A DNA stretch of 64,000 nucleotides. Source: Parcubacteria group bacterium (GTDB lineage Bacteria > Patescibacteriota > Patescibacteriia > UBA1558 > GWA2-36-10). Positions 1 to 64,000 of the stretch are shown piece after piece. How positions within the stretch are numbered: the stretch's first letter is position 1; the number at the start of each line of letters is the position of its first letter. Where the stretch lies: the NCBI GenBank assembly GCA_003104935.1, contig PQAE01000007.1, positions 47,221-111,220 of the forward strand, in the 5' to 3' direction. Below the pieces are notes generated by a model, which was not told where the DNA came from, made no database searches, and worked only from the letters and a program-made list of their open reading frames with translations. A program made the position numbers and the translations under genes.

Positions 1-1620
1 AAGAGATGCAAGTTGGTGTGCTCCATACCGCCGTTGTACCAATCCACCGGTAGCCAATACTTGGCTTTTTTAGGATCCACTAATTGCTTTTTATTTCTGG
101 GATCAGTATAGCGGATAAAATACCAATTTGATCCGCCCCAGTTGGGCATGACATCAGTCTCCCGCCTGGCCGGTCCGCCACAAACCGGGCACTTGGTATT
201 AATCCACTTATCCAGCTTAGCTAAAGGTGATTGACCGTCAGCCGTGGGCTTAAAATCTTTGATGTCGGGAAGTACAACCGGCAGATCTTTTTCCGGGACT
301 GCTTGCCAATTATCTTTTTCACAATAAACCATCGGTATCGGCTCGCCCCAATATCTTTGCCGGGAAAAAATCCAGTCGTGGAGTTTATAATTGACAGTTT
401 TTTTGCCAATTTTGTTCTTGGATAGCCAACCAGTAATTTCTTTCTGAAACTTCTTGACGCTGAAACCATTATATTTGTCCGAATTTATCATCTGGCCGCT
501 CTCGGTGTCCGTATAAGCTTCTTTTTTAATATCGCCGCCCGAGATTACAGGGACAATATTTAATTTGTATTTTTTAGCAAACTCCCAGTCCCGCTGGTCA
601 TGCGCCGGCACCGCCATAATCGCACCCGTACCATAGCTCATCATCACATAGTCGGCCACAAAAATGGGGATTTCTTTTTTATTAACAGGATTAATGGCCG
701 ATACTCCCTCTAATTTCAGGCCGCTTTTTTCTTTGCCTCGGTCAATATCGGATTTACCGCGAGCGGCACTGATATACTTTTTTATGGCAGACAAATTCTT
801 TATCTGTCCTTCTAGCCGATGAATTATCGGATGCTCCGGCGCCAATACCATAAAAGTCACGCCAAACAAAGTGTCCGGCCGGGTGGTAAACACTTTCAGT
901 TTTTGATCGCTGTTAGTAATGGCAAAATCAACTTCAACACCTTCACTGCGGCCGATCCAGTCAGTTTGTTGTTTTTTTATAGGTTCCAGGAAATCAATTC
1001 GCTTCAAACCATCAATCAATCTATCGGCATATTTGCTAATGCGTAGTAACCACTGTTCTTTTTCTTTTTTGACTATTGCTCCGCCGCAACGTTCGCAGAC
1101 TCCGCCCACTACTTCTTCATTGGCCAGACCGATCTGGCAGGACAGACACCAATTAATATTTTCCTTAGCTTTATAAGCTAAACCATTTTTCCAAAGCTGA
1201 ATAAAAATCCACTGCGTCCAATGGTAATAATCTTCGTCGGAAGTGGAAAAGAACCGCGACCAATCAAAACTATAGCCCAACATCTGTAATTGGCGGTTAA
1301 AATTAGCGATATTTCTTTTGGTCGCTACTTTGGGCGGTGTATTGGTCTTGATGGCGTAGTTTTCCGCCGGCAAACCAAAAGTATCCATACCGATGGGGTA
1401 TAAAACATTTTCTCCGGCCATGCGTCGCTGACGGCTGATGACATCCATAGCCGTGATCGGACGCAAATGTCCGACGTGCAGACCGTCGCCGGAAGGATAA
1501 GGAAATTCGATCAGACTATAAAACTTTTTTTTCTTAGAATTATCCAAAGCCAGCCAGGTCTGCTCTCTCTGCCAATACTGCTGCCACTTCTTTTCCGTTG
1601 CCTTAAAATTATATTTCATA
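1..1620 (-). CDS. leuS: leucyl-tRNA synthetase, N-terminal part; the gene runs off the window start
   Basis: Minus-strand translation from ATG (rc of cat at 1618-1620) reads MKYNFKATEKKWQQYWQ...FPYPSGDGLHVGHLRPITAMDV..., giving the class I HIGH motif and a LeuRS-type N-terminus. It is absent from the ORF track because there is no stop inside the window. Confidence 0.85.
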
Positions 1621-1653
1621 AAATATCTTCAAATATAAAGCAATTTTAACATT

Positions 1654-3144
1654 ATGGGTACTAAAAATCAACCGTGCACCGATACTGGTGCACGGTTGCC
1701 CCCGCGCAAGCGGGGGCCCAGCTTAAATAATGGCACTACAATTTTTTTGGAGATTATGTTATTATCACTAATACTTTTTAACCCCACTATTATTAACCTA
1801 TTTATCCAAAAAATTCTCAATAAATTAGCCATTTTTTTAGCCGATTCTTTGCTGTGGTTAAAAAATAAGCTGGGCTCCGGACTAAGAGGGTTTGGCCGAC
1901 TGCTGGCCGGCGCCGGTAAAGTTACTATCCTGCCGATAATTTTATTTTTGTATAAAAACATTTTGCTGACCAAAATCCGGTTGAAAAATTTTGACTGGCT
2001 AAAGTTACGCTATCTTACTTTTTTCAAAAAATATCTGCCCGGCCTGATCATCATCATGATCATCACTATCGCCACCTCACATAATATCCTAGCCAAAAAC
2101 TACACCGCGGAAGAATATGTCAACCGTACTTTATTACCGGCCATGATTCAAAGTAGCGATGAAGAACGCAGTACTATCGTAGAAGAAAAAGCTCCGGTCA
2201 CGGCGACCACCGGAATTATTAATTATCTGGATGAACAAGGTAGTCTCCAGGAAATAGTTATCTCCACCCCCTTCCAATCGGATGCCGGCTCCGGTTATGG
2301 GGATGTTACGGCCGATGCCTCCAGCCTGGTCTTAAACACTCCGGAAAACTCCGCGGAAACGTCCGGTGAAGACTTTGGCGACAGCGCCCCGGTCCGTAGC
2401 GAAAATATCAGCTACACTGTCCAGGCCGGCGATGTCTTGGGATCTATTGCCGAAAAATTTGACATCAGCGTTAATACTATCCTCTGGGCCAATGGCCTAA
2501 ACTGGAGTAGCACTATCAGGCCCGGACAAAAACTAGTCATCCTGCCGGGTTCGGGTATAAACTATGAAGTCAAAAAAGGAGATGTCCTCTCCAGCGTGGC
2601 TAAAAAATATCAGGCGGACGTGGAAAAAATAATCCCTGCTAATAACCTGGCCAACGCTTCCAATATTAATGCCGGAGATCTCATCTTTATCCCCGACGGC
2701 GTCAAACCGACCGCCGTGGTTTCCTCTTATAAACCGGCTAAAACCGAAACTATTCCGTCGGTGGTTAGTAAACCAATGGATTTGGGAACCAAATTTTTAT
2801 GGCCGGCCGTCAGCACCCGTATCACCCAATATTTTAGCTGGCGCCATACCGGAGTTGATATCGGTGATAAAACCGGCAATCCGATCTATGCGGCGGAAGA
2901 CGGCAAGGTAACCCGAGCCGGCTGGTCACGGGGCTATGGCAATAACGTTATCATCAATCACGGCAACGGCGTAGAAACTCTCTATGGTCATGCCAGTAAA
3001 TTGCTGGTTGAAGAAGGAGAAACCGTGTCCCGTGGCCAGTTGATCGCCTTGATCGGCTCCACCGGCTGGTCTACCGGACCGCACTTGCACTTTGAGGTGC
3101 GAGTAAATGGCGTCCGGCAAAATGGATTGAACTATATTAAATAA
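1654..3144 (+). CDS. LysM-repeat / M23 family metallopeptidase (cell-wall hydrolase); the true start is probably internal, near 1755
   Basis: Three LysM-like segments (YTVQAGDVLGSIAEKF, YEVKKGDVLSSVAKKY, NINAGDLIFIP) and a C-terminal M23 motif (HTGVDIG...GYGNNVIINHGNG...GSTGWSTGPHLHFEV). The first ~30 codons overlap two GC hairpins and are unlikely to be translated. Confidence 0.8.
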   Translation: MGTKNQPCTDTGARLPPRKRGPSLNNGTTIFLEIMLLSLILFNPTIINLFIQKILNKLAIFLADSLLWLKNKLGSGLRGFGRLLAGAGKVTILPIILFLYKNILLTKIRLKNFDWLKLRYLTFFKKYLPGLIIIMIITIATSHNILAKNYTAEEYVNRTLLPAMIQSSDEERSTIVEEKAPVTATTGIINYLDEQGSLQEIVISTPFQSDAGSGYGDVTADASSLVLNTPENSAETSGEDFGDSAPVRSENISYTVQAGDVLGSIAEKFDISVNTILWANGLNWSSTIRPGQKLVILPGSGINYEVKKGDVLSSVAKKYQADVEKIIPANNLANASNINAGDLIFIPDGVKPTAVVSSYKPAKTETIPSVVSKPMDLGTKFLWPAVSTRITQYFSWRHTGVDIGDKTGNPIYAAEDGKVTRAGWSRGYGNNVIINHGNGVETLYGHASKLLVEEGETVSRGQLIALIGSTGWSTGPHLHFEVRVNGVRQNGLNYIK

Positions 3145-3157
3145 ATCAGGCACCGGG

Positions 3158-3183
3158 CCCGCTAATCCAGCGGGCTTTTTATA
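3158..3183. terminator. bidirectional rho-independent terminator between the M23 peptidase gene and the recombinase gene
   Basis: GCCCGCTAATCCAGCGGGC hairpin followed by TTTTTA; the A-run on the other side serves the convergent minus-strand gene. Confidence 0.5.
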
Positions 3184-4073
3184 TTACGCAAATACGAATG
3201 CGCTACACTAGTATAGCCCTGGGTGGTGCGAATACTGCCGTGACCTAATAATTTCTGGATGTAGCGAATATCCAAGCCACTTTCCAATAAATGCGTGGCA
3301 AAGCTGTGCCGCAAACTGTGGCAAGTGGCCGCTGCGTTAATACCCGCTTTGGTCATGGCAGTAGTAAAAATTTTTTGGGCGGTGCGCTGACTGATGTGCG
3401 AACGATTGCCGGCACCCGGAAAAATATATTCCGAATAATCCGCTCTTTGTTTACTATACGCTTCCCACAGATCAAGACTCTGTAGGCTTAATAAAGTATA
3501 GCGATCCTTGTGTCCTTTGGCGTCCTTAACCAGTAATAATTTTTCGGCGGGTCGCAAATGATCCGGCTTTAATTTTACTACCTCGGAGACCCGCAAGCCC
3601 GATCCGTAAAGCAAGGACAAAAGCAGACGATGTTTAATATTGATCGGAACATTTATAATTCTTATAATCTGCTCGCGCGCTAAAATTGTCGGCAAAAATT
3701 TTTCCCGCCGCGGCCGGCGGACATGAGTGAAGAGACGGCGATGCAAAAAATCATCGTAGTAAAAACGCAAGGCAGAAATAACCAAATTTAAAGAAGTGTT
3801 GGAATACCCACGAGACTTGAGATATAAAAGATAATTTTTTATATCTTGAGCGTTCACTTCTTTGGCCGATTTAGAGACAAAATCCAAAAACCTCTGATTA
3901 TGCCCCAAATAAGCCTTGACAGTCCGATGTGAAAAACCTCTAATAATGAGCTCCTGAACTAAAAAAGCCAAGGGATGAGCCCGAGGCACTAACTCAACTG
4001 TCTTTTTAGCTAAATCTGGACTATTGGTTAAGTCCGACTGACCATTATAGTCAGCAAAAAAATCGCTTTTCAT
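3162..4073 (-). CDS. tyrosine site-specific recombinase, XerC/XerD-like, encoded divergently from the cassette array (candidate array recombinase)
   Basis: Catalytic residues present: RVSEV (Arg), KDAKGHKDRYTLL (Lys hairpin), HSLRHSFATHLL (HxxR), LGHGSIRTTQGYTSV (Tyr). The Lys-to-HxxR spacing is ~55 aa, so the IntI-specific insertion appears absent. Confidence 0.8.
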   Translation of the reverse strand: MKSDFFADYNGQSDLTNSPDLAKKTVELVPRAHPLAFLVQELIIRGFSHRTVKAYLGHNQRFLDFVSKSAKEVNAQDIKNYLLYLKSRGYSNTSLNLVISALRFYYDDFLHRRLFTHVRRPRREKFLPTILAREQIIRIINVPINIKHRLLLSLLYGSGLRVSEVVKLKPDHLRPAEKLLLVKDAKGHKDRYTLLSLQSLDLWEAYSKQRADYSEYIFPGAGNRSHISQRTAQKIFTTAMTKAGINAAATCHSLRHSFATHLLESGLDIRYIQKLLGHGSIRTTQGYTSVAHSYLRNIKSPLD

Positions 4074-4098
4074 ACTTTCTTCCGATTAATAATTATTG

Positions 4099-4127
4099 TT
4101 TACATTTTGGCTAATTAGAGCTATTAT
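4099..4127 (+). promoter_or_regulatory. sigma70-like promoter TTTACA-17-TATTAT facing the cassette array (Pc-like)
   Basis: TTTACA at 4099-4104, a 17-nt spacer, then TATTAT at 4122-4127, located between the recombinase start and the first cassette. Confidence 0.35.
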
Positions 4128-4187
4128 GTCAATAGGTTCGCAAAGCAACTGTTGTACGCCATAATAAAAAGCCCTAAATAAAATACT

Positions 4188-4871
4188 ATGGAAAACCCCG
4201 AAATAATGCCCGCTAATCAATTGACAAAGGCCGAAAGAGAGCGTCAAAATATCGAACAACAATCACGTTCAAGAATTTATGAAATTTTTGATAAATTTAA
4301 TACTGCAAATGAAAGAGTGGATGATATATTTAATAACTTAAAAAATATATTGACAAAAATGCCAAACTCTGAAGAAATAAAAAGTGAATTAGAGGCTCTA
4401 AGACAAATAGAAGAAAAAGGACATTTTTGTGAAAAAGCTTTCACTATTCTTGAACAAATAATTGAATGGCGGGAAAATAATTTACAAGAATTTGAGGAAA
4501 TTAGACGAAACGATTTTAATGAGCAGGGTGATTTTATTGAATTAAATAAAATGCTTTCTTACAATATTGACGGAGATTCTATTCATATTCATGTTCCGCC
4601 CAACGTATCAACATCAAACTCCGAAAAAATAAACTTAGTATATGATGGCCTAAAAAAACTGGCTCAAATAGTAGATCAAAATCCTGCTATAAAAACAATC
4701 GTTGGCACATCGTGGATAGTAGCTGAACATCCAGCATTAATGACTAAACTACATTTTACCTTGGAAGGTAAAATAGACGAGACAAGTAGAGCGGAACATT
4801 TTCCTGCTGAAAATAGAGAAATTGCTGTAGCTACGATGTCTAGAGATGAATTAATTAAACACTATTTATAA
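4188..4871 (+). CDS. hypothetical protein (cassette 1)
   Basis: 227-aa ORF flanked by a 23-bp inverted repeat GTTGTACGCCATAATAAAAAGCC (4151-4173) / GGCTTTTTATTACGGCGCACAAC (4884-4906). Confidence 0.55.
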   Translation: MENPEIMPANQLTKAERERQNIEQQSRSRIYEIFDKFNTANERVDDIFNNLKNILTKMPNSEEIKSELEALRQIEEKGHFCEKAFTILEQIIEWRENNLQEFEEIRRNDFNEQGDFIELNKMLSYNIDGDSIHIHVPPNVSTSNSEKINLVYDGLKKLAQIVDQNPAIKTIVGTSWIVAEHPALMTKLHFTLEGKIDETSRAEHFPAENREIAVATMSRDELIKHYL

Positions 4872-4970
4872 ATACTACAGTTTGGCTTTTTATTACGGCG
4901 CACAACACCGCGTATCTGGTTCGCGGACTAAATTATATTTTTATCTTAATAATAATTAAACATAAATTAT

Positions 4971-5231
4971 ATGAAACACAACATTTATTCTAGTGGCGGA
5001 GTTCAAAACATTGAATTTACTGATAATCAATCCGACAAATCCGTAGGCGTTGTTGATCCTGGCAGTTATACATTTACTACTGAACGTGAAGAAACTGTGC
5101 AATGTCTGACTGGATCATTAGAAATAAACAACAATCAGTGTTTACCTGGTCAAAAAGTTGTAATTCCAAAAGGAGAATCTTTTACTATTTCAGCAAAAGA
5201 AGCTTCAAGTTATTTGTGTTTATATAAATAA
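4971..5231 (+). CDS. ppnP: pyrimidine/purine nucleoside phosphorylase PpnP (DUF1255 cupin)
   Basis: 86 aa; ...GVVDPGSYTFTTEREETVQCLTGSLEI...SYLCLYK matches the PpnP/YaiE pattern (GEYTF...E.M.V..G.L...SYLCRY). Confidence 0.7.
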   Translation: MKHNIYSSGGVQNIEFTDNQSDKSVGVVDPGSYTFTTEREETVQCLTGSLEINNNQCLPGQKVVIPKGESFTISAKEASSYLCLYK

Positions 5232-5376
5232 AAATATAATTTAGTCCGCTCACTGAAATTCCTCGCCCATTAATAATTAATGGCCGCTCGGAACTTCAGA
5301 TACGCTGGCCTGTTATGTGAAATAAATAAATTCTTTTCTGCTATCGCAGAAAAATTATCCGTTCAATTTTTAATTT

Positions 5377-6519
5377 ATGTATCCAGAAAAATACAATCCG
5401 ACGCAAGAAGAAATTAACAAGGCTGAAAGCATAATGACAGACGAACAACGTCAAGCTTCTGAAATTCGGGCTGAAAATTACGAACAGGTGCAACCCCCGT
5501 GGAAAGATTTTACGGAAAAGATTGATGAAAATTTTGTCCGCAAAAGACCATCCCCTGAAGTTGTTAAAGCAATGAATCAGAGCCTAGAGGAATTGGGCCA
5601 GACATTTGAGGGGTCTGGTTTGAATTGGCACCTTGATGGAGCTTTAAATATATCCTTAATGAATGGCGCCGGCGAAAACCCTGAAAAATACATCGGCGAA
5701 CACAAGGATGTTGATATCTCCGTAGAGAAAGACGAACTTGAGGCATTAGAGGCGCAATTGCTTAAAAACGGTTATGGCTTATTTTTATCTCGCACAGGAG
5801 ATAAAATAAAAAATAAAATAATGAGGCGAGTTGGACATGGGGATTTCGCCGAATCAGATACAGAACATATGCTAATTGCCGCTATAGATGAAAACGGTAA
5901 AATCCGCCAAGATAAAGCCTTAAATTTTGTAGATATCCATATTATCCAAAGAGATGAGGCTGGGAAACCCTTGGGCGTATCAGGTACGCCCATCCCTGAA
6001 AAATGGGTTCAACCGCAGCCAATGGAATTTCATAGCAAACAAATAAATGTTTCACATCCTGGAAAAGTGCTTTATTTCAAGCTCCACCAAGATAGAAATT
6101 ATGATGTTACCGACGCGGAAAAATTAATTGAAACAGGTAAAATCATTGAAGAAGATATTGATGATATAGAAAAAGTATATAGGGATGAATTTAAAGCAAA
6201 TGTTGAGCGCGGTCGAAAAATTTTTGAGGGTTATACCAATCAACTCAAACCAGAAATGAGTGCGGACGAAATTTTTAATCTTATGCAAAGCCAGCCCGAA
6301 TTTCAAAAACGAGGAGATATGGCAGTGGGGTTAAAGAAATTAGCAGAAAAAATTGCAGAATCTGAAAATAAATCAGTTGATAATATATTATCTATTGCTA
6401 TCACCTTTTTTGGAATTGAAGAAAAGTATAATCAAAAGCGTCAAATATTAAACAGGATGAAACAAAGGGTAAAGGATATTAAAGAAATGGAACGAATTTG
6501 CGGAGAATTACAAAAATAA
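5377..6519 (+). CDS. hypothetical protein (cassette), possibly a nucleotidyltransferase fold
   Basis: 380-aa ORF; GSGLNWHLDGALNISLMNG...HKDVDISV resembles a GS-x(n)-D-x-D nucleotidyltransferase motif. This is a weak call. Confidence 0.45.
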   Translation: MYPEKYNPTQEEINKAESIMTDEQRQASEIRAENYEQVQPPWKDFTEKIDENFVRKRPSPEVVKAMNQSLEELGQTFEGSGLNWHLDGALNISLMNGAGENPEKYIGEHKDVDISVEKDELEALEAQLLKNGYGLFLSRTGDKIKNKIMRRVGHGDFAESDTEHMLIAAIDENGKIRQDKALNFVDIHIIQRDEAGKPLGVSGTPIPEKWVQPQPMEFHSKQINVSHPGKVLYFKLHQDRNYDVTDAEKLIETGKIIEEDIDDIEKVYRDEFKANVERGRKIFEGYTNQLKPEMSADEIFNLMQSQPEFQKRGDMAVGLKKLAEKIAESENKSVDNILSIAITFFGIEEKYNQKRQILNRMKQRVKDIKEMERICGELQK

Positions 6520-6622
6520 AATTTGCCTGAATAATGCCTGCTATCGCTCGCGAATTTATTTACATCAGCTAACACTGCGTATCTGGTTAATAGAATAAAT
6601 GATTTATTATTAATTTAAAAAT

Positions 6623-6979
6623 ATGGAAAAACTAATAGAATTAGCGCAGTCTCCATCAAGTCCTGGGATAGAGACCGTTGATAAAATGGTTATGAAATTA
6701 CATGTACCCTGTTCTGAAAAAAGTGTAACTGTGCAAATAAATCCATTTTTACAAGATTATGAAGAAAATGCAGACCAGCCAAATGTTCAAATAAGACAAA
6801 TGCAAATAACGAGTACTACATCAGATACAAAAACTCTTACTTTTGATTTTGAAAATAACTCTACTCATAACATAGATATAGATGGAGAAAATTATCAAAT
6901 AACCCTAATGAATATTGGAAAAGAAAAAACTCAAGATGGTGAATTTCCCGCTTTTGAATTTCTAGTCAAAAAAGATTAA
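6623..6979 (+). CDS. hypothetical protein (cassette; inside palindrome 6567-7106)
   Basis: 118-aa ORF between arm AGCTAACACTGCGTATCTGGTTAATAGAATAAATGAT and its complement, which is split at 6980-6999 / 7081-7106. Confidence 0.5.
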   Translation: MEKLIELAQSPSSPGIETVDKMVMKLHVPCSEKSVTVQINPFLQDYEENADQPNVQIRQMQITSTTSDTKTLTFDFENNSTHNIDIDGENYQITLMNIGKEKTQDGEFPAFEFLVKKD

Positions 6980-7125
6980 ATCATTTATTCTATTAACCCA
7001 AATCCCTCATTCCCCTTCGACTCGTTCCGGTGGTCACTTCGTGAAAGTTTACCACTTCCACTTGCTCAGGGTCATTCGGGACTTCAGATACGCTGACCTG
7101 TTAGGAGAAATTAAGTTTCAAAAAT

Positions 7126-7491
7126 ATGAATAAAAAATTTAAAAAAATGTTATTCCAAATGTATCGAAGCTTTCCTAATTCTTTTTGGTCAGACTCTGAA
7201 TTAAAAAAAATTGCTACCAAGGAAGCTATAGATGCTCTGGTCGAGGCTCATTATCTTTTTAAGATAAAAGTAGAATTTATTGAAAAAGGAAAGATCAAGG
7301 TGGACGGAGGCACATATATGAATACTGAAAACAAGGCTCTTCATAATCCCGGTTTTAAAGATTGTTACGGACTTGGACCAAACTCAATAAACATAATATA
7401 CGCTCATAGACTACAAATTCTTACTTATTGGATTATTGCACTGACAGTATTTACAACGGTTTTAACAATTTTCACAATTTTTGAAACTTAA
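7126..7491 (+). CDS. hypothetical protein (cassette), C-terminal transmembrane segment
   Basis: 121-aa ORF; hydrophobic C-terminus ILTYWIIALTVFTTVLTIFTIF; flanked by GTTAGGAGA / TCGCCCAAC. Confidence 0.5.
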   Translation: MNKKFKKMLFQMYRSFPNSFWSDSELKKIATKEAIDALVEAHYLFKIKVEFIEKGKIKVDGGTYMNTENKALHNPGFKDCYGLGPNSINIIYAHRLQILTYWIIALTVFTTVLTIFTIFET

Positions 7492-7547
7492 CATCGCCCA
7501 ACACCGGATATCCGAGGATCGAGCTAGAATAAAATTATTAAAAAAAT

Positions 7548-8090
7548 ATGAAAAAGATAATAAAATTTTTTAAAAAGCCATCCACTTTAGTAATAATCGT
7601 ACTTCTAGTTACTATATTCGTTTTATCTTTAAAAAACTCCGATTTAAAATATTCACGTCTTTACGAAGTGGAGACTATTCCTGATATAAATCTTACAAAT
7701 TCGTTATATAATTATTCTAATGATAATTATAGTGCGGGCTCTATTAGCGGATTTGTTGCATTTTATGATAAAGACAGCCAGCCAAAGGGATTAAAACAAT
7801 ATTATATTATTGGGCCATTAAATAAATTAGATGAAAATTTAAATCGAATATTTTCTCTTGAAGAAATAGTTAAAATGGATTATTTACCTCCAACAAGTAT
7901 CAATAAGTACGAGCTCAGAGAAACCAGCGAATCATATCAAATGTTGACACTAGAAGATGAAACTGGAAATATGTTTTTTATAAACAAAAATTCAGATGAA
8001 GTTACTATGAGGGATGTAGGTGGTGATAATACTAGATTAATTACCAACCAATCAGATTATAAAAATTTTATAATTAACCTTTTAAAATAA
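7548..8090 (+). CDS. hypothetical membrane-anchored protein (cassette; inside palindrome 7496-8212)
   Basis: 180-aa ORF with an N-terminal transmembrane helix LVIIVLLVTIFVLSL. Confidence 0.5.
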   Translation: MKKIIKFFKKPSTLVIIVLLVTIFVLSLKNSDLKYSRLYEVETIPDINLTNSLYNYSNDNYSAGSISGFVAFYDKDSQPKGLKQYYIIGPLNKLDENLNRIFSLEEIVKMDYLPPTSINKYELRETSESYQMLTLEDETGNMFFINKNSDEVTMRDVGGDNTRLITNQSDYKNFIINLLK

Positions 8091-8239
8091 TTTTATTCTT
8101 TACGCTCGCTCCTCTACATCCCTTCGCCTCCTAATATGATGTTGGCTTTTAAAAGCCAAATATTATATCATATTAGTAGGCTCGGGACGTCGGATATCCT
8201 GGCCTGTTAGGCGAAATTTACTCATCTTTTTATTAAAAT

Positions 8240-8752
8240 ATGCCAATTTACTTTTCAGTTGATCGTAATAAAACCTTACAAAAAGGAACAGAGATTGCTT
8301 TAATTCAGCACAATGATATTAGTCCAGTAGAGCTACAAAATTATATAAATACGCTGTTTCCAGATGGAGTAACGAATCACGGTGAAAGATATATGTTGCA
8401 ACCATGTCCGGCAAATCAAGTTAATTCCGTAATTGAACTGATTTTTGAATATGAAAGACGGAATAATTTCATAAGCTGCCCTTCTAGAATGCAATCTGTA
8501 TTTGCCTTTGATAATCTTGAATCAGCAAAAAAATTTCGCGAAATATACGGGAACAATCAAGGCGCTATAGTAAAAATTGACGCAATCTCTGCTTTCAAAG
8601 CTGATATGAATTTATTAACTTTAAAAGATTCATTATTACAACTGTCTTATAATGCTCATAAATATTGGAAAGGTGAAGCCTCTGATAGTCCATTTTGGGA
8701 ACATCTATTGATTCCGCCAGTTAAAGTAATTGATATAATAAAAGATGAGTAA
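8240..8752 (+). CDS. hypothetical protein (cassette)
   Basis: 170-aa ORF in the array, bounded by GTTAGGCGA (8206) and CTCGCCCAAC (8755-8764). Confidence 0.5.
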   Translation: MPIYFSVDRNKTLQKGTEIALIQHNDISPVELQNYINTLFPDGVTNHGERYMLQPCPANQVNSVIELIFEYERRNNFISCPSRMQSVFAFDNLESAKKFREIYGNNQGAIVKIDAISAFKADMNLLTLKDSLLQLSYNAHKYWKGEASDSPFWEHLLIPPVKVIDIIKDE

Positions 8753-8841
8753 ACCTCGCCCAACACCGGATATCCGAGGAGCGAGCTAGAATAAAATTAT
8801 TAAATAAAAGTAATATGCTTCATAAATAATAAATACAAAAT

Positions 8842-9066
8842 ATGGATATCAAAACAACACTTTACATTATAGAAAAAAGACGTGGTAATAATTACGCAAA
8901 AATGATTGATATGGTTGCGTTCGGACTAACGAATGGTGGTACAAAAACCGCTTTAATATTGGAAGAAACAGCTCAAGCCCTAGAAAAAGCCCAAACCAAC
9001 CCAACTAAAGAAAATTGGGAAAATTTAAAAAAATCACTTATTAATAATCCGCCAAGAGATATTTAA
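8842..9066 (+). CDS. hypothetical small protein (cassette; inside palindrome 8758-9192)
   Basis: 74-aa ORF; the flanking arms are near-identical to those around 7548-8090. Confidence 0.45.
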   Translation: MDIKTTLYIIEKRRGNNYAKMIDMVAFGLTNGGTKTALILEETAQALEKAQTNPTKENWENLKKSLINNPPRDI

Positions 9067-9209
9067 TACTTTTATTCCTTGACGCTCACTCCTCTACATC
9101 CCTTCGCCTCCTAATATGATGTTGGCTTTAAAAAGCCAAATATTATATCATATTAGTAGGCTCGGGACGTCGGATATCCTGAACCGTTAGCTGAAATATT
9201 TTAAATTTA

Positions 9210-9470
9210 GTGCCACAGATCATGTTTAATTATAAAGAAAAAATTGGAGAAGATTTAAAGAAAGAGGCGCGAGCCCTCGGCCTTAGTGAAGAAGGTTGGT
9301 ACGAACATAAAGGAACAGTTCGTGAAGTATTCAGAGAAGCCGCCGTTCAGACGCGAGTAAGAGAAGCAAAAAGAGCGCGTCGAGAAAATAGATTGTGGAT
9401 CTTCGCTGTAATCTCCGCTTTAAATGCTCTTTTTAGTGCTGCGGCCGCATGGCTCGCTGTGCTAAAATAA
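9210..9470 (+). CDS. hypothetical small protein (cassette)
   Basis: 86-aa ORF flanked by a 22-bp inverted repeat GTTAGCTGAAATATTTTAAATT / AATTTAAAATACATCGCCCAAC. Confidence 0.45.
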   Translation: MPQIMFNYKEKIGEDLKKEARALGLSEEGWYEHKGTVREVFREAAVQTRVREAKRARRENRLWIFAVISALNALFSAAAAWLAVLK

Positions 9471-9588
9471 AATTTAAAATACATCGCCCAACACCGCGTA
9501 TGCGCTTAGAGAAATACCCCTATTTGACAAGGTTTTTAATCTATGATAATGTGTGTAATACAAAGTATTACAATTAATATATAAATAT

Positions 9589-9804
9589 ATGCGACAAGTA
9601 ATAAATATCTCCCTGCCTGATACTATGGCTAAAACAGTTAAAAAAGCTGTTAAAACTGGTGACTATTCCTCTACCAGCGAATTTTTTCGTCATTTAATAA
9701 GAGACTGGCAAGAAAATAAGCTAATGACTGAATTAAGTGAGAGTAGATTAGAACTAGCTAGTGGAAAAGGAATGGTTTTAAAATCCTTAAAAGATTTGCG
9801 ATAA
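9589..9804 (+). CDS. ribbon-helix-helix antitoxin (ParD/CopG-like)
   Basis: 71 aa; 10 bp upstream of a RelE/ParE toxin gene; N-terminal RHH-like segment ISLPDTMAKTVKKAV. Confidence 0.6.
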   Translation: MRQVINISLPDTMAKTVKKAVKTGDYSSTSEFFRHLIRDWQENKLMTELSESRLELASGKGMVLKSLKDLR

Positions 9805-9814
9805 TCCATTTTCT

Positions 9815-10075
9815 ATGGAAATTATTTATAGCTCAAAATTCGCTAGAGAGTATAGAAGGCTGCCAAAGGATGTGAAAGCTCTAGCTGAAACACAAGAAGC
9901 TATTTTTCGTAAAGATCCTTATGATCCGAGGCTAAAAACCCACAAGCTAAAAGGAAAGTTTGATGGGTTTTTATCTTTTTCTATTGGCTATAAATATAGG
10001 ATAATATTTGAATTCGCCAAAGGTAGAAAAACGGTATATTTTCACATAGTAGGAGATCATGATATTTATCAATAG
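9815..10075 (+). CDS. type II toxin-antitoxin system RelE/ParE family toxin
   Basis: 86 aa; YKYRIIFEF...VYFHIVGDHDIY is a typical RelE/ParE C-terminus. Confidence 0.7.
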   Translation: MEIIYSSKFAREYRRLPKDVKALAETQEAIFRKDPYDPRLKTHKLKGKFDGFLSFSIGYKYRIIFEFAKGRKTVYFHIVGDHDIYQ

Positions 10076-10205
10076 ACCGGGTATTTCTCTAAAGCAAATT
10101 ATCTTTTCGCTACGGTGGTTTGTCCCGCAAAATTATACCACCTACGCTCAAAGATAACTTCGCATACGCACATCTGTTAGCTGGAAATATTCCTTTTCAA
10201 AAATC

Positions 10206-10580
10206 ATGAAAAATAAAAGAGCTGTTATAATAATTACAATGCTGATTATTGCCGGAATCTTTGTAATCGGCGCTGATTGGGCGAATGAGACAATTCATCG
10301 TTTCTTTCACAGCTATTTTGCTGATATTATTATTCCATTTGGATTTTACTTGCTCTTAATTTTAAATGAAGAAAATTTTGTTTTTCTTAAAAAATGGCAG
10401 GTAAAAGCCGGGACAGTATTTGCTTTATGTGCCCTATCTGAAACACTGCAATACTTTGATATTTATGCATTAGCAAGGGTTTTTGATCCTATAGACTATG
10501 TAATGTATGGTCTGGGAGTAATTTTTGCTGTTTTCGTTGATAGAGTTATTTTAAAAAAAATGTTCAGTTTCTGGCATTAA
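10206..10580 (+). CDS. hypothetical membrane protein (last cassette; no closing site identified)
   Basis: 124-aa ORF with multiple hydrophobic helices; preceded by the GTTAGCTGGAAAT core at 10176. Confidence 0.5.
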   Translation: MKNKRAVIIITMLIIAGIFVIGADWANETIHRFFHSYFADIIIPFGFYLLLILNEENFVFLKKWQVKAGTVFALCALSETLQYFDIYALARVFDPIDYVMYGLGVIFAVFVDRVILKKMFSFWH

Positions 10581-10665
10581 AAAGTTGTAATACAAAAAAT
10601 TGCCAAATAATATTAAAGATATTGCATCAATTCTTTAGCCCTAAAATTTAAGAAAAAATAATTCA

Positions 10666-10700
10666 AACAAAAAATCCGGCGCTAGAGGCGCCGGATTTTT
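10666..10700. terminator. bidirectional rho-independent terminator
   Basis: AAAAAATCCGGCGCTAGAGGCGCCGGATTTTTTG, a perfect hairpin with A/T runs on both sides. Confidence 0.7.
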
Positions 10701-10702
10701 TG

Positions 10703-12307
10703 TTAATATTGACCTGGACACACAAACCCAGATTTTACCAAACTAGGATCGCTTTCATAAATCTTTAACGCGTTGGGACAATCACAATAGCTTCTAGCCG
10801 GCGCACATATATTTGGTTGGACAAAACGATTCCAGTAACAACCGGCATCGTTTGCACAAACACTATCACTAGCATAAAGCAAACATTGTTCTGTACTTTT
10901 TGGGATAGCCGCAAACCATTTTCCTCCCCCATTTTCGCAGATAGTACTAAAATTTGGTTTAATATCATTTAAGGGTACTAATAATCCTGCACCCAAAGGA
11001 TTATGTCCCGTCTGCATCTCTTGCCCATCAAGATATCCATCACCATCGGTATCCGGATTGCGAGGATCGGTGCCATAATAAGCTTCCAACTGATCGGTCA
11101 GACCGTCATTATCCGAATCTAACATACTATTTGTGGTAGTGGTTAACTCGGTCGGCATCAGGCTGGTCATAAACTGCTCCAGAGTCATAGCATCAGCCGG
11201 TGCGGCCAGTTGTTTGTCTGGGATAGACTCTATCATCAGACTAATTTCAAAACTAATGACAATATTATCGGCCGCAGACATTACTTGAAAATTATTATTT
11301 ATGAGTTCTAGGCCGTAGATAATATTATCCTTGGTTCCCAGCCACATATTTATTTCCATACCTTCCAGTGACATGACGATTTCTCCCAGAGCTTTAGGAT
11401 CTTCCTTGATTTTAGAAAAATAGGCCTGATCTAATTCCGTGCTGGCATAAGTTTGCGATAATAAATTAAAAAAATCTTGACCCTTGCCCGGAATGATGCG
11501 ATACTTTATTTTTTTTGCCTGGGCGGCGGAAATTTTTTTTATTTCGTGAGTATCGGTTATGGAAATAAGATTACTACGTCTTAATTTATTTATAAAATCT
11601 GTGTACTTTTTACTATACTGCTGAGCTAAATCACTCTGTTGTTGTCCCATGTTCGACTCAGGAATCGCTCCCCGTAATGACAACCATTTGTTCATCAAAT
11701 TATTAGGATCGCCTAAAATTCCCTGCAGTCCCGCTATACTTTTATCATCAAGACTGGTTAACTGCAAATAATAATCCGGGCCAATGGCAATATAATTTAA
11801 GCTAGCCAAAGTATTAAAATAATCGCTTTTAAAATCTACCTTAAAATCGCCTTCTGATCCTTTTTCATAGACATTAAAATTTGAACTGATTGTGTAGCTA
11901 GTATCTTTAAGATTATTAACCCCGAGTGGCAACAGAGTTCCTAGCTCACTGCCGGAACTCACCTGACTATTTCCAGCAAGGTTGAACTTAAGAGACGCCT
12001 GATATTCTCCGGTAACTTTAAAATTCTTCTCCGTCGTGCCCCAGGGCCAACTCATCTGTCGGCTCATCAGCATTGCCTGTCCCTGGGCATAATACCACCA
12101 TCCGCCTACGCCCGCTAAGACTAAAACAATCACCGCGATAATACCAATAATTAGCAATTTCTTACTGCCTCCCGTTTTTTGACTTTGCAGACGCTCGGTC
12201 AGGCCGGCCGGCGGCTGAGGCATGCCCGGATAGGCTTTAAAATTTGTCAGCTCCGGTGCGGCCGGACTAGGGTTGGTTTGATTAGCTTGGGGAGTTTGAT
12301 TTTCCAT
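10703..12307 (-). CDS. membrane-anchored secreted protein with thrombospondin type-3-like calcium-binding repeats and a Cys-rich C-terminus
   Basis: N-terminal transmembrane helix LLIIGIIAVIVLVLAGV; DSDNDGLTDQLE...DPRNPDTDGDGYLDGQE repeats; C-terminal Cys-rich region. Confidence 0.6.
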   Translation of the reverse strand: MENQTPQANQTNPSPAAPELTNFKAYPGMPQPPAGLTERLQSQKTGGSKKLLIIGIIAVIVLVLAGVGGWWYYAQGQAMLMSRQMSWPWGTTEKNFKVTGEYQASLKFNLAGNSQVSSGSELGTLLPLGVNNLKDTSYTISSNFNVYEKGSEGDFKVDFKSDYFNTLASLNYIAIGPDYYLQLTSLDDKSIAGLQGILGDPNNLMNKWLSLRGAIPESNMGQQQSDLAQQYSKKYTDFINKLRRSNLISITDTHEIKKISAAQAKKIKYRIIPGKGQDFFNLLSQTYASTELDQAYFSKIKEDPKALGEIVMSLEGMEINMWLGTKDNIIYGLELINNNFQVMSAADNIVISFEISLMIESIPDKQLAAPADAMTLEQFMTSLMPTELTTTTNSMLDSDNDGLTDQLEAYYGTDPRNPDTDGDGYLDGQEMQTGHNPLGAGLLVPLNDIKPNFSTICENGGGKWFAAIPKSTEQCLLYASDSVCANDAGCYWNRFVQPNICAPARSYCDCPNALKIYESDPSLVKSGFVCPGQY

Positions 12308-12349
12308 ATAAAATTTTAATACTTATTGCCTTTATTATAGCACAAATTA

Positions 12350-13045
12350 TTATTTTAATCTTTTTTGAACTGCCTTGCTCTGCAATTCCCGCAGAGCATC
12401 GGCCGCTATCCAACGGGCGCTTTTAGAATGCGATCGACTGATATCTCGGGCGGATTTTATAGCTAAGACATTGAGTTTTTTATTTCTTTTTCCGACTTGG
12501 CGCAAGGCCCAGTTGACGGCTTTGCGGACAAAATTCCGCTCATCAGTAGAATATTTTTTTATGATTGGGAAAAATTGAATAAATTTTGTGTTCGGGGAAA
12601 ACTTGTCGCCGATCGCTAAACAGGCGATAAGGGCAAAGCCGGCGCGACGGACATATTCCCGTCTGTCCTTTGACCATTTTTTTACTTTTTGAAAAGCCCG
12701 AGGTGTACGGCGGTAAAGATTTAGGCAAACCTGATCACAGACATCCCAAGAATCAAAATCTTGAGTCCAACTATCCATCTGTTGACTGGTAATTTTGTGT
12801 GGCTCGGCGATCATGCCAGCTAGGATGCGGGCCTCATGGATCTCTGTCCGCCACAAAGACAAAGCCAGACCATGGTCTTGGCCAATTTGTCTGGCTAGTT
12901 GACGAAGTATGGGGATTTTTACCCCCCAAGGTTTTTTAGCTTTAATACCGAAAGCCATCATCCCCTGCACCGTCTTCGGCTGGCGATATCTTTTGAGATG
13001 TGCGATGACCTGTGCTGTAGTCATTATTTTAATTCCAGAGAACAC
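12350..13045 (-). CDS. DNA alkylation repair enzyme (AlkC/AlkD-like HEAT-repeat glycosylase family)
   Basis: 231 aa; family-like segments ...RILAGMIAEP..., WDVCDQVC, AVNWALRQVGK. Confidence 0.6.
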   Translation of the reverse strand: MFSGIKIMTTAQVIAHLKRYRQPKTVQGMMAFGIKAKKPWGVKIPILRQLARQIGQDHGLALSLWRTEIHEARILAGMIAEPHKITSQQMDSWTQDFDSWDVCDQVCLNLYRRTPRAFQKVKKWSKDRREYVRRAGFALIACLAIGDKFSPNTKFIQFFPIIKKYSTDERNFVRKAVNWALRQVGKRNKKLNVLAIKSARDISRSHSKSARWIAADALRELQSKAVQKRLK

Positions 13046-13770
13046 GGCTGATCATCAGCACAATCATAATACAAACTCAGTTCTAATATTTTACCCGGTC
13101 TCCAGGAGGAAATAAAACTGTAGAGATTTATATTTTTGCCGGCGCCGAAAAGTTTTAACGCATCAAGCTCACTGGGCGTTCGGCTCTCATCATAAGGAAT
13201 GGCTGGTAGATAACTTATTTTTTCCAGGGGGAATAATAATTCCGTAGCGTCGCTATTTGGTGTAGCCAATGTATTTGGACGGAAAAGGTGCCCTCCAAAA
13301 TTTGCTAACTTTAGATAAAAACTATCAAATTTGGTCATTTTTTTGTCCTCCACGACGGCTCTGACATAGACATAAGCGTCGGCGATTTCCCCGTTCTGAC
13401 GGATATTTACTATTTTGATTTTACTGTTATCCAAAACCGAATTCGGCGTCCAAGAAACAAAATCTTTGGCTATTTCCAGTTTTTGCATCTGAGACAAGCG
13501 CGCATAATCCGGAAAATTTGCCAGGTCCTGACTGATATTATCCGTACTGGTAGCATTGGCGTTTTGATTATTGGTATTAAGGGACGGTTTCCAATTTTTT
13601 ATTACCAGAAAAAATAAAACTATGATCACCGCTATGATGCCGGCGATTAATTTCCAGCGGCTCTGGCCGCGGCTGGCTCCCTCTATCTCAGCGCTATAGT
13701 CCGGGTGGTGCTGAGGCGTGGCACTGGGTGGTGTGGACTGATTTTGACTGAGATCTTTTTCTTCTTCCAT
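13024..13770 (-). CDS. hypothetical membrane-anchored protein
   Basis: 248 aa with a single transmembrane helix LIAGIIAVIIVLFFLVI. Confidence 0.5.
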   Translation of the reverse strand: MEEEKDLSQNQSTPPSATPQHHPDYSAEIEGASRGQSRWKLIAGIIAVIIVLFFLVIKNWKPSLNTNNQNANATSTDNISQDLANFPDYARLSQMQKLEIAKDFVSWTPNSVLDNSKIKIVNIRQNGEIADAYVYVRAVVEDKKMTKFDSFYLKLANFGGHLFRPNTLATPNSDATELLFPLEKISYLPAIPYDESRTPSELDALKLFGAGKNINLYSFISSWRPGKILELSLYYDCADDQPCSLELK

Positions 13771-13785
13771 AGCTGAAATATTAAA

Positions 13786-14703
13786 TTATAAATTAACCGA
13801 TATTTTTTTTAAATTATGCTGATCCAATAAACGAAAACTATACCAAGCCACTACGCCCAGGACTACCAAACCGACCAACCCTCCTGGGCCGCCTATAAAG
13901 TGATTAAAGGCCGGAAATATCATCGCCCAGATACCATAGGCTTGAGAATTGAAAACGCCGTGGGCCCAACCGGCCAATATACTACTACCCGAGTGTAAAC
14001 GTAAATATCCGATATAAATTCCTAGGAAGGTGGCCATAGCTATAAAGAATAAAGCTCCCAGCCAAACATTAGAATATCCGCCAAAACCCAGGAGGACAAC
14101 AAAGGGCACGTGCCACAATCCCCAAATCAGTCCGCTGATGACCAGAGCTTTTTTTTCGCCGAGCGGCAACAAGTGTGGTAAGAGATGACCTCGCCAGCCC
14201 AGTTCCTCTCCTAGACCAGCTACGGAATTGACAAAAGGGGTAAATAAAAAGGTGAACAGAAATATTATCAGCACGATCAGCGGACCGGGCAAAGGTAAGG
14301 TCAGACCATATTGGGAGGCAAATCCGCTTAAAGAAAAATCCACCGGCGCTCCCAAAATGTAGGTTAAGGTATAGATTATAATAAACACGGCCGGTATGAG
14401 TAGCCAGACATTAAGATAATTTTTGAAAGCTCCCCAGTGCCAGCCCGCAGTCGCCCAACCCTCTTTAGTGATAAACTGCCGGGTGATAATCGTGGCGATG
14501 GTCGGCAAAAACATTAAACCGGCTAAAACCAGCTGAGCGGACAAAGCTCCGGCTACCATCTTCATCTGCAAGCCAGCCATCACCCCGACGACTATCAAGG
14601 TCAGGCCAAAAGTGATGATAATATAGGAATATAGGGATTTTTTGTTGATTTTCTGATCCATATTTATCCCCTCTATTCTATCGCATTCATCAAAATAATC
14701 CAA
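13786..14703 (-). CDS. CPBP family intramembrane glutamic endopeptidase (CAAX protease/Abi)
   Basis: EELGWRGHLLPHL (EExxxR), GLIWGLWH (FxxxH) and a further His (HGVFN); multi-pass membrane protein. Confidence 0.75.
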   Translation of the reverse strand: MDYFDECDRIEGINMDQKINKKSLYSYIIITFGLTLIVVGVMAGLQMKMVAGALSAQLVLAGLMFLPTIATIITRQFITKEGWATAGWHWGAFKNYLNVWLLIPAVFIIIYTLTYILGAPVDFSLSGFASQYGLTLPLPGPLIVLIIFLFTFLFTPFVNSVAGLGEELGWRGHLLPHLLPLGEKKALVISGLIWGLWHVPFVVLLGFGGYSNVWLGALFFIAMATFLGIYIGYLRLHSGSSILAGWAHGVFNSQAYGIWAMIFPAFNHFIGGPGGLVGLVVLGVVAWYSFRLLDQHNLKKISVNL

Positions 14704-14799
14704 TCCCTCAAATAAAGTTTGACAAATAGTCTTAATCAGATGAAAATATAACCATTAATCGTTCTATACAACCTCTACCTTTCTCTGCGGAGGAAAAAA

Positions 14800-15144
14800 A
14801 TGAGAACCGATAATGTCGTCGCTATCACCCATCTTTGGCAAGCCACCTACATGAATGAACTGCCGCTTATCAAGTGCGGTCTCGTGGACCGCTGGATGAT
14901 CCTATCGTCGGAATACCACCTTCAAGTTTTACCCGATGACTATGTCGAGTTCAGCGGACGGGTTCTCTGCCGAATCACTGGTGTTCGCCGGTATGACAGT
15001 TTTGCCGCGCTACTGGCGCGCGAAGATACCGCGCGGATCGACCCCGACTCCAGCGCCGAGGAACTCCTCGGTCTCTGGAGGGCTAAGTATAGCCCCGAGC
15101 AAGAAAATGAAGGAGTGTTTATCGCTCAATTTTGTGTTGTTTAA
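14800..15144 (+). CDS. hypothetical protein, GC-rich (~52%) relative to its neighbours
   Basis: 114-aa ORF followed by an imperfect hairpin at 15159-15195; higher GC than flanking genes. Confidence 0.45.
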   Translation: MRTDNVVAITHLWQATYMNELPLIKCGLVDRWMILSSEYHLQVLPDDYVEFSGRVLCRITGVRRYDSFAALLAREDTARIDPDSSAEELLGLWRAKYSPEQENEGVFIAQFCVV

Positions 15145-15256
15145 AACAACGCAATATCTATAGACCCTGTCGCGCTTAGCGTGACGGGGTCTATACAAAT
15201 AAAAGCTTTATTTTTTCTCATTTTACCGCTATAATCAAGATAAATTATAGCAATTC

Positions 15257-15346
15257 GGTGGGCTGGCCGAGTGGTTGAAGGCGCTAGTCTCGAAAACTGG
15301 TATACCTGTAAGGGTATCGTGAGTTCGAATCTCACGCCCACCGCCA
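15257..15346 (+). tRNA. tRNA-Ser (anticodon CGA)
   Basis: GGTGGGC acceptor stem, D-arm GCCGAGTGGTTGAAGGC, anticodon loop CTCGAAA, long variable arm, T-arm GTGAGTTCGAATCTCAC, 3' GCCCACC-G-CCA. Confidence 0.85.
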
Positions 15347-15380
15347 CACTTCGCGTCAGCCAAGGAAATAAAATAAAAAT

Positions 15381-15932
15381 ATGCCCAACAACGAATATCA
15401 AAATCTCGGACCAAAAACATTATTTATTTTCATCTTTGGCAATACTATGCTGGCGGTGATGGTTTTGTTGGTTTTATTAGTTGCCTGGTGGCTGATAAAT
15501 TTTTTCGGCAATAGCCAATTGATTGATCAATCGTTGCCACTAATCAATTCCCTGATGCCTCTGCTAATAATTGTTGATTTGATTTTTTTTATTATCATGA
15601 CCCTGATTGCCCGTTGGCAATATACAAATTACAAATTTAAAATTGACGATGACGCTTTTCGAGTAATGCATGGCATCCTGACTCGCGAAGAAATCGCCAT
15701 GCCCTATCGCCGGATAGAAAGCGTGGATTTGAAGCAGACTTTATTTTACCAAATACTGGGTGTCAGCTAGGTCACGATTGAAACCGTGTCCGATATGGAG
15801 TCAGAGGGCGATGTGAAAAATTATAACCGTGATGATGAGGTCCTGCCGGCCATTGACCGCCATCTGGCCGAGACTATACAACACGAGCTGACTAGCCGGG
15901 CCAATATCCAAAAAATGCATTTACACGATTAA
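15381..15932 (+). pseudogene. bacterial PH domain (bPH_2/YdbS-like) membrane protein interrupted by an in-frame TAG at 15768-15770
   Basis: ORF 15381-15770 ends ...LFYQILGVS*; the same frame continues VTIETVSDMESEGD... to TAA at 15930, which restores the conserved bPH_2 C-terminus. Confidence 0.5.
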
Positions 15933-15948
15933 AATTTAAAAAAAATAT

Positions 15949-16098
15949 ATGAGAAAAAATTGGGCTCTAGGATTCCTGGGATTTATGGGCATCAGAGGAA
16001 TCGTCGGAATTATGCACGGCGACTGGTTAGAAGCTGTTTGGATCTGTTGGCTAGCCTGGTTTGCCGCCTTTATTCCGGAGAAAGATGATAAAAATTAG
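15949..16098 (+). CDS. small hydrophobic protein (49 aa)
   Basis: MRKNWALGFLGFMGIRGIVGIMHGDWLEAVWICWLAWFAAFIPEKDDKN; paralogous to the next gene. Too short for the ORF track. Confidence 0.4.
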   Translation: MRKNWALGFLGFMGIRGIVGIMHGDWLEAVWICWLAWFAAFIPEKDDKN

Positions 16099-16290
16099 TT
16101 GAAAACTATGGACAACCAAAAAAAGGGTAGCAGCGTGGCCAGTGGCGCTTATGGCCTGGGTTTTATCGGGGCGGCCATTTATTTTATCCAACATGCCGGC
16201 GATTTTTGGCTGGGAGTGCTGGGAGTGCTCAAGGCGCTAGTCTGGCCGGCTTTCCTGGTTTATAAACTACTGGAGTTTCTAAAGATGTAA
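16099..16290 (+). CDS. small hydrophobic protein (63 aa)
   Basis: Shares the GLGFIGAAIYF pattern with the preceding small ORF. Confidence 0.4.
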   Translation: MKTMDNQKKGSSVASGAYGLGFIGAAIYFIQHAGDFWLGVLGVLKALVWPAFLVYKLLEFLKM

Positions 16291-16315
16291 GATAATTTTA
16301 TAATCAAAAATAAAA

Positions 16316-17245
16316 ATGTTTAACCTAATACTGCTTTTAGCCGCTCTTTTATTATTAATCGTCAGTGCTAATTTTGCCAACAAATACGCCACTAGATTAG
16401 CCCAGGCCTTGCGACTACCCAAATATATTGTCGGCTTTATTGTGGTGGCCATTATATCTATCCTTCCGGAAACATTTATAGCCATAAACTCCGCCTTGGC
16501 GGGCGTACCCTCTTTTGGCTTAGGTACACTCTTTGGTTCCAACGTGGCTGATCTTACTCTGGTCTTTACTATTATAATATTTACTACTACCCGTGGCCTG
16601 AAAATCAGTAGCCAGATTTTAGATAATAATAAATGGTATCCGAGTATGCTGGCGCTGCCGATTCTGGTAGGCTGGGACGGTTACTACTCGCGTACCGAGG
16701 GCGTTATGCTTATCATCGCCGGTTTTTTATTTTACTTTTGGGTCTTGCGTCGTAATCCCCGTCTGCCCCTGAGCGACAAAAAAATAAATACTCATTTGCT
16801 CGCAGACATTTTTTTCTTGCTGGTGAGTATGGCCACACTGCTCTGGGCCTCGTACCTGACGGTAGAATATGGCGTAGCCTTTGCCCAGACGATACGGCTA
16901 AACCCGGCTCTGATCGCCATGTTGATCGTCGGCGTCGGCACCACTTTACCGGAGTTGTCTTTTTCTCTGATTGCCGTGCGCCACAAGGGCGAGGGTTTGG
17001 CTCTGGGAGACATCCTCGGCACGGTCATTTCTGACGCGACTATCGCCGTAGGTATCATCGCCATAATCAGCCCATTTTATTTCCCCCAAAGAATTATCTA
17101 TATTACCGCCATGTTTATGGTCGTGGCCGCTATGCTACTTTTCACTCTGATGCGCTCAGGAAAATTACTTACCAAGCAGGAAGGAGTGTTTCTCCTTTTA
17201 TTCTACATATTTTTTATTTTGACGGAGTATCTGCTAAATGGATAA
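16316..17245 (+). CDS. CaCA family Na+/Ca2+ exchanger membrane protein (YrbG-like)
   Basis: Two alpha-repeats: GLGTLFGSNVADLTLVF and GVGTTLPELSFSLIAV...GDILGTVISD. Confidence 0.75.
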   Translation: MFNLILLLAALLLLIVSANFANKYATRLAQALRLPKYIVGFIVVAIISILPETFIAINSALAGVPSFGLGTLFGSNVADLTLVFTIIIFTTTRGLKISSQILDNNKWYPSMLALPILVGWDGYYSRTEGVMLIIAGFLFYFWVLRRNPRLPLSDKKINTHLLADIFFLLVSMATLLWASYLTVEYGVAFAQTIRLNPALIAMLIVGVGTTLPELSFSLIAVRHKGEGLALGDILGTVISDATIAVGIIAIISPFYFPQRIIYITAMFMVVAAMLLFTLMRSGKLLTKQEGVFLLLFYIFFILTEYLLNG

Positions 17246-17247
17246 TT

Positions 17248-17718
17248 ATGAGGAATCTAAAAATACCCTACCACCGCCAACAAAATAATTTTTATTGCGG
17301 TCCGGCCAGTTTGCAGATGGCTCTGGCTTTTTTTAAATACTTTCAGCCGCAGACTAGCCTGGCTCGACAATTAAAAACTAGTCCCCGGCTGGGTACAAAT
17401 AATCAGCGTATGGTCAAGGTCGCTCAGGAGCACGGCTTTGCCAGTTTTGCCAAAAAAAATTCTAAGTTATCCGATATTAAATTTTTTTTGAAAAATAAAC
17501 TGCCGGTAATCATCAACTATCGGGAACCATCAGAAAACGAATATCACTTTGCCCTGATCTCCGGCTTGGATGACCAAGCAGTGCGTCTGGCCGACCCGCA
17601 TAACGGCCACAATTTTAAATTAAAAAAAACTATCTTTTTACGCCGCTGGCGGGACAGTCGTAATATCTATAAAAAGTGGTTTATGGTGATCGCCCCTAAA
17701 AAATATATTAACAAATAA
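17248..17718 (+). CDS. peptidase C39-like domain protein
   Basis: YHRQQNNFYCGPASLQMALAFF, with a Cys in the C39_2-type context. Confidence 0.55.
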   Translation: MRNLKIPYHRQQNNFYCGPASLQMALAFFKYFQPQTSLARQLKTSPRLGTNNQRMVKVAQEHGFASFAKKNSKLSDIKFFLKNKLPVIINYREPSENEYHFALISGLDDQAVRLADPHNGHNFKLKKTIFLRRWRDSRNIYKKWFMVIAPKKYINK

Positions 17719-17722
17719 GCTT

Positions 17723-18241
17723 ATGATAAAAAATAAATTTTTCTGGATAGCCCTGATCTTTATGCTGGTCGCCCTGATAATATATCTGGGTACACCTAAA
17801 AAAACCGTGGCTCCGGGTGCACCGAACACCGCGGTACCGGAAACGATATCCTATGATAATTCCCAATATGGCTTTTCTTTTGCCCTAGCAAATAGCTGGA
17901 GGGGATATTCTGTTATTAGTAGTGAATGGCGGGGCCTGACGACCGATGCCCAAAATGGTGAAGTCGCCACTACCACCGGCCCGCTAATTTCCATCCGCCA
18001 CCCGCTTTGGACTGGAGAAAATCCTCGACAAGATATACCGATTATGGTTCTGACAATATACCAGTGGAATGAATTACAACAAGACAAATTTCACATCGGT
18101 GCCGCCCCGATCAGACCGAGTGAACTGGGACGCAATGACAAATACGTTTTTGCCTTACCGGCACGCTATAATTTTGCTTTTCCGACCGGGTATGAAGAGG
18201 TAGAACAAATCCTGCAAGCTAAACCCCTAAAAGCTTATTAA
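17723..18241 (+). CDS. hypothetical membrane-anchored protein
   Basis: 172 aa with an N-terminal transmembrane helix FWIALIFMLVALIIYL. Confidence 0.45.
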   Translation: MIKNKFFWIALIFMLVALIIYLGTPKKTVAPGAPNTAVPETISYDNSQYGFSFALANSWRGYSVISSEWRGLTTDAQNGEVATTTGPLISIRHPLWTGENPRQDIPIMVLTIYQWNELQQDKFHIGAAPIRPSELGRNDKYVFALPARYNFAFPTGYEEVEQILQAKPLKAY

Positions 18242-18246
18242 TATTT

Positions 18247-18462
18247 ATGAAAAATCCTTGGTTTAAAAAAGCCTGCTGGATTCATTATCCGGTTTCATTC
18301 AGCGGCTATGTCATCACTATATTGATCTTAGCTTTTTGCGTGCAGGTTTTTATGGCCGTTGATTCCCGCTCCCACTCGGTTAGTGATACTCTCTATGGAG
18401 CATTCCCTTTTATCGTGCCGGCTTTGTTGGTTTGGGATTGGATAGCCGAGAAAACTAGCTAA
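18247..18462 (+). CDS. small membrane protein
   Basis: 71 aa with two hydrophobic helices. Confidence 0.35.
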   Translation: MKNPWFKKACWIHYPVSFSGYVITILILAFCVQVFMAVDSRSHSVSDTLYGAFPFIVPALLVWDWIAEKTS

Positions 18463-18465
18463 TAA

Positions 18466-18882
18466 ATGACTATGAAAATATATTTTGCCGGATCCATCCG
18501 CTCGGGTCGTCAGGATCGCGACTGGTACAGACAAATTATTGAACTCCTCAAAAACTACGGCCGGGTTTTAACTGAGCATATCGGCGATCCTAAAATTACC
18601 GGCCAGGGTGAGCATTGGCTAGATGATCAGGTAATCTTTAAACGGGACATCGAGTGGCTTTTGGAAGCCGATGTTTTAGTAGCTGATATCACACAACCGA
18701 GCACCGGCGTTGGCTACGAGATAGCACGGGCTGAACAGGCTACTAAAAAAGTGCTTTGCCTGTTCCGAAAAAATAGTAAGACCTCATTGTCTGGCATGAT
18801 TAACGGTAATAAAAAAATCACTACCAAGCTATATTCAAATATGGAGGATGTTAAAACTATCCTAGAACAATTTTTTCAATAG
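18466..18882 (+). CDS. nucleoside 2-deoxyribosyltransferase-like protein (DNPH1/Rcl-like)
   Basis: MKIYFAGSIRSGRQDRDWY... is the characteristic N-terminal motif of this family. Confidence 0.65.
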   Translation: MTMKIYFAGSIRSGRQDRDWYRQIIELLKNYGRVLTEHIGDPKITGQGEHWLDDQVIFKRDIEWLLEADVLVADITQPSTGVGYEIARAEQATKKVLCLFRKNSKTSLSGMINGNKKITTKLYSNMEDVKTILEQFFQ

Positions 18883-18883
18883 T

Positions 18884-19207
18884 ATGCCGGCAAAATTGAT
18901 TTTTTTCAGCTTAATTATTCTGGCCGTATTTTTAGAAGTAGTCGGTGATACCTATCTAAAAAAATGGTCTCTGGAAAGTAAAAATTTATGGCTCCTTATT
19001 GGCCTGCTAATTTATTTTGTCGGCTCCATTTTTTGGATAGTTTCCCTGAAATATGATTATCTCTCCCGAGCCATTACTATCTTTACAGTACTCAACCTCA
19101 TCTTAGTGGTCCTGGTCGGTGTTTTGTATTTTAAAGAGGACTTATCTTTGATTAACAAATTCGGCATTGCTCTCGCTGTCCTCAGTGTGATCTTAATCGA
19201 ACTATAA
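18884..19207 (+). CDS. small DMT/SMR-like membrane protein
   Basis: 107 aa, four predicted transmembrane helices, EamA/SMR-like. Confidence 0.5.
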   Translation: MPAKLIFFSLIILAVFLEVVGDTYLKKWSLESKNLWLLIGLLIYFVGSIFWIVSLKYDYLSRAITIFTVLNLILVVLVGVLYFKEDLSLINKFGIALAVLSVILIEL

Positions 19208-19214
19208 CTATAGA

Positions 19215-19262
19215 ATATTATTTATCAAGAGCCGCCGCCGCGTCAGACGCGGCGGCGGCTTT
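19215..19262. terminator. bidirectional terminator
   Basis: GCCGCCGCCGCGTCAGACGCGGCGGCGGC perfect hairpin followed by TTTATT. Confidence 0.65.
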
Positions 19263-19289
19263 ATTAATCATAAAAAAGGTAATCCCATT

Positions 19290-19697
19290 CTAATTGAAGT
19301 TTATCTTAAAACTATACATACCCATACCACAGAGGCCTTGCATCGTACCCTTGGCCTGATCGGCGACAATAGCTATTTCTTTGACCCCGGTAGGCTCCAG
19401 GCTACCCCGCCAGCCAAGCTTAGGAATTACCAAGCTGGACGAACAATCATAAGTGCCGTTGGTAGAAACTCTCAAAGTAGTGGCTATATTTGCCTTAGCG
19501 TCGATTACCCGAGGAGTGTAGCCGCCTTTGGCGGTGATATCAATCACTTGCTTATCGCCGATTTGCGAAACTACGTTTGATACTCCTACATCAGATTTAT
19601 CATTAGCCGGCTCGCCTCCCAGGGTAAAGCCGACACCGATAGCGCCGCCCAAAACTACGATGGCTATAATTATAAAAAATATGTTTTTACTTTTCAT
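19290..19697 (-). CDS. secreted hypothetical protein, last gene of the copper cluster; start assigned to the ATG at 19697 (MKSKNIFF...)
   Basis: Signal-peptide-like N-terminus; C-terminal QGLCGMGMYSF. The ORF-track start at 19712 is a TTG. The ATG lies inside the inverted-repeat arm GATCTTTAACGGGATGAA. Confidence 0.5.
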   Translation of the reverse strand: MKSKNIFFIIIAIVVLGGAIGVGFTLGGEPANDKSDVGVSNVVSQIGDKQVIDITAKGGYTPRVIDAKANIATTLRVSTNGTYDCSSSLVIPKLGWRGSLEPTGVKEIAIVADQAKGTMQGLCGMGMYSFKINFN

Positions 19698-19802
19698 CCC
19701 GTTAAAGATCAAATGATTAAATAATTTACAAGTAAATTATTATGCTAAATTTTATAACCGCCAGTGATATGTTTTAAAAAAGATCTCTAACGGGCTTCAT
19801 AT

Positions 19803-20822
19803 TTATAAATTAAAAATAGGATTGATAATACCGGCTACCGCCAGCAGATTAAGCAGATTAAATATGGCCATGGCCATAACTATCAGTCCGGCTGTCTTAA
19901 AAAATATCCCTTGCCAGGGTTTGCTGATAATGCTGAAGGAACTAAAAGATAATAGGGACAACATCGGCAAGGTGCCCAACACAAAAATAAGCATCGTCAA
20001 TGCCCCTTTAAAAAAACTGCCGGTAGATAAAGCGTAAATTTGCATAGATTGCGTAAAACCGCAGGGCATAAAAAAAGTCAGCCCACCCACTAAAAACGGG
20101 GTAAAAAAATTAAATACTTCCCGCGGCGCCAAAACTTTTTTAGCAATATGTTTGGGCATAACTATTTGAAACTTTTGCGTAAAATCTGTTAAATCCAAAA
20201 GGTTAAAACCTAAGACTAGCATCACCAACCCGACTACCATACTAATAATTAAATTAACAGTCCAGTTTAGATGCAAGGCACTGCCGATAGTGCCGATCAC
20301 TCCGCCCAGCACAAAAAAAGTTAGCAGGCGTCCCAGGTGAAACATGATTTGGGTGCGGGCTTTGGCTCCGCTTTTAGCATAAGAAGCTGACAGTGATAAA
20401 ACCAGACCACCGACTATTGCCAGGCAAGTGGAGACTGAAGCGATAAGCCCGATTACTAAAGCCGTGGAATAACTGACATTATTGCCGCTCACTAGATTAA
20501 CCAGCCCTAGTTTTTGTAGCCAGATAAAAACAGCAATTAGGGTGGTAGCCATGGGTAGGGCATAATAAAACTCCGACCAAACAATGGTTTTTTTTGTTTT
20601 GTTAGTAGATAAGGTATAACCGTCTGATTTTAAGATCAGATTTAAATCTTGAATTACTTTTTCTTGGTCTCCAATCAAATTGCCGGTGATTATTATTTCC
20701 CGGCGTGCCAAATCAGCCCGAGCGCTCGTTACTCCCGGATATTCTTTGAGCCGGTCGTCAATGAGCATGACGCAGGCGCGACAATGCATGCCACTAACGT
20801 AAAATTTATATGTTTGTTCCAT
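19803..20822 (-). CDS. heavy-metal-associated (HMA) domain fused to a CcdA/DsbD-like cytochrome c biogenesis transmembrane domain
   Basis: YKFYVSGMHCRACVMLIDDRLKEYPGV (HMA, MxCxxC) followed by a multi-pass membrane region; start taken at MEQTYK, 1 nt after the copA stop. Confidence 0.65.
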   Translation of the reverse strand: MEQTYKFYVSGMHCRACVMLIDDRLKEYPGVTSARADLARREIIITGNLIGDQEKVIQDLNLILKSDGYTLSTNKTKKTIVWSEFYYALPMATTLIAVFIWLQKLGLVNLVSGNNVSYSTALVIGLIASVSTCLAIVGGLVLSLSASYAKSGAKARTQIMFHLGRLLTFFVLGGVIGTIGSALHLNWTVNLIISMVVGLVMLVLGFNLLDLTDFTQKFQIVMPKHIAKKVLAPREVFNFFTPFLVGGLTFFMPCGFTQSMQIYALSTGSFFKGALTMLIFVLGTLPMLSLLSFSSFSIISKPWQGIFFKTAGLIVMAMAIFNLLNLLAVAGIINPIFNL

Positions 20823-20823
20823 T

Positions 20824-23073
20824 TTATAATTTTTTAGTTTTAAGTCTAAGAGAATTACTGACAACCGACACGCTAGACAGAGCCATGGCTAATCCAGCTA
20901 AGACTGGTGACAAAACCCAGCCAAATATAGGATAAAATAATCCGCTAGCTATGGGAATGCCAATAATATTATAGATAAAAGCCCAAAAAAGATTTTGCTT
21001 GACCGTGGCCATAGTCAGACGGGAAAGTTTGATGGCCTGGGCAATCTTACTAATATCGCCATTGAGCAGAGTAACGTCGCTGGTTTCAATAGAGACGTCG
21101 GTGCCGGTAGACATAGTCAGACCGACGTCAGCCTGCGCCAGAGCCGGAGCATCGTTTACCCCGTCGCCCGCCATAGCCACTACTTGCCCCTGGCTTTGCA
21201 GAGCTTTAATTTTAGCTAGTTTATCAGCCGGCATAGTTTGAGCTAATACTTCATCAATTCCCAATTGATCGGCGATATTTTGGGCGGCACGCTGATTATC
21301 ACCGGTAGCCATAATCACCCGGGTGCCGGATTGGTGCAAATTATCAATAGCGGCCTTGGCCTCCGGTTTTAATTTGTCGCCAATATTGACCTGGGCTAAC
21401 AATTGTTTCTCGGTAGTTAAATACACTATAGTCTGGTTGTTTCTATCGTCACTACCAGCCAATTTAAATTTGGCCAATAGGGCCGGACCACCGACATAAT
21501 AGTTCTGCCCCTCCACTTTTCCGCTGATGCCTTGCCCAGGCAAATTTTTGAAATCCGTCGTTTTGAGTAAATTGATTTTTTTGCTGATAGCGTTCTGAAC
21601 AATGCATTCGCCCAAGGGATGTTCGGAATTTTTTTCCAACGAAGCTAAAATTTGCAAAGCTTTATCTGAATCTAACTGGGCTAAAGTTTTTAGAGAAATT
21701 AATTCCGGCCGACCGACAGTCAGGGTTCCTGTTTTGTCTATCACTAGGGTTGTAACCTTGTGTAATTTTTCTAAAACCTCGGCGTTTTTGATCAAGATGC
21801 CGTTGCTCGCCCCCTTGCCCACGCCGACGATAATCGCCGTGGGCGTAGCCAGACCCAAGGCACAGGGACAGGCAATAATAAGGACACCGACAAAACTAGT
21901 CAATCCAAAAGATAAAGCTTCACTAAAAACCATATAACGGGAACCTATCAGCAACCAAGAGGCTACAGATAAAAAAGAAATAATTAACACCGCCGGCACA
22001 AAAATTGCCGCGATTTTGTCCGCTAATTTTTGGATCGGCGCTTTGGATCCCTGGGCATCTTCCACCATTTTTATAATATGGGCTAAGAGCGTTTCCGATC
22101 CGACATTGGTTGCTTTCAGGGTAAAAGATCCGGTGGTATTAATTGTGCCGGCCGCTACCTTATCACCGACATTTTTTGACACCGGCATGGGCTCGCCGGT
22201 GAGCATAGATTCGTTAATATTTGAATGACCGTCGGTAATAATTCCGTCCACCGGTACTTTCATGCCCGGTTTGACTAAAATCAAATCGCCATGTTGCACT
22301 TGATCAATAAAAATTTCCTGCTCTTTCCCATTGCGAACAATCAAGGCGGTCTTTACCTGTAGACCCATTAACTTCTTGATCGCCTCGCCGGTTTTTAATT
22401 TTGCCCGCGCTTCCAAATATTTTCCTAGAGTAATCAAACCTATAACGATGATAGTAACATCATAATAAGTATGTTCGATATTGATATAATTTCTTAGCGA
22501 CTGTCCGAAAACCGAAACCACAAAACTATAGAGAAAGGCGGCTAGTGTGCCGATGCCTACCAGAGTGTCCATATTAGCCGCGCCACGCCGGATAAAAATC
22601 CAAACTCCCCGCAAATATTGTCGGCCGATAAAAAATAAGGAGTAGGCCGCCAATAAGGGCATTAACCACATTAGCAAGCTGGTCAGGGCAAACGGCATTT
22701 CCGGAATAAGTTTAATCCCGGACGATAAATCCCAAACCATGAACAAGGCGCTAATAATGACTAGGGGCATGGCGATTTGCACTTTGTGCCGCAAGCTACC
22801 CAGCTCCTGCTGTTTCAGCATTTTACTGTGGTCATGACCGGGCATAGACATCTGATCAGTCCCGGATTCCTCAAAGGTGTACCCTAAAGGTTTGATTACC
22901 GCCGATAATTTTGTCAAATCGGTAATCTGTGAATCAAAGTCTAGTTGGGCCTTTTCTGTGCCATAACTGACAGCCACTGATTTTACACCGGCTTGTTTTT
23001 GTAATTTTCTTTCTATGATGCTGGCACACGAAGCGCAGTGCATCCCTCTAATTTGATATGTATTACCTGACAT
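20824..23073 (-). CDS. copA: copper-translocating P1B-type ATPase
   Basis: N-terminal HMA GMHCASCASII; CPCALGLATP; DKTGTLT; GDGVNDAPAL; 749 aa. Confidence 0.9.
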   Translation of the reverse strand: MSGNTYQIRGMHCASCASIIERKLQKQAGVKSVAVSYGTEKAQLDFDSQITDLTKLSAVIKPLGYTFEESGTDQMSMPGHDHSKMLKQQELGSLRHKVQIAMPLVIISALFMVWDLSSGIKLIPEMPFALTSLLMWLMPLLAAYSLFFIGRQYLRGVWIFIRRGAANMDTLVGIGTLAAFLYSFVVSVFGQSLRNYINIEHTYYDVTIIVIGLITLGKYLEARAKLKTGEAIKKLMGLQVKTALIVRNGKEQEIFIDQVQHGDLILVKPGMKVPVDGIITDGHSNINESMLTGEPMPVSKNVGDKVAAGTINTTGSFTLKATNVGSETLLAHIIKMVEDAQGSKAPIQKLADKIAAIFVPAVLIISFLSVASWLLIGSRYMVFSEALSFGLTSFVGVLIIACPCALGLATPTAIIVGVGKGASNGILIKNAEVLEKLHKVTTLVIDKTGTLTVGRPELISLKTLAQLDSDKALQILASLEKNSEHPLGECIVQNAISKKINLLKTTDFKNLPGQGISGKVEGQNYYVGGPALLAKFKLAGSDDRNNQTIVYLTTEKQLLAQVNIGDKLKPEAKAAIDNLHQSGTRVIMATGDNQRAAQNIADQLGIDEVLAQTMPADKLAKIKALQSQGQVVAMAGDGVNDAPALAQADVGLTMSTGTDVSIETSDVTLLNGDISKIAQAIKLSRLTMATVKQNLFWAFIYNIIGIPIASGLFYPIFGWVLSPVLAGLAMALSSVSVVSNSLRLKTKKL

Positions 23074-23235
23074 AATTGTTACCGATTAATATGCTATATC
23101 TATAGGGAAGCGAAGCCTCGAGCGTAGTCGAGAGGAGAGGCACAGTGCATGCCCTGAATTTTATATGTGTTGGTACCCATATTTTTATATATCGCATCCC
23201 CCGCGCAAGCGGGGCCCAAAAAAACAAATTAATAA

Positions 23236-23502
23236 TTATTTGCGCTTTAGTTTATAAACCTTAAGAATCTCACTTTTGGCCTTAGCGGTTTGTCCGGCCT
23301 GCATCTGATGGATAACACAATGCCCCAAATGGCTTTCCATCATCAAATCCTCAATATTGGAAAGAGCTTGCTTGACCGCCGAGGTCTGAGTGATGATGTC
23401 AATGCAGTATTTACCCCGGGCGACCATTTCCTGCAAACCGCGAATCTGCCCTTCGACTATTTTCAGCCGGCGAATTAACTTCTTTTGATTGGAGTTTAAC
23501 AT
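23236..23502 (-). CDS. csoR: CsoR/RcnR family metal-sensing transcriptional repressor
   Basis: ...KKLIRRLKIVEGQIRGLQEMVARGKYCIDIITQTSAVKQAL...HLGHCV (DUF156; C-H-C ligand set). Start taken at MLNSNQ; an alternative ATG at 23514 overlaps the operator. Confidence 0.75.
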   Translation of the reverse strand: MLNSNQKKLIRRLKIVEGQIRGLQEMVARGKYCIDIITQTSAVKQALSNIEDLMMESHLGHCVIHQMQAGQTAKAKSEILKVYKLKRK

Positions 23503-23512
23503 ATTTAATAAC

Positions 23513-23532
23513 ATACACCCCCTGGGGGGTAT
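23513..23532. promoter_or_regulatory. CsoR-type operator palindrome
   Basis: ATACACCCCCTGGGGGGTAT is a perfect GC-rich inverted repeat of the CsoR-box type (TACCC-N-GGGTA), sited at the csoR start. Confidence 0.55.
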
Positions 23533-23593
23533 TGTCAAATATAAAACAAAAAACCACGAAGCCGATTTGACTTCGTGGTTTGGCCCTAACGGG

Positions 23594-23923
23594 CTAAGAT
23601 TTTTGACGCCTGACGACTCTGATATTGGCGCTGAAGTTGCCCTTGGTCTCGTGGCTCTGCTGACAACGCTCACTGCAGTAAAAGAAAACTCGCCAGAACG
23701 GCAAGCCGTCACGCGTGCCGCTACGCCACTTCACGGCCACTACCGGATCGCCAGGAGTGATGAACTTCTCCCCTTCGGCCACGGGATGGTTCTTGCAAAC
23801 CACGATATCGCCGTTAACGATCAACTGACGCCAGTGTCCTCGTTCGGGCAAAAAAAGCAAGATACTTTCATCAAACAGCCCCTTATAGACTGCGGGTTGC
23901 GGCAAGCTCTTATTACTCGGCAT
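23594..23923 (-). CDS. YHS/TRASH-type metal-binding domain protein (GC-rich)
   Basis: ...DPVVAVKWRSGTRDGLPFWRVFFYCSERCQQ matches the YHS/TRASH pattern (DPVCGM...YYFCSxxC); upstream of csoR-copA on the same strand. Confidence 0.45.
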   Translation of the reverse strand: MPSNKSLPQPAVYKGLFDESILLFLPERGHWRQLIVNGDIVVCKNHPVAEGEKFITPGDPVVAVKWRSGTRDGLPFWRVFFYCSERCQQSHETKGNFSANIRVVRRQKS

Positions 23924-24183
23924 TGCGGACCTCCTTTGAGACGAACTAAAGACGGCGCTATCTTAAAATAAAAATCCAATAAAGTCAAAATAGAAAAGCC
24001 AGCCATGGGCAATCATAAAAAAAATGGTCGTCCTGCTGCCTGTCCGCCTTTGGTGGAGGACTCGGACCTAGGACCCCCACATTACCCGCCGTCGCTAAAG
24101 TTCTGGCAGGCAGGTAAGTGTGGCCTTATTTATTTTATTACTATCTTCACTAGCGGCGGGCCATCCGCAGCCTTGGTGAAGAA

Positions 24184-24261
24184 TGGTGCGCATAGATGGA
24201 TTTGAACCATCGACCCCCACATTATAAGTGTGATGCTCTAACCAAGCTGAGCTATATGCGC
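24184..24261 (-). tRNA. tRNA-Ile (anticodon UAU)
   Basis: Minus strand GCGCATA-TA-GCTC-AGCTTGGTTA-GAGC-A-TCACA-CTTATAA-TGTGG-GGGTC-GATGG-TTCAAAT-CCATC-TATGCGC-A-CCA: perfect acceptor stem, canonical T-loop, anticodon TAT. Confidence 0.8.
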
Positions 24262-24313
24262 AAAAAATAAAAGGCTATAACAATTATAGTGAAGATATGA
24301 CCTTTTGTGAAGC

Positions 24314-25429
24314 CTAAAGTGTATTATTTATTATTCTGAGTTTATCGCTCAGTTTTTCCAAAATAATTTCTTTAGCACCATCCAGAGTGTGCCCCAAGAC
24401 AATCTGGGCAAAACGCCGATGTCCTTTGGGATTAAACTCCCTGACTAGTTCCAGGGCATCGACATTATCGATAGTGTAGAGCCAAACCTCGGTCTGGTCC
24501 AGGGCTAATTGGTAAAAGATAGCCGCAACTTGTGTCTCGGGATTGGCTAGGATCAGATCGCGGACTAAATCCTGAAAGTCCTGAGGCAGGTTTTCTAATT
24601 CTTCATGCTTTAAAAAAGAAGTAATGACGTGCTCGCTTTGGCTCAAACGAGATAAAACTCGTCCCCAATTTTTTAAAGTCTTGATGTCCTTGGTACGATA
24701 AAGCGACTCTATAATCAACTCCCGATTAGCCCCCTGCACGATCAATTGGCTGGCCAGCTCCAAAGTGGCTGGTGTAACCTGGGAAGACTGAAAACTGTTA
24801 GTAGCGGCGATCATGCCGCCCAAGAGATTAGTAGCGATGTTTTTATCCAGCTCCCCAGCCATCAGCCCATAGCTGATCTCCGCCAGCGAAGTGGCCTTGG
24901 CATCAATAATATTTAGCTGGCCATAATTTTCATTAATCACCGATCGGTCGATATTGATCACCGGGACCTCATGAAAAAAATGTCGATGTTCGCTAAAAAC
25001 GTGACCTAAGAGCTCCAAACTAACCGCTCCCAAAACTAGTACCAAATCATATTTATAATCACCTTGCTCGGTACGGACATCTCCGGCGCTAAAAACGCCG
25101 CCGTCGGATACAATATTTATTTCCAAGGCCTGGCCCCGGACATCATAGCTAAGCTGTTTGACCTGAGTCCGAGAAACGTCCAACACTATTTTAAAACGAT
25201 TTAAATTTTCCAGTTTTTGAATCCAATCTATTTTTTCCGGCAAAAAAGCAAAGCGATGGACCGTGCCGTCAAAGACCACCTCCGCCGGTTTATTTTTCTT
25301 GGCAAAATAAAGCCACCAAGCGGCCGCCGTGCAAATCACATCCGTATTAGGATTGGCCGGACCGGCGACCAAAATACTGCGGGCTCCTGCTACTAAAGTT
25401 TTAAATTCTTGGTGACTGGTATCAGGCAT
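24314..25429 (-). CDS. DHH-family phosphoesterase-like protein (NrnA-like), DHH motif degenerate
   Basis: 371 aa with DHH/DHHA1-like architecture, but no canonical DHH motif or GGGH signature. Confidence 0.45.
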   Translation of the reverse strand: MPDTSHQEFKTLVAGARSILVAGPANPNTDVICTAAAWWLYFAKKNKPAEVVFDGTVHRFAFLPEKIDWIQKLENLNRFKIVLDVSRTQVKQLSYDVRGQALEINIVSDGGVFSAGDVRTEQGDYKYDLVLVLGAVSLELLGHVFSEHRHFFHEVPVINIDRSVINENYGQLNIIDAKATSLAEISYGLMAGELDKNIATNLLGGMIAATNSFQSSQVTPATLELASQLIVQGANRELIIESLYRTKDIKTLKNWGRVLSRLSQSEHVITSFLKHEELENLPQDFQDLVRDLILANPETQVAAIFYQLALDQTEVWLYTIDNVDALELVREFNPKGHRRFAQIVLGHTLDGAKEIILEKLSDKLRIINNTL

Positions 25430-25700
25430 ATTTTATTTATTTGACTTTTCAGAATAACTTATTAACAGCAGTTTGTCAATCATTTATTTAAAATCCGAAC
25501 CATAATCTGCCCGGTTTGTCTAGAGTCTGACCAATCCGTTATTATTGACTTTAAGTATAAAATATTGTAAGGTGAGAGCGACTAAAAAATTTTAGCAAAT
25601 GCGCATTAGGCGCCTTTTTAAATAAAATCATTCATCCCGTTAGAGATATAGAGCACAATTCTAAGGGGTAAAGTGAATTTAAACATTAATCTCTAACGGG

Positions 25701-27665
25701 ATGAACGTCAGCGCCCTGGCCCGACAACTTAAAGTGACAGTCAGCGAACTTCTGGAAAAATTGCCGGAGCTGGGTTTTGACGTCGGAGCCCGCGCCATAA
25801 AAATCGATGACAAGCTGGTACCGAAGATTATAGAAGCCTGGCGCCGGGCTGACCGCAAAGAAAGTTTCAAAAAAGAACTTTCCCAAATCGAGGAAAGAGG
25901 CCGGGAAAAAAACGACGAAAAAACTGTAGTAGAAAAACAGATCTCCGTCGGCGAAACCATAGTTGTTAAAGATATGGCTGAACTGATGAAACTGCCTGTA
26001 GCCCGACTGATGGGTGAGTTGATGAAAAACGGAATCATGGTTTCTCTAAATGAAAAAGTCGATTTTGATACGGCCACTATCATTGCTGAGGATTTGGGCT
26101 TTAAAGTCGTAAAAACCGATCACGAAGCTCTGGAAGAAATAAGTAAAAAAGCACGCTTGGCTGAATTACTAACGGAAAGAACAGCCACTATCACCAAACC
26201 ACCTGTGGTTGTGGTAATGGGCCATGTCGATCACGGCAAAACTAAACTACTCGATGCTATCCGGTCAACTAATGTGGTAGATCAAGAGGCCGGCGGTATT
26301 ACCCAGCATATCGGTGCCTATCAGGTAGAAACCAAAGGCAAGTTGATCACTTTTTTGGATACGCCCGGACATGAGGCTTTTAAGGCTATGCGTAGCCGCG
26401 GCGGACAAATCGCCGATATCGCTATCTTAGTAGTAGCGGCCGATGACGGCCTGCAACCACAGACTCTGGAAAGCATTTCGGTAATCCAAAAAGAGAGCTT
26501 ATCTTTTATAGTAGCGATTAATAAAATTGACAAAGAAGGCGCCGATCCAGACCGCATCAAACAACAACTGACCGAATTAAATCTAACTCCTGAAGACTGG
26601 GGCGGCAAAACCGTTACCTGTCTGATTTCCGCCAAACAAAAACAGGGCATTAGCGAACTATTAGACCTGGTGTTGCTCATCGCCGATATGGAAAACCTGC
26701 GCGCCGATACGGAAGGGTCGGCCATCGGCACGATCATCGAATCCCATATTGATAAAAGCGCTGGTCCGGTGACCACAGTGCTGGTCCAAGCCGGAACTTT
26801 GCGTGTGGGTGATATGTTTATCGTCGGCGAAGTGCCAGGTAAGATAAAAACTCTACAAAATTGGATGGCTAAGGATGTGGCCGCGGCCACTCCGGGTATG
26901 CCTGTTAAAATACTAGGCTTAAAACTATCCCCAGCTGTGGGCGAAATATTACAGGTTATCTCTGACAAAAAACAATTTAAAGACAAACTAAAGAATCTCA
27001 GCCACCGAGGTCACACTTCCAACAATAACGTCAAACAAAGCGAAGACGAAGACCGTGCCGATGTGACTGTTCTCAACCTGATCATTAAATCCGACGTTTT
27101 GGGCTCGGCCGAAGCCATCGAAGAAGCCCTGTCAAAAATCAAGGTGTCTGACACCAAAGTTAAGGTTATCAAAAAAGGCCTGGGCCAAATTACCGACGCC
27201 GATATTTTGCAGGCCGAAGCTACCGGCGCCATGGTCATCGGCTTTCATATCAAAGAAAATAAGAGTCTGATTTCGCTGATAGATCAAAAAGGCGTCATTG
27301 TCCTCTATTTTGATATTATCTATAAACTACTGGAACACATCGAGGAAACCCTTCAAAATATCAGGGGCAAAAAAACGATTCATAAATTTATCGGCCGCAT
27401 GGAAGTCTTGGCCATCTTTAAAACCACCAAAAAGGGCATGATCGTCGGCGGTAAGGTCATTGAAGGAAAAATAACCAAAAACGCCAAAATTAAGGTCTTG
27501 AAAAGTGGCGAGGTAGAAACCATCGGCCAGCTGATCAATCTCCAAGCCGGCAAGGAAAACGTTTCCGAAGTAATCAGCGGCACCCAGGCCGGTATCGAAT
27601 ATCACGGCGACCCGATCATCGCAGTGGGCGATACATTGGAATTTTTTGAAGAGATCTATGAGTAA
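25701..27665 (+). CDS. infB: translation initiation factor IF-2
   Basis: IF2_N (KVTVSELLEKL); G-domain VVVMGHVDHGKTKLLD, DTPGHEAF, NKID. Confidence 0.9.
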   Translation: MNVSALARQLKVTVSELLEKLPELGFDVGARAIKIDDKLVPKIIEAWRRADRKESFKKELSQIEERGREKNDEKTVVEKQISVGETIVVKDMAELMKLPVARLMGELMKNGIMVSLNEKVDFDTATIIAEDLGFKVVKTDHEALEEISKKARLAELLTERTATITKPPVVVVMGHVDHGKTKLLDAIRSTNVVDQEAGGITQHIGAYQVETKGKLITFLDTPGHEAFKAMRSRGGQIADIAILVVAADDGLQPQTLESISVIQKESLSFIVAINKIDKEGADPDRIKQQLTELNLTPEDWGGKTVTCLISAKQKQGISELLDLVLLIADMENLRADTEGSAIGTIIESHIDKSAGPVTTVLVQAGTLRVGDMFIVGEVPGKIKTLQNWMAKDVAAATPGMPVKILGLKLSPAVGEILQVISDKKQFKDKLKNLSHRGHTSNNNVKQSEDEDRADVTVLNLIIKSDVLGSAEAIEEALSKIKVSDTKVKVIKKGLGQITDADILQAEATGAMVIGFHIKENKSLISLIDQKGVIVLYFDIIYKLLEHIEETLQNIRGKKTIHKFIGRMEVLAIFKTTKKGMIVGGKVIEGKITKNAKIKVLKSGEVETIGQLINLQAGKENVSEVISGTQAGIEYHGDPIIAVGDTLEFFEEIYE

Positions 27666-27984
27666 GAGAACAGAACAGATCGCTTCGCTCTTGGAAAGAA
27701 TTATCAATGAAATACTATTGCGCGACTTTGAACCCCCTTTAGGCACATTGGTCAGCGTCACTAGTGTCACCGTGGCCCCGGACATGAAAAATGCCACCGC
27801 CTATGTCAGTGTCATTCCTACTAATAAGTTGGGTTCTACGTTTGCTCTGGTAAAAAAATTCGGCTCCCACGTCCAGCATCAGCTCCGCCAAAAAATGCAG
27901 ACTAAAATCATCCCCAATATACACTGGGAGATCGATGACCGCGATCTCAAATATGCCAAGATAGACGAGGCACTACGAAGCTAA
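27646..27984 (+). CDS. rbfA: ribosome-binding factor A
   Basis: ...RTEQIASLLERIINEILLRDF...VSVTSVTVAPDMKNATAYVSV; follows infB. Confidence 0.8.
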   Translation: MKRSMSKRTEQIASLLERIINEILLRDFEPPLGTLVSVTSVTVAPDMKNATAYVSVIPTNKLGSTFALVKKFGSHVQHQLRQKMQTKIIPNIHWEIDDRDLKYAKIDEALRS

Positions 27985-28072
27985 AAACTCTCCTTGCCGG
28001 GTGAGTTTTTTAAAAATAAAGGATAAATCCCAGGGTTGACCCCAGTCCTTTTATCGGCTATAATGACCGGCT

Positions 28073-29038
28073 ATGGAAATCAACAAACTCACTAGTCGCG
28101 CCATCCTAACCGCTGTCCAACAAGCGACTAATATTTTAGTTATCGCTCATAAAAAACCGGATGGTGATACTCTGGGTTCCAACCTAGCCTTTACCAAATA
28201 TCTGCTTAGTGTCGGTAAAAAATTTACCAGCTTTTGCCTACACCCGGCACCATCCCACCTAGCCTTTCTACCTAATAGCCATCTGATCAGTAATGATCAC
28301 CTCACCTTTAGCCAAACTTTTGACCTGGTTATTTTGCTGGATTCCAGTAATTTAGAATATGCCGGCGTTGACAAGCTCATGACCGCACTCCGGCCGGGTT
28401 ATAAAATAATTAATATTGACCACCATGTATCCAATACTATGTTTGGCGATATTAATCTGGTGATCTATGAAGCCTCTTCTACCGCCGAGGTGGTCTACCG
28501 TCTTTTTAAAGACTGGGACATAGACTGGAGTGCGGGTATCGCTTCTTGCCTGGCCTGCGGCATGATCACCGACACCGGCGGATTTAAAAATCCTGCTACC
28601 AACTATATTACACTGCTGGCCGCTTCCGATTTAAAAAGCAAAGGAGCAAATATCCATCAGATTACCAAACAAGCTCTAGGTAGTACAAAGCTCAATAATC
28701 TCCGTTTGTGGGGACGGGCTCTAGAGCGGCTCAGGGACGTGCCACACTATAATCTGATTTATACTTGGCTGACTGAACAGGATTTTACAGAATGCGCTAC
28801 GGATGAATCGGCCGTGGACGGACTGTCAAACTTTTTGCATATTATCAAGGAGGGAAAAATAATTATGGTTCTGCGCCAAAGCAAGGTCGATACCATCAAG
28901 GGGTCACTGCGCACTACCAGTAATATTGACCTGACAAAAATAGCGGAAATTTTCGGTGGCGGCGGACACAAAAAGGCCGCCGGTTTCAGCTTGTCAGGCC
29001 GGCTAGAATGTAATGATGGTCAGTTAATTATCAAATAG
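28073..29038 (+). CDS. nrnA: DHH/DHHA1 bifunctional oligoribonuclease / pAp phosphatase
   Basis: NIDHHVSNTMFGD (DHH) and GGGHKKAAGF (DHHA1 GGGH). Confidence 0.75.
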   Translation: MEINKLTSRAILTAVQQATNILVIAHKKPDGDTLGSNLAFTKYLLSVGKKFTSFCLHPAPSHLAFLPNSHLISNDHLTFSQTFDLVILLDSSNLEYAGVDKLMTALRPGYKIINIDHHVSNTMFGDINLVIYEASSTAEVVYRLFKDWDIDWSAGIASCLACGMITDTGGFKNPATNYITLLAASDLKSKGANIHQITKQALGSTKLNNLRLWGRALERLRDVPHYNLIYTWLTEQDFTECATDESAVDGLSNFLHIIKEGKIIMVLRQSKVDTIKGSLRTTSNIDLTKIAEIFGGGGHKKAAGFSLSGRLECNDGQLIIK

Positions 29039-29953
29039 GAAAATCTTACTTAATAATTCTTTCCTTAATTCCCAAGTATTGGCGTGTTTCAGCACACCGA
29101 GGTACGACGGTGCGTTATTTTTATTTACTAAGCGTAAAATTCTTCTCTTTGTCTTAGTTCGTAAAACTCTATAATGCGGCAAGGTCACATAGCCCAAAAA
29201 ATCTATACCTTGACTGACTTTTCTGATACTTATTTTCCCTGGGTGTATATCTAATCGTAATTGATCCTTTAAAAATGTGTTTAATTCTTTCAAAATATTT
29301 GCTAAATAACCTTTATCTTTATGCAAAATTATAAAATCGTCACAATAACGAATATAAAATTTCTGTTTTAACCCGTGTTTTACAAATTGATCTAATTCAT
29401 TTAGATAAATATTGCCAAAAAGCTGACTAGTTACATTGCCTAAGGGTAGTCCCTTATTATCTGCCGAAGAAAAACTATTAATTATTTTCTTAATTAACCA
29501 CATAACATCGACTTCTTCCACTCTATTCTCTAACAAAGCTAATAGTATCTTATGATCTATATTATTGAAAAACTTCTTGATATCACATTTTAAAGCATAG
29601 ATCTTTTGGCTATAATTCAGGCTCGCTCTAAGCACAAAATTTCCTAATCGTTTAACCCCCTTGTGCGTGCCTTTTCCTATCCGACATGAATAAGAATCAT
29701 ATATAAATTGCTTGTTAAAAATATGATATAATATTCTATATAAAGCTTGATGAACCACTCGATCTCGCACCCCTGCTTTATGGATATGCCTGAGCTTGGG
29801 GTCACAAACATAAAAGGCCTGATAAGGTGCGTGATTATAAGTCTTGTCCACTAATTCTTGGTGAAGTTGAAAAATATTATCTTCAAGATTAAACTCAAAT
29901 TCCTGTGTTTCCACCTTTCTGGTCTTACCCCTTTTAAATTCACGCCAGGCCAA
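29024..29953 (-). CDS. diversity-generating retroelement reverse transcriptase (DGR-1); N-terminus lacks an ATG in the conserved frame
   Basis: RT motifs YALKCDIKKFFNNIDH, GLPLGNVTSQLFGNIYLNELD (the DGR-type xGxxxSQ rather than QGxxxSP) and YIRYCDDFIIL; ~50% identical to the RT at 45002-45988. The ORF-track start is TTG. Confidence 0.85.
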   Translation of the reverse strand: MAWREFKRGKTRKVETQEFEFNLEDNIFQLHQELVDKTYNHAPYQAFYVCDPKLRHIHKAGVRDRVVHQALYRILYHIFNKQFIYDSYSCRIGKGTHKGVKRLGNFVLRASLNYSQKIYALKCDIKKFFNNIDHKILLALLENRVEEVDVMWLIKKIINSFSSADNKGLPLGNVTSQLFGNIYLNELDQFVKHGLKQKFYIRYCDDFIILHKDKGYLANILKELNTFLKDQLRLDIHPGKISIRKVSQGIDFLGYVTLPHYRVLRTKTKRRILRLVNKNNAPSYLGVLKHANTWELRKELLSKIFLFDN

Positions 29954-30027
29954 AAATAAATTATCTAAAGAAATAACTTCATTAAAAAGACTATTATGAT
30001 TATACCCCCCCCCCTCATAAGATAGGT

Positions 30028-30369
30028 TTGCCTATTGTCCATGAGATTACTAATTTATACCGAGAATTATATATCACCCGCCACCAAATACCAAAGGCCG
30101 AACGCTATGGGATTTTTCAGAAAATAGAAAACACAGTATTAGACTGCCTAGAGATTGCCCTCACCGCGGCCTTGACCGAGAAAGACAAAAAATCAATATT
30201 ATTGGTGAGACTAAAAATAAAGATTGAAATCATACAAAAATTAGTAAGATTAATTAGAGAATTAGAAATTATCTCGGAAAGAAAACATATTCTTTTTTCA
30301 CAAAAATCCATAACAATTTCTAAAATGACCAGTGGCTGGCTTAAGTATTTAAATAAAGAGCCTATCTAG
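30028..30369 (+). CDS. Avd-like four-helix-bundle protein (accessory variability determinant), divergent from the RT
   Basis: 113 aa; PKAERYGIFQKIENTVLDCLEIALTAA resembles the Avd / 23S-IVS four-helix-bundle family; paralogous to 46050-46364 at the protein level only. Confidence 0.6.
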   Translation: MPIVHEITNLYRELYITRHQIPKAERYGIFQKIENTVLDCLEIALTAALTEKDKKSILLVRLKIKIEIIQKLVRLIRELEIISERKHILFSQKSITISKMTSGWLKYLNKEPI

Positions 30370-30385
30370 GCCCTTTATTTTTTGT

Positions 30386-30511
30386 GGAAACTTCTGCGCG
30401 ACCCCGCAAGTTGTCGTTGGCGTTATCCGGATTGTACCAGTTGACGTTCAGCTTGCTGTTGTCGCTGTTCCAGTTCACGTTCGGCACGTTACCATTGCGG
30501 TTACGCGAACC
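30386..30511 (-). repeat. DGR-1 template repeat (TR1)
   Basis: 126 bp matching 30840-30965 with about 20 mismatches; every mismatch is a T on the plus strand, i.e. an A on the transcribed minus strand. Confidence 0.85.
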
Positions 30512-30836
30512 TATTTTTTGTTAAGTCCCATCCAAAAACGTTAGATTATATCTATATAACCCAACGCCCCGGCTCTTTGACCGGGCAATGTGTGTGGATC
30601 TTTAAATCCAACCAGAATTTAACAAGCAGTTTCCTTTACCCCGTTAGAGACTTATCTCTAATGGGGTATTTTTTGGCAAATCGCTACCGAGCTAAGCCCG
30701 ACCGATTATATTAGCCATATCTTTATTATACGAAAAGGCGCCGATGATGCCAAGCTTGGTATAGCTTGTTCACCGACGCCTTATGTTTTGTACTTTCTAC
30801 CCCAACCCCGAGGGTTAAAGTAAAAAGTTACAAGGC

Positions 30837-31523
30837 TTAGGAAACTACTGCGCGACCCCGCAAGCCGTCGTCGGCGCTATCCGGATGGCACCAGTCGACG
30901 CACAGCTTGCCGAGGCCGCTGCTCCAGTACACGCACGGCACGCTACCATTGCGGTGACGCGAACCGGCGCAGAGCGTGGTGTTCTGGATGTCCAGATGCT
31001 TGTTGGTCTCCGAGTAGTATTTCAACTCGTAGACCAGTCTTTCCAGCAAAGTGATGCTGGAGATTTTTCGCTTCTGGAGATCATTGGCCGAGAGATTCTT
31101 CAGCTCTTCGTCTGCTTCCACGCGGTCGCGGACACGGATGGCGTAGGACGCCTCGGTGTTGCGATCGTTGTTAGGCACATCTTTGTCCAGATCATTTGTG
31201 TATGACCAAGACTTGAAGGCCTTGGAGCAGGCTTGGAAAGCCTGATTGATGGTCAGACCCTGGGGGATGAAGAGGACTCTGGTGAAGTCTTCTTGCTCTT
31301 CGGGAATGGAGACATCCGAGAAGTCCACGGACAGACGGAAGTACTTGCGGTAGAACTCCTGCCATTCCTCTTGGATGGAGTTGATGGCGAAGGGGTTTTG
31401 GCGCTGAGCAAAGAGATCCAGCTCCCGCGGCGTGATGACTCCGCTCTTGATCTTGAGCAAAATATCGCTCATGGTACCAAGCACAGTGCCCGGCACCATA
31501 CCGACCGTCGCCTGCTTAGGCAT
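30837..31523 (-). CDS. DGR-1 target (variable) protein with a C-terminal C-type-lectin/FGE-like variable region
   Basis: C-terminus ...CAGSRHRNGSVPCVYWSSGLGKLCVDWCHPDSADDGLRGRAVVS is encoded by VR1 at 30840-30965, up to the stop at 30837. Confidence 0.8.
   Translation of the reverse strand: MPKQATVGMVPGTVLGTMSDILLKIKSGVITPRELDLFAQRQNPFAINSIQEEWQEFYRKYFRLSVDFSDVSIPEEQEDFTRVLFIPQGLTINQAFQACSKAFKSWSYTNDLDKDVPNNDRNTEASYAIRVRDRVEADEELKNLSANDLQKRKISSITLLERLVYELKYYSETNKHLDIQNTTLCAGSRHRNGSVPCVYWSSGLGKLCVDWCHPDSADDGLRGRAVVS
30840..30965 (-). repeat. DGR-1 variable repeat (VR1)
   Basis: Covers the 3' end of the target ORF; differs from TR1 only at TR adenine positions; GC-rich IMH-like 3' end CTTGCGGGGTCGCGCAG. 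Confidence 0.85.
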
Positions 31524-31627
31524 GATCAGTTTCCTTTATTTTGAGGTACAATTCTAGGTATTTCCTAGAACATATAATAATATCATATATTCACGATTTT
31601 GTCAATAGTTGCTAGTCCCCTATTATT

Positions 31628-31945
31628 ATGCTAAAAATAACAAGAAGAAAAGCGATGCGATATAAACAATACTATATCTATATTCTGGCCACATATAAAA
31701 ACGGTACGCTCTATACTGGTGTAACAAACAATTTAGTTAGAAGGGTTTGGGAGCATAAAAATAATATAACAAAAGGATTTACTGCTCGATACAATATTCA
31801 TAAATTAGTATATTTCGAAATATTTGAAGATATCTACGAAGCTATTTCTAGAGAAAAACAAATAAAAGCTGGTCCAAGAAAAAAGAAATTAGATTTAATA
31901 TACAACTTTAACCCTTTGTGGAAAGATTTATATAATAACCTCTAA
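31628..31945 (+). CDS. GIY-YIG nuclease family protein
   Basis: YYIYILATYKNGTLYTGVTNNLVRRVWEHK. Confidence 0.75.
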   Translation: MLKITRRKAMRYKQYYIYILATYKNGTLYTGVTNNLVRRVWEHKNNITKGFTARYNIHKLVYFEIFEDIYEAISREKQIKAGPRKKKLDLIYNFNPLWKDLYNNL

Positions 31946-32039
31946 CTAGCGTCTTTGCGAGGACGCAGGACGAAGCAAACCATAAGATTTTAGATTGCTT
32001 CGCCTGCAGTGCAGTCTCGCAATAGACTTACAAAAAAAT

Positions 32040-32612
32040 ATGCTCATACCAACAGTAATTGACAAAGTGCCCGGCGGAGAAAGAATCTATGATATCTACT
32101 CCCGTCTGCTCAAGGATAGAATTATTTTTTTAGGCGACCCTATTGACGACCATGTAGCCAATACGGTCATAGCCCAGCTCCTGTTTTTAGACGCCCAGGA
32201 CAAAACCAAACCCATTAAGATGTATATAAACTCTCCCGGCGGTTCTGTTACCGATGGCCTGGCTATTTATGATACTATGCAACACGTCAAAAGTCCGGTG
32301 TCCACGATTTGCGTGGGTATGGCCGCCTCCATGGGCGCCTTGCTCTTGGCCGCTGGCGCTTTCGGACAAAGATTTGCCTTGCCTAACTCGGAAATCCTAA
32401 TCCATCAGATCATGGGCGGCGCCACTGGTCAGGCTTCGGATATTAAAATAAAAGCCGAACAGATTTTGAAATTAAAAGATAAAATAAATAAAATTTTACA
32501 ACTACATACCAAACAACCGCTAAAAAAAATTGAGCAGGATGCTGACCGTGATTATTATATGACTGCCGAGGAGGCGCGCACTTACGGAATTATTGATAAA
32601 ATTATCAAATAA
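32040..32612 (+). CDS. clpP: ATP-dependent Clp protease proteolytic subunit
   Basis: [31 protein letters not shown]...[24 protein letters not shown]...[14 protein letters not shown] (Ser-His active-site context). Confidence 0.9.
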
Positions 32613-33177
32613 AACTTTCCCTACTTTTCATTATTTTTAAAATATGCTATTATAGTGGCCAAGATGAGCTTGAGGGTTTTTCAATCCTCGCTATAAACAG
32701 CTTGTCCAGGGACTGTCAGTGCCTGACACCATTTATAGTCGAAAGACTTTGCTTGATGTCAAGCTAAAAACTGACAGTCTTTTATTTTAAAAGTAGCGTG
32801 GGTCGAGTACCGACCCACACACCCCCTCTATCTCCCCTTGGTAAGGGGGAGGAGATTGAAGCGAAGCGGAAATCGAGGGGGTATTATCAGCTATCTGCCC
32901 TTGATTTTAATTAACCTTTATGTTAGAGTAGCCATTGAGGTTAAATAACCTCAATCAGATTTAATAAATAATTTACTGTTGTTTGGGAGATTGGATTATA
33001 CGCCTTTTGATTATCTGCTGACCAATGCCTCATTATTTGCACAGCCAGTCAATAGATTAATGACCCTAATAAAAAATTCTCTCTTATTAAATACCATTAT
33101 TTACTCTAAAGCCTAAGGTTTTGGTATTTTAGGTTATTTTTGACTCTCTCCCACAGTAAAAAGAAGGATACACTATC

Positions 33178-34692
33178 ATGGATCTTTTATGGTTAGGCAT
33201 CATGCTCTTAGCCGGTATGGTTATCGGCTATTTCGCCAAACAGATGCTGACCAGCCGAGCCATCCGTCTGGCCCAACAAAAGGCCGAGGCTCTTTTAAAT
33301 GATGCAAAAAAAGAAGCTAAGGATGTTGTTTTGGATTCCAAAGATAAAGCTTTACAGATTATCGAGGAGGCCAAGCAAGAAGAAAAGTTACGGCGTCAGC
33401 AACTCAATGATTTGGAAGACCGAGTGAGTAAAAGAGAATCTCTTTTTGACAAAAAAATCCTGGAGATCGAAGAAAGCAAACAAAAAATAGAACACGCTAA
33501 CCGCCAGTTAGTGAAAACTCGCGAAGAGATAACCAAGATAAAAGAAGAACAGCTGGCCAAACTGGAAAAAATCGCCGGTTTGAACCAGGAGGAGGCCAAG
33601 GAAATCCTGCTCAAAAACACCGAGGTACGCATCAAAGACGATTTGCTGAATCGCATCCGCAAATTGGAAAATGAGTCCAGCGAAGAGTTGGAAGCCCGCG
33701 CCCGTGACATCTTAAGCTCCGTCATCGAAAGGTGTGCTGCTCCTCACACGGTGGAAACTACCACTACGGCGGTTACTCTGCCAAATGATGAAATGAAAGG
33801 CCGAATCATCGGTCGTGAAGGCAGGAATATCAAAACCATCGAGCAATTAACCGGTGTAGAAATCATTATTGACGACACTCCCGGATCTATTTTAATTTCC
33901 GCGTTTAATCCGGTGCGCCGCCAGTTGGCCAAACGGGCTTTAGAACACCTTATGGCCGACGGACGCATCCACCCGGGACGCATCGAGGAAACTGTGGCGC
34001 AATCCAAAAAAGAACTGGCCTTAGACATCAAGCGGGCCGGTGAAGAAGCCGCTTATCAAACTGGTGTGGTCGGCCTGGATAATAAATTGATCCAAATCCT
34101 GGGACGCCTGAAATACCGTACCAGCTACGGGCAAAACCAATTACAGCATGCTATGGAGGTTTCCTACCTCTCGGGACTATTAGCTTCCGAACTCAAGGCC
34201 GACGTCACCGTCTGTAAAAAAGGCGGATTACTGCATGATATCGGCAAGGCTCTGGACCACGAAATCCAGGGTGCTCACCCCGATATCGGCTATGACCTGA
34301 TGAAAAAATTTGGTCTGCCGGAAGAAGTGGCCTATATGTCCGTAGCCCACCATGAAGACAAACCTCGGACACTGGAAGGCGTGATTGTAAAAATCGCTGA
34401 CGCCATCAGCGGCTCGCGCCCCGGCGCTCGCCGCGACTCTTTAGAAGAATATATTCAACGCCTAACCGAGCTGGAAGATACCGCTAAATCTTTTGCCGGG
34501 GTAGATAAAGCTTATGCTATCCAGGCCGGAAGGGAAATCCGCGTGTTTGTTTCTCCCGAACAGATAGACGACTTTGCCGCGGAAAAACTAGCCCAAGATA
34601 TAGCTCACAAGATAGAAAACGAGCTCAAGTACCCCGGTGAAATCCGCGTGACCGTCATCCGGGAAAAACGCACTATCGAATATGCCCGCTAA
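33178..34692 (+). CDS. rny: ribonuclease Y
   Basis: N-terminal transmembrane helix, coiled coil, KH (GRIIGREGRNIKTIE) and HD domain (HAMEVSYLSGLLA...GLLHDIGKA). Confidence 0.9.
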   Translation: MDLLWLGIMLLAGMVIGYFAKQMLTSRAIRLAQQKAEALLNDAKKEAKDVVLDSKDKALQIIEEAKQEEKLRRQQLNDLEDRVSKRESLFDKKILEIEESKQKIEHANRQLVKTREEITKIKEEQLAKLEKIAGLNQEEAKEILLKNTEVRIKDDLLNRIRKLENESSEELEARARDILSSVIERCAAPHTVETTTTAVTLPNDEMKGRIIGREGRNIKTIEQLTGVEIIIDDTPGSILISAFNPVRRQLAKRALEHLMADGRIHPGRIEETVAQSKKELALDIKRAGEEAAYQTGVVGLDNKLIQILGRLKYRTSYGQNQLQHAMEVSYLSGLLASELKADVTVCKKGGLLHDIGKALDHEIQGAHPDIGYDLMKKFGLPEEVAYMSVAHHEDKPRTLEGVIVKIADAISGSRPGARRDSLEEYIQRLTELEDTAKSFAGVDKAYAIQAGREIRVFVSPEQIDDFAAEKLAQDIAHKIENELKYPGEIRVTVIREKRTIEYAR

Positions 34693-35488
34693 AAAAACAA
34701 CTAAAATTATTTTTTTCGGTGATGTAGCCGGATCCTTTGGCCGCCGAGGAGTAAAAAAAATCATACCACTCTGGCAGGGAAAATATCAGCCCGATATTTT
34801 TGTGGCCAATGTAGAAAATCTGGCCCATCACAAGGGTGTGACCATCAAAACTCTGGAAGAATTGCGCTCGGCCGGGATAAAAGCCATGACCGGGGGCAAC
34901 CACATCTGGTCCAAACACGATATTGGCGATTTAGCCCGGGACACTGACTTTGCTTTAGCTTGTCCGCTCAATGATTCACGCACTCCTAAAAAATATTCCT
35001 TTCAATCTGTTCCGGTGGGTGATCAGCAATTGATTTTTATCAACTTGCAGGGCCAGACCTTTATGGAATCGGATTATACCAGCAACCCATTCCTGGCGAT
35101 TGACAAATTACTGCCTGAGTTGCCGGCTGAGGCGATGATTATTGTTGATGTCCATGCGGAAGCCACCAGCGAAAAACGGGCTCTGGGTTTTTATTTGGCT
35201 GGACGGATAGCGGCGGTCATCGGCACCCACACTCATGTGCCTACAGCCGACTCCCAGATTCTGGAAGGCGGCACTGCCTACATCTCTGATATCGGCATGA
35301 CCGGTCCGCTGGACTCTATCTTGGGTATAAAAAAGGAAGTGATTATTGAAAAATTTCTATCTAGTGATCGTATCCGCCATGAATTGCCGGAATCTGGTCA
35401 AACGGAAGTAAATGCGGTATTATTAGAAATAGATAATAGGAGTAAAAAAGCCGTACGAATCGAACACCTTCGCGAAATTATAGATTAA
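34682..35488 (+). CDS. ymdB: YmdB-family metallophosphoesterase (2',3'-cyclic-nucleotide phosphodiesterase)
   Basis: IIFFGDVAGSFGRRGV...GGNHIWSKHD...GTHTHVPTAD; conserved rny-ymdB pairing. Confidence 0.8.
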   Translation: MPAKKTTKIIFFGDVAGSFGRRGVKKIIPLWQGKYQPDIFVANVENLAHHKGVTIKTLEELRSAGIKAMTGGNHIWSKHDIGDLARDTDFALACPLNDSRTPKKYSFQSVPVGDQQLIFINLQGQTFMESDYTSNPFLAIDKLLPELPAEAMIIVDVHAEATSEKRALGFYLAGRIAAVIGTHTHVPTADSQILEGGTAYISDIGMTGPLDSILGIKKEVIIEKFLSSDRIRHELPESGQTEVNAVLLEIDNRSKKAVRIEHLREIID

Positions 35489-35560
35489 AATATACGAATC
35501 CTGTTAGAAGTTTACTGCCTATAACAGGATGAATACATAAAATAAGTAATCTCTAACAGG

Positions 35561-35839
35561 ATGAAGAAAGCCCAACTTATAGAAACTCTAGCCATCAAAG
35601 CCGGAGTAAGCAAAAAGCAAGCCGAGGACCTACTAGATGCTCTGCAAAGTTTAATTATCGAGAGAATGAAGCAAAGCCAGGAAACAACTCTGACCGGTTT
35701 TGGTACTTTTTCCGCCCGCGTACGCTCCGCTCGTTTAGGCGTCAGCCCCCAGCATCCGGACCAAAAAATTCAGATCCCCCAAGTCATCGTGCCCAAATTT
35801 AAAGCGGGTAAAACTCTCAAGGACGCTTTAAAAAAATAA
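35561..35839 (+). CDS. hupB: HU family DNA-binding protein
   Basis: MKKAQLIETLAIKAGVSKKQAEDLLDAL...GFGTFSARVRSARLG...NPQ...PKFKAGK. Confidence 0.85.
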   Translation: MKKAQLIETLAIKAGVSKKQAEDLLDALQSLIIERMKQSQETTLTGFGTFSARVRSARLGVSPQHPDQKIQIPQVIVPKFKAGKTLKDALKK

Positions 35840-35850
35840 TAAATAAAATT

Positions 35851-35905
35851 ACCCCGTCGCGCTCTGGTTGAGCTTAACTCGATTGAGTAAGACGGGGGTT
35901 TTTTG
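35851..35905 (+). terminator. rho-independent terminator after hupB
   Basis: CCCCGTCGCGC...GACGGGGG hairpin followed by TTTTTTG. Confidence 0.6.
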
Positions 35906-35913
35906 TTTTAAAA

Positions 35914-36729
35914 TTATTTTCGTCGCAGTATCAGACCCACACTGGGACCGCTAGCCTTGTTTTGAATTGTGTCCCAATCATGAATTGAGGACATCAAATT
36001 ATTTTCGGTATAGACAAAGTCGTGCCCCTTTCTGGTACCAGGGTCGTCGGTGATAAATTTATCGTCAACATAGCCCTTGATAACTAACATGTGATATTCC
36101 GGGCCGCCGTTTCTGAAATTTGGATTATCTAGTTCCTGGCCGTCGGCCGGCACTATCACCGGTAGGCCTTTATCCAGATAATTACGGATTTTATCCGCCG
36201 TAAGATCACTCACCACCTCGGCGCGCAGAGAAAAATTTAGCCTGGCAAACTCCGCTACCTTGGCGACCGGTAAATTATTATGCCCGCCCCAATTTTCTAT
36301 TTGCCATTGGACCAGATTAACTAATATATTTTCTGTTTCCGGCTGGGAAGGAAAATCTTTATTGGAAAAATAATAATCCACCATCAACACACTCGCTTCC
36401 TCGCAGGCGTTTTGAAAGGGCTCGGCCCAATTAGCGGTCGGTGCCTGGGAGGTAAAAGGCACATCCAGATTGATGGATTTTTTTTCGGTCAGCACATCCT
36501 TTACTTCCGTCTGCGACGGTTCCGGTGCAGGAAAGTCCAGGTTGACTAAAGGCACAACGCTGGTAGCGGTATTGCTAGCAGTATCCGTCCCGACAGTGCT
36601 GGTGCTAAAATCCAGAAAATCATGAGCCGGCGGCATGTCAATCTTCACTATACTACCCGCTTGGCGATGATAATACCAAAAACTAACACCGAAAATTAAT
36701 ATAATTAAAATGACATATATTTTTTTCAT
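35914..36729 (-). CDS. peptidase C39-like domain protein, membrane-anchored
   Basis: N-terminal transmembrane helix; VPFTSQAPTANWAEPFQNACEEASVLMVDYY (C39_2-like). Confidence 0.55.
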   Translation of the reverse strand: MKKIYVILIILIFGVSFWYYHRQAGSIVKIDMPPAHDFLDFSTSTVGTDTASNTATSVVPLVNLDFPAPEPSQTEVKDVLTEKKSINLDVPFTSQAPTANWAEPFQNACEEASVLMVDYYFSNKDFPSQPETENILVNLVQWQIENWGGHNNLPVAKVAEFARLNFSLRAEVVSDLTADKIRNYLDKGLPVIVPADGQELDNPNFRNGGPEYHMLVIKGYVDDKFITDDPGTRKGHDFVYTENNLMSSIHDWDTIQNKASGPSVGLILRRK

Positions 36730-36830
36730 AATGCCATAATAACAATATTACCACATTTTGGCAAAAAATTGACATAATCAACGATTGTTATATAATTTAA
36801 CCATCTTCGTGTTCCTGTCATCACCCGCGG

Positions 36831-37130
36831 TTGGAGGAAATAGCTATGCCCCTAAAGCTAGTGTTTGGCCTCTGCCCCATCTTGGCTATCATCACTCTCT
36901 GCCTGCTATTTTGGCGGGTAGAAGAAAAACTCCATGACGTCGAGATGTGTTGCATCAAGCTCGGACTGCTCGTCTGGGCCATCGGCTTCTGGTTCGCCCT
37001 AGGCACAGCTGCGCACTGGGCTCTAACCGGCCAATGGCACCCCACGACTATCGTCGCTTTCTCGTGCTTTGCACTGACCACATTGGCTTTTCTGGAGCCG
37101 ATCATCCGCCCTCACCTGCGCCTTCGCTAG
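36831..37130 (+). CDS. hypothetical membrane protein in a GC-rich (~57%) island
   Basis: 99 aa with three hydrophobic helices; followed by terminator AAGACCCG...CGGGTCTT + TCCTTTTTT (37147-37190). Confidence 0.45.
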   Translation: MEEIAMPLKLVFGLCPILAIITLCLLFWRVEEKLHDVEMCCIKLGLLVWAIGFWFALGTAAHWALTGQWHPTTIVAFSCFALTTLAFLEPIIRPHLRLR

Positions 37131-37636
37131 CTTTATCCCCACCGGGTACCATCTCTAAAGACCCGTTGCTCACCAGTAGCGGGTCTTTCCTTTTTTAAAA
37201 ATAAACAAAAAAAGATCAGCCGAAGCCGATCTCTTTTCTTGCTTTATACTCCCGTGGGCGGGAATATATTAGTGGTACCCGATTGACCCAGGGCTAAGAT
37301 GATGTTATTCATCAAAACCAGCACGTTGGTCACGAGTTCCACCGAAAGCACAAAGACACTTGGAGCAAATAACTTGAAGAGTAGCAACAGGAATATTAGG
37401 TTGAAAAACCCATAGAGTGCTCGAAACATATTTCTGTTGTTAGCTTCCAGGCCCGAGGAGAAATATCCAAGGATATTCGACGACTATCCCCAGACGCGGA
37501 AGCGTCCAAGATATTCTCTGCAGGCAACTGGGTCCTAATATATTAAGAACCAGCTCCCTACAGAGAAATAATCTGCTCTATGTTAATGAACCTTCTCTAA
37601 TTTAGGCATAACATATAATAAAAAATAAGGCAAGTT

Positions 37637-39157
37637 TTAGCGGCTAAAAATCTTATTTCTATACTGCAAAGCCTCTAAAATATGACTGGGGCTAATTTGT
37701 TCACAGCCCTCTAAATCGGCGATAGTCCGCGCCACTTTTAGTATTTTAAAATAGGCCCGGGCGGACAAATCCAGCTGGTCAGTGGCCCGACTAAGTATCT
37801 GACGGGACTGATCATCGATAGCACAGAACTTTTTTATTTGCTGGACAGATAATTGATTGTTTAATTTTGCGCCCATACCGTTATATCTTTTATTTTGCCT
37901 ATTCCGCGCCGTGGCCACTCTTTGCCGAATAGACTCTGATGATTCTGTATTAATATTGACGCAATCTAATTCCTCACTCTTTACCTTGGAGACAAACAAA
38001 TGTAAATCTATCCGGTCCAAGAGCGGTCCGGATAATCTTTTTTGATAACGCTTGATGTCGTGGTTACTACAATGGCACTTATTGGTACTATCCAATAAGT
38101 ATCCGCAAGGGCAGGGATTGGCCGTGGCTAATAATATAAAATCCGCCGGAAAATCAAAACTGCCTTTGGCCCGAGATACGGTAATTATCTTATCTTCCAG
38201 GGGCTGGCGCAAAGCTTCTAAAACCGTACGGGGGAATTCCAATATTTCATCCAAAAATAAAACATTTTTGTGCGCCAGGCTGATTTCTCCGGGACGAGGC
38301 CAAGAGCCGCCGCCGACTATTGCCGAGACCGAAGCGCTGTGGTGGGGACTCCGCAAAAGCCGCTGGGAAATCAAGTGCTTTTGCCCAGTTAAAAGTCCGG
38401 CCAAACTAAAAATTTTTCCTATTTCCAAGGCTTCGGCTAAATCCAGAGGCGGTAAGATCGATAGAAAACTTTTGGCAAGCAATGTTTTGCCCGCTCCGGG
38501 CGGTCCGACCATCAGCACATTGTGCCCACCGGCGGCGGCGATCTCTAATACCCGTTTGGCTTCGGCCTGTCCCCTAACTTCGCTAAAATCTAGAGTGGAC
38601 TCCGCCAACGTGGGACAAAAATCAGTCTGGATTAGTGGATTAACGATAATTTTTTTATTTAAAAAATCCACCAGCTGTCGCAAGTGGCTAATCGGGTATA
38701 TTTCCAGGCCGCGAATCAGTGCCGCTTCAGCGGCGTTGGCCTCGGGAATGAAAACTTTGGAAAATCCGGCTTCTTGCAGAGCCGCTACCATGACCAAAAC
38801 TCCGGGTACGGCCTTGAGATCACCGGCTAATGATAATTCGCCGATAAAAGCCAACTTTTCTGTCGGTAAAATAAGCTCACCGCTGGCTAATAAAATACTG
38901 ACGGCGATCGGCAGGTCATAAGAACCGCCTTCTTTGCGGATTTGGGCCGGGGCCAGATTGACCACCACTTTTTTGCGGGGAAAATCTAAATCACTACTTT
39001 CAATAGCCGCCCAAACCCGCTCTTTGGCCTCTTGTACCGAAGTATCAGGCAGGCCGACAAAGATTATTTTGGGCAAATGGCGGGATAAATTTGCTTCTAC
39101 TTCTACCAATACTCCCTGCAAACCCAGCGGGGCCATGGTATAGACTTTTTCTGACAT
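37637..39157 (-). CDS. YifB/ComM family Mg-chelatase-like AAA+ ATPase
   Basis: Lon-like N-terminal domain; Walker A VGPPGAGKTLLAKSF; 506 aa. Confidence 0.85.
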   Translation of the reverse strand: MSEKVYTMAPLGLQGVLVEVEANLSRHLPKIIFVGLPDTSVQEAKERVWAAIESSDLDFPRKKVVVNLAPAQIRKEGGSYDLPIAVSILLASGELILPTEKLAFIGELSLAGDLKAVPGVLVMVAALQEAGFSKVFIPEANAAEAALIRGLEIYPISHLRQLVDFLNKKIIVNPLIQTDFCPTLAESTLDFSEVRGQAEAKRVLEIAAAGGHNVLMVGPPGAGKTLLAKSFLSILPPLDLAEALEIGKIFSLAGLLTGQKHLISQRLLRSPHHSASVSAIVGGGSWPRPGEISLAHKNVLFLDEILEFPRTVLEALRQPLEDKIITVSRAKGSFDFPADFILLATANPCPCGYLLDSTNKCHCSNHDIKRYQKRLSGPLLDRIDLHLFVSKVKSEELDCVNINTESSESIRQRVATARNRQNKRYNGMGAKLNNQLSVQQIKKFCAIDDQSRQILSRATDQLDLSARAYFKILKVARTIADLEGCEQISPSHILEALQYRNKIFSR

Positions 39158-39261
39158 AAAATCGCTTTCTCACCTAACAAAAAACTAACATTACTCTCCG
39201 ACGTTTTCTTCATAAACGCCAATCACTTCTTCAAATTAGCTTTAATCTTAGTAAAATTTGC

Positions 39262-39699
39262 CTAAACTGTCAAACCAGAATCATCTTTTTTACTTTTAGG
39301 CAAATTAAACAACAAAAGCCAGACCACCCCAATAGTAATATAACTATCCGCCAGATTAAACACAAAAAAATTGGGCCAACTCAAAAAATCTATCACCCCA
39401 TGATAAAATAAACGGTCAATCAGGTTACTGATCGCTCCGATGATGATCAAAGACCATGGCCAAAGCATGATACTTTTATTTTTCCGACTCTTGTCGGCAT
39501 AGTAAAACAGAAAAAATAAAATAATAACCGCCAGAGGATAATACATCCAGGCGATCATGGGCCAGGAAAAGGCCATGTGCGGATTGATACTAAAACTAAT
39601 AAAGCCCCCGCGACTGCCAGAGAGCGATGGGCTTATGAAGAAAATTAATTTAGTAACCCGATCAATGACAAATAGTAATAAAATGCCCCAATAGAACAT
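39262..39699 (-). CDS. lspA: lipoprotein signal peptidase II
   Basis: INPHMAFSW, VIDFLSW, FNLADS; start taken at MFYWGILL. Confidence 0.8.
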   Translation of the reverse strand: MFYWGILLLFVIDRVTKLIFFISPSLSGSRGGFISFSINPHMAFSWPMIAWMYYPLAVIILFFLFYYADKSRKNKSIMLWPWSLIIIGAISNLIDRLFYHGVIDFLSWPNFFVFNLADSYITIGVVWLLLFNLPKSKKDDSGLTV

Positions 39700-40061
39700 T
39701 ATAATGATTTTTGCTTGCAACTCATGCAAGAAGTGGCCGAGGGGAAAGCTTCTAGTCTCTCCAGAGAAATAGGTTGCCCGCACCTTTCACATAGGCCATA
39801 CTTACCCTGCTCTATCTTTTCAATGGCTTTATTGACATTAAAAAGAGAGACCTCTAGGGTCTTTTCTAATGACAGATTTTTCTCAAAAGTGGCTACCTCC
39901 GCCGCGTTTTCGTCATCCTTATCGCCGAAGTCCACAAATTTGGCGTCATAATTATTATCACCAACCTGCTCGGCATCGACGTTTAATTCCCGCAGCAGTT
40001 CCTCGCGGCGTTTTTCCAAATCTTTTTTCCTTTCAGCTATAAATTTTGCGTCCATTTTCAT
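39699..40061 (-). CDS. DksA/TraR family C4-type zinc-finger protein
   Basis: C-terminal CERCGQPISLERLEAFPSATSCMSCK four-Cys zinc finger. Confidence 0.75.
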   Translation of the reverse strand: MKMDAKFIAERKKDLEKRREELLRELNVDAEQVGDNNYDAKFVDFGDKDDENAAEVATFEKNLSLEKTLEVSLFNVNKAIEKIEQGKYGLCERCGQPISLERLEAFPSATSCMSCKQKSL

Positions 40062-40062
40062 A

Positions 40063-40503
40063 TTAGTGCTTTCTACACCCCTTTAAACATATTAACATAT
40101 TAGCAAATAAAGCCAATAAAATCAATTGCCCGGAGGGCAATTGCCCCGGCCGAACAAAGTGAAGCGCTGGGGCCCATATCGTAAAATTTCTAAAAGTTTT
40201 TATCAATAATCTTATTGTTTCTAAAATTGAAACGACAAAATTTTTTTCATATTTTGGTAAATTAATAAGGCGCACTCTGGTGCCCCTAAAAGCTAATGTT
40301 TTAAGTGGGCGGTGGTACGCCTTATACCTCTGCAATACAGCAGCTTTGACTTTTTGTAAGTCGAAATTGGACTGCATGTTGTGATGCAAAGATCTGATGC
40401 CCCTACTCTTACTCAAGAGGCTATAGCTAACTACCGAACCACGGTTGTTTCTCCGCTTTTTAGGCGAGGATGAACCTTTTTGTTTTTGTTTTATTTCGCC
40501 CAT
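40063..40503 (-). CDS. hypothetical basic protein
   Basis: 146-aa ORF with a Lys/Arg-rich N-terminus; no recognisable family. Confidence 0.3.
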   Translation of the reverse strand: MGEIKQKQKGSSSPKKRRNNRGSVVSYSLLSKSRGIRSLHHNMQSNFDLQKVKAAVLQRYKAYHRPLKTLAFRGTRVRLINLPKYEKNFVVSILETIRLLIKTFRNFTIWAPALHFVRPGQLPSGQLILLALFANMLICLKGCRKH

Positions 40504-40785
40504 GGGGCGACCACCCTATGGGTGATGTTGGTGAAGCGGTAAGGGCGCTTCTATTTTTTTTGCTGGTTCAGTAACTAGCAAAGAGTTACCCATTAATCTA
40601 AACTAATGGCCAATTCCTTGGTGATATAAAGGTACTTATCTACTGTAAGTATATCATATTGTGAACAATGTGTCAATAATAATTATTGGCTAATTTTAGC
40701 AAAAAAAATGATTAAAAAAAGTATATATTGACACAACAACAATAATATCTTCTGAGAAATCAACAGGTTATCCACAGCACTAATA

Positions 40786-42135
40786 CTAAAAACATAATTG
40801 CCAACCTCGGCTCTGTTCCTCTGACAATCCAAAAATCTCTAAAAGACCTATGTTTTCCGACTTCAAATAATCTTTTATAGCCCCTTGGGGCAACTTATCT
40901 ACCTGCCAGATCATAAAATCCTTGATTTTAGGAGCCTCTGACTGGTCACATTGATTCCACCAGTCACTCACAAAGGAGCTGCGGCTGATAAACTGCTCCA
41001 ACCATAGTTGAGAATTGCCTACATAATAGGTAGTGTTGCTCTGCCAACCAAACAAATTGTCAAACTGCCAATATTGCTGATCACGATAGTCGTGTTTGCT
41101 CACATTTTCTGGCTTTTCGGCCATTAATTCAGTATATTTTGTACCGTCGGACAAGGTTTTAGTCCTTTCAGCTAGGGTAAGCTGGCTAGCCAGATCTATC
41201 AGCAGGGACTGCCAGTCGCTGGAGCCGGCGATAAGCCAATCCGGACCCCTTTGTAACACCAGGTTACCCCCGGTCAAAAGCTGTTGATCCGTGCCATATA
41301 AACTATCATATGGTAGACTCTGAAAAATTGGCTTTATCAGATATTCTTTAATAAAAGTAAGGTTATCCGCTGAATCCGTACTATAACCCAGAGCTAATTC
41401 AAAGTCGGTAGGTATAGGCACACTCTCCCAGAATGGTTGGTTAAGGTCTGCCCGCGCTTGACCGGACAGAGGTTGGCTCAATTTTATTATTTTTTTATTA
41501 CCCCGACTATAAAAATTTAGATAAAACTCCGGGCCATCAACAAAAGTATTTAGCCAACCTGCGAGCGGATCTAGCACGGGCCAAGATTTGTCCGTATGCC
41601 AGTAGATATTTATACCGACCTTATTCGGCATCTGATCCCAATGAGTGTTGGGCTGGTCAGAAATATCCGCCGCCGCTTCCGTTTGGTTGCTAATAGCCAA
41701 AATATTGTTTGCCAACTGACGATAATAATAATCGGGTTGATCTTTTTTTAATTTTTTAATCAGCGGAGAGACTGGTTCGTTTAAAACCAATAGCCAAGAA
41801 TTAGCGGAAAGGTGGTTTGCCGTCTTAAACCATAATCTATCCTTAATTTTACTGTAGTCACCGGACAAGATGTTCTGCAAAAACCGGTCTTGATCGAGCC
41901 AGGCCTGATAATTGATGATGTTTTTGTCTTTAACCCAATTGACCATGGGATCGCTGACCGTTGCCGGCTGATAATAAAAAATAGTATCCTCCGGCAGGAA
42001 AGAAAATACCGAAAATGTCTTTTTTGGCCAAGCCCAAAATATAATAACGGCTAATAATAAAACGGCCAGGGCTACTACCAAACCGATTAAGCCCGGCCGT
42101 TTTATATAACCTAATATAACTGCTTTACTAAGCAT
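40786..42135 (-). CDS. hypothetical membrane-anchored protein
   Basis: 449 aa with an N-terminal transmembrane helix LIGLVVALAVLLLAVIIF. Confidence 0.5.
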   Translation of the reverse strand: MLSKAVILGYIKRPGLIGLVVALAVLLLAVIIFWAWPKKTFSVFSFLPEDTIFYYQPATVSDPMVNWVKDKNIINYQAWLDQDRFLQNILSGDYSKIKDRLWFKTANHLSANSWLLVLNEPVSPLIKKLKKDQPDYYYRQLANNILAISNQTEAAADISDQPNTHWDQMPNKVGINIYWHTDKSWPVLDPLAGWLNTFVDGPEFYLNFYSRGNKKIIKLSQPLSGQARADLNQPFWESVPIPTDFELALGYSTDSADNLTFIKEYLIKPIFQSLPYDSLYGTDQQLLTGGNLVLQRGPDWLIAGSSDWQSLLIDLASQLTLAERTKTLSDGTKYTELMAEKPENVSKHDYRDQQYWQFDNLFGWQSNTTYYVGNSQLWLEQFISRSSFVSDWWNQCDQSEAPKIKDFMIWQVDKLPQGAIKDYLKSENIGLLEIFGLSEEQSRGWQLCF

Positions 42136-42147
42136 TAAAATTGATAA

Positions 42148-44358
42148 CTAGTGGCGATTAAAGCGCGGACGGCGGTCATGATCGCGGGTCGGACGCCGCG
42201 GACGATCTACATAACCCTCCGGACGGGGCAAAAGCGCCTTGATGGACAGGCCGACGCGGCCTTTTTCCTTGTCCACTTCCATTACTTTTACCTTAACTTT
42301 ATCGCCCAGTTTCAAAACATCGCTGATTTTCTCTACGCGGGTATAAGAGATCTCGGAAATATGCACCATGCCGTCCTTACCGGGTAAAAGCTGGGCAATG
42401 GCTCCGATTTCGGCCCCGGTATTTTTATCCGTAACAATACGGACTATTTCACCGTCATAAATCTCGCCTACTTGAAGTTCTTTGACGATATTTTCAATCC
42501 ACTCTTTGGCCCGGCGCGCACCGTCCTCGTCGGTAGAAGTGATCATCACTAATCCATCTTGTTCTACGTCGATGGTGACACCGCATTTTTCGATAATTTC
42601 ATTGATTACTTTGCCGCCACTGCCGATAACATCGCGGATTTTTTCCGGATCAATACGCAGAGTAGTAATGCGGGGAGCATATTGGGAAAGTTCTGGCCGG
42701 GGCTGAGCGATCACGGCGTCCATCACATCCAAAACTTGATGGCGGGCTTTTTTAGCACCGGCTAAAGCTTCTTCTAAAACCTTGTAGGCTACACCGCCGA
42801 GCTTGATGTCTAATTGGATGGCGGTAATGCCGTTTCTGGTACCGGCTACTTTAAAATCCATATGACCGGAATGGTCCTCAATACCCTGAATATCGGTCAG
42901 GATCTGATATTTATTTTTATCATTATCATCAACTACTAGCCCCATGGCAATGCCAGCCACGGCGGCTTTGATCGGCACCCCGGCATCCATCAAAGATAAA
43001 CTGGAACCACAAACTGAAGCCTGGGAAGAAGAACCGTTTGATCCTAACACCTCGGAAACAACGCGGATGGTATAGGGAAAATCCTCATCCGCCGGCAATA
43101 CCGGTTCAATAGCTTTTTCCGCCAAAGCCCCGTGGCCGATTTCCCGGCGTCCGGGACCACGCAAAGGCCGTACTTCTCCCACGGAAAATCCGGGAAAGTT
43201 ATAATGATGCATATATTTCTTGGTGCCGGACTCTTCCATAGTATCCAAAGTCTGTTCGTCGCCCGGAGCGCCCAGGGTTACCACGGACAACACTTGCGTT
43301 TCGCCACGATTAAATAAGGCGCTGCCATGGGTACGCGGTAACAGTGCGACTTCGGCCGAAAGATTTCTGATTTCATCAAATTTTCTTTTGTCCGGTCTTT
43401 GTTTTTTTTGCAGAACTAAAGATTTAAAGGCTCTGGTTAGAGCTTCATCAATCATAGACACTCCCATCGCTCGCATATCTTTGGTAACTTCATTATCGGC
43501 CTTGAGCACGGCATCTATTTTTTCAGTAATAGCTGTAATAGCGGCCTTAGTTTTGGATTTATCGGGATTAAAACAATCCTCCAGATTTTCCTGAGCCAAA
43601 AGTTCTTCCACTTTAGCACTGACCTTATCGCGCAGAGCTTGTTTTTCCGGATCTAATTCGGTTTCCACCTTACGCTCACCCACTTCACTGATGATCTGCT
43701 CGATAAAAGGCATGATTTTTTTGATATGCCGTCCGGCAAACTCAATTCCGGCAAACATATCATCCTCCGAGACCTGCTGGGCGCCGGCTTCGATCATTAT
43801 CACTTCTTCTTTATTGCCGACGACAAATAATTCCAAATCACTTTTTGCTTTAGCCTCCACCGTCGGGTTCAAAACCCACTCCGTGCCGATCCGTCCGACC
43901 TGGACACCGGCCAAAGGGCCACCCCAGGGGATAGAGGAAATACCCAAGGCAATAGAAGAAGCAATGACCGCGGGAAAATCGGGGTCATTGATCCCATCAT
44001 AAGATAAAACCGTGACTACCACCTGCACATCATTACGTTCACTCTCCTTAAATAAGGGACGGATAGAACGATCGATCAGGCGGGCGGTCAAAACTGCCTC
44101 GTCGGTAGCCCGACCTTCGCGCTTGATAAAACGCGAACCCTTGATCTTGCCGGCGGCATAGAGCTTTTCTTCATAATCGACCATCAGCGGAAAGTAATCG
44201 ATGCCTTCGCGGATGGCAGACGAGCTCACGGCAGTAGCTAAAACTACAGTATCGCCGTAACTTACTGTACAGGACCCTTGGGCCTGCTGGGCTAGTTTGC
44301 CGACCTCTACTTTGAGCTCTTGGCCGGCCACTTCCATATTAAATTGTTTGATTGACAT
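42148..44358 (-). CDS. pnp: polynucleotide phosphorylase
   Basis: Two RNase PH domains, KH (GSGGKVINEI) and S1; ...RPLRGPGRREIGHGALAEKA. Start taken at MSIKQFNMEVAG. Confidence 0.9.
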   Translation of the reverse strand: MSIKQFNMEVAGQELKVEVGKLAQQAQGSCTVSYGDTVVLATAVSSSAIREGIDYFPLMVDYEEKLYAAGKIKGSRFIKREGRATDEAVLTARLIDRSIRPLFKESERNDVQVVVTVLSYDGINDPDFPAVIASSIALGISSIPWGGPLAGVQVGRIGTEWVLNPTVEAKAKSDLELFVVGNKEEVIMIEAGAQQVSEDDMFAGIEFAGRHIKKIMPFIEQIISEVGERKVETELDPEKQALRDKVSAKVEELLAQENLEDCFNPDKSKTKAAITAITEKIDAVLKADNEVTKDMRAMGVSMIDEALTRAFKSLVLQKKQRPDKRKFDEIRNLSAEVALLPRTHGSALFNRGETQVLSVVTLGAPGDEQTLDTMEESGTKKYMHHYNFPGFSVGEVRPLRGPGRREIGHGALAEKAIEPVLPADEDFPYTIRVVSEVLGSNGSSSQASVCGSSLSLMDAGVPIKAAVAGIAMGLVVDDNDKNKYQILTDIQGIEDHSGHMDFKVAGTRNGITAIQLDIKLGGVAYKVLEEALAGAKKARHQVLDVMDAVIAQPRPELSQYAPRITTLRIDPEKIRDVIGSGGKVINEIIEKCGVTIDVEQDGLVMITSTDEDGARRAKEWIENIVKELQVGEIYDGEIVRIVTDKNTGAEIGAIAQLLPGKDGMVHISEISYTRVEKISDVLKLGDKVKVKVMEVDKEKGRVGLSIKALLPRPEGYVDRPRRPTRDHDRRPRFNRH

Positions 44359-44524
44359 AAATGTCTCCTCAGACTGACTAGAGAATTGATGCGACAAATA
44401 TCAACGCGGTAAATTTTACCGGACTAATATCTGCCTACCAATACTCTGCCCCAGTCTATTAATTAATGAATTAAAGGCCCCGCCAGCTCCGCCACCCGGC
44501 AGATCAAACAGGGCCGCTATATTA

Positions 44525-44881
44525 TTACTCTTTTACTTCTTCGTTCTCTTCGATGACTTCCTCTTCCGGGGTTTCCAAACCCAGGTCAATAGCGTCCTCC
44601 AACTTTTGGCCGCTCTTGATCTTTAGTTTTAAAATCTTGACCAGCTTGGTAAAGCGCTTTTCATCTTCGCGCTCCAGATAGCGGAGCAGTTTGTGACGGA
44701 GCGATACTTTGGCCAACAAACCGCGGCGGGAAGAATAATCTTTTTTGTTTTCCCGCAAGTGTTTGGTCAGTTCTTTTATTTCTTCGGTCAAAATCGCAAT
44801 TTGGACTTCAGTGGAACCGGTATCGCTCTTGTGGGTCTTGAACTTCTCGATAATTTGCTGTTTTTTTCTCTTTTCTAACAT
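44525..44881 (-). CDS. rpsO: 30S ribosomal protein S15 with an acidic C-terminal extension
   Basis: ...GSTEVQIAILTEEIKELTKHLRENKKDYSSRRGLLAKVSLRHKLLRYL; upstream of pnp. Confidence 0.85.
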   Translation of the reverse strand: MLEKRKKQQIIEKFKTHKSDTGSTEVQIAILTEEIKELTKHLRENKKDYSSRRGLLAKVSLRHKLLRYLEREDEKRFTKLVKILKLKIKSGQKLEDAIDLGLETPEEEVIEENEEVKE

Positions 44882-45001
44882 ATTTTTCCTTTTACGCCTT
44901 TGACCGAGCTTAGCCCCGAGTTAGCGATGTCGGGCCAGACCAAGCCAGAGGTAATTAATTAAGTGTCTATAAACTAACATTTTGAAGGGGAAAAGTCAAT
45001 C

Positions 45002-45988
45002 CTACAAAGGAAAGTCTAAAAGGCCTTTTAACTTCATAGTATTACCGTAACCAAATAGCCCTAAATACGATTGTTTAGTAAATTCATTGTAGTTTTTTAA
45101 TTTGAGCCTGGTCAACATTCTTTTTTTACTTGTTGTCCTCAAAACACGATGATCTGTAAAATGTACCCACCCTAAAAAATCTATACCGGAATACAGGGTT
45201 TTAATAAAAACCTTATCGGGATGTAATTGTAATCGCAAATCATTATTTAAAAAATGTTTTATCACGCCCAAAATATTTTCTAACCATTTTTTGTCCTTAG
45301 ATAATATAACAAAATCATCGGCATATCGAATATAATATTTGGCTTTTAGCTTATGTTTTACAAACTGGTCAAATGTATTCATATAAACATTGACTAGTAG
45401 TTGTGATGTCAAATTTCCTAAAGGTAAACCTTTGTTATTGATGTGAAAACTATCAATCACTCTATTTAATAGCCATAAAATATTTTCATCAGCTATATAC
45501 TGACTTAAAATATCTATTAATATACTATGATCAATATTGGCAAAAAATTTCTTAATATCTCCTTTCAACACCCAAGCTGTTTTGGTATGATTTTGAGATG
45601 CTCGATAAGCAAAATTACAAAACTTGTTTATGGCCTTGTGAGTCCCTTTACCTAAACGGCAGGAATAAGAATCAGCAATAAATGTCGTGTCAAAAAAAGG
45701 ATACAAAACCCTATAGATAGCGTGATGTAATAGTCTATCGCGAACACTGGCCTTATGAATGTTTCTTGGTTTAGGGTCAGAAATATTGAAAGCCTGATAA
45801 TCCGAATGCCAATAAGTCTTATTTTTCAAATCACTATGTAGAGCTATAATATTACTCATTAAATCTAATTCAAATTCTTGGACATCCCGACGACTTCTTT
45901 TGCCTTTGATAAACTCCTGCCAGGCTAAAAGCAAATTTTCCAAAGAAATGATATAATCATAACTATAATTAAATTTAATTTTGCTCAT
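45002..45988 (-). CDS. diversity-generating retroelement reverse transcriptase (DGR-2)
   Basis: GLPLGNLTSQLLVNVYMNTFD (xGxxxSQ), YIRYADDFVIL; ATG start preceded by a G10-TATAAT element. Confidence 0.85.
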   Translation of the reverse strand: MSKIKFNYSYDYIISLENLLLAWQEFIKGKRSRRDVQEFELDLMSNIIALHSDLKNKTYWHSDYQAFNISDPKPRNIHKASVRDRLLHHAIYRVLYPFFDTTFIADSYSCRLGKGTHKAINKFCNFAYRASQNHTKTAWVLKGDIKKFFANIDHSILIDILSQYIADENILWLLNRVIDSFHINNKGLPLGNLTSQLLVNVYMNTFDQFVKHKLKAKYYIRYADDFVILSKDKKWLENILGVIKHFLNNDLRLQLHPDKVFIKTLYSGIDFLGWVHFTDHRVLRTTSKKRMLTRLKLKNYNEFTKQSYLGLFGYGNTMKLKGLLDFPL

Positions 45989-46049
45989 ATGACAGATTAT
46001 ACCCCCCCCCCGTCTATTACCAGTACTTCAAAAACTAAAAAGTGTTTAT

Positions 46050-46364
46050 TTGCTATGGTATAGCTATTACCAAGTTTTGCCAAAAAATCATCGCTATTCT
46101 CTGGGAATAAAAGTTGATAATTTACTGACGGAAACAATAGAATCAGTGGCTACGGCTATTTTCTTGGTACCCAACGACAAATTACCATACGTGCGACGAG
46201 GCATTCAGAAATTAGACACCTTAAAAATATTTCTAATGATTCTCTGGGAAACGAAATCTTTAGACGATAATAAATATATCGCCTTGTCAGTAAAAATAGA
46301 CGAGGTTGGCAAAATGTTGGGTGGCTGGCAAGGACAGATATTAAAACAAAACTCTCCTAAATAA
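46050..46364 (+). CDS. Avd-like four-helix-bundle protein, divergent from RT-2
   Basis: 104 aa; PKNHRYSLGIKVDNLLTETIESVATA; homologous to 30028-30369. Confidence 0.6.
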   Translation: MLWYSYYQVLPKNHRYSLGIKVDNLLTETIESVATAIFLVPNDKLPYVRRGIQKLDTLKIFLMILWETKSLDDNKYIALSVKIDEVGKMLGGWQGQILKQNSPK

Positions 46365-46385
46365 ATTAGGAGAGAAACGAAGTAT

Positions 46386-46507
46386 TTGCAGACCGCCGCG
46401 GGGTTGTTGTCGTTGAAGTTGTTGTCCAGGTAGTTGTAGTTCCAGTTCCACTGCTGGCCATTCCAGTAGAGATAGCGGACGTACAAGTTGCCGTTGGAGT
46501 TGCGGTA
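46386..46507 (-). repeat. DGR-2 template repeat (TR2)
   Basis: 122 bp matching 46929-47050; all 14 mismatches are T on the plus strand (A on the minus strand). Confidence 0.85.
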
Positions 46508-46818
46508 TTATATATAATGCCGTCTATAGCACTGCCCATAGACCCGTTCGACTCCATCCCGCGATGCGGGACTTCGCTCAGGGTCATCCCGAATTTATTG
46601 AAGGATGAATACTCGCCGGGCTGTATCGTATTTGTGATCTAAAATCACTTAGCACTATATACCAAGTATCTTCATTTTTTGAGTTTCTAGGCATCTCTCT
46701 ATCTTAAACCGCAGTCTAAGCTATTCTCAATGCATAGATACTGGATTCGGCCGTAAAAAACCTTGATCTTTTACTGATTAGCCTAGTACCAATTATACTT
46801 TATCATAAATTGAAGAAG

Positions 46819-46855
46819 CCTCATACATTACTGTATGAGGCTTCTCGTTTTTGTA
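46819..46855 (+). terminator. plus-strand rho-independent terminator
   Basis: GAAGCCTCATACATTACTGTATGAGGCTTC followed by TCGTTTTTG. Confidence 0.55.
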
Positions 46856-46924
46856 TAGCTACAAAGTCTAAGGTCAAAGGACTTAAGGGTAAGTCCTAAG
46901 AACCAAAGCACTAAGTGCTATATG

Positions 46925-47503
46925 TTACTTGCAGACCGCCGCGGGGTTGCCGTCGTTGAAGTAGCTGCCCAGGTAGTAGTAGTTCCAGTTCCACTGCTGG
47001 CCATCCCAGTAGAGATAGCGGACGCACAAGTCGCCGTAGGAGCTGCGGTAGATGGTACCCCAGAAGTAGGTGTACTTTCCTTTCCACTCCTCGGGAATGA
47101 ACTGGGGATTTTTCAGATACCAATCCAAGAGATTGGCATTGAAGACCGGCTGGCCCTGGAGCTCCTTACGGAGATCGTGGCCTATGATCCAGCGACCGTC
47201 CTTCTTCCTCTCGGAGAGGTAGAGGCTGATCTTGGTGGGATCAAACTCCAACTTCCCACCACGGATGTGCTCCTCGACCTTCCAGCCGTCAGGCACGAAG
47301 GGGTTGGCGTCGAGGTCGACGATGTGTTTGGTGACGACGATCTGGGCCAGGCCGTGAAGCAGGGCTTTGATGTCGATGAGTTGAGGGTACTGACCCAGCA
47401 AAGTGATTTCTGCCGGAGTAAAATCCTTCGCCTCCAGAGCGTTCATCAGCTGATGAGTCTGACCCTCAGAATAAGAAGACATGTCTTCTCTCCTTTTTGG
47501 CAC
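46925..47503 (-). CDS. DGR-2 target (variable) protein with a Tyr/Trp-rich C-terminus
   Basis: C-terminus ...CVRYLYWDGQQWNWNYYYLGSYFNDGNPAAVCK is encoded by VR2. Confidence 0.75.
   Translation of the reverse strand: MPKRREDMSSYSEGQTHQLMNALEAKDFTPAEITLLGQYPQLIDIKALLHGLAQIVVTKHIVDLDANPFVPDGWKVEEHIRGGKLEFDPTKISLYLSERKKDGRWIIGHDLRKELQGQPVFNANLLDWYLKNPQFIPEEWKGKYTYFWGTIYRSSYGDLCVRYLYWDGQQWNWNYYYLGSYFNDGNPAAVCK
46929..47050 (-). repeat. DGR-2 variable repeat (VR2)
   Basis: Covers the 3' end of the target ORF and differs from TR2 only at TR adenine positions. Confidence 0.85.
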
Positions 47504-47856
47504 ATGTGCCTTGATTCGCCAGAGGGCTCCATTTGGTAGCCATAGCTACAAAAGTCCAATCTTCTTTACCGTCACCCTGAATTTATTTCAGGGTCTGGTA
47601 TGTGAGACTCTGAAACAAGTTCAGAGTGACCATCATTTATTAGGCTTTTGTAGCTATGGCTAGCCAAAATATGCAAGTAAGATATTAATGTACTAACATA
47701 TAATGTTAGCATATTTTATGAATTTTGTCAATAGTAGGTAAATACCCTATATAAAGCCTGTTACTCTGGAGTCTGTAGGACGATAGAGTCTATATGTATA
47801 TAATCTTATGGATTCTATCGCCGCGCTAAGCGCGGCTCCAGAATGACAAATAAAAA

Positions 47857-47973
47857 TGCGGCCAGCCACGCTTGTTCACGGTCATTGCGAGCCCGTCTCA
47901 GGGCGTGGCAATCTAAATGTTTTAGATTGCTTCGTCGCCGTAGGCTCCTCGCAATGACTATTAATTTCCGTGG
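47857..47973. repeat. nested palindromic element; its inner part is shared with 31950-32020
   Basis: GCGGCCAGCCACG...GTCATTGCGAG...TTTTAGATTGCTTCG...CTCGCAATGAC...CGTGGCTGGCCGC. Confidence 0.5.
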
Positions 47974-48025
47974 CTGGCCGCCGCAACTTTTTCTATTTTG
48001 TGTCGCTTTATGTTAAGATATAAGT

Positions 48026-48805
48026 ATGTCTGGAATAAAAGAATATACAAAATATCTCAAAGCCGGTGGTCTAAAAAAACAAACTGTCGAAAATTACCTC
48101 TGGCACACCAGTAAATTTTTGAATTGGCTGGGCACTAATGACTTAAATACGGAAAAAATTAAATCTTATCAGAAAGACTTAGTCCGCTCCGCTTATAGTC
48201 CGGCTACCGTCAACCTTCATCTCATTAGTATCAATAAATATTTAGACTATCGCGGGCTAAAATCAAAGCTTCATCTTGTGGCCGAGCCAACTAAAGAACT
48301 TGATTATCTAAATAAACGCCAGCTGTCTCTCTTTGTGGAGGCCGTGCCCAATACTTCGAAGTTTATTCATCTGCGCGACCGGGCGCTGCTGGAAATACTC
48401 TATACTACCGGGCTTAAAGTGGGGCAGATTATTTTACTAAAAAAGCATCATATTGATACCGTCAAGCAAGAAATAATTTTAGATAATAAAAAACAACTCC
48501 TCCTGCCACCTCTAGCCTGGTCGGCTCTGAAAAAATATCTGGACAGAAGAGTTGACGATATAGATTATTTATTTGTCAATCTGGATAGAGCACAAAAGGG
48601 TAAAGAAATGATGCTATCTATCCGCTCAGTCGAGAGAATTATTGAAAAATACGGCCGCCAGATCGGCTTGGAGGTAACACCGCAAATTTTACGCAATACT
48701 CTGGCCAAAAATCTAAAAAATGACGGCGCCGACCGCGGTCAATTACAAGCACAGCTGCATTTTCATACCAAACTGGGTGCGGAAAATTATCTCAAGAGAA
48801 TTTAA
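48026..48805 (+). CDS. tyrosine recombinase-like protein (small, possibly degenerate active site)
   Basis: 259 aa; N-terminal SAM-like core-binding region; RDRALLEILYTTGLKVGQ (Arg), QILRNTLA (R present, H replaced by Q), ...ENYLKRI (Tyr). Confidence 0.55.
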   Translation: MSGIKEYTKYLKAGGLKKQTVENYLWHTSKFLNWLGTNDLNTEKIKSYQKDLVRSAYSPATVNLHLISINKYLDYRGLKSKLHLVAEPTKELDYLNKRQLSLFVEAVPNTSKFIHLRDRALLEILYTTGLKVGQIILLKKHHIDTVKQEIILDNKKQLLLPPLAWSALKKYLDRRVDDIDYLFVNLDRAQKGKEMMLSIRSVERIIEKYGRQIGLEVTPQILRNTLAKNLKNDGADRGQLQAQLHFHTKLGAENYLKRI

Positions 48806-48896
48806 AATAAAAAAAACGTTGACCCCCTCTTCCGTCTCCCCCTTGGTAAGGGGGAGAAAAAGCAGGGTTATTAAGTGCGCCGTTTTTGAATTGCTA

Positions 48897-49442
48897 TTAT
48901 CTTTTGTAAATCCCAATAAGCTGTGCCGTGTCCAAAACATGCCCCTGTATTTCTTTGAGCACATCGGCTTTAGTGGAATTGAACGGCAGGTCTAATAAAT
49001 TATCCAGAGCGTAAAGTGTAAAAACATAAGAATGTTCCCCGTCTGGCGGGCAGGGACCGCCATAAGCTTGTTTACCACCGCTATTCATACCGACGATGCC
49101 GGCCGGTTTGGTATCTTCGGCAATACTAAGATTGCCCGGCATAATATTCCAGACTAACCAGTGATCCCAGACCTTGCCGGCGGGTTTGATAGCATCCGGA
49201 TCATCCATAATCAGTACCAAACTCTGCGTGCCCTCAGGAATTTCCGCAAAACTCAGAGGTGGATTTATATTTTGTCCGTCGCACGTATACTTTGCAGGTA
49301 TTAAATCGTTATTTTGAAAAGCAGTTGATGTAATATTCATATGATTATTGTTTATATTAAAATTTTTGACCGGAGCAGTTTGCTCCTGAGAAGTGCAACC
49401 GGTCAAGAACAATACCAAGGTTATTAATAAAAAAACCCTCAT
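48897..49442 (-). CDS. YbhB/YbcL (PEBP) family protein, lipoprotein
   Basis: Lipobox LTGC; YTCDGQNINPPLSF...DDPDA...WDHWLVWNI...YGGPCPPDGEHSYVFTLYALD. Confidence 0.75.
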   Translation of the reverse strand: MRVFLLITLVLFLTGCTSQEQTAPVKNFNINNNHMNITSTAFQNNDLIPAKYTCDGQNINPPLSFAEIPEGTQSLVLIMDDPDAIKPAGKVWDHWLVWNIMPGNLSIAEDTKPAGIVGMNSGGKQAYGGPCPPDGEHSYVFTLYALDNLLDLPFNSTKADVLKEIQGHVLDTAQLIGIYKR

Positions 49443-49578
49443 AACGATATTATAGCCATTTTAGGCCCAGTAGTAAAATCAATATCCGGCCGTCATATTT
49501 GACAAATCAGTTAAATAGGCTTAAATTAAGGCATTATTTAAGTTCATCAAAACCTGAGTTATTGAAGGAGGCAAAAAA

Positions 49579-50628
49579 ATGATCAACCCCGGCCAGTTTG
49601 TGATCATGAGCGGCACCGGGAATCATGATCTTGCTCAGCGCGTTCTGGACGTGGTCAACGGATTGGGCTTCAATAAACTGAAGTTCAACCATTTGTCCAA
49701 GGATTCTTACCAAGACGGTGAGGACGATACCAGCATCGAGAAACCGGAATCGCTCCACGGAAAAGATCTGGTCTTTTTTCAGAGCATCTTTGGCATCCCC
49801 TTGCTGTTGGAGTTTCTCCAGATCGTCTGGGCCGCCAAGTTCCAATATGGCGCTCGTTCGGTCACGGCTGTGTTGCCGTTTTTCATCTACCGGCGCCAGG
49901 ATCATCCGGAAATCATCGAGGAGATCTATCGCAACCAGTGGCTAGTGGCGATGATGAAGGCCTCTGGCGTCGATCGGGTGCTTTTCTGCGACGTCCATTC
50001 TCAGCGCAGTTTGCAAAATTGCGCCCAGTACGGCATCGAAGCCTATAACGTCATTCCGTCCACGGCTTTTGCCGAGCATCTCAGTCCGCTGGTGGAAACC
50101 GCCCATGAGCAAGGCCGGAAGTTTTACGTCTATGCGCCGGATGAAGGGGCGCTAGTCAGAGCTGTTGATCTGGCCAAAACCCTGAAAGTCAAGTTAGTGG
50201 CCACTCTCAAAAGGAGAGATTACAAGGGCGATCTGGTCATCTACAAAGATTTGGTCAGATTGCAAGAACTTTCCCGGCAACACAGCTTCCCGATTGCCTG
50301 GGCTGATAAACGGCGCATCAAAGGACATGACGTCTGTGTCCGCGACGATGAGCTTGCCACCGGCAGCACCGCTCACAAGACAGGTTGGTATGCCCGTAAG
50401 CATCTGGGCGCCAACAAAGTCTTTTTCTGCGCTTCATCTGCTGTCTGCGCGCCCGGTTGGCGCAGGAAATTCCTGCGCAATACTCCCTTTGACCACGCTT
50501 TCTTGGGGAATTGTATCCCCCGCGACTATCCTCGCAGTACGGGCGGTCACGCCACTACGGTCCATGTTTCCCGACCTTTGGGAAACCAGCTCTTCAAAAT
50601 CATGGCCGGCATTCCCAAAGCCGACTAA
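49579..50628 (+). CDS. ribose-phosphate pyrophosphokinase-like protein (Prs family), GC-rich
   Basis: VIMSGTGNHDLAQRV, FCDVHSQRS, VRDDELATGSTAH (PRPP-binding loop); ~55% GC. Confidence 0.55.
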   Translation: MINPGQFVIMSGTGNHDLAQRVLDVVNGLGFNKLKFNHLSKDSYQDGEDDTSIEKPESLHGKDLVFFQSIFGIPLLLEFLQIVWAAKFQYGARSVTAVLPFFIYRRQDHPEIIEEIYRNQWLVAMMKASGVDRVLFCDVHSQRSLQNCAQYGIEAYNVIPSTAFAEHLSPLVETAHEQGRKFYVYAPDEGALVRAVDLAKTLKVKLVATLKRRDYKGDLVIYKDLVRLQELSRQHSFPIAWADKRRIKGHDVCVRDDELATGSTAHKTGWYARKHLGANKVFFCASSAVCAPGWRRKFLRNTPFDHAFLGNCIPRDYPRSTGGHATTVHVSRPLGNQLFKIMAGIPKAD

Positions 50629-50685
50629 AAAGCCCCCCAGTATCAAGCGTCAAACGCAGGTACTGGGGGGTTTTGCATTTATGAA

Positions 50686-51147
50686 TTAGGGGATTAGCTC
50701 AAACCAGCGGCAATTGGAAATGTCGTTGTTACAAGTATATTTTACTTTTCGCGTCGCTCCGGTGCTACTAGCTGTGGCTTCTATATTGGTCAGACAATCA
50801 GTGCCACAATCCAGATCATCGACAAAAACAGTATTAACTTCAAAACCACTGACCGTCATAGTGGCAAAAATGAAATTAGTCGGTTCGCGACGGAGTTGCA
50901 TGATCGCTTCACCTAAACCGGATTCCGAAGCGTAAAAAGCTTGAGTGGAATCCAAAAAAGATTTGGTACTGATCTGATTGTTATTAGCCGTCACCGCCGT
51001 AGAAATCGCGATGGTTAGTACCGCCGCCGATATTACCATAGCGGCTATGATCGCCGCGGCTCCGGATCTTTTGTGATTTGTTTTAAACATCTTAGCGAAT
51101 GCTGATAAAAGTCTGATAAGTTTGCTGCAAATATCTGAGAGGGTCAA
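50686..51147 (-). CDS. pilus-assembly PilX-like minor pilin, membrane-anchored
   Basis: KRSGAAAIIAAMVISAAVLTIAIS N-terminal helix; within the type IV pilus cluster. Confidence 0.4.
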   Translation of the reverse strand: MTLSDICSKLIRLLSAFAKMFKTNHKRSGAAAIIAAMVISAAVLTIAISTAVTANNNQISTKSFLDSTQAFYASESGLGEAIMQLRREPTNFIFATMTVSGFEVNTVFVDDLDCGTDCLTNIEATASSTGATRKVKYTCNNDISNCRWFELIP

Positions 51148-51625
51148 CGGTAGCGGCGGTGGTTAGTGTAAAACCTATCTCTACTCCTTTGTTCGCCACG
51201 CCGGCGTTATTGGTCAGACTCTGCAAAGTCAAACCCGAAACACTTATGTTGGACGAATTTAGTATCACTGGTGTGACACTGGACTGGGCCGGAAAACCGC
51301 CACCCTGATCGTCAGATTGGCGATAAACCAACTTGTCGGATTCCAAAGTGATGCTAAAACGTGAAGTACTGGAAGTATAAAATAATAATTTTTCTATTGC
51401 CGGAGAAACATCTTCCATATAATCCACATTATGCACGCGGTTGGCTATAAAATTCAAAATAAAACGGGCATTGTGGTTTACCGAGTCCGACGATTGTTGC
51501 ATCTTCTTGGCGTTATAAATATTAATCACCAAACTGCCGACGGTAATTAAAATAATGGCCGTAATGGAAAAATACATTATAGTTTCTATGAGAGTAAAGC
51601 CTTTTTTTATTTTCTTACCCTTCAT
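51092..51625 (-). CDS. prepilin-type N-terminal cleavage/methylation domain protein (pseudopilin)
   Basis: MKGKKIKKGFTLIETIMYFSITAIIL. Confidence 0.7.
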   Translation of the reverse strand: MKGKKIKKGFTLIETIMYFSITAIILITVGSLVINIYNAKKMQQSSDSVNHNARFILNFIANRVHNVDYMEDVSPAIEKLLFYTSSTSRFSITLESDKLVYRQSDDQGGGFPAQSSVTPVILNSSNISVSGLTLQSLTNNAGVANKGVEIGFTLTTAATVDPLRYLQQTYQTFISIR

Positions 51626-51626
51626 C

Positions 51627-53525
51627 TCAATTAATGCTATAACTGATGGTTACTTCCTCCAACACGGGCGCCAACAATTCCGCTGTGCTGGACATAAATA
51701 ATTTGTATCTAATATACCTTTGATTAACATGCTGGCTATAGTTTATATATTCATGAGCGCCGACGGTATAGTAAGTAGCCGCTGTGCCATTCGGCCCGGC
51801 ATAATTCCAGGGGCCGCCGATGTCGTTGCTGGTGGCCAATTGAAACTTCATAACGGTATTATCCGGCATGGTGCCGGTCCAAGATATCCAATTATAAACA
51901 GTTTGATTGCTACCGGTGTCGTAAGTCGATGACTCTAGAGTGCCGGCAACGGAATATCCGCAATTGGAAACCTGTGTCCAGATTATAAAAAATTCCTTTT
52001 GATTGCCGGAAGTAGCGGCATAAATCACCGAACAGTTAGCCGACATACCCAAAACAAAACCGTATAGATTAAAACCCGATATTTTAGTAATCGCCGCCGG
52101 GTTAGCAATATCAATAACTACCAATTCCTCGTCCAAAAAATTCGTGCCTAATAAAGCGTATTGACCGACAATTGCAAAAGAATGAACTGACTCCCCGACC
52201 TCATACGAGCCTAATAAAACCGGAGCGGATGGGTCAGTAATGTCAAAAACATAAAATTCAGGATAAGAACCGTTATTTTCCGTAGCTAAATAAGCCCGGG
52301 TACCCCGCACATTAACATCGGTAGCTTTGAGATTGCCCGATAAATTATATTGCCCCCGCGGCAACAAGTTGGCCGGGTTAGTAGCGTCTATTATTTGCAG
52401 TTCCTTGTCGCTATCTTGAGTAGCGATAAAGACGTTATTTTCCGCTAAATACAATTCCCAGGCATTATCATCGACGGAAATGCTATCTAACAACAGTGGA
52501 GCCGCTGGATTAGCCAGTGAAAAAGCATAGAGGTTAGCCCCCTGTACCACAAAAACCTGGGAGTTGTTCAATACTAAATCCCGGGCATCATCGTTTGAGG
52601 GTAGGTTATAGGTATAAATAATATGGGGATTCTGTCTATCAGAAACATCAACCACGGTTATTTCCGAATTATTTCCTCGGGTAGACAAATAGGCATAATT
52701 GCCCTGAGTCACTACCGAGGTGACTCCATCGCCGATATCCAAAGAAGAAATTAATACCGGACTGCCGATATTACTGACATCCAATATGTAAAACTCTGAA
52801 CCGGAGGGATTATTTTCCGTCACTAAATAGGCGATACCGTTAACCTCAAAAACATCGGTATCGTCAAAATTTCCCGGCGTATCAAAATATGCTGTGGTTG
52901 TGGCCTGGGTCCAATCAATATGACCGGCCGACAAGGTGGCTGTACCGGCAAAGGAAACATCAATACCACTGTCTTTAGTATAAAATTTAGTGGGATCGGA
53001 CCACTGGTTTTGACCCGCGCCGCCGGACCAGTCCGTCTGGATCCAACGAGTCGCCCCCCAGCGATACCGAAAATTCTCTAAAGCTACGCTTTTTTCTTGA
53101 CCAATGGCGCTGGGCCAGGTTATATCCACGGTTATTTTTTTGGTATCTGGATCGAGATAGCCACCCGTAGCAACTATCGCTCCGTGTACCTGACCATTAG
53201 TAGAACTAGCTCTATAAACATCACTGACTGTTAAAAGACGGGTGTATTTGCCATCAAGAAGCTCGCTACCCGAAGCCAGGTTCCAAGTACCGCCGCTAAC
53301 TACCGGATGGTATTGCCCGCTACTGAGGTTGGACCAGGAAATCAAATTAGCCGCCTCAATACCCTCGGTGGCGTCAAAAATTGCCTGTGTGCGTTCCTGA
53401 TTAAAACGGCGTAACTGAAAACTATGTCCGCTGATACTGATGGTTAGGACGATAATGACCGCCACAAAAGATATAGCCACCAACAATTCAATCAGTGAAA
53501 ATCCTTTTTTATTTTTACCGATCAT
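51627..53525 (-). CDS. large prepilin-type protein with a beta-propeller-like (LVIVD-repeat-like) domain; candidate tip adhesin
   Basis: MIGKNKKGFSLIELLVAISFVAVI followed by ~600 aa carrying repeated ...Y(A/L)...VVDVS... units. Confidence 0.6.
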   Translation of the reverse strand: MIGKNKKGFSLIELLVAISFVAVIIVLTISISGHSFQLRRFNQERTQAIFDATEGIEAANLISWSNLSSGQYHPVVSGGTWNLASGSELLDGKYTRLLTVSDVYRASSTNGQVHGAIVATGGYLDPDTKKITVDITWPSAIGQEKSVALENFRYRWGATRWIQTDWSGGAGQNQWSDPTKFYTKDSGIDVSFAGTATLSAGHIDWTQATTTAYFDTPGNFDDTDVFEVNGIAYLVTENNPSGSEFYILDVSNIGSPVLISSLDIGDGVTSVVTQGNYAYLSTRGNNSEITVVDVSDRQNPHIIYTYNLPSNDDARDLVLNNSQVFVVQGANLYAFSLANPAAPLLLDSISVDDNAWELYLAENNVFIATQDSDKELQIIDATNPANLLPRGQYNLSGNLKATDVNVRGTRAYLATENNGSYPEFYVFDITDPSAPVLLGSYEVGESVHSFAIVGQYALLGTNFLDEELVVIDIANPAAITKISGFNLYGFVLGMSANCSVIYAATSGNQKEFFIIWTQVSNCGYSVAGTLESSTYDTGSNQTVYNWISWTGTMPDNTVMKFQLATSNDIGGPWNYAGPNGTAATYYTVGAHEYINYSQHVNQRYIRYKLFMSSTAELLAPVLEEVTISYSIN

Positions 53526-54001
53526 AAATCAATCAGGCCTGAGGCCTCTATTTTTATTTCCTGAATTTGGTTATTGTCCGGGATGAAAAAAAGAGTGATT
53601 GTTCCGGTGTTGTTTGTCTCTCCGGTAAATTTGCCGAAGATCACGTCTGCCCCGCGCAAACTTAGGTCTTTAGCAAAGGTAGAGGTAGGTCTAAACACAG
53701 CTACTTTATCTAGATACCAAATTTTGTTGGTGGGATCGAGACTATCGTAGGTACTGCTGGCAAAAAGCGTATAGCTATTTTCTTCCAGATGCACTCCCCA
53801 GTCTTTGCCTCCGGCCGCCGCCGTAGCTAACTGCTGTGCCCGATACAAAACACTGGCTAAATTTTCCTTGCTGGTCACTAGTTGCTGATAGTATCGCCAA
53901 TGCTGATAGGTGGTAAAACCAAAGTAAGATATTATCCCTAATATAGCTATGACTACCAGTACTTCGATGATGCTAAATCCTCGATGTTTGATCATGCTCA
54001 A
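53522..54001 (-). CDS. prepilin-type pseudopilin
   Basis: MSMIKHRGFSIIEVLVVIAILGII. Confidence 0.7.
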   Translation of the reverse strand: MSMIKHRGFSIIEVLVVIAILGIISYFGFTTYQHWRYYQQLVTSKENLASVLYRAQQLATAAAGGKDWGVHLEENSYTLFASSTYDSLDPTNKIWYLDKVAVFRPTSTFAKDLSLRGADVIFGKFTGETNNTGTITLFFIPDNNQIQEIKIEASGLIDL

Positions 54002-55257
54002 TCCGCAAAGCTAAGAGTTAATTGGTACATCGGGCTAATCACTGAGACCGCGATAAAACCCACGGCCACACCTACAAGCAGTAGTAAAACCGGCTCGATG
54101 ATAGTAGATAAATTTGCCAAGGTGTTGGTCACCCGGTCCTCATAATACTCGCCGATTTTTGCTAAGATACTTTCCAGTTCTCCGGTCTTGGCTCCGACCT
54201 GGCAAAGCTGAATAGCTAGTGACGGGAATAAATTGGAACGCTCGCTCATGGTCTTGTCCAGGGGCTCTCCTTTTTCCAACTCCTTGGCCATGTCCAGCAC
54301 TGCCAACCGATATTTCATATTACCCAATGTCTTACCGACTATTTCCATCGAGGTGACAATCGCCAAACCAGCTCCTAATAGCGTATGTAGGTTGCTGGCA
54401 TATCTGGTGAGATTAATATCTTTGATAATCCGTCCAGCGATAGGCATTTTTAACAAAAAACTGTGTAATAATAACTTTGGTTTTGGCAGTTTAAAAATAA
54501 TTTTGAACAAAATAAACAAAATGACTAGGGCCAGCAGAATATAGATATAATAATTTCTGATAGTATTACTGATAAAGCGAACCGCCACTAACGTAAATGG
54601 TAATTTAACTCCGGCGTCTTCAAACATGGTAACTAATTGAGGGAAAACCATCGTGGCCAGAACCAAGCTGACCACCACTAAAGCGATTAAAACAATGCAG
54701 GGATACATCAGGGCGCCCAATACCTTGCTCTTTAGGGCCTTTTGCGATTTAAGGGTGATAGCCAAGCGCGCCAGAGTTTCTGGCAACATACCGGTATTTT
54801 CTCCCACTTCGACCGAAGCGATGATCATCTCGGAAAAAACTTTAGGATAAAGCTTCATACCTTTGGATAAGAGCTGTCCGTTTTCCACGTTGTCTTCCAG
54901 ATGCGCTAATATTTTTTTAAAATATTTATTTTTTGTTTCCTGAGCTAAAGTATGGAGTGCCGGCGCTAAAGGCAGACCGGCCTTAAGCATGGTGGAGAGG
55001 TTGTCCACAAACATCATCTCTTCAGTCAAGGAAACCCGGCTAAAAAATTCTCTCAGCCGTCCGACTCTTTTTTCATCCGTTTTTTTGACGGGCGGGTTGG
55101 GGTGCTTCTCCTCCTTGTCCGGCTTAGCAGCATGACGATTGTAAGGGGCCGGTGGCGCTTTGGGCGCGGCCTTGACCGGAACTTCTTTAGAGGTCTCGGC
55201 CTTTTTTTGAAGGTCGGTATCGTCGATCAGGTGGTGTTTAGTGTCTAAATATTCCAT
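53998..55257 (-). CDS. pilC: type IV pilus / type II secretion platform protein (GspF/PilC family)
   Basis: Two T2SSF-like repeats and three transmembrane segments; 419 aa; immediately downstream of the ATPase gene. Confidence 0.8.
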   Translation of the reverse strand: MEYLDTKHHLIDDTDLQKKAETSKEVPVKAAPKAPPAPYNRHAAKPDKEEKHPNPPVKKTDEKRVGRLREFFSRVSLTEEMMFVDNLSTMLKAGLPLAPALHTLAQETKNKYFKKILAHLEDNVENGQLLSKGMKLYPKVFSEMIIASVEVGENTGMLPETLARLAITLKSQKALKSKVLGALMYPCIVLIALVVVSLVLATMVFPQLVTMFEDAGVKLPFTLVAVRFISNTIRNYYIYILLALVILFILFKIIFKLPKPKLLLHSFLLKMPIAGRIIKDINLTRYASNLHTLLGAGLAIVTSMEIVGKTLGNMKYRLAVLDMAKELEKGEPLDKTMSERSNLFPSLAIQLCQVGAKTGELESILAKIGEYYEDRVTNTLANLSTIIEPVLLLLVGVAVGFIAVSVISPMYQLTLSFAD

Positions 55258-55258
55258 A

Positions 55259-56992
55259 TTATTCTCGTTTGATGCTTAAGACTTCGTCGATAGTGGTCAT
55301 GCCCATCAGCGCTTTTTGCATACCGTCTTCAAAAATGGTGATCATGCCCTCTTCTTTGGCGATATCTTCAATATCCCCGGAGGAAGCGTTGTTGATTATT
55401 TTATGCTGGACACGATCGGTGTTTTCCAATATCTCTAAAACCGACAATCTCTTGCGATAGCCGGTACCGTTGCACTGATCACAACCCTTGCCCCGGTAAA
55501 AAGTCAGTTCGGCAAAAGATTTAAATTTATCTTCAATGATATTTAACTTCTTAAAACGCTCCAGCATTTCTTCCAGATTAAACTCCTTGCTCAAAACCTT
55601 GAGTTCATCTTTAGATAACATATAGGAATAAATGCAACCCTGACAAACACGACGCACCAATCTTTGAGCCAGCACCACATTTAAAGTCGAGGCTACTAGA
55701 TACGGCTCTACGCCCATATCCAGGAGACGTGGCGGGGCGCCGGCGGCATTGTTGGTATGCAAGGTGGACAAAACCAAATGTCCGGTCAAACCGGCGCGTA
55801 CGGAAATCTGAGCCGTGTCGCTGTCGCGGATTTCACCGATCATGATAATGTCCGGATCTTGACGAAGTAGGGCGCGCAGGCCGTTGACAAAGTCGTAACC
55901 GGCTTTGATGTTAACCTGAGTTTGATTAACCCGATTGATACCATATTCGATCGGATCTTCGATGGTACAAATATTAACGTCTTCCGTATTTAAAATGTTT
56001 AGCACGGCATAAAGGGTAGTGGTCTTGCCGGAACCGGTCGGTCCGACTACCAAAATCATGCCAAAAGGTTTTTTAATCTGACGGTCCATAATCTCAATGT
56101 GTCGATCGGTAAAACCGATATCGGACAAAGTCATATCCTGGGCTTCATCGGTCATCAGCCGCATCTCTACTTTCTCCCCATAAAAAGCCGGGATGACCGA
56201 AACGCGTACCGATTCCTCTTCTTCATCCACTTTAAAAGAAAAACGTCCGTCCTGGGGAACGCGATGTTCATCGGTCCGCAGATTGGCTAATATTTTAATG
56301 CGCGCAACCAAAGCATCGTGCACTGTGGTGGGTAATTCGATCTTATCCTGCAGTTCACCGTCCACCCGAAAACGCACCACGACCGCATCGGGCAACGCTT
56401 CAATGTGAATATCCGAAGCCTGCTCAAACATAGCCGCTTCTAAGATGGCATCAATTATTTTTATGATCGGCACTTCGGCCTTAACTGTCTTTTCCGCTTC
56501 GGTCTGGGGAAACTTAGTGGCTAAAATCTTGGTAATCTCCGCCTTCATGTCTTTTTTATACAGACGCGAGGCAAAGCGGTAACTTTTGTAATTAGTAATA
56601 TAAGGAACTACCGTCTTTTTAGTGGCTTTTTTAACCAGGGCGATATTTTCCTCGTTAATCGGATCGATAAAAGCTACGTTTATCTTTTTGCCCTTAACTT
56701 CAAAAGGTATAGCCCGCGCCTGACGGACGGTTTCATCGTCTAGCTCCTGCAACACTGTCATATCCATTTTATATTTGCGCAGGTTGACATAGGGGATCTT
56801 GAGATTATCCCCAATTAATTCATATAAATAACGCTCATTAAAAAAACCGCGCTCAATCAAGACTTCTTCAATGCCCCGGCGACGCCGGTTAGCGTTGTGT
56901 TCAGCATCTTTCCAGTCTTGGGCGCTGATGACCTTAGCCTTAATAAGGACTTCTTTTAATTTTTCCAGAGATATTGGCAATGTTGCCGCCAT
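55259..56992 (-). CDS. pilB: type IV pilus assembly ATPase (GspE/PilB family)
   Basis: Walker A VVGPTGSGKTTTLYA; Asp/His boxes; tetracysteine CQGC...CDQCNGTGY. Confidence 0.9.
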   Translation of the reverse strand: MAATLPISLEKLKEVLIKAKVISAQDWKDAEHNANRRRRGIEEVLIERGFFNERYLYELIGDNLKIPYVNLRKYKMDMTVLQELDDETVRQARAIPFEVKGKKINVAFIDPINEENIALVKKATKKTVVPYITNYKSYRFASRLYKKDMKAEITKILATKFPQTEAEKTVKAEVPIIKIIDAILEAAMFEQASDIHIEALPDAVVVRFRVDGELQDKIELPTTVHDALVARIKILANLRTDEHRVPQDGRFSFKVDEEEESVRVSVIPAFYGEKVEMRLMTDEAQDMTLSDIGFTDRHIEIMDRQIKKPFGMILVVGPTGSGKTTTLYAVLNILNTEDVNICTIEDPIEYGINRVNQTQVNIKAGYDFVNGLRALLRQDPDIIMIGEIRDSDTAQISVRAGLTGHLVLSTLHTNNAAGAPPRLLDMGVEPYLVASTLNVVLAQRLVRRVCQGCIYSYMLSKDELKVLSKEFNLEEMLERFKKLNIIEDKFKSFAELTFYRGKGCDQCNGTGYRKRLSVLEILENTDRVQHKIINNASSGDIEDIAKEEGMITIFEDGMQKALMGMTTIDEVLSIKRE

Positions 56993-57061
56993 ATTAAGCT
57001 TTCCAAAGAATATTAATGACTAAATTATACCAAAAATCGGCTATTTATACAAAATAAATAA

Positions 57062-57092
57062 AAACCCCACGCCCGACAGTGTGGGGTTCTTA
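57062..57092 (-). terminator. rho-independent terminator of the protease gene
   Basis: Minus strand: CCCCACACTGTCGGGCGTGGGG followed by TTTTTATTT. Confidence 0.65.
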
Positions 57093-57110
57093 ATAATTAT
57101 TGTCAAAATA

Positions 57111-58364
57111 TTAGTTCGGGGACTTTTCTAGTTTTAATTTTACTTCTTTTTCCTGACCTTTACTCAGAACTCTTAGAGTCACTGAATCGCCGATTTTCTT
57201 TTGACGAATTATATAAGCCAGAGTCTGACTGCCGTCACTTGTTAGCTTTTGACCATCAATACTTAAAATAATATCGTTCTCTACCAAACCGGCCTTATCC
57301 GCCGGCGAACCTGGAATAACCGCTAATTCGCCGGGGTTAATTCCACGCGCAATCAGTACTCCGTAGTCAACGCTTAAATTATTTTTATCTTTCAAGGCTT
57401 GATCGATCTGCACATAACGAATACCCAAATATGGTCGGAAAATCGAGCCGTATTGTTTGACCGAATCGACCACACCTTTGACAATACTGATCGGCAGGGC
57501 AAAACCGACATTTTCTGAACCCTGAGCCACAGCCACATTAACGCCGATTACTTTTCCCTGTAAGTCTAACAATGGCCCGCCGGAATTACCAGGGTTGATG
57601 GCGGCGTCAGTTTGAATTACTTGGTCCAAATTTTCAGAACTACCTCCGTCGCCGGCCACAATAGAGCGGGACAAGCCTGATACTACTCCCACGGAAATTG
57701 AATTTCTAAATTGCCCCAGAGCATTACCGATGGCGATCACACTCTGACCGAGCTTAAGTTGGTCCGAATTTCCTAACTCCAGATACGGTGTATCTTTTTT
57801 GTCTATTTTTACAATAGCAACATCCAGAAAAGGATCGCGCGCTAAGACGGTCGCTGTATATTTTTTATTGTCGCTAGTGATGACAGTATATTCGGCCTGC
57901 GTATCAGACACTACATGTTTATTGGTTACCACCAGACCATCGGAAGAAACAAAAAATCCTGAGCCGCTACCGATCTCCTGTTTTTGCGTGCCATTTTGCC
58001 GATACTGTGGAATCTGCATACCAAAAAAATCTCCGAACGGACTACTATTATCAAAATATTGCTCGATCACCGGTACATCTTTACTGGCCACGATAGACAC
58101 AACGGCTGGATTGACCTTAGCCACCACACCCTCCACACTAAGGTCTCCGCCCATAATCTTATTACCCAAAACTTTATTTAGGTCGACTGATTTAGAGGAA
58201 TTATTTTTGCCCGCGGCAGAAGAGTCGGTTATATATTGATTGGCAAAATTGCCAAAGATACTGGTACGATGATCATAGACATACCAGCTCGCCGCCCCAA
58301 AAACCAGGGTGCTAACTAGGATATTTAGACCCACCAGCATTAGAATATTTTTTACGTTTTTCAT
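57111..58364 (-). CDS. HtrA/DegP family serine protease with a PDZ domain
   Basis: TNKHVV (His), catalytic Asp in DVAIVKI, GNSGGPLLD (Ser); C-terminal PDZ. Confidence 0.85.
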   Translation of the reverse strand: MKNVKNILMLVGLNILVSTLVFGAASWYVYDHRTSIFGNFANQYITDSSAAGKNNSSKSVDLNKVLGNKIMGGDLSVEGVVAKVNPAVVSIVASKDVPVIEQYFDNSSPFGDFFGMQIPQYRQNGTQKQEIGSGSGFFVSSDGLVVTNKHVVSDTQAEYTVITSDNKKYTATVLARDPFLDVAIVKIDKKDTPYLELGNSDQLKLGQSVIAIGNALGQFRNSISVGVVSGLSRSIVAGDGGSSENLDQVIQTDAAINPGNSGGPLLDLQGKVIGVNVAVAQGSENVGFALPISIVKGVVDSVKQYGSIFRPYLGIRYVQIDQALKDKNNLSVDYGVLIARGINPGELAVIPGSPADKAGLVENDIILSIDGQKLTSDGSQTLAYIIRQKKIGDSVTLRVLSKGQEKEVKLKLEKSPN

Positions 58365-58522
58365 ATTTAAAATATGCTATGTTTTCTATAATATATATTT
58401 TTTCCAAAAAAATCAAGACTGGCTGTTTATTATTTTATTACGAACAAAAGCCAATATTTATTTCAAAATAAAAAGGGACTAAATACCCCCTAAAATATTA
58501 TTATTTTTTAAAAAAGACTTGG

Positions 58523-60475
58523 TTAAAAAAACTGAAGATAAGCCAAAAGGCGATTGGTCCCGGGCCAGCGTAGCCCTGATAATAGACCGGTCATAAAACG
58601 AGAAATATTATTATACTCTCCGGCCAAAATATCATATTTACTTAGTGAGGCCAGTCCTAGATTCGACCAAGATTTTGCCAGGACAAACAAATGATTAAAG
58701 GCCAAACTAAGTTGACGGGTATTGCCAGCAATTTTGGAATTGAAATCGAATTTTACTAATCTATTTTGATCACCCTGCTCATTCCTACTGACGCCGCCCT
58801 GATATTGGATATAAACAATTTCCTTATAGGACGGCCTATTATCGGTATTGGCGTCGGCCGTGACGGTGGCGCTACCGGTCGTACCGCCGCCAGTAACTGA
58901 CAGTGTATGGGTATGAGACTGGCTGGCGATGGTAGTACCGTCAGCATCTCCTCCTAATTCATATTTAGCTGAGGTGCCGGCACTGACTGTAAAACTATGA
59001 CTATGGGAATTAATAGTATGAGTATGACCGGTTCCCGCCGAGTGGGTATGAGTAGCGGCTCCACCAGTGCCATTGATTTCACTATCGGCATTAGCTCCCT
59101 TGATAAATTTATCATTTAAATTAGGACAACCATTATTACCGTCACAAAGTACCCAACCACTGGGAATACTAGCGGTAGTGCCTGACCACATGGCAATAAT
59201 GTTGTTTGGATAATTAGCGCTACCGGTGTCATTTTGAATAATATTTAATTTGTAAAATGGAGGCTGACCATCGCCATTAGCTAATACGCCCACTCCGGAA
59301 ACCTCGGTAGCGGTTTGATTACCGCTTGATATGGTGTGTGTATGACTAGTGCGAGCTCCTCCAGCTACAGTAGAAGAAATTAAACTTCCGCCAACACTGG
59401 CTGATCCAGTGGTTCCAGTATGGGTATGAGCACTTTCGGTATGGGTATGACCGTTGTCCGTATGAGAATGATCATTTGCTGACCCGCCGGTTCCGCCACC
59501 GTTTCCGCTAGCCGCCGCTCCCTTAAGAAATCTATTGCCACTCTGACGTGACCAGCTAGCGGGTAGAGTATCAGAATCAAATAGAGCCCAAGCGCCGTTT
59601 GGTACACCGGCGGCCGTGCCATTTGATTGTATCCAGATTACTTCCGTATAAGGCGGATCATTGGATATGGCGCCTAAGTCGGCAGACGCCGCCACATTAC
59701 TACCCGAGGCATTAGCGGTAGTGATGGTTTGAGTATGAGCATTGGCCGCTCCCCCTATTCCCTCGGCAGTGTCATAAGTACCAGAGGCTGCTCCGGTGGT
59801 GCCGGTATGAGTATGGGCAATAGTGTGAGTATGCGTCGCAGAAGTATGGGTGTGAGTAGTATTACCGCCGGCTACAGCCGAAGGATTAGCCGTGGTACCC
59901 TCCAAATAATAAGCATCTAGATCCGTGACTCTGGTCCAGCCCGAGGGTATATTGATATTGGTAGAAGGCCAGGCGACGATGACTCCCGAGGGCACAGTCG
60001 CCGCCGGCGTACTGGCCACCGGAATAGTCGGCACTACATAACTATAACAATTATTAACTGCGTAGCTATTGCCCTGTTTTACAATATAATATCCCGTATC
60101 ATTACTATCACTACTTAGAGTGGGGTCCTTTATCGCCGCCGGCAAATAAGTCGCTAAATCACCTAAAATATCCGCCTTGGCGATCGGTTCAGTACTAGTG
60201 CAAGCACTGGTGCCGGAGGTACTGCCGCCTCTTTTCACGATCATATAGGGCGTATCCGCCGCCAGACTGCTTAAGCTCGCCGGAAAACCGTAGTTATCAA
60301 TGGCATACTGTTGGATAGCTCTTTGGATAGCCAGCACATCGGTGGTACGCACCGAATTCCAAGCCTCACCCATCCGTCTGGCCGGATTCATCGCCCGAAT
60401 CATAATAGTAGCGGTGATAGCTAACACGGCCACGACCAATATTATTTCCAAAAGCGTAAACCCTTTTTTAAGCAT
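58523..60475 (-). CDS. prepilin-type protein with a long Gly/Thr/His-rich repetitive domain (HTHT repeats)
   Basis: MLKKGFTLLEIILVVAVLAI; repeats NTTHTHTSATHTHTIAHTHTGTTG / HSHTDNGHTHTESAHTHTGTTG / ATHTHSAGTGHTHTINSHSHS. Confidence 0.7.
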   Translation of the reverse strand: MLKKGFTLLEIILVVAVLAITATIMIRAMNPARRMGEAWNSVRTTDVLAIQRAIQQYAIDNYGFPASLSSLAADTPYMIVKRGGSTSGTSACTSTEPIAKADILGDLATYLPAAIKDPTLSSDSNDTGYYIVKQGNSYAVNNCYSYVVPTIPVASTPAATVPSGVIVAWPSTNINIPSGWTRVTDLDAYYLEGTTANPSAVAGGNTTHTHTSATHTHTIAHTHTGTTGAASGTYDTAEGIGGAANAHTQTITTANASGSNVAASADLGAISNDPPYTEVIWIQSNGTAAGVPNGAWALFDSDTLPASWSRQSGNRFLKGAAASGNGGGTGGSANDHSHTDNGHTHTESAHTHTGTTGSASVGGSLISSTVAGGARTSHTHTISSGNQTATEVSGVGVLANGDGQPPFYKLNIIQNDTGSANYPNNIIAMWSGTTASIPSGWVLCDGNNGCPNLNDKFIKGANADSEINGTGGAATHTHSAGTGHTHTINSHSHSFTVSAGTSAKYELGGDADGTTIASQSHTHTLSVTGGGTTGSATVTADANTDNRPSYKEIVYIQYQGGVSRNEQGDQNRLVKFDFNSKIAGNTRQLSLAFNHLFVLAKSWSNLGLASLSKYDILAGEYNNISRFMTGLLSGLRWPGTNRLLAYLQFF

Positions 60476-60804
60476 GAATACAAAGCCTTTTAATTCTTTC
60501 TCTAAGGGGTCTCAACCCTGCTTCATTATAACATTTTTTAAAATAAACAAAAAATCATCCCAAAAAATCTCAGAGAGATGATTTTTTGTTTCCTTTTTAT
60601 AGAAACAAATAATGAGCTAGATTAACCCCAGATCTTAACAGCAGTAATGAACAATATAGCAACGAAGACTACCACCACTAAAAGCTCATAGACGTTTACT
60701 TTGGCTTTCATTTTTCCCCTCTTAATGATTATAAATATATTATAGCACAATTTTTAACAAAACAGAATAGTTCCGGACACCAGAAAACTTCCGGCGGCGA
60801 TATT

Positions 60805-62004
60805 CTATCCGAAAGACAACCACTGATGTTTAAAGATTAGAAGCAAACCGATGAGAATCATCAACGCGCCGCCGATCAGACTGGAATATTTGGCATATTT
60901 ATTACTCAGACCTGTAGCTCGCAGGGTAATCATGGCGCCGGCAAAAACCAAAAGATCGTCCATCATGAAAAATAATATATAAAGTAATATGTATGAATAA
61001 TATTCCCAGCCGCTCAGATGATTTATGGCTAAAACCTGGACGTACACCGCGGGAAAACCGGCGGAACAGACCAGTTCCAGCAAATTAACGGCACACGCTA
61101 GGACGATAATGCCTAAGATTGCCAAAACGTATTTTTCCCTAAGCGCCGCTTTTTTCAAACCTTCAAAAATGCGGCGGCGGGATGGCGCTTGGGTAATTTT
61201 ACAAGTACCGCGGCTCTGGTACCAAGATTTGATGTTCCAGGAACCGCCGCCTATGGCCACCAGACCGATGATGATTCGGACCCAGAATATAAACCCCAAA
61301 AATAAAATTATATTTAGCCAGGCGGCCATAAATAAAAAATAGACTACTGCTGAGGTGACCAAAAAAACTACGCCTAAAATCCACATACGCCGCCTATCTT
61401 TCAATCCGATCAACAGAGAGATTAAGAATATCAGGGCCCACATGGCGCAGGGATTAAAACCGTCTAAAATTCCCAGAACAATGGTCAGCGCCGGCAAAGA
61501 TAAATTATTTAATTCGATGTTTCCTATCCTCGGCAAACTTGATAAGGCCTTATTGGGGTCAGGTATCTGCTCGGAAGAGAGCGAATCATTGCTTTTCCTG
61601 AGGGCGTTTTGGATTAAATTTTCAATCTGTATTCCTGTAGTTTCCGCACTTAAAAACCCGGCAATATATTGGTCCCCGATCACTAAAAATGGCACCCCTG
61701 ACACATTGGCCTGCAATCGCTGGCCAAAATCCATCAGTAATTTTATGTTATCCTGGCTTTGGCTGACCTCAAAACGCTGGATATTGATCGCCGCGCCATA
61801 TTTTTTTTCCAGCTGGTCCAGAAAATAACCCTCCTTTATGCAGTGAGGACAAGTCTGGCTGTGAAAAAAATAAACTTCTAGAGGCACTCCAGCTGAAGCT
61901 GTAATCGGCGTCAGGCAGAATAAAAAAACTAAAGCGATTATTATTTTTTTTAGGCCAAACATAAAAATTATTTTTATATTACTTGCAAGGATACGAATAA
62001 CCAA
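60805..62004 (-). CDS. thioredoxin-fold CxxC domain fused to a CcdA/DsbD-like transmembrane domain (thiol:disulfide interchange)
   Basis: HSQTCPHCIKEGYFL (CxxC) plus LGILDGFNPCAMWALIFLISLL (DsbD transmembrane Cys). Confidence 0.7.
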   Translation of the reverse strand: MVIRILASNIKIIFMFGLKKIIIALVFLFCLTPITASAGVPLEVYFFHSQTCPHCIKEGYFLDQLEKKYGAAINIQRFEVSQSQDNIKLLMDFGQRLQANVSGVPFLVIGDQYIAGFLSAETTGIQIENLIQNALRKSNDSLSSEQIPDPNKALSSLPRIGNIELNNLSLPALTIVLGILDGFNPCAMWALIFLISLLIGLKDRRRMWILGVVFLVTSAVVYFLFMAAWLNIILFLGFIFWVRIIIGLVAIGGGSWNIKSWYQSRGTCKITQAPSRRRIFEGLKKAALREKYVLAILGIIVLACAVNLLELVCSAGFPAVYVQVLAINHLSGWEYYSYILLYILFFMMDDLLVFAGAMITLRATGLSNKYAKYSSLIGGALMILIGLLLIFKHQWLSFG

Positions 62005-62297
62005 AACAAGAAAACCATTAGCAATAGGTACGCAAAGGTATAAGCCAAAACCCTGAGCCCCTCCTTGACCTTATGATTTATAAAAAGAAAGGTGGCATAG
62101 CCGAAAACTAGTGAACTGGTAATACCGGCCGAAAATACCAGGAGCATAAGCATCAGAGCTCCTCCCATCGCTCCGGTGGCTTCAACAAAATGCTGACTGC
62201 TATACTGCATAAACGAGGCCACCAAGGCGCAGTATATGGCCACGCCCAGGGCCTGCCAAAAACCGATAGCCGCCAGAGATAAATTTTTTAGTTTCAT
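61974..62297 (-). CDS. hypothetical membrane protein
   Basis: Start taken at MKLKNLSLAA; three hydrophobic helices. Confidence 0.4.
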   Translation of the reverse strand: MKLKNLSLAAIGFWQALGVAIYCALVASFMQYSSQHFVEATGAMGGALMLMLLVFSAGITSSLVFGYATFLFINHKVKEGLRVLAYTFAYLLLMVFLFWLFVSLQVI

Positions 62298-62321
62298 ATA
62301 TTTATATTTTAATTTATTTTT

Positions 62322-62462
62322 GCGCCGCCGACTTGACCGCGAATCTAGGTGTGCTAACATTCCCTATTGCCAGTCGCCCGACCTTGGTCTGCGTACTAGC
62401 ATCCAGCGGGGTCAACGGAATCACATCTGAAGGCTTCCCGAAGGGGTGGTTCGCCACCCCTT
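62322..62462. ncRNA. candidate GC-rich structured RNA or leader ending in a UUCG-capped hairpin
   Basis: ~140-nt GC-rich non-coding stretch in an AT-rich genome; AAGGGGTGG-TTCG-CCACCCCTT perfect stem followed by TTAATTTTA. Confidence 0.3.
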
Positions 62463-62468
62463 TTAATT

Positions 62469-63116
62469 TTATTCTCTGCTGAAGACTATTGGTATTTCCA
62501 AAGCGTCATCATTGGCCGGCAGACCAGAAGGATTATCCTTCTTTAAAATCAAAGACCCGTTATTATAAACTGTCGGTTTTTCAAAAGTAATACTGACATA
62601 AAAAGGCACAAAATCCTCGGTCATCCACTCGCCGTCAGCTTTGGCTACACCTTGACCAATGATCTTACCGTCCCAGTCGGTGATCATGATCGGAAAAGAA
62701 CCCTCAAAAAACCACGTGCCCCTGGCCTGTCCGGAAATTAACATCGGACTACTAATTTTCTGATAAGGAATGATGGAATTTAATTTGACCAAATCGGCTT
62801 TGGCCTTAGCATTGCCGCTCTCTCCGGTAAATAGCTCCCCTTTGGCGCTAATGCAGGTGCTGGGGTCAGCTCCGACTACCGGATTACCCAAGCGAACACA
62901 ATCCATAAAGGAAGTAGGATCGGACAGAACCAAGCTGGAACCGGTTGATGTTTCTTGCTTTGACCGCTCGATGATACGCAACGCCTGCCCGGTGATTTCA
63001 TTTAGGCGGTAAAAATTTTTAATTTCCTGACCAACATAAACTCCGGCAATAAAAATAATTGCTACAAAAATTATAGCCGTTAAGACAGAGATATTGGTAC
63101 TTCCTCGCTGAGACAT
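62469..63116 (-). CDS. membrane-anchored protein with a Gmad2-type Ig-like domain
   Basis: N-terminal transmembrane helix; GTWFFEGSFPIMITDWDGKIIGQGVAKADGEWMTEDFVPF. Confidence 0.5.
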   Translation of the reverse strand: MSQRGSTNISVLTAIIFVAIIFIAGVYVGQEIKNFYRLNEITGQALRIIERSKQETSTGSSLVLSDPTSFMDCVRLGNPVVGADPSTCISAKGELFTGESGNAKAKADLVKLNSIIPYQKISSPMLISGQARGTWFFEGSFPIMITDWDGKIIGQGVAKADGEWMTEDFVPFYVSITFEKPTVYNNGSLILKKDNPSGLPANDDALEIPIVFSRE

Positions 63117-63276
63117 ATTTTTGTTTTACTTGCTTAAATATATACAAAAGTAAAAACAATTTTCCAACTGCTTTTCTATTATAGCAAATTGGCAAAAAAT
63201 ATGATAGAAACAACCAGACGTACTAAATCACCTCGCAAAAAAACGAATTCATTATGAGCTCGCTCTTTAGAAAATT

Positions 63277-63699
63277 CTATTTTTTCAGCAAATCCCTGAT
63301 TTCTTCCAAAAGTTGTACCTCCGGACTAGGCTGAGCTATTGCCGCCGTTTCTTCGGACTTCTTTTTTAGCTTATTAAAAAATCTCACGAGTAAAAACACG
63401 GCAAAAGCCACAATTATAAAACTAATAATCACACTGATAAAACTGCCGTAGTTTATGGTCACAGCTCCAGCCGCCCGGGCGTCAGCCAGAGTATGATAGG
63501 GCCCGGCCGACGATCCCGCTTTTAACAGAATGTACAAATTTGTAAAATCCACGCTACCCAAGAGCAAACCGATGGGTGGCATGATCAGGTCATCAACCAG
63601 CGATTTGACGATGGTAGAAAAAGAAGCTCCGATGATGATGCCGATGGCCATGTCCAGGACATTGCCTTTAAGGGCAAACTTTTTAAAATCGTCTAGCAT
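63277..63699 (-). CDS. mscL: large-conductance mechanosensitive channel
   Basis: MLDDFKKFALKGNVLDMAIGIIIGASFSTIVKSLVDDLIMPPIG. Confidence 0.9.
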   Translation of the reverse strand: MLDDFKKFALKGNVLDMAIGIIIGASFSTIVKSLVDDLIMPPIGLLLGSVDFTNLYILLKAGSSAGPYHTLADARAAGAVTINYGSFISVIISFIIVAFAVFLLVRFFNKLKKKSEETAAIAQPSPEVQLLEEIRDLLKK

Positions 63700-63709
63700 A
63701 TTTTTAATA

Positions 63710-63913
63710 TTAAAATCCCGTACCCACCGCCGAGGTAAGCACGCTCATATATTGCGGTAAAATAATAACCAGCCCGATTATCGGTAGGATAATCACTATA
63801 ATAGTGATAATCAAAGTCCAGAGAAAATACTGGCGCATTTTTTCCGAGGATTTATAAACCTGATCAATCTTGACCTCCAACACCGCTAATTTATCGGCTA
63901 TATCCTGTTCCAT
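63710..63913 (-). CDS. small membrane protein
   Basis: 67 aa with a hydrophobic helix LWTLIITIIVIILPIIGLVIIL. Confidence 0.35.
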   Translation of the reverse strand: MEQDIADKLAVLEVKIDQVYKSSEKMRQYFLWTLIITIIVIILPIIGLVIILPQYMSVLTSAVGTGF

Positions 63914-64000
63914 AAATATTTTTTAATAATTTTAGATTTATTTCAGTCATCTTCTCCGTCGTCACCCCGCGGTATAACGCTATTGGTGTTTTGGGTATTT

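What the first reader, a model, noticed from the sequence alone, without database searches (positions are those of the whole stretch)
29024..31523. Complete diversity-generating retroelement DGR-1 (RT, divergent Avd, TR1, VR1 in a C-type-lectin-like target)
TR1 (30386-30511) and VR1 (30840-30965) are 126 bp each and differ at about 20 positions. Every difference is a T in TR on the plus strand, which is an A on the minus strand shared by the RT and the target. This is the adenine-specific mutagenesis signature. The RT carries the DGR-type xGxxxSQ motif (LGNVTSQ). VR1 encodes the C-terminal ~41 residues of the 228-aa target (CAGSRHRNGSVPCVYWSSG...), a CLec/FGE-like ligand-binding fold.
Basis: seen in the sequence. 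Interest (0 to 1): 0.7.

Follow-up and report, generated by a model that had tools for sequence, protein, structure and literature searches.

The report
Candidate-phyla DGR with repeat-tract switch
This is a real diversity-generating retroelement of the type common in tiny "candidate phyla" bacteria, and two features stand out: a slippery run of ten G's at the start of its reverse transcriptase gene, which as assembled puts that gene out of frame, and a rearranged template RNA.

Summary
TR1 (30386-30511) and VR1 (30840-30965) are 126 nt and differ at 20 positions. All 20 are TR adenines on the minus strand, at codon positions 1-2 (chance 2e-13). RT, Avd and a 228-aa target are present, and the target's model has a C-type-lectin/FGE-like fold. 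The layout, target(VR)-spacer-TR-(avd inverted)-RT, is the published "B3" architecture typical of candidate-phyla (CPR) DGRs. So the element itself is an ordinary new member, in a Parcubacteria MAG.

Two things go beyond the finding.

1. A G10 tract (30005-30014) lies where the avd and RT reading frames overlap head to head.
   - As assembled, RT1 and the long form of Avd1 are both out of frame; G11 or G8 restores both.
   - 98 of 141 related loci carry a simple-sequence repeat at this spot, against 0 of 74 phage-type DGRs.
   - Most are out of frame, and near-identical strains differ in repeat length. This looks like a phase-variation switch.

2. The VR-TR spacer encodes a conserved structured RNA.
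   - A leader motif pairs with the 3' edge of TR.
   - An adjacent 12-bp helix shows strong covariation.
   - Together they suggest a circularly permuted version of the Bordetella-phage DGR RNA.

Population-level VR variation could not be tested for this locus.

The parts
29024..30004 (-). RT1 reading frame downstream of the G tract. It starts with the conserved N-terminal motif YNHNSLFNEVISLDNLFLAWREF, carries LGNVTSQ and YCDD, and ends at the stop codon.
   Evidence: ORF list; Pfam RVT_1 E=1.6e-22; 52% identical to RT2; 47-64% identical to RTs of 160 Patescibacteria loci.
30005..30014 (.). G10 (minus strand) / C10 (plus strand) homopolymer. It lies inside the head-to-head overlap of the RT1 and long-Avd1 reading frames, encoding Gly-Gly-Gly in RT and Pro-Pro-Pro in Avd. 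Proposed slipped-strand switch.
   Evidence: With G11 or G8 both ORFs are full length (RT 338-339 aa, Avd 123-124 aa). With G10 both stop after 25 and 9 codons. This and the C10 tract of DGR-2 are the only G/C runs of 8 or more in the window. Repeats occur at this position in 98/141 related loci and 0/74 distant DGR loci.
30015..30042 (-). 5' segment of RT1: ATG (30042-30040) MDNRQTYLMR, upstream of the tract and out of frame by one base as assembled.
   Evidence: Translation. The same M(D/Q/N)NR... N-terminus is in frame in relatives L004, L011, L020, L030, L032, L041 and L075.
29996..30369 (+). Avd1. The long form starts at ATG 29996 (MIIPPPPHKIG...) and crosses the C tract, out of frame as assembled. 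The short form starts at TTG 30028 (113 aa) and covers the whole Avd profile.
   Evidence: Pfam bAvd E=2e-10; NCBIfam DivGenRetAVD E=3.8e-12, residues 12-117 matching profile 1-104. Avd is on the strand opposite RT in 147/147 related loci. An in-frame Met lies before PPP in all in-frame loci.
30354..30377 (-). Stem-loop UAAAGGGCCUAGAUAGGCUCUUUA followed by a U-rich tail, 8 nt after TR1 and back to back with the avd stop codon. Likely the end of the TR RNA and/or the counterpart of the Avd-binding stem-loop.
   Evidence: A hairpin plus T-tail starts a median 11 nt after TR in 79/88 related loci. Stem-loops just downstream of TR are described as Avd-binding in BPP-1 and 207 other DGRs (bioRxiv 10.1101/2023.10.23.563531).
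30386..30511 (-). TR1, the template repeat (126 nt, 37 A). Its last six bases, GUUUCC (30391-30386), are the partner of the leader motif.
30518..30634 (-). Conserved structured leader core: GGAAAC (30634-30629), linker UGC, helix 5' strand (30625-30615), enclosed domain (30614-30530), helix 3' strand (30529-30518, ending 6 nt before TR1).
   Evidence: 31-sequence alignment A6. The 12-bp helix is 96% paired, with covariation score 0.77 against 0.26 in shuffles (0/500) and 0.11-0.22 when slid. Leader:TR-3' pairing has permutation p<=0.0005. Coordinates.
30637..30753 (-). 5' part of the predicted TR RNA: promoter-like TTGGCA-17-TATAAT (30753-30725), conserved hairpin GGCUAAUAUAAUCGG...AGCGAUUUGCC (30716-30675), and a locus-specific 14-bp hairpin (30668-30637).
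   Evidence: Promoter and terminator scan; conserved motifs in A6; the predicted RNA 30718-30350 folds with z=-6.3.
30804..30816 (-). Small GC hairpin AACCCUCGGGGUU, 23 nt downstream of VR1. It could be the target terminator or a DGR cruciform; its status is unclear.
   Evidence: Similar hairpins follow VR in 37-63 of 88-96 related loci, no more often than they follow TR.
30840..30965 (-). VR1, the variable repeat: codons 187-228 of the target.
30837..31523 (-). Target gene (228 aa, C3F02_02940): N-terminal helices plus a C-type-lectin/FGE-like domain whose C-terminal 42 residues are VR1. No signal peptide or membrane segment is apparent on reading the sequence.
31577..31605 (-). Promoter-like site for the target (TTGACA-17-TG-TATTAT). 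A 78% identical copy lies upstream of the DGR-2 target.
   Evidence: (repeat D6).

Best explanation
DGR-1 is a genuine chromosomal diversity-generating retroelement of the CPR-type 'B3' architecture. It sits in a Parcubacteria (Patescibacteria) genome between a DHH/DHHA1 phosphoesterase gene and GIY-YIG and clpP genes.

Shown:
- a TR/VR pair with purely adenine-specific differences;
- a DGR-type RT;
- an Avd homologue on the opposite strand;
- a target of a Patescibacteria-wide family whose C-terminal 42 residues (VR) belong to a predicted C-type-lectin/FGE-like domain.

Inferred mechanism: an RNA of about 370 nt is transcribed from the VR-TR spacer, in the order leader, TR, terminal stem-loop. 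RT with Avd reverse-transcribes TR with random insertion opposite A. The cDNA replaces VR1, rewriting up to 37 A-templated positions in the last 42 residues of the target's predicted lectin-like domain, where known DGR variable proteins carry their ligand-binding site.

Two further inferences come from comparative evidence.

(1) Expression of RT, and of the long form of Avd, depends on the length of a G/C tract shared by their overlapping 5' ends. In this assembly the tract (G10) puts both out of frame, so the element is probably in an OFF phase. The absence of any non-A mismatch suggests the last homing event was recent.

(2) The priming and stop elements that lie downstream of TR in the Bordetella-phage DGR RNA lie upstream of TR here. 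GGAAAC pairs with the TR 3' end GUUUCC and is followed directly by one strand of a long-range helix. The other strand of that helix sits just 5' of TR. This is a circular permutation of the phage RNA.

My confidence: it is a DGR, about 0.95; the repeat-tract switch, about 0.65; the leader:TR pairing is real, about 0.85; that pairing primes cDNA synthesis, about 0.5.
For: - **TR/VR.** 20/20 mismatches fall at TR adenines, codon positions 1-2, P=1.9e-13.
- **Proteins.** RT: RVT_1 plus LGNVTSQ and YCDD. Avd.
- **Architecture.** Avd is inverted in 147/147 related loci. VR lies upstream of TR in 96/96. 1716 of 1789 TR/VR mismatches are at A. This matches B3 = TR-(avd)-RT, which makes up 90% of the CPR set in Wu et al. 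(PMC5758913).
- **Activity in the clade.** L011 vs L092 show 8 differences in 3252 nt, all inside VR. L026 vs L119/L120 show 13 differences, all inside VR.
- **Tract.** G11 or G8 restores both ORFs. Repeats sit at the junction in 98/141 loci, against about 20 in the other ~880 kb and 0/74 distant DGRs. Other repeat types, (GT)n, (CT)n, (GA)n and (CTGG)n, occupy the same spot. 8 of 38 non-redundant type-I loci are in frame. L097 has (GT)7 against (GT)6 in L099. L034 and L143 differ in the (CT)n tract, with avd in frame only in L143.
- **RNA.** Helix covariation. Leader:TR-3' duplex with compensatory changes, permutation p<=0.0005. No conserved structure downstream of TR beyond one stem-loop. 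BPP-1 element order from bioRxiv 10.1101/2023.10.23.563531.
Against: - No near-identical strain of this locus was found (best RT match 64%), so ongoing VR1 diversification is not shown here.
- As assembled, RT1 lacks an in-frame start before its conserved N-terminus. The element could therefore be dead or mis-assembled rather than phase-OFF.
- No length polymorphism was seen for poly-G tracts; the three groups of near-identical contigs had equal lengths.
- Avd1 has a possible bypass start (TTG 30028) after the tract.
- The matching frame offsets of RT and avd follow mathematically from each ATG being the reverse complement of a His codon in the other gene, so they are not independent evidence.
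- Only 10/87 spacers have a good sigma-70-like promoter.
- The priming role of the leader is inferred by analogy only. A snap-back of the terminal hairpin could prime instead.
- Target fold: Foldseek against PDB gave no significant hit and no Pfam or NCBIfam family matched.
Confidence: 0.85

Rival explanations
1. The G10 tract is a sequencing or assembly error. The true length would be G11, DGR-1 would be constitutively intact, and the tract would be ordinary coding sequence (Gly3-4 / Pro3-4).
For: One extra G restores both ORFs. Homopolymers of 9-12 G are error-prone. An error would shift both overlapping genes together, so joint frame loss does not separate error from switch. Poly-G lengths were identical within near-identical contig groups.
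Against: About 30 of 38 non-redundant type-I loci from many independent assemblies are out of frame, close to the two-thirds expected for random phase and far above a plausible consensus error rate. The out-of-frame G11 state is reproduced in two contigs from different metagenome records (L086/L087). Di- and tetranucleotide repeats, which are not error-prone in the same way, occupy the same position in other loci and differ between near-identical strains. Maintaining a run of 9-12 identical bases at one position in 76 loci is not expected for ordinary coding sequence.
Confidence: 0.2
2. DGR-1 is a decaying, non-functional remnant. The RT and Avd frames are broken for good, and the TR/VR pattern is a fossil of past activity.
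For: RT1 has no in-frame canonical start before its conserved N-terminal helix. Wu et al. caution against inferring that a DGR found in a genome sequence is functional, because inactivated DGRs are common (PMC5758913).
Against: There are no non-A mismatches in 126 nt and no indels between TR and VR. There are no other stops or frameshifts in RT, Avd or target. All RNA elements conserved in the clade are intact. The only defect sits exactly in the conserved repeat tract, where most relatives show the same kind of offset.
Confidence: 0.1
3. The poly-G tract works through its sequence and not through frame switching. It could be an unusually long Shine-Dalgarno sequence, a promoter-spacer element, or a site of RNA-polymerase slippage that yields a fixed low fraction of in-frame mRNA.
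For: In the RT2-like subclade the tract lies 13 nt before the RT ATG and is followed by TAnnnT and exactly 7 nt. That is compatible with a -10 box and leaderless mRNA, or with SD-like pairing. Random phase at the DNA level is also what one expects if slippage during transcription makes the DNA phase irrelevant.
Against: In the RT1-like subclade, which includes this locus, the tract lies inside the ORFs about 10 codons after the start. Unrelated repeat units, (GT)n, (CT)n, (GA)n and (CTGG)n, replace poly-G at the same place. This points to slippage-proneness as the selected property, not G-richness. L034 and L143 differ in avd frame through repeat length.
Confidence: 0.15
4. The 126-nt repeat is an ordinary duplication or gene-conversion tract unrelated to retrohoming.
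For: None beyond the existence of a direct repeat.
Against: All 20 differences are at adenines of one copy, P=1.9e-13. An RT and Avd are adjacent. The same pattern appears in 96 related loci. The non-DGR repeat D1 in the same window shows no such bias.
Confidence: 0.01

Closest known systems
CPR/DPANN DGRs with 'B3' architecture, TR-(avd)-RT (Wu et al. 2018, PMC5758913; Paul et al. 2017, not held in the library)
   Same: The order and orientation of all parts are the same: the target with a C-terminal VR lies upstream, avd is inverted between TR and RT, and the host is a Patescibacteria genome. Wu et al. state that B3 makes up 90% of their CPR set. All 147 related loci with a detectable Avd share the layout.
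   Different: Nothing in the parts list differs. The repeat tract at the avd/RT junction and the structured leader upstream of TR were not found in any paper searched or read in the held library.
Bordetella phage BPP-1 DGR (mtd-avd-TR-brt) and its DGR RNA (bioRxiv 10.1101/2023.10.23.563531)
   Same: Both show adenine-specific TR-to-VR transfer, an RT with IGxxxSQ-type palm residues, an Avd, and a VR at the C-terminus of a CLec-fold protein. Both have a stem-loop directly after TR. In both, a primer-strand:TR-3' duplex lies immediately next to a duplex whose other strand sits just 5' of TR.
   Different: Here avd is on the other strand and overlaps the RT start. The primer-like strand, the stop-helix strand and the enclosed domain lie upstream of TR, not in a downstream spacer. 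No conserved structure is found in the 170 nt downstream of TR apart from one hairpin. TR is probably a separate short transcript.
DGR variable proteins of known structure: TvpA (2y3c), Mtd (1yu0), TaqVP (5vf4); and the FGE/SUMF2 and Lcl C-terminal (DUF1566-like) folds
   Different: Sequence identity is 6-14%. No Pfam or NCBIfam match and no significant Foldseek hit. The protein is small (228 aa), has a family-specific N-terminal helical part and no obvious export signal. Several family members stand alone, far from any RT.
Simple-sequence-repeat contingency loci (poly-G/C tracts in Neisseria, Campylobacter, Bordetella fim, and others)
   Same: A homopolymer of 8-12 G/C, or a di- or tetranucleotide repeat, lies in the first codons or promoter of a gene. 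In-frame and out-of-frame states are mixed across isolates. Repeat number differs between near-identical strains.
   Different: Here the tract is shared by two divergent, overlapping genes and controls a mutagenesis machine, not a surface antigen or restriction-modification enzyme. Switching itself has not been observed for the poly-G version.

Membership tests
Diversity-generating retroelement (DGR) | TR/VR near-repeat whose differences are confined to adenines of the TR | tested here: met
   20/20 mismatches at TR adenines, P=1.9e-13.
Diversity-generating retroelement (DGR) | Adjacent reverse transcriptase of the DGR type ([LIV]GxxxSQ palm motif, YxDD) | tested here: met
   RVT_1 E=1.6e-22; LGNVTSQ at residues 171-177; YCDD at 203-206. 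The motif corresponds to bRT I181/G182/Q187. NCBIfam returned no DGR-RT family; the best hit was group II intron RT, below its cut-off. As assembled, the frame is interrupted at the G10 tract.
Diversity-generating retroelement (DGR) | VR inside a protein-coding gene, with substitutions at codon positions 1-2 (AAY codons in TR) | tested here: met
   VR is codons 187-228 of the 228-aa ORF. All 20 changes are at codon positions 1-2.
Diversity-generating retroelement (DGR) | Variable region displayed on a C-type-lectin (or Ig) fold | tested here: met
Diversity-generating retroelement (DGR) | Accessory variability determinant (Avd) | tested here: met
   Pfam bAvd scores 41.4 bits against a cut-off of 40. 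NCBIfam DivGenRetAVD gives E=3.8e-12 but 46 bits against a cut-off of 80, so this is a divergent member.
Diversity-generating retroelement (DGR) | IMH/IMH* at the 3' end of VR/TR and a GC-rich inverted repeat after VR | tested here: inconclusive
   The GC-rich segment CTTGCGGGGTCGCGC is identical in TR and VR. Only a 5-bp hairpin lies 23 nt after VR1. In relatives, hairpins are no more frequent after VR than after TR.
Diversity-generating retroelement (DGR) | Ongoing mutagenic homing (VR variation within a population at A-templated sites only) | not testable with these tools
   No reads are available and no near-identical contig was found. Two related loci show it: L011 vs L092, and L026 vs L119/L120, differ only inside VR.
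CPR 'B3' DGR architecture (Wu et al. 2018) | Core order TR-(avd on reverse strand)-RT | tested here: met
   definition in PMC5758913.
SSR-mediated phase-variable (contingency) locus | Hypermutable simple-sequence repeat within the 5' coding region or promoter, conserved in position | tested here: met
   G10 lies 8 codons after the RT1 ATG. 98/141 related loci carry a repeat at this place, about 250-fold enriched over the flanks; 0/74 distant DGRs do.
SSR-mediated phase-variable (contingency) locus | Repeat-number polymorphism between closely related genomes that changes the reading frame | tested here: inconclusive
   Met for (GT)n (L097/L099) and (CT)n (L034/L143, avd in frame vs out of frame). 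Not seen for poly-G: three groups of near-identical contigs have equal lengths. Not testable for this locus.
SSR-mediated phase-variable (contingency) locus | Reversible ON/OFF change of expression or phenotype | not testable with these tools
   Needs read-level or experimental data.
BPP-1-type DGR RNA (TR followed by spacer Sp carrying the primer, stop strand and RT-binding stem-loop) | Stem-loop directly downstream of TR (Avd-binding element) | tested here: met
   A hairpin lies 8 nt after TR1, and 79/88 relatives have one. Binding itself was not tested.
BPP-1-type DGR RNA (TR followed by spacer Sp carrying the primer, stop strand and RT-binding stem-loop) | Primer strand and stop-duplex strand located downstream of TR | tested here: not met
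   No conserved pairs were found in the 170 nt downstream of TR in 31 loci. The complementary motif and helix strand are upstream of TR.

The most novel reading that the evidence does not exclude
In most chromosomal DGRs of Patescibacteria, including this one, the mutagenesis machinery itself is under a stochastic genetic switch. The avd and RT genes overlap head to head across a hypermutable repeat (poly-G here; (GT)n, (CT)n, (GA)n or (CTGG)n elsewhere). Slippage in that repeat turns one or both genes on or off, so only a subpopulation diversifies its target at any time. In the same elements the template RNA is a circular permutation of the Bordetella-phage DGR RNA, with the priming and stop elements in a conserved structured leader upstream of TR. 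Neither feature appeared in any paper I could search or read.
Probability: 0.55. Interest if true: 0.8.

Novelty: new member of a known kind. Interest (0 to 1): 0.6.

Why it matters
As a DGR the locus is routine. DGRs are about 80% of all reverse transcriptases in CPR bacteria (PMC8632793), and this layout is the standard one there. It adds one more member and a fold assignment for a large, unannotated Patescibacteria target family.

The two clade-wide features found while checking it would matter if confirmed. To my knowledge, how DGR activity is regulated is still largely open. A repeat-tract switch on avd and RT would be a simple, testable answer for the largest reservoir of DGRs, and it would be a hypermutator gated by a contingency locus. 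It also has a practical consequence: gene callers will mis-call these RT and Avd genes, and many 'broken' CPR DGRs may be phase-OFF rather than dead.

A permuted DGR RNA would show that the cis-priming architecture solved for the Bordetella phage tolerates rearrangement. It would explain why avd can sit inverted right after TR. It would also define the RNA needed to reconstitute or engineer these compact systems.

Tried and rejected
- **Exact-protein look-ups.** The target and Avd returned no contigs, so the source contig could not be revisited.
- **Near-identical strains.** The single metagenome scan with RT1 found no near-identical strain (best 64%), so VR1 population variation is untested.
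- **Fold searches.** Foldseek against PDB gave nothing significant (E>=1.3). The afdb50 library was unavailable.
- **Family searches.** Pfam and NCBIfam found no family for either target. Rfam at gathering threshold found only two tRNAs in the window.
- **Third repeat pair.** The pair 8091-8217/9071-9197 was checked as a possible third TR/VR and rejected: 96% identical, differences not A-specific, intergenic.
- **RNA downstream of TR.** A consensus structure for the 170 nt downstream of TR (antisense to avd) gave no pairs. The idea that an Sp-like module is hidden in antisense avd was dropped.
- **Promoters.** A sigma-70-type promoter in the VR-TR spacer was found in only 10/87 loci, so the TR RNA 5' end stays uncertain.
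- **Frame concordance.** I first took the 37/41 match between RT and avd frame offsets as independent proof of co-phasing. I then saw that it follows arithmetically from each ATG being the reverse complement of an in-frame His codon of the other gene, and downgraded it.
- **RT2-like subclade.** There the avd start is unresolved: the ATG about 37 nt before the tract is in frame in only 2/22 loci. The TAnnnT hexamer after the tract may be a -10 box or simply avd coding sequence.
- **Literature.** Four full-text searches combining DGR, CPR or Patescibacteria terms with homopolymer, phase-variation, poly-G, simple-sequence-repeat and contingency-locus terms found no paper linking them. Paul et al. 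2017 could not be read.
- **One script timed out** and was rerun on a smaller scale.

Full report
**1. The observation**

On the minus strand, 30386-30511 and 30840-30965 align without gaps over 126 nt and have 20 mismatches. All 20 are A in the first copy: 12 A>G, 5 A>T, 3 A>C. That copy has 37 A's. The chance that 20 random differences all hit A is 1.9e-13. Similarity ends abruptly on both sides.

The second copy is codons 187-228 of the 228-aa ORF 30837..31523(-). Every change is at codon position 1 or 2, and the homology ends at the stop codon. The first copy is therefore the TR and the second the VR. A whole-window repeat search found this pair and a second pair of the same kind at 46383-46507/46926-47050. 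It also found a third 127-nt repeat (8091/9071) that is not A-biased and is not a DGR.

**2. The proteins**

*RT.* ORF 29024..29953(-) is a reverse transcriptase (Pfam RVT_1, E=1.6e-22). It carries LGNVTSQ and YCDD. These positions correspond to the palm residues I181/G182/Q187 of the Bordetella-phage enzyme described in bioRxiv 10.1101/2023.10.23.563531.

*Avd.* ORF 30028..30369 on the plus strand is an Avd homologue. Pfam bAvd is just above its cut-off. NCBIfam DivGenRetAVD gives E=4e-12, below its cut-off.

*Target.* The target matches no Pfam or NCBIfam family. It has more than 340 homologues at 45-64% identity. All those that carry a source name are Patescibacteria, Parcubacteria or unclassified bacterial MAGs. 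They share a conserved scaffold and a hypervariable C-terminus. The exact protein is C3F02_02940 of a Parcubacteria MAG.

*Context.* The neighbours are housekeeping genes: DHH/DHHA1, GIY-YIG and ClpP. The element is therefore chromosomal.

**3. Architecture and relatives**

Scans with the RT retrieved 160 related loci from genome and metagenome collections.
- Avd is on the strand opposite RT, directly upstream of it, in 147 of 147 loci where it was detected.
- In the 96 loci with a detectable TR/VR pair, TR lies just upstream of the inverted avd (median gap 21.5 nt).
- VR always lies further upstream, with a median spacer of 324 nt.
- 1716 of 1789 mismatches are at TR adenines.

This is the 'B3' architecture, TR-(avd)-RT, which Wu et al. 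report for 90% of their CPR DGR set (PMC5758913). DGRs make up about 80% of RTs in CPR bacteria (PMC8632793). As a DGR, the locus is an ordinary new member.

Two sets of near-identical contigs from different data sets differ only inside VR. L011/L092 show 8 differences in 3252 nt. L026 vs L119/L120 show 13 differences in 2940 nt. The clade is therefore active in nature. No near-identical relative of this locus exists in the collections, so the same test could not be done here.

**4. The G tract**

The RT frame stays open upstream of the listed TTG start and encodes YNHNSLFNEVISLDNLF. This matches the conserved N-terminus of all relatives, yet it contains no start codon. Upstream lies a G10 run (C10 on the plus strand, 30005-30014), and beyond it an ATG (30042-30040) in another frame.

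With G11 or G8 the RT reads MDNRQTYLMRGGGYNHNSLF... for 338-339 aa. On the other strand an ATG at 29996 then gives MIIPPPPHKIGLPIVHE..., a 123-124-aa Avd. With G10 both terminate after 25 and 9 codons. The two genes therefore overlap head to head, and the tract lies in the shared part.

Comparative evidence:
- The two C10 tracts of DGR-1 and DGR-2 are the only G/C runs of 8 or more in the 64-kb window.
- In 152 non-redundant related loci, 98 of the 141 with enough upstream sequence carry a simple-sequence repeat in the 130 nt before the RT N-terminal motif: 76 poly-G, 13 (GT)n, 9 (GA/AG)n, 3 (CT)n and 2 tetranucleotide. About 20 such repeats occur in the remaining ~880 kb.
- None of 74 distant, phage-type DGR RT loci has one.
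- In the RT1-like subclade the RT start M(D/Q/N)NR... lies 23-36 nt before the tract.
- 8 of 38 non-redundant loci are in frame for both genes and the rest are out of frame. This does not differ from random phase.
- Repeat length differs between contigs that are otherwise identical. L097 has (GT)7 and L099 has (GT)6. L034 and L143 differ in the (CT)n tract, with avd in frame only in L143.

Different repeat units at one position, mixed phases and length polymorphism are the hallmarks of contingency loci. I conclude, at about 0.65, that the tract is a slipped-strand switch on the DGR machinery and that DGR-1 is OFF as assembled.

Caveats:
- No polymorphism was seen for poly-G itself.
- A homopolymer error would mimic the OFF state.
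- Avd1 has a TTG four codons after the tract that could serve as a bypass start.
- RNA-polymerase slippage could make the DNA phase partly irrelevant.
- In the RT2-like subclade (DGR-2) the RT ATG lies 13 nt after the tract, and only avd appears to cross it.

**5. The template RNA**

A hairpin with a U-rich tail begins a median 11 nt after TR in 79 of 88 loci. Here it is at 30377-30354, back to back with the avd stop. The next 170 nt, antisense to avd, show no conserved pairs in 31 loci.

The roughly 200 nt upstream of TR are conserved and structured.
- The predicted transcript 30718-30350 folds with z=-6.3.
- Leaders of 36 loci have a median z of -3.0 on the RT strand and -1.7 on the other strand.
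- An alignment of 31 leaders contains a 12-bp long-range helix that is 96% paired. Eleven of its 12 pairs show compensatory changes. Its covariation score is 0.77, against 0.26 for shuffles (0 of 500 as high) and 0.11-0.22 for slid controls.
- The 3' strand of this helix ends 6 nt before TR1 here.

A motif lies just 5' of the helix, separated from it by a short linker (UGC in this locus). It is GGAAAC here and AAAUGAAGA in the RT2-like subclade. It is complementary to the 3' edge of TR: GUUUCC here, at TR positions 121-126, and UCUUCAUUU just after TR in the other subclade. The two sides change together across loci. Examples are AAAUAAAGA:UCUUUAUUU, AAAUGAAGC:GCUUCAUUU, UGAGGAGAUA:UAUCUUCUCA and AGAAAAAGAA:UUCUUUUUCU. 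Pairing of a leader with its own TR edge beats pairing with the TR edges of other loci. Permutation p is <=0.0005 overall, 0.0005 within the RT1-like loci and 0.002 within the RT2-like loci.

In the Bordetella-phage RNA the element order is: stop strand', TR, Avd-binding stem-loop, primer strand, stop strand, thumb ring, RT-binding stem-loop. Here it is: primer-like strand, stop strand, enclosed domain, stop strand', TR, stem-loop. This is a circular permutation. The last A-mutated TR position (A119) lies just 5' of the proposed duplex, as the model requires. The pairing is well supported. Its priming role is inferred by analogy only.

**6. Verdict**

The caveat is that the RT, and the long form of Avd, are out of frame at a conserved repeat tract. 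The element is a new member of a known kind. The interest lies in two clade-wide features that I did not find described in the literature available to me. Paul et al. 2017 could not be read.

Noticed in passing
window 45002-47740: A second DGR with the same layout. RT2 is 45002..45988(-), Avd2 about 46050..46364(+), TR2 46383-46507, VR2 46926-47050, and the target 46925..47503(-, 192 aa). All TR2/VR2 mismatches are at TR adenines. RT2 is 52% identical to RT1, while the targets are unrelated by BLASTP. A C10 tract at 46002-46011 lies 13 nt before the RT2 ATG. The only avd-sense ATG before the tract is out of frame (it needs C9 or C12). The element sits between rpsO and a tyrosine recombinase gene (48026..48805).
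   Followed up: partly
window 31569-31614 and 47695-47740; 47503-47695: The two unrelated DGR target genes share a 46-nt promoter-like sequence (CTATTGACAAAAT...TATTAT, 78% identical). The DGR-2 copy lies about 190 nt upstream of its ORF. The intervening leader contains a long inverted repeat (GGCTAGCCATAGCTACAAAAG ... CTTTTGTAGCTATGGCTACC). It has no Rfam match at gathering threshold.
   Followed up: no
window 4000-10000 (repeats 8091-8217/9071-9197; 4887/6554/9473; 7490/8752): A low-GC island (31-38% against a window mean of 43%) of small ORFs lies next to a tyrosine recombinase gene (3162..4073). Its intergenic regions carry repeated 44-127-nt elements. The 127-nt pair is 96% identical, is not A-biased and contains an internal palindrome. 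This may be a mobile element or a cassette array.
   Followed up: partly
window 29024-31523 and 45002-47503: Both DGRs show a strong compositional split. RT and Avd are 31-36% GC, while the target genes outside VR are 54% GC, TR is 52-55% and VR is 59-67%. The window mean is 43%. The targets are more GC-rich than the genome, and the machinery is much more AT-rich.
   Followed up: no
L001 6001-6687; L002/L003 6001-6690: Close homologues of the DGR-1 target (54-60% identical, same C-terminal pattern) stand alone among housekeeping genes with no RT within 6 kb. Two paralogues lie on one contig. They may be remote targets of a DGR elsewhere in those genomes, or members that are no longer diversified.
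   Followed up: partly
window 30637-30668: A perfect 14-bp hairpin is inserted in the TR leader of this locus only; it is absent from 30 aligned relatives. On the plus strand it is followed by a T run, so it looks like a terminator for avd-sense transcription that would read antisense through TR.
   Followed up: no
L047, L100, L102, L103, L106, L114, L116, L127, L158 ((GT)n); L034, L143 ((CT)n); L046, L073, L067, L142, L153, L155, L159 ((GA)n); L083, L162 ((CTGG)n): At the place where most relatives have poly-G, other loci carry di- or tetranucleotide repeats of 14-40 nt. In avd sense they read as (ER)n or (TH)n peptides.
   Followed up: partly
record titles (e.g. L019, L026, L028, L036, L040): Several contigs carrying this Patescibacteria-type DGR are labelled 'uncultured Gammaproteobacteria bacterium' or 'Candidatus Saccharibacteria' in automatically binned MAG records. 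These are probably mis-binned or mis-labelled.
   Followed up: no

What the first reader, a model, noticed from the sequence alone, without database searches (positions are those of the whole stretch)
29954..30018. Conserved G10-TATAAT element just upstream of both DGR RT genes; RT-1 lacks an ATG in the conserved frame
On the minus strand both RTs are preceded by GGGGGGGGGG-TATAATC (plus-strand C10 at 30005-30014 and 46002-46011). In DGR-2 the ATG follows 7 nt after TATAAT, giving a leaderless-type context. In DGR-1 the reading frame homologous to RT-2 (YNHNSLFNEVISLDNLFLAWREF versus NYSYDYIISLENLLLAWQEF) runs straight from the TATAAT into the RT with no ATG. RT-1 is therefore either 5'-truncated or inactive, uses a non-ATG start, or needs slippage on the G-tract. 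A homopolymeric G10 is also a candidate phase-variation tract.
Basis: seen in the sequence. Interest (0 to 1): 0.5.

Follow-up and report, generated by a model that had tools for sequence, protein, structure and literature searches.

The report
Slippery G-tract gating DGR genes
The run of ten G's next to each retroelement reverse transcriptase is a conserved, length-unstable repeat lying inside the overlapping starts of the two genes (avd and RT) needed for targeted hypermutation, so a one-base change probably switches the mutagenesis machinery on or off.

Summary
G10-TATAATC occurs twice, these are the only G/C runs of 8 or more in 64 kb, and RT-1 has no start codon in its own frame. The element is mainly not a promoter. 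Avd is encoded divergently on the + strand, and its ATG lies beyond the tract, so Avd reads the tract as Pro-Pro-Pro. In DGR-1 the RT also starts upstream of the tract and reads it as Gly-Gly-Gly.

At G10, RT-1, Avd-1 and Avd-2 are all out of frame. G11 or G8 restores both RT-1 and Avd-1. C9 or C12 restores Avd-2.

- Of 80 related Patescibacteria DGR loci, 49 carry a G8-12 tract at this site, against 4 G/C runs elsewhere in 469 kb. Eight others carry (GA)n, (CT)n or (GT)n there.
- RT and Avd need the same length correction in 23 of 25 unambiguous loci (P about 1e-9).
- In two lineages the flanks are identical while the tract varies (G7-G10, and G9-G11). The VR diversifies in both.

The best reading is a slipped-strand phase-variation switch for DGR activity. 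That is inferred from assemblies, not from reads. TAnnAT-N7-ATG is conserved only in DGR-2-type loci. I found no prior description.

The parts
30005..30014 (.). DGR-1 homopolymer tract (G10 on the RT strand, C10 on the avd strand). It lies in the antisense overlap of the RT-1 and avd-1 5' coding regions.
   Evidence: frame modelling
30040..30042 (-). RT-1 distal ATG, the reverse complement of the His codon of the avd-1 LPIVH motif. It is in the same frame as the proximal ATG at 30016-30018. It joins the RT body only at G11 or G8, giving MDNRQTYLMRGGGYNHNSLF...
30016..30018 (-). RT-1 proximal ATG, 1 nt before the tract and one base out of frame with the RT body at G10.
29024..30004 (-). RT-1 body frame (RVT_1), running from the codon after the tract to the stop. 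There is no in-frame start before the TTG at 29953.
29996..29998 (+). avd-1 ATG, the reverse complement of an RT-1 His codon. At C10 it gives the 9-aa peptide MIIPPPLIR*. At C11 or C8 it gives full-length Avd (MIIPPPPHKIGLPIVHE..., 124 aa).
30028..30369 (+). avd-1 body (bAvd, profile positions 3-106 of 107). The TTG at 30028 is the only start available at C10.
29999..30004 (-). TATAAT after the DGR-1 tract. It is not conserved in DGR-1-type homologues and here forms RT codons Tyr-Asn.
30386..30511 (-). TR-1
   Evidence: 20 of 20 mismatches to the VR fall at TR adenines
30837..31523 (-). DGR-1 target gene, with VR-1 at 30840-30965
30066..30094 (-). Promoter-like site TTGGTA-17-TATAAT inside avd-1 (antisense), upstream of the RT-1 ATGs. 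Candidate RT promoter (inferred only).
46002..46011 (.). DGR-2 homopolymer tract (G10/C10). It lies in the avd-2 5' coding region and directly abuts the -10-like box of RT-2.
45996..46001 (-). TATAAT, 7 nt upstream of the RT-2 ATG. This TAnnAT-N7-ATG arrangement is conserved in 11 of 12 loci of this sub-clade, making it a candidate -10 box for a leaderless RT-2 mRNA.
45002..45988 (-). RT-2 (328 aa, RVT_1). Its frame does not depend on tract length.
45989..45991 (+). avd-2 ATG, back-to-back with the RT-2 ATG in the palindrome CATATG. At C10 it gives a 24-aa peptide. At C9 or C12 it gives full-length Avd (MTDYTPPPRLLPVLQKLKSVY...).
46050..46364 (+). avd-2 body as listed from the TTG. It covers only bAvd profile positions 15-105. 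The residues between the tract and this TTG (46011-46049) supply profile positions 4-14.
46383..46507 (-). TR-2
   Evidence: 12 of 12 mismatches at TR adenines
46925..47503 (-). DGR-2 target gene, with VR-2 at 46926-47050
46055..46083 (-). Promoter-like site TTGGCA-17-TACCAT inside avd-2 (antisense), at the position homologous to the DGR-1 site.

Best explanation
The G/C homopolymer is a hypermutable simple-sequence repeat placed inside the 5' coding region of avd and, in DGR-1-type elements, also inside the 5' coding region of the RT. The two genes are divergent and their starts have crossed over, giving the order [avd body <-][RT ATG ->][tract][<- avd ATG][RT body ->]. The RT reads the tract as Gly codons and Avd reads it as Pro codons. 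Replication slippage that adds or removes one base changes the frame of both leaders at once. Only every third length gives full-length Avd and RT from their ATGs, and both proteins are needed for cDNA synthesis. The tract would therefore act as a stochastic, heritable and reversible ON/OFF switch for DGR mutagenesis. In the window both DGRs are in an OFF length. DGR-1 needs G11 or G8 for both RT-1 and Avd-1, and DGR-2 needs C9 or C12 for Avd-2. In DGR-2-type elements the tract also abuts a -10-like box for a probably leaderless RT mRNA, so its length may additionally tune RT transcription. Shown here: the anatomy, conservation, site specificity, co-phasing, length polymorphism on identical backgrounds, and VR-restricted variation in those lineages. 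Inferred: that slippage happens at high frequency within clones, that out-of-frame lengths abolish the proteins, and that the switch is adaptive.
For: (1) The tract sits in coding sequence. RT homologues read through it as GGG. Avd residues just after the tract (LPIVH / LLPVLQK) are conserved and belong to the bAvd domain: profile coverage extends from 15-105 to 4-105 when avd-2 is read through the tract. No start codon lies between the tract and that motif. (2) The site is highly specific: 49 G runs of 8 or more at this site against 4 G/C runs elsewhere in 468.6 kb of 80 loci, and both of the window's G/C runs of 8 or more are at this site. (3) Different repeat types, (GA)n, (CT)n and (GT)n, occupy the same position in 8 loci, which argues for selection on slippage rather than on a particular sequence. 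(4) Co-phasing: in 23 of 25 unambiguous DGR-1-type loci the RT and the avd need the same number of added bases, although leader lengths differ (P=1.5e-9). (5) Lengths of 7-12 are spread over all three phases, 10/18/24 for 0, +1 and +2. (6) Polymorphism on identical backgrounds. In the P0009 lineage the RT body is almost identical, the 70-nt and 50-nt flanks are identical, and the tract is G7 x1, G8 x2, G9 x10 and G10 x9; G8 and G11 put both genes in frame from ATG. In the Yanofskybacteria lineage the flanks are identical in 16 of 17 contigs, and the tract is G9 x8 (both genes in frame), G10 x8 and G11 x1. In the same sample series another lineage is constantly G8, which serves as an internal control against assembly noise. 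(7) In both polymorphic lineages the variable columns upstream of the tract cluster in the VR (all but one in the Yanofskybacteria lineage; a further block in the P0009 lineage lies upstream in the target gene, mostly in one contig), and the same major VR haplotype occurs with different tract lengths. The lineage fixed at an out-of-frame G8 shows no VR variation over at least 8 contigs. (8) The bRT-Avd complex is necessary for DGR cDNA synthesis (PMC6182149).
Against: No reads were available, so heterogeneity within a population or clone and reversibility are not shown. Variation between assemblies could partly reflect consensus calling at homopolymers. In-frame lengths are not enriched, and in DGR-2-type loci avd is in frame in only 2 of 25 (P=0.0035 for depletion). 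That means either that OFF is strongly favoured or that expression does not depend on the genomic frame. In the P0009 lineage the VR diversifies although most contigs are G9 or G10, which are out of frame from ATG. TTG starts exist for one gene or the other in some 'OFF' lengths. The window organism could not be found in any other data set. The avd and RT start codons are assigned by inference only.
Confidence: 0.6

Rival explanations
1. Recoding rather than DNA switching. The tract is a slippery site where RNA polymerase (reiterative transcription) or the ribosome (shifting on CCC/GGG codons, poly-Pro stalling) slips. Some full-length Avd and RT would then be made from any genomic length, and the tract would act as a constitutive attenuator keeping DGR proteins scarce.
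For: In-frame lengths are not enriched and are depleted in DGR-2-type loci. The VR diversifies in a lineage whose contigs are mostly out of frame. Homopolymers of 9-12 are known slippage substrates (own knowledge).
Against: The required shift is 0, +1 or +2 in different loci, unlike programmed frameshifts, which keep one direction. Dinucleotide repeats replace the homopolymer in 8 loci, and these are poor substrates for transcriptional or ribosomal slippage. No stimulatory RNA structure was found (z about 0). DNA-level length variation demonstrably exists. The lineage fixed at G8 shows a static VR.
Confidence: 0.2
2. Promoter element. G-tract plus TATAAT is the RT promoter (-10 box, leaderless mRNA). 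The tract acts as a spacer or upstream element whose length tunes transcription, and the coding overlap is incidental.
For: TAnnAT-N7-ATG directly after the tract is conserved in 11 of 12 loci of the DGR-2 sub-clade, with the variable positions where a -10 box tolerates change. The same TATAATC follows both tracts in the window even though DGR-1-type loci do not normally have it.
Against: There is no -35 box, and the scan does not call the site. TATAAT is not conserved in DGR-1-type loci (4 of 29), where the RT ATG lies upstream of the tract. This reading does not explain the avd ATG beyond the tract, the conserved Avd residues contiguous with the tract, or the RT/avd co-phasing.
Confidence: 0.12
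3. Artefact or decay. The out-of-frame lengths are homopolymer sequencing or assembly errors, or the window's DGRs are simply frameshifted pseudogenes.
For: Homopolymers are error-prone. L006 shows Ns and aberrant poly-C and poly-G runs next to the site, and some contigs end at the repeat. The window has a single assembly.
Against: About four in five of 52 scored loci from many independent, mostly short-read assemblies are out of frame. Length classes are each supported by 8-10 independent contigs and separate by sample set. A co-occurring lineage is constantly G8 in the same sample series. The flanking leaders remain open and co-phased, which decay would not preserve. TR/VR differences are 100% adenine-specific.
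Confidence: 0.05

Closest known systems
Homopolymeric poly-G/poly-C contingency loci of Campylobacter, Neisseria, Haemophilus and Helicobacter (SSR-mediated phase variation; e.g. PMC8437040, PMC6321876, PMC2823697, listed)
   Same: A G/C run of about 8-12 in the 5' part of a coding region. Changes of one base shift the frame. The tract is over-represented at specific genes, and its length is polymorphic among near-identical strains.
   Different: Here the gated genes are not surface or restriction-modification genes but the enzymatic core of a targeted hypermutation system. One tract lies in the antisense overlap of two divergent genes and gates both. The hosts are uncultivated Patescibacteria. 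Switching has not been measured.
Promoter-spacer homopolymers (Neisseria porA/opc poly-G/C, Bordetella fim poly-C); own knowledge, not tested here
   Same: In DGR-2-type loci the tract directly abuts a -10-like hexamer, as in promoters whose strength changes with tract length.
   Different: No -35 element was identified. The same tract is also coding for avd. In DGR-1-type loci the tract lies downstream of the RT start codon.
[quoted passage not shown] 2018, PMC5758913) and the prototype Bordetella phage BPP-1 DGR
   Same: Target gene with a 3' VR, a TR, bAvd and an RVT_1 RT, with adenine-specific TR-to-VR differences. The exact gene order of 'B3' was not read in the paper, so matching it to this cassette is an inference.
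   Different: The survey text does not mention homopolymers, and I saw no mention there of crossed-over or overlapping avd and RT starts. In BPP-1, avd, TR and brt are co-oriented with no such tract (own knowledge).
Phasevarions (phase-variable DNA methyltransferases) and reversible mutator switches; own knowledge
   Same: A second-order switch: a stochastic ON/OFF locus controls a system that itself changes many phenotypes or the mutation supply.
   Different: Those act genome-wide through methylation or mismatch repair. Here the switch would gate mutagenesis of a single protein-binding site.

Membership tests
Diversity-generating retroelement | Reverse transcriptase (RVT_1) next to a template repeat | tested here: met
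   PF00078 at E 2e-22 and 1e-26. The TRs lie 370-520 nt upstream on the same strand.
Diversity-generating retroelement | TR/VR pair differing only at TR adenines | tested here: met
   20 of 20 (DGR-1) and 12 of 12 (DGR-2) mismatches are at TR adenines on the minus strand.
Diversity-generating retroelement | VR at the 3' end of a target ORF, plus an Avd accessory gene | tested here: met
   The VRs end 3 and 1 nt before the target stop regions. bAvd PF22296 scores 41.4 and 40.0 bits.
Diversity-generating retroelement | Ongoing mutagenic retrohoming | not testable with these tools
   There is only one assembly of the window organism. In two related lineages, between-sample variation is concentrated in the VR.
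SSR-mediated phase-variable (contingency) locus | Repeat tract long enough to slip, placed where an indel changes expression | tested here: met
   G10 lies in the avd 5' CDS in both DGRs and in the RT-1 5' CDS. Modelled lengths give 9-25 aa peptides against 124-339 aa proteins.
SSR-mediated phase-variable (contingency) locus | Tract enriched at this locus relative to the genomic background and conserved as a repeat in homologues | tested here: met
   49 runs at the site against 4 elsewhere in 468.6 kb. The window has 2 of 2 at the site. Other repeat types occupy the same place.
SSR-mediated phase-variable (contingency) locus | Length polymorphism among otherwise identical sequences | tested here: met
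   Met in two related lineages: G7-G10, and G9-G11, with identical flanks in all contigs except the single G11 contig L136. Not testable for the window organism itself.
SSR-mediated phase-variable (contingency) locus | High-frequency reversible switching within a clone, with a matching change in protein and phenotype | not testable with these tools
   This needs reads, single-cell or culture data, and reporter assays.
Sigma-70-type promoter with leaderless RT mRNA | -10 hexamer with a -35 hexamer at 16-18 nt | tested here: not met
   TATAAT is present, but no -35 with at least 4 of 6 matches, so the scan does not call the site.
Sigma-70-type promoter with leaderless RT mRNA | Conservation of the -10 box and of its distance to the ATG in homologues | tested here: inconclusive
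   TAnnAT-N7-ATG in 11 of 12 loci of the DGR-2 sub-clade, but TAnnnT in only 4 of 29 DGR-1-type loci.
Sigma-70-type promoter with leaderless RT mRNA | Mapped transcription start at or near the ATG | not testable with these tools
   No transcript data.
Programmed ribosomal frameshift / transcriptional slippage site | Fixed direction of the required shift, conserved across homologues | tested here: not met
   The required correction is 0, +1 or +2 in different loci, at 10/18/24.
Programmed ribosomal frameshift / transcriptional slippage site | Stimulatory RNA structure next to the slippery run | tested here: not met
   Folding z-scores range from -0.06 to +0.83 on both strands at both loci. No Rfam family matches.

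The most novel reading that the evidence does not exclude
A single homopolymer embedded in the antisense overlap of the avd and RT start regions is a heritable, reversible master switch for targeted hypermutation across much of the Patescibacteria. Cells that slip into the in-frame length diversify their target protein and then slip out again, which locks in a useful variant. That would be a built-in answer to how DGR hosts avoid mutating away an adaptive VR.
Probability: 0.45. Interest if true: 0.85.

Novelty: new variant of a known kind. Interest (0 to 1): 0.78.

Why it matters
How DGR mutagenesis is restrained is an open question, because continued activity would destroy a beneficial variant once it has been found. 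A slippage-prone tract gating both Avd and RT would give CPR bacteria a stochastic ON/OFF control over hypermutation, a contingency locus that controls another diversity generator. It would also be an unusual design, with one repeat shared by two divergent, antisense-overlapping reading frames. In practical terms, it means many CPR DGR RT and avd genes are mis-annotated as truncated, given non-canonical starts, or not called at all. It also means DGR 'activity' inferred from metagenomes should be stratified by tract length. The VR lies only about 0.8-0.9 kb from the tract, so long reads could link switch state to VR haplotype directly and make the idea testable in existing samples.

Tried and rejected
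(1) Exact-protein look-up of P0043 (Azambacteria) gave G11 in all 7 contigs. The test is biased, because the called ORF includes the tract and identical protein therefore forces identical length. I used proteins or cluster members whose calls differ at the N-terminus instead. (2) The apparent polymorphism at the RT 3' end / ruvX junction in that cluster (P0133, P0135, P0138) is not caused by a homopolymer. The DNA is identical in the contigs read, and the differences are gene-calling choices. (3) Looking for the window organism elsewhere found nothing. This covered exact RT-2 and RT-1 protein look-ups and two metagenome scans with flank-N{6,14}-flank patterns. Within-organism tract variation therefore could not be tested. 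(4) A structured RNA or known RNA family at the tract was rejected. Rfam finds only two tRNAs in the window, and folding energies are no better than shuffles. (5) Sigma-70 promoter scans do not call G10-TATAAT. (6) A sequence-specific role for poly-G, such as a protein or RT binding site or a G-quadruplex, is disfavoured. Dinucleotide repeats substitute for it, and about a quarter of related DGRs (23 of 80 loci) have no repeat there; several of these have back-to-back avd and RT ATGs instead. (7) Literature: eight full-text searches and the Wu et al. 2018 survey gave no description of repeats in DGR avd or RT. Paul et al. 2017 (Nat Microbiol) and a 2026 preprint that mentions DGRs and homopolymers could not be opened, so prior mention there cannot be excluded.

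Full report
**1. The observation**

The minus strand carries GGGGGGGGGG-TATAATC at 30014..29998 and at 46011..45995. These are the only G or C runs of 8 or more in the 64-kb window, whose G+C content is 43%. RT-2 has an ATG (45988) 7 nt after TATAAT. The RT-1 frame runs from the TAT at 30004 straight into the conserved N-terminal helix (…ISLDNLFLAWREF). It is closed upstream by the TAG at 30034-32 and has no ATG, GTG or TTG before the TTG at 29953. The public annotation of the same protein uses an ATT start (P0001, 316 aa, Parcubacteria MAG).

**2. What surrounds it**

Both elements are genuine DGRs.
- Each has an RVT_1 RT and a bAvd gene.
- Each has a 125-nt TR/VR pair.
- The differences between TR and VR fall only at TR adenines on the minus strand: 20 of 20 in DGR-1 and 12 of 12 in DGR-2.

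The gene order on the minus strand is target(VR) – TR – [avd on the opposite strand] – tract – RT. The two cassettes are old paralogues (RT 52% and Avd 25% identity). Only the 17-nt block is identical between them.

The listed avd-2 ORF (TTG at 46050) covers only bAvd profile positions 15-105. Reading the same frame back to the tract adds the conserved LLPVLQKLKSVY and extends coverage to positions 4-105. No start codon lies between the tract and that motif in either locus or in the homologues. The only ATGs are beyond the tract, at 29996-98 for avd-1 and 45989-91 for avd-2. The avd-2 ATG forms the palindrome CATATG with the RT-2 ATG.

On the RT strand, DGR-1 has ATGs at 30042-40 and 30018-16, upstream of the tract. 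The anatomy is therefore [avd body <-][RT ATG ->][tract][<- avd ATG][RT body ->]. The tract is read as Gly codons by the RT and as Pro codons by Avd.

**3. The state of the window**

| Locus | Tract length | Avd | RT |
|---|---|---|---|
| DGR-1 | G10 (observed) | MIIPPPLIR*, 9 aa | 25-aa peptide from the upstream ATG |
| DGR-1 | G11 | 124 aa, MIIPPPPHKIGLPIVHE… | 339 aa, MDNRQTYLMRGGGYNHNSLF… |
| DGR-1 | G8 | 123 aa | 338 aa |
| DGR-2 | C10 (observed) | 24-aa peptide | 328 aa, not affected by the tract |
| DGR-2 | C9 / C12 | 124 / 125 aa | 328 aa, not affected by the tract |

In DGR-1 a single added base restores both genes at once.

**4. Comparative evidence**

I fetched 80 loci encoding RT relatives, nearly all from Patescibacteria MAGs.
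- Conservation and specificity. 49 loci have a G run of 8 or more within 130 nt upstream to 40 nt downstream of the RT N-terminus, always with G on the RT strand. Only 4 G/C runs of 8 or more occur anywhere else in 468.6 kb. Tract lengths are 7 (3 loci), 8 (1), 9 (20), 10 (16), 11 (10) and 12 (2).
- Other repeat types. Eight further loci carry (GA)n, (CT)n or (GT)n at the same place. The remaining 23 carry no repeat of either kind there, and several of them have avd and RT ATGs back-to-back.
- Reading through the tract. RT homologues in the protein database read through it, for example MLGNRHQNVLGGGYSRHDFLF, MNQGDIGTAGGGLNSHNIF and MGGGEHNGLF. The N-terminus of RT-1 therefore does belong upstream of the tract.

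Two arrangements exist.
- Type A, which includes DGR-1. The RT ATG lies upstream of the tract, so both genes cross it. The RT ATG is the reverse complement of the His codon in the Avd LPIVH motif, and the avd ATG is the reverse complement of a His codon in the RT.
- Type B, which includes DGR-2. The RT ATG lies downstream of the tract, so only avd crosses it.

**5. Co-phasing**

For each locus I asked how many bases must be added to the tract to bring an upstream ATG into the body frame, separately for the RT and for avd. In type A, 23 of 25 unambiguous loci need the same correction for both genes, although leader lengths differ between loci. The probability of this is 1.5e-9 if the phases were independent. 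The loci are related, so this P-value is generous. Even so, the leaders have changed length repeatedly without losing the relation, which is what selection on two real start codons gated by one tract would produce.

Across 52 scored loci (50 of the 80, plus the window's two) the corrections needed are 0, +1 and +2 in about 10, 18 and 24. In-frame lengths are not favoured in consensus assemblies. In type B, avd is in frame in only 2 of 25 loci (P=0.0035 for depletion).

**6. Polymorphism on identical backgrounds**

Within 90%-identity RT clusters the proteins have near-identical bodies but different N-termini. DNA for two lineages confirms the cause.
- P0009 lineage (groundwater series). 22 contigs have identical 70-nt and 50-nt flanks, with tracts of G7 (1), G8 (2), G9 (10) and G10 (9). 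G8 and G11 put both the RT (MNNWQSYFISAGGGKH…) and Avd (MFAPPSGNEITLPIIHE…) in frame from ATG. The other lengths do not.
- Yanofskybacteria lineage. 17 contigs, 16 of them with identical 90-nt and 60-nt flanks, with tracts of G9 (8), G10 (8) and G11 (1). The G11 contig (L136) has a different left flank. G9 puts both genes in frame. The length classes separate by sample set.
- Control lineage. A third lineage in the same sample series is G8 in all 10 contigs, and there G9 would restore both genes. This argues that the variation in the other two is not assembly noise.

**7. Link to DGR activity**

In both polymorphic lineages the variable columns upstream of the tract cluster in the VR.
- Yanofskybacteria lineage. 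All but one variable column lie at -900 to -809.
- P0009 lineage. The VR block lies at about -929 to -825. About a dozen further variable columns lie upstream in the target gene, mostly in one contig, and two lie nearer the tract.
- Haplotypes. Many VR haplotypes occur. The major haplotype is found with G8, G9 and G10 in the P0009 lineage, and with G9 and G10 in the Yanofskybacteria lineage.

The tract therefore changes on a constant VR background, and the DGRs have been active. The lineage fixed at out-of-frame G8 shows no VR variation in at least 8 contigs. With only three lineages this correlation is suggestive and no more.

**8. Mechanism**

The best-supported reading is slipped-strand mispairing at a contingency repeat that gates translation of Avd, and of the RT as well in type A. 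Since the bRT-Avd complex is necessary for cDNA synthesis (PMC6182149), this gates DGR mutagenesis.

What is shown: the anatomy, conservation, site specificity, substitution by other repeat types, co-phasing, length polymorphism and VR-restricted variation.

What is inferred: high-frequency reversible switching within clones, loss of protein at out-of-frame lengths, and adaptive value.

The main rival is recoding, meaning transcriptional or ribosomal slippage that yields some product at any length.
- For it: in-frame lengths are not enriched, and the VR diversifies in a lineage that is mostly G9 or G10.
- Against it: the direction of the required shift varies between loci, dinucleotide repeats occur at the same site, no stimulatory structure is present, and the G8 lineage has a static VR.

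The two mechanisms could coexist.

**9. The TATAAT**

In type A loci the sequence after the tract is roughly yTTAAT-GTCATAAT, which is RT codons including the His codon that is the avd ATG on the other strand. TAnnnT is found in only 4 of 29. In the type B sub-clade whose RT ATG lies 13 nt after the tract, 11 of 12 loci have TAnnAT-N7-ATG, with variation confined to the two middle positions. The tract then sits where promoter-spacer repeats sit in known phase-variable promoters. No -35 box is found. Promoter-like sites also occur at homologous positions inside avd (antisense), upstream of both RTs. Why DGR-1 shares the exact TATAATC of DGR-2 is unexplained: under type A position frequencies the chance is about 1e-3.

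**10. Comparison with what is known, and novelty**

The cassette looks like the inverted-avd arrangement common in CPR DGRs, which I take to be the 'B3' type that makes up 90% of the CPR set in PMC5758913; I did not read the definition of B3 in that paper. The switch works like the poly-G/C contingency loci of Campylobacter, Neisseria and Haemophilus. What I could not find described is:
- a repeat in DGR avd or RT genes;
- the crossed-over, antisense-overlapping starts;
- a single tract gating two divergent genes.

Eight full-text searches and the 2018 survey were negative. Two potentially relevant papers could not be read. I classify this as a new variant of a known kind.

**11. Verdict**

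The finding is real and more interesting than proposed. It is not an upstream promoter motif but a conserved, length-unstable repeat inside the overlapping 5' ends of avd and RT. In this window it leaves RT-1, Avd-1 and Avd-2 out of frame, and it is probably an ON/OFF switch for targeted hypermutation. My confidence in the phase-variation mechanism is about 0.6, and read-level and expression data are still needed.

Noticed in passing
P0029 (483 aa) and P0033 (512 aa), close homologues of RT-1: These DGR-type RTs carry an additional PF03167 (uracil-DNA glycosylase superfamily) domain, which suggests RT-UDG fusions in some Patescibacteria DGRs.
   Followed up: no
window 47858-47981 and 48026-48805: An inverted repeat with 34-nt arms (79% complementary, 56-nt spacer) lies just beyond the DGR-2 target gene. 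It is directly upstream of a 259-aa ORF that looks like a tyrosine recombinase by eye (not tested). It may be a recombination or inversion site.
   Followed up: no
window 31628-31945 (+): A small ORF next to the DGR-1 target gene contains YYIYILATYKNGTLYTGVTNNLVRRVWEHK, which resembles GIY-YIG (UPF0213-type) nucleases by eye. Not tested against Pfam.
   Followed up: no
P0147 (cluster of P0034): One cluster member has an RT body identical to its cluster mates but a DGR-2-type N-terminus (…MKIQLVHKFDDIISLENLF) instead of the GGG-containing DGR-1-type leader. This suggests the avd/RT junction module can be exchanged between the two arrangements.
   Followed up: no
L036 1-85, L049 1-40, L008 1-52, L006 about 1800-2006: Several contigs begin at or within a few dozen bases of the repeat, and L006 has Ns plus aberrant C15 and G13 runs beside it. 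Assemblies tend to break at this site, as expected if reads are heterogeneous there.
   Followed up: partly
window 29998-30004 versus 45995-46001: The 7 nt after the tract (TATAATC) are identical in the two diverged DGRs of this genome, although DGR-1-type loci elsewhere do not have this sequence (about 1e-3 under their position frequencies). The flanks beyond the 17-nt block are dissimilar. This may be a shared -10 element or a short conversion patch. Unexplained.
   Followed up: partly
window 30066-30094 (-) and 46055-46083 (-): Promoter-like sites occur at homologous positions inside avd (antisense). Their -35-like TTGGnA is the reverse complement of the conserved Avd Pro-Lys codons, so the RT promoter may be embedded in avd coding sequence.
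   Followed up: partly
L081-L090 (P0013 lineage): The tract is G8 in all 10 samples, out of frame for both genes. The VR (L081 538-653) is invariant, although TR and VR differ at 16 positions. This looks like a DGR locked OFF by a shortened, less slippery tract.
   Followed up: partly

Follow-up and report, generated by a model that had tools for sequence, protein, structure and literature searches.

The window analysed here, a stretch of 64,000 nucleotides from a Parcubacteria group bacterium, holds two diversity-generating retroelements (DGRs; DGR1 and DGR2), whose features are collected in Table 1. At both loci a reverse transcriptase (RT) gene adjoins a pair formed by a template repeat (TR) and a VR, the two repeats differ at template adenines, and the VR lies at the 3′ end of a target gene, which is the arrangement that defines a DGR. 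Each VR ends at the stop codon of its target gene. The two RTs are 51% identical to each other, and RT2 is 100% identical to NCBI protein C3F02_03015 from a Parcubacteria group bacterium. Read on the minus strand, all mismatches between TR and VR are A-to-N (20 of 20 in DGR1 and 12 of 12 in DGR2); therefore, RT, TR, VR and the template RNA are minus-sense, and the small avd gene found between RT and TR is plus-sense, which bears out what an earlier note on this DNA had said of the opposite strand of avd in both DGRs. The restriction of the differences to adenines also argues, as a trace left in the sequence, that both window elements have been active. The same note had placed the stop codons of avd 17-21 nt from the TR. 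This closeness stands; with our own repeat boundaries, the gap measures 16 nt for DGR1 and 18 nt for DGR2.

Table 1. Features of the two DGRs, with positions in the window; promoters, leaders and terminators are predictions.
Feature	Position	Strand	Remarks
RT of DGR1 (RT1)	29024-29953	-	RVT_1 E 1.6e-22
TATAAT, -10-like hexamer	29999-30004	-	abuts G-run, upstream of RT1
C10 homopolymer, avd1-RT1 spacer	30005-30014		G10 on RT strand
avd of DGR1 (avd1)	30028-30369	+	113 aa, pI 9.64; identified by Pfam, NCBIfam and fold
13-bp hairpin over avd1 stop	30351-30380	-	directly 3′ of TR1 (TR strand); -17.9 kcal/mol, z -2.8
Template repeat TR1	30386-30511	-	84% identical to VR1
Predicted promoter and structured leader, DGR1	30512-30753	-	TTGGCA-17-TATAAT at 30753-30725; leader ~30718-30512
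14-bp hairpin scored as plus-strand terminator	30637-30668	+	inside minus-strand DGR1 leader, part of its MFE fold
DGR1 target gene	30837-31523	-
VR1	30840-30965	-	3′ end of DGR1 target gene
RT of DGR2 (RT2)	45002-45988	-	RVT_1 E 1.1e-26
TATAAT, -10-like hexamer	45996-46001	-	abuts G-run, 7 nt before RT2 ATG
C10 homopolymer, avd2-RT2 spacer	46002-46011		G10 on RT strand
avd of DGR2 (avd2)	46014-46364	+	116 aa, pI 9.52; listed ORF 46050-46364, TTG at 46050
Predicted intrinsic terminator of TR2 RNA	46342-46374	-	CTCTCCTAA-loop-TTAGGAGAG, then TTTTGTTTT; terminator scan; fold z -4.1
Template repeat TR2	46383-46507	-	90% identical to VR2
Predicted -10 region and structured leader, DGR2	46505-46806	-	-10 at 46792-46806; fold z -3.5
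14-bp hairpin scored as plus-strand terminator	46814-46845	+	upstream of TR-RNA -10 box
DGR2 target gene	46925-47503	-
VR2	46926-47050	-	3′ end of DGR2 target gene

Both small plus-strand ORFs encode Avd. The earlier note, working from the letters, had called the ORFs 30028-30369 and 46050-46364 genuine genes of the Avd four-helix-bundle type, homologous as proteins and not as nucleotide sequences. BLASTP aligns the two products with 25% identity over 92 aa (E = 2e-9), the best blastn match is not significant (E = 0.14), and profiles, fold and charge agree on the family. The profile search that had been proposed as a check finds Avd similarity in two collections: Pfam bAvd (PF22296) scores 41.4 bits for Avd1 and 40.0 bits for Avd2, near full length and borderline relative to its gathering score of 40, and NCBIfam DivGenRetAVD (NF033474) reports homology at E = 3e-12 and E = 9e-15, respectively, with 46.7 and 54.8 bits, which do not reach its equivalog cutoff of 80 bits. 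Since a sequence-profile search of the PDB with 45 Avd sequences gave an insignificant match to the Avd of BPP-1 (4dwl, E = 0.77), fold comparison was used as well. The AlphaFold model of Avd1, the only one of the two proteins to be modelled, has a pLDDT of 93.9 and helices at residues 2-18, 23-49, 52-78 and 84-109. Foldseek matches it to BPP-1 Avd (4dwl; TM 0.85, rmsd 1.8) and to Avd in a DGR ribonucleoprotein (8ub7; TM 0.83), its top structural match being 2gsc (TM 0.89). Both window Avds are small and basic, as published for Avd (mean pI 9.5 ± 0.7, PMC5758913). The listed TTG start of avd2 drops 12 conserved N-terminal residues, LLPVLQKLKSVY, which are in frame from 46014 and align with 43 relatives. 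The family of Avd2 comprises more than 2115 homologous clusters, all with PF22296. Public databases already list both proteins, merely as hypothetical ones; C3F02, a “Parcubacteria group bacterium”, has identical proteins.

The layout of these elements has been described before. In Wu et al. 2018 (PMC5758913), an architecture named B3 is written “TR-(avd)-RT”, with parentheses for the reverse strand; it makes up 90% of the DGRs from the candidate phyla radiation (CPR) in their set, and cassettes of this type need at least two transcription units. The order and strands of the window DGRs (target/VR, TR, reverse avd, RT) are the same as in B3, with no architectural difference, and so is the host group, CPR/Patescibacteria. 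Our survey covered 80 loci representing 80 species, almost all of them Patescibacteria MAGs according to their labels, which were retrieved with an alignment of RT, a family of more than 8000 database clusters. Of the 80, 72 were informative in having enough upstream DNA, and in 71 of these 72 the gene directly upstream of RT is an Avd homologue encoded on the other strand. A TR could be located in 62 elements, both window DGRs among them. It is on the RT strand every time, and the distance between its 3′ end and the stop of avd ranges from -8 to +80 nt (at most 40 nt in 61 of the 62). The layout is, thus, conserved, and avd that diverges from RT and converges with TR, as had been read from the window, is what relatives have too.

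The same numbers take away the novelty of the orientation itself. The earlier note saw in the reversed avd a departure from canonical DGRs and asked for a survey of gene orientation among related elements; this survey finds reverse avd to be ordinary. The word “canonical” rested there on the layout of the Bordetella phage. It is the known and dominant CPR layout and, since it is the published standard, the finding as it was stated adds nothing new. We consider it probable (roughly 0.8) that both ORFs are Avd accessory genes of two separate CPR-type DGRs, arranged as target/VR-TR-(avd)-RT in three short transcription units. What such a layout implies is, on the other hand, something that we did not find worked out in the literature searched: a template RNA that would be an independent unit ending inside avd, a priming rule different from that of the Bordetella phage, and a tiny spacer shared by avd and RT that would be built around a hypermutable repeat. 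The available text of Wu et al. (PMC5758913) describes no promoters, leader RNA, avd-internal terminator or avd-RT repeat tract, and the word “promoter” occurs in it 0 times. It is this regulatory anatomy that seems worth following up: the avd-RT tract above all, and with it the leader RNA and a terminator that would be dual-coded with Avd.

We hypothesize that the first transcription unit is the template RNA. In relatives it would measure about 420-440 nt and be composed of an extended -10 promoter, a structured leader of about 230 nt, the TR and an intrinsic terminator. The spacer between VR and TR has a constant length (median 341 nt) and a conserved sequence across the family, and an extended -10 box, TGnTAnnnT, is found in 42 of 62 loci at a median of 230 nt before the TR. 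In DGR1, the promoter scan gives 11 of 12 matches for the putative promoter, and the leader is strongly structured (fold z -5.1). RNAalifold predicts 42 pairs in the leader, 37 of them with compensatory changes; paired cells reach 94.7%, a share that falls to 68% when columns are shuffled and to about 42% when partners are slid, and the covariation score is 0.82, as against 0.29 (shuffles) and 0.14-0.21 (slid). Conserved G-U pairs are abundant in it and, therefore, the selected RNA is TR-sense. A covariance model of the 3′ domain of the leader, R1, matches DGR2 at 46505-46682 (98.3 bits, E = 1.6e-18), where the domain holds a 68-nt insertion. With filters off, R1 gives no significant match on the DGR1 leader (7.6 bits, E = 0.14); because of this, we do not assign the latter to the R1 RNA family and treat it as a divergent version.

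Known RNA families offer one distant likeness to this leader. At the gathering level, Rfam has no match to it in the window or in 18 relatives, and at a relaxed level the window yields chance-level matches on the 46814-46845 hairpin alone. The relaxed search also returns RT-16 (RF03019) in one relative (L003), with a sub-threshold 24.3 bits as against a gathering score of 50. RT-16 and the 3′ domain of the leader have in common a hairpin with an A-rich loop, AUAAnAUACAGCC, GGCGGUG and a long closing helix. The Rfam RT motifs were found beside RT genes (Weinberg et al. 2017, PMC5737381), and one of them, RT-10, located between TR and brt in phage, was proposed as a primer element (Weinberg et al. 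2017, PMC5737381). The leader resembles these motifs in being a structured RNA that adjoins a bacterial RT gene, although it stays below the RT-16 gathering score.

At the other end of the template RNA, the junction between TR and avd carries a candidate terminator. On the TR strand, a terminator is scanned at this junction in 43 of 62 loci, and the remaining 19 of 62 have none there; the avd strand has one in 2 of 62, and control windows placed within avd or TR score 1-7 of 62. Its consensus is CTCTCC-loop-GGAGAG followed by TTTTGTTTT, with stem sequences that vary among loci and always pair. The 3′ arm and the U-tract are the reverse complement of the C-terminal KQNSP codons of Avd, and in DGR2 the predicted terminator reaches over the final codons of avd2 (KQNSPK) and its stop. 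The corresponding hairpin of DGR1 has a weak U-rich tail and no clean U-tract; its plus-strand fold is weaker, with one mismatch. If these hairpins work as predicted, the stem and U-tract of the template terminator would be encoded antisense in the last codons of avd, and transcription of the TR would stop there before it could run antisense through avd into RT. The second unit would be avd, transcribed convergently toward the TR, and the third RT, transcribed divergently from avd over a spacer of about 35 nt.

By analogy with the Bordetella phage, where Avd is a pentamer, Avd would bind RT and the template RNA, and the complex would make an adenine-mutagenised cDNA that replaces the VR. The phage element BPP-1 (mtd-avd-TR-brt, architecture B1) has the same parts as found here, namely a four-helix Avd, an RT and an adenine-specific TR/VR pair, and its template, too, has structured non-coding RNA next to the TR. 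The arrangement differs: the avd of BPP-1 precedes the TR and runs in the same direction, whereas in the window it is reversed and 3′ of the TR. An essential spacer of 140 nt lies 3′ of the TR in the phage, where it is bound by Avd and provides the nucleotide used for priming (PMC7826257); in the window the conserved structured RNA is 5′ of the TR, and the predicted terminator comes within about 20 nt after the TR. The layout described here would imply that the phage rule, a priming spacer 3′ of the TR, cannot apply. As the TR is followed by little more than a short linker and the predicted terminator, what the spacer does in the phage is probably done here by the 5′ leader, by the terminator hairpin or by both, which would be the main mechanistic difference from the phage.

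The convergence of avd and TR brings in another reading, which builds on the suggestion of the earlier note that avd transcripts run antisense across the TR. The avd mRNA would read on past its stop codon, antisense over TR and leader, and end at about 30668 in DGR1 or 46845 in DGR2; the resulting RNA would pair with the template and regulate mutagenesis. Such read-through is physically plausible, since a terminator on the avd strand is almost never seen at the avd/TR junction. Also in favour of this reading, DGR2 lacks a plus-strand T-run at its junction hairpin, and in each window DGR the stretch from TR to VR holds a strong plus-strand hairpin that does have one. We nevertheless find the reading unlikely. 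Among the 62 loci, just 4 carry a terminator on the avd strand between TR and VR; the window accounts for two of the 4, and these two are at positions that are not homologous between DGR1 and DGR2. The one of DGR1 is a stem of the structured minus-strand leader. The one of DGR2 had been reported as a plus-strand terminator at 46819-46855, just beyond TR2: hairpin and T-run are indeed there, at slightly different coordinates, but they lie 307 nt past the far end of TR2 and past the whole leader, and relatives have the terminator of the target gene at this site, 39 of 62 loci showing it with a T-run that belongs to the TR strand. Moreover, the conserved G-U pairs of the leader would become C-A mismatches in an antisense RNA, and in DGR1 the plus strand has TTTATTTTTTG after the junction hairpin, where avd transcription could end ahead of the TR.

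It could also be that one or both elements are decaying relics, whose Avd homologues no longer work with the RT. The start codons are what speaks for it. The conserved frame of RT1 extends upstream to about 30004 without an ATG, GTG or TTG at its N-terminus, and the listed TTG start falls within a conserved motif; avd2 has TTA (46017-46019) where the family usually has TTG, so that its start codon is uncertain. Avd1, in addition, has one close relative only in a word-indexed search. With such starts in RT1 and avd2, DGR1, DGR2 or both may be impaired. The codon that precedes the conserved Pro at the N-terminus of Avd is, however, TTG in about half of the loci, and elsewhere it is TTA (about 11 relatives, besides avd2), CTG, CTA, CTT or others. 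Because many relatives have a non-start codon there, this “start” may be a leucine codon and initiation may be unusual family-wide; either that holds for the Avd/RT family, or some copies are impaired. All ORFs are intact, the TR/VR differences at template adenines only (20 + 12 sites) are the mark of past activity, and none of the promoter, repeat-tract, leader and terminator features has been lost, which together make decay improbable. A further notion is that the two ORFs encode general four-helix bundles of the 23S-rRNA-intervening-sequence type, merely neighbours of RT and not DGR parts. A weak PF05635 match for Avd2 and the rank of 2gsc, a member of that wider superfamily, as top structural match speak for it. 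It has very little chance, however: the specific bAvd and DivGenRetAVD profiles score best, the linkage to RT and TR is kept in 71 of 72 loci at a fixed TR distance, and the Avd of BPP-1 itself (4dwl, 8ub7) matches at TM 0.83-0.85.

Two CPR-type DGRs with genuine Avd genes remain the preferred reading and, within them, the spacer between avd and RT deserves attention. The first conserved codons of the two genes are about 30-85 nt apart, mostly 30-45, and in 70 of 74 loci part of this short stretch is a simple repeat. The tract is a run of G7-G13, as read on the RT strand, in 62 loci, (GA/AG)10-16 in 5, (TGGC)6-8 in 2, (CT)10 in 1 and a short (GT)4 in 1. The two C10 tracts are the only G/C runs of 8 nt or more in the 64-kb window, and three such runs occur outside the tracts in 483 kb of related loci. 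In 27 of 62 loci, both window DGRs among them, a TAnnnT hexamer sits directly against the G-run, and in 17 of those 27 the RT ATG is exactly 7 nt past the hexamer, as in DGR2. A hexamer at this distance from the ATG suggests a leaderless RT mRNA, with the tract inside the promoter spacer.

Length differences in the tract were sought by comparing assemblies that encode an identical RT protein, which gave seven strains. In three of the seven, the tract differs by one G (G11/G10, G9/G10 and G9/G10), as read from assembly consensus, where stutter or artefact is possible, and in these three the tract is the sole difference over 1.9-2.4 kb, again as assembly-level homopolymer calls. It is invariant in the other four, two of which have interrupted tracts. 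A metagenome scan for tract-length variants of one Rifle strain returned 2 contigs only, both G9. Variation by one G fits the signature expected of a phase-variable promoter, with the proviso that assembly calls can be artefacts.

Repeat tracts of this kind are known from phase-variable promoters, such as the poly-C of Bordetella fim, the poly-G spacer of Neisseria porA and the TA repeat between the divergent Haemophilus genes hifA and hifB. The avd-RT spacer is like them in its G/C homopolymer of 7-13 nt or di-/tetranucleotide repeat, in being a short divergent spacer, in the abutting -10-like hexamer and, as far as assembly consensus goes, in apparent 1-nt length differences. Unlike them, it belongs to uncultured Patescibacteria, and it would govern a mutagenesis machine and not a surface antigen. 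We conjecture that the tract is a hypermutable switch or rheostat for RT, Avd or both, in an element that would also have a self-contained TR ncRNA, a functional domain 5′ of the TR, a terminator dual-coded with the C-terminus of Avd and a priming geometry other than that of Bordetella; taken as a whole, this proposal is tentative, and we would wager somewhat against it. If true, slipped-strand mispairing would turn targeted hypermutation on and off stochastically, i.e., the diversity generator itself would be phase-variable, and the repeat tract would provide a simple answer to how DGRs are regulated in their largest natural reservoir. Our literature searches returned no paper linking DGRs with phase variation or homopolymer tracts.

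A different use of the tract, as a C-run within the avd coding sequence acting as a poly-proline frameshift switch, was considered and rejected as a rule: a canonical in-frame start upstream of it is found in 24 of 73 loci, which is about chance, and in many loci the frame opens just 0-2 codons before the tract. Single strains may fit a poly-proline frameshift, such as the one of locus L103, with a C10 tract and an ATG in frame.

In both diversity-generating retroelements, DGR1 and DGR2, the spacer between the accessory gene avd and the reverse transcriptase (RT) gene carries a homopolymer, and these two tracts are the only G/C runs of at least 8 in the window. Of 74 such spacers from the related loci surveyed (L001-L080), 70 contain either a homopolymeric run of G/C or a simple repeat of GA, CT or TGGC units. 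Three strains, for which assemblies encoding an identical RT protein were compared (L092-L097, L102-L105 and L108-L114), have assembly consensus sequences that are identical except for tract length. Judged from sequence, the spacer repeat looks like a putative phase-variation tract governing the DGR genes.

In avd2 (46014-46050), TTA occupies the position of the family's usual TTG start, and across the family this 'start' position is frequently a non-start leucine codon. In RT1 (29953-30004), conserved N-terminal codons lie upstream of the TTG at 29953, with no canonical start codon there. At the other end of avd, the Avd C-terminus (KQNSP) and the stop codon are dual-coded with a predicted intrinsic terminator of the template repeat (TR) strand, which is kept in 43 of 62 relatives and whose stems covary.

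A conserved, covarying structured RNA of about 230 nt is predicted 5′ of TR on the TR strand, and the predicted extended -10 box belongs to this leader itself. The leader has no match in Rfam at gathering level; it weakly resembles RT-16 (RF03019), a motif found near bacterial RT genes. Relative to the family model, the DGR2 leader holds a 68-nt insertion at approximately 46530-46600, in the terminal loop of one hairpin. Of this insertion, 22 nt (46583-46604) recur with 82% identity upstream of the target gene (47571-47592), a similarity that could be coincidental or could reflect a short repeat element.

Predicted regulatory features of the two DGRs
Feature	DGR1	DGR2	Strand	Basis or scope
Leader region with -10 box	30512-30753	46505-46806	-	alignment A3 of 48 loci
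Predicted TR-strand intrinsic terminator	30351-30380	46342-46374	-	
G/C homopolymer, avd-RT spacer	30005-30014	46002-46011		window

The reverse-strand avd layout has a sole exception among 72 informative loci, L075, where an Avd homologue (1388-1978) lies on the RT's strand, about 1.5 kb upstream of RT. Locus L007 has a second DGR-like RT (5652-6822), co-directional with an Avd homologue (5266-5676); one G10 run lies directly upstream of this avd (5253-5262) and another just past the first RT (3404-3413). A third Avd of the organism studied here, protein P0144 (NCBI C3F02_01190), is encoded in the same MAG but on a different contig and is 70% identical to Avd2; the organism therefore has at least three DGRs.

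The target proteins of both DGRs (30837-31523 and 46925-47503) carry the variable repeat at their extreme C-terminus and have no meaningful Pfam match. In locus L036, a group I intron (847-1123; Rfam, 72.6 bits) is located about 2.4 kb upstream of RT.
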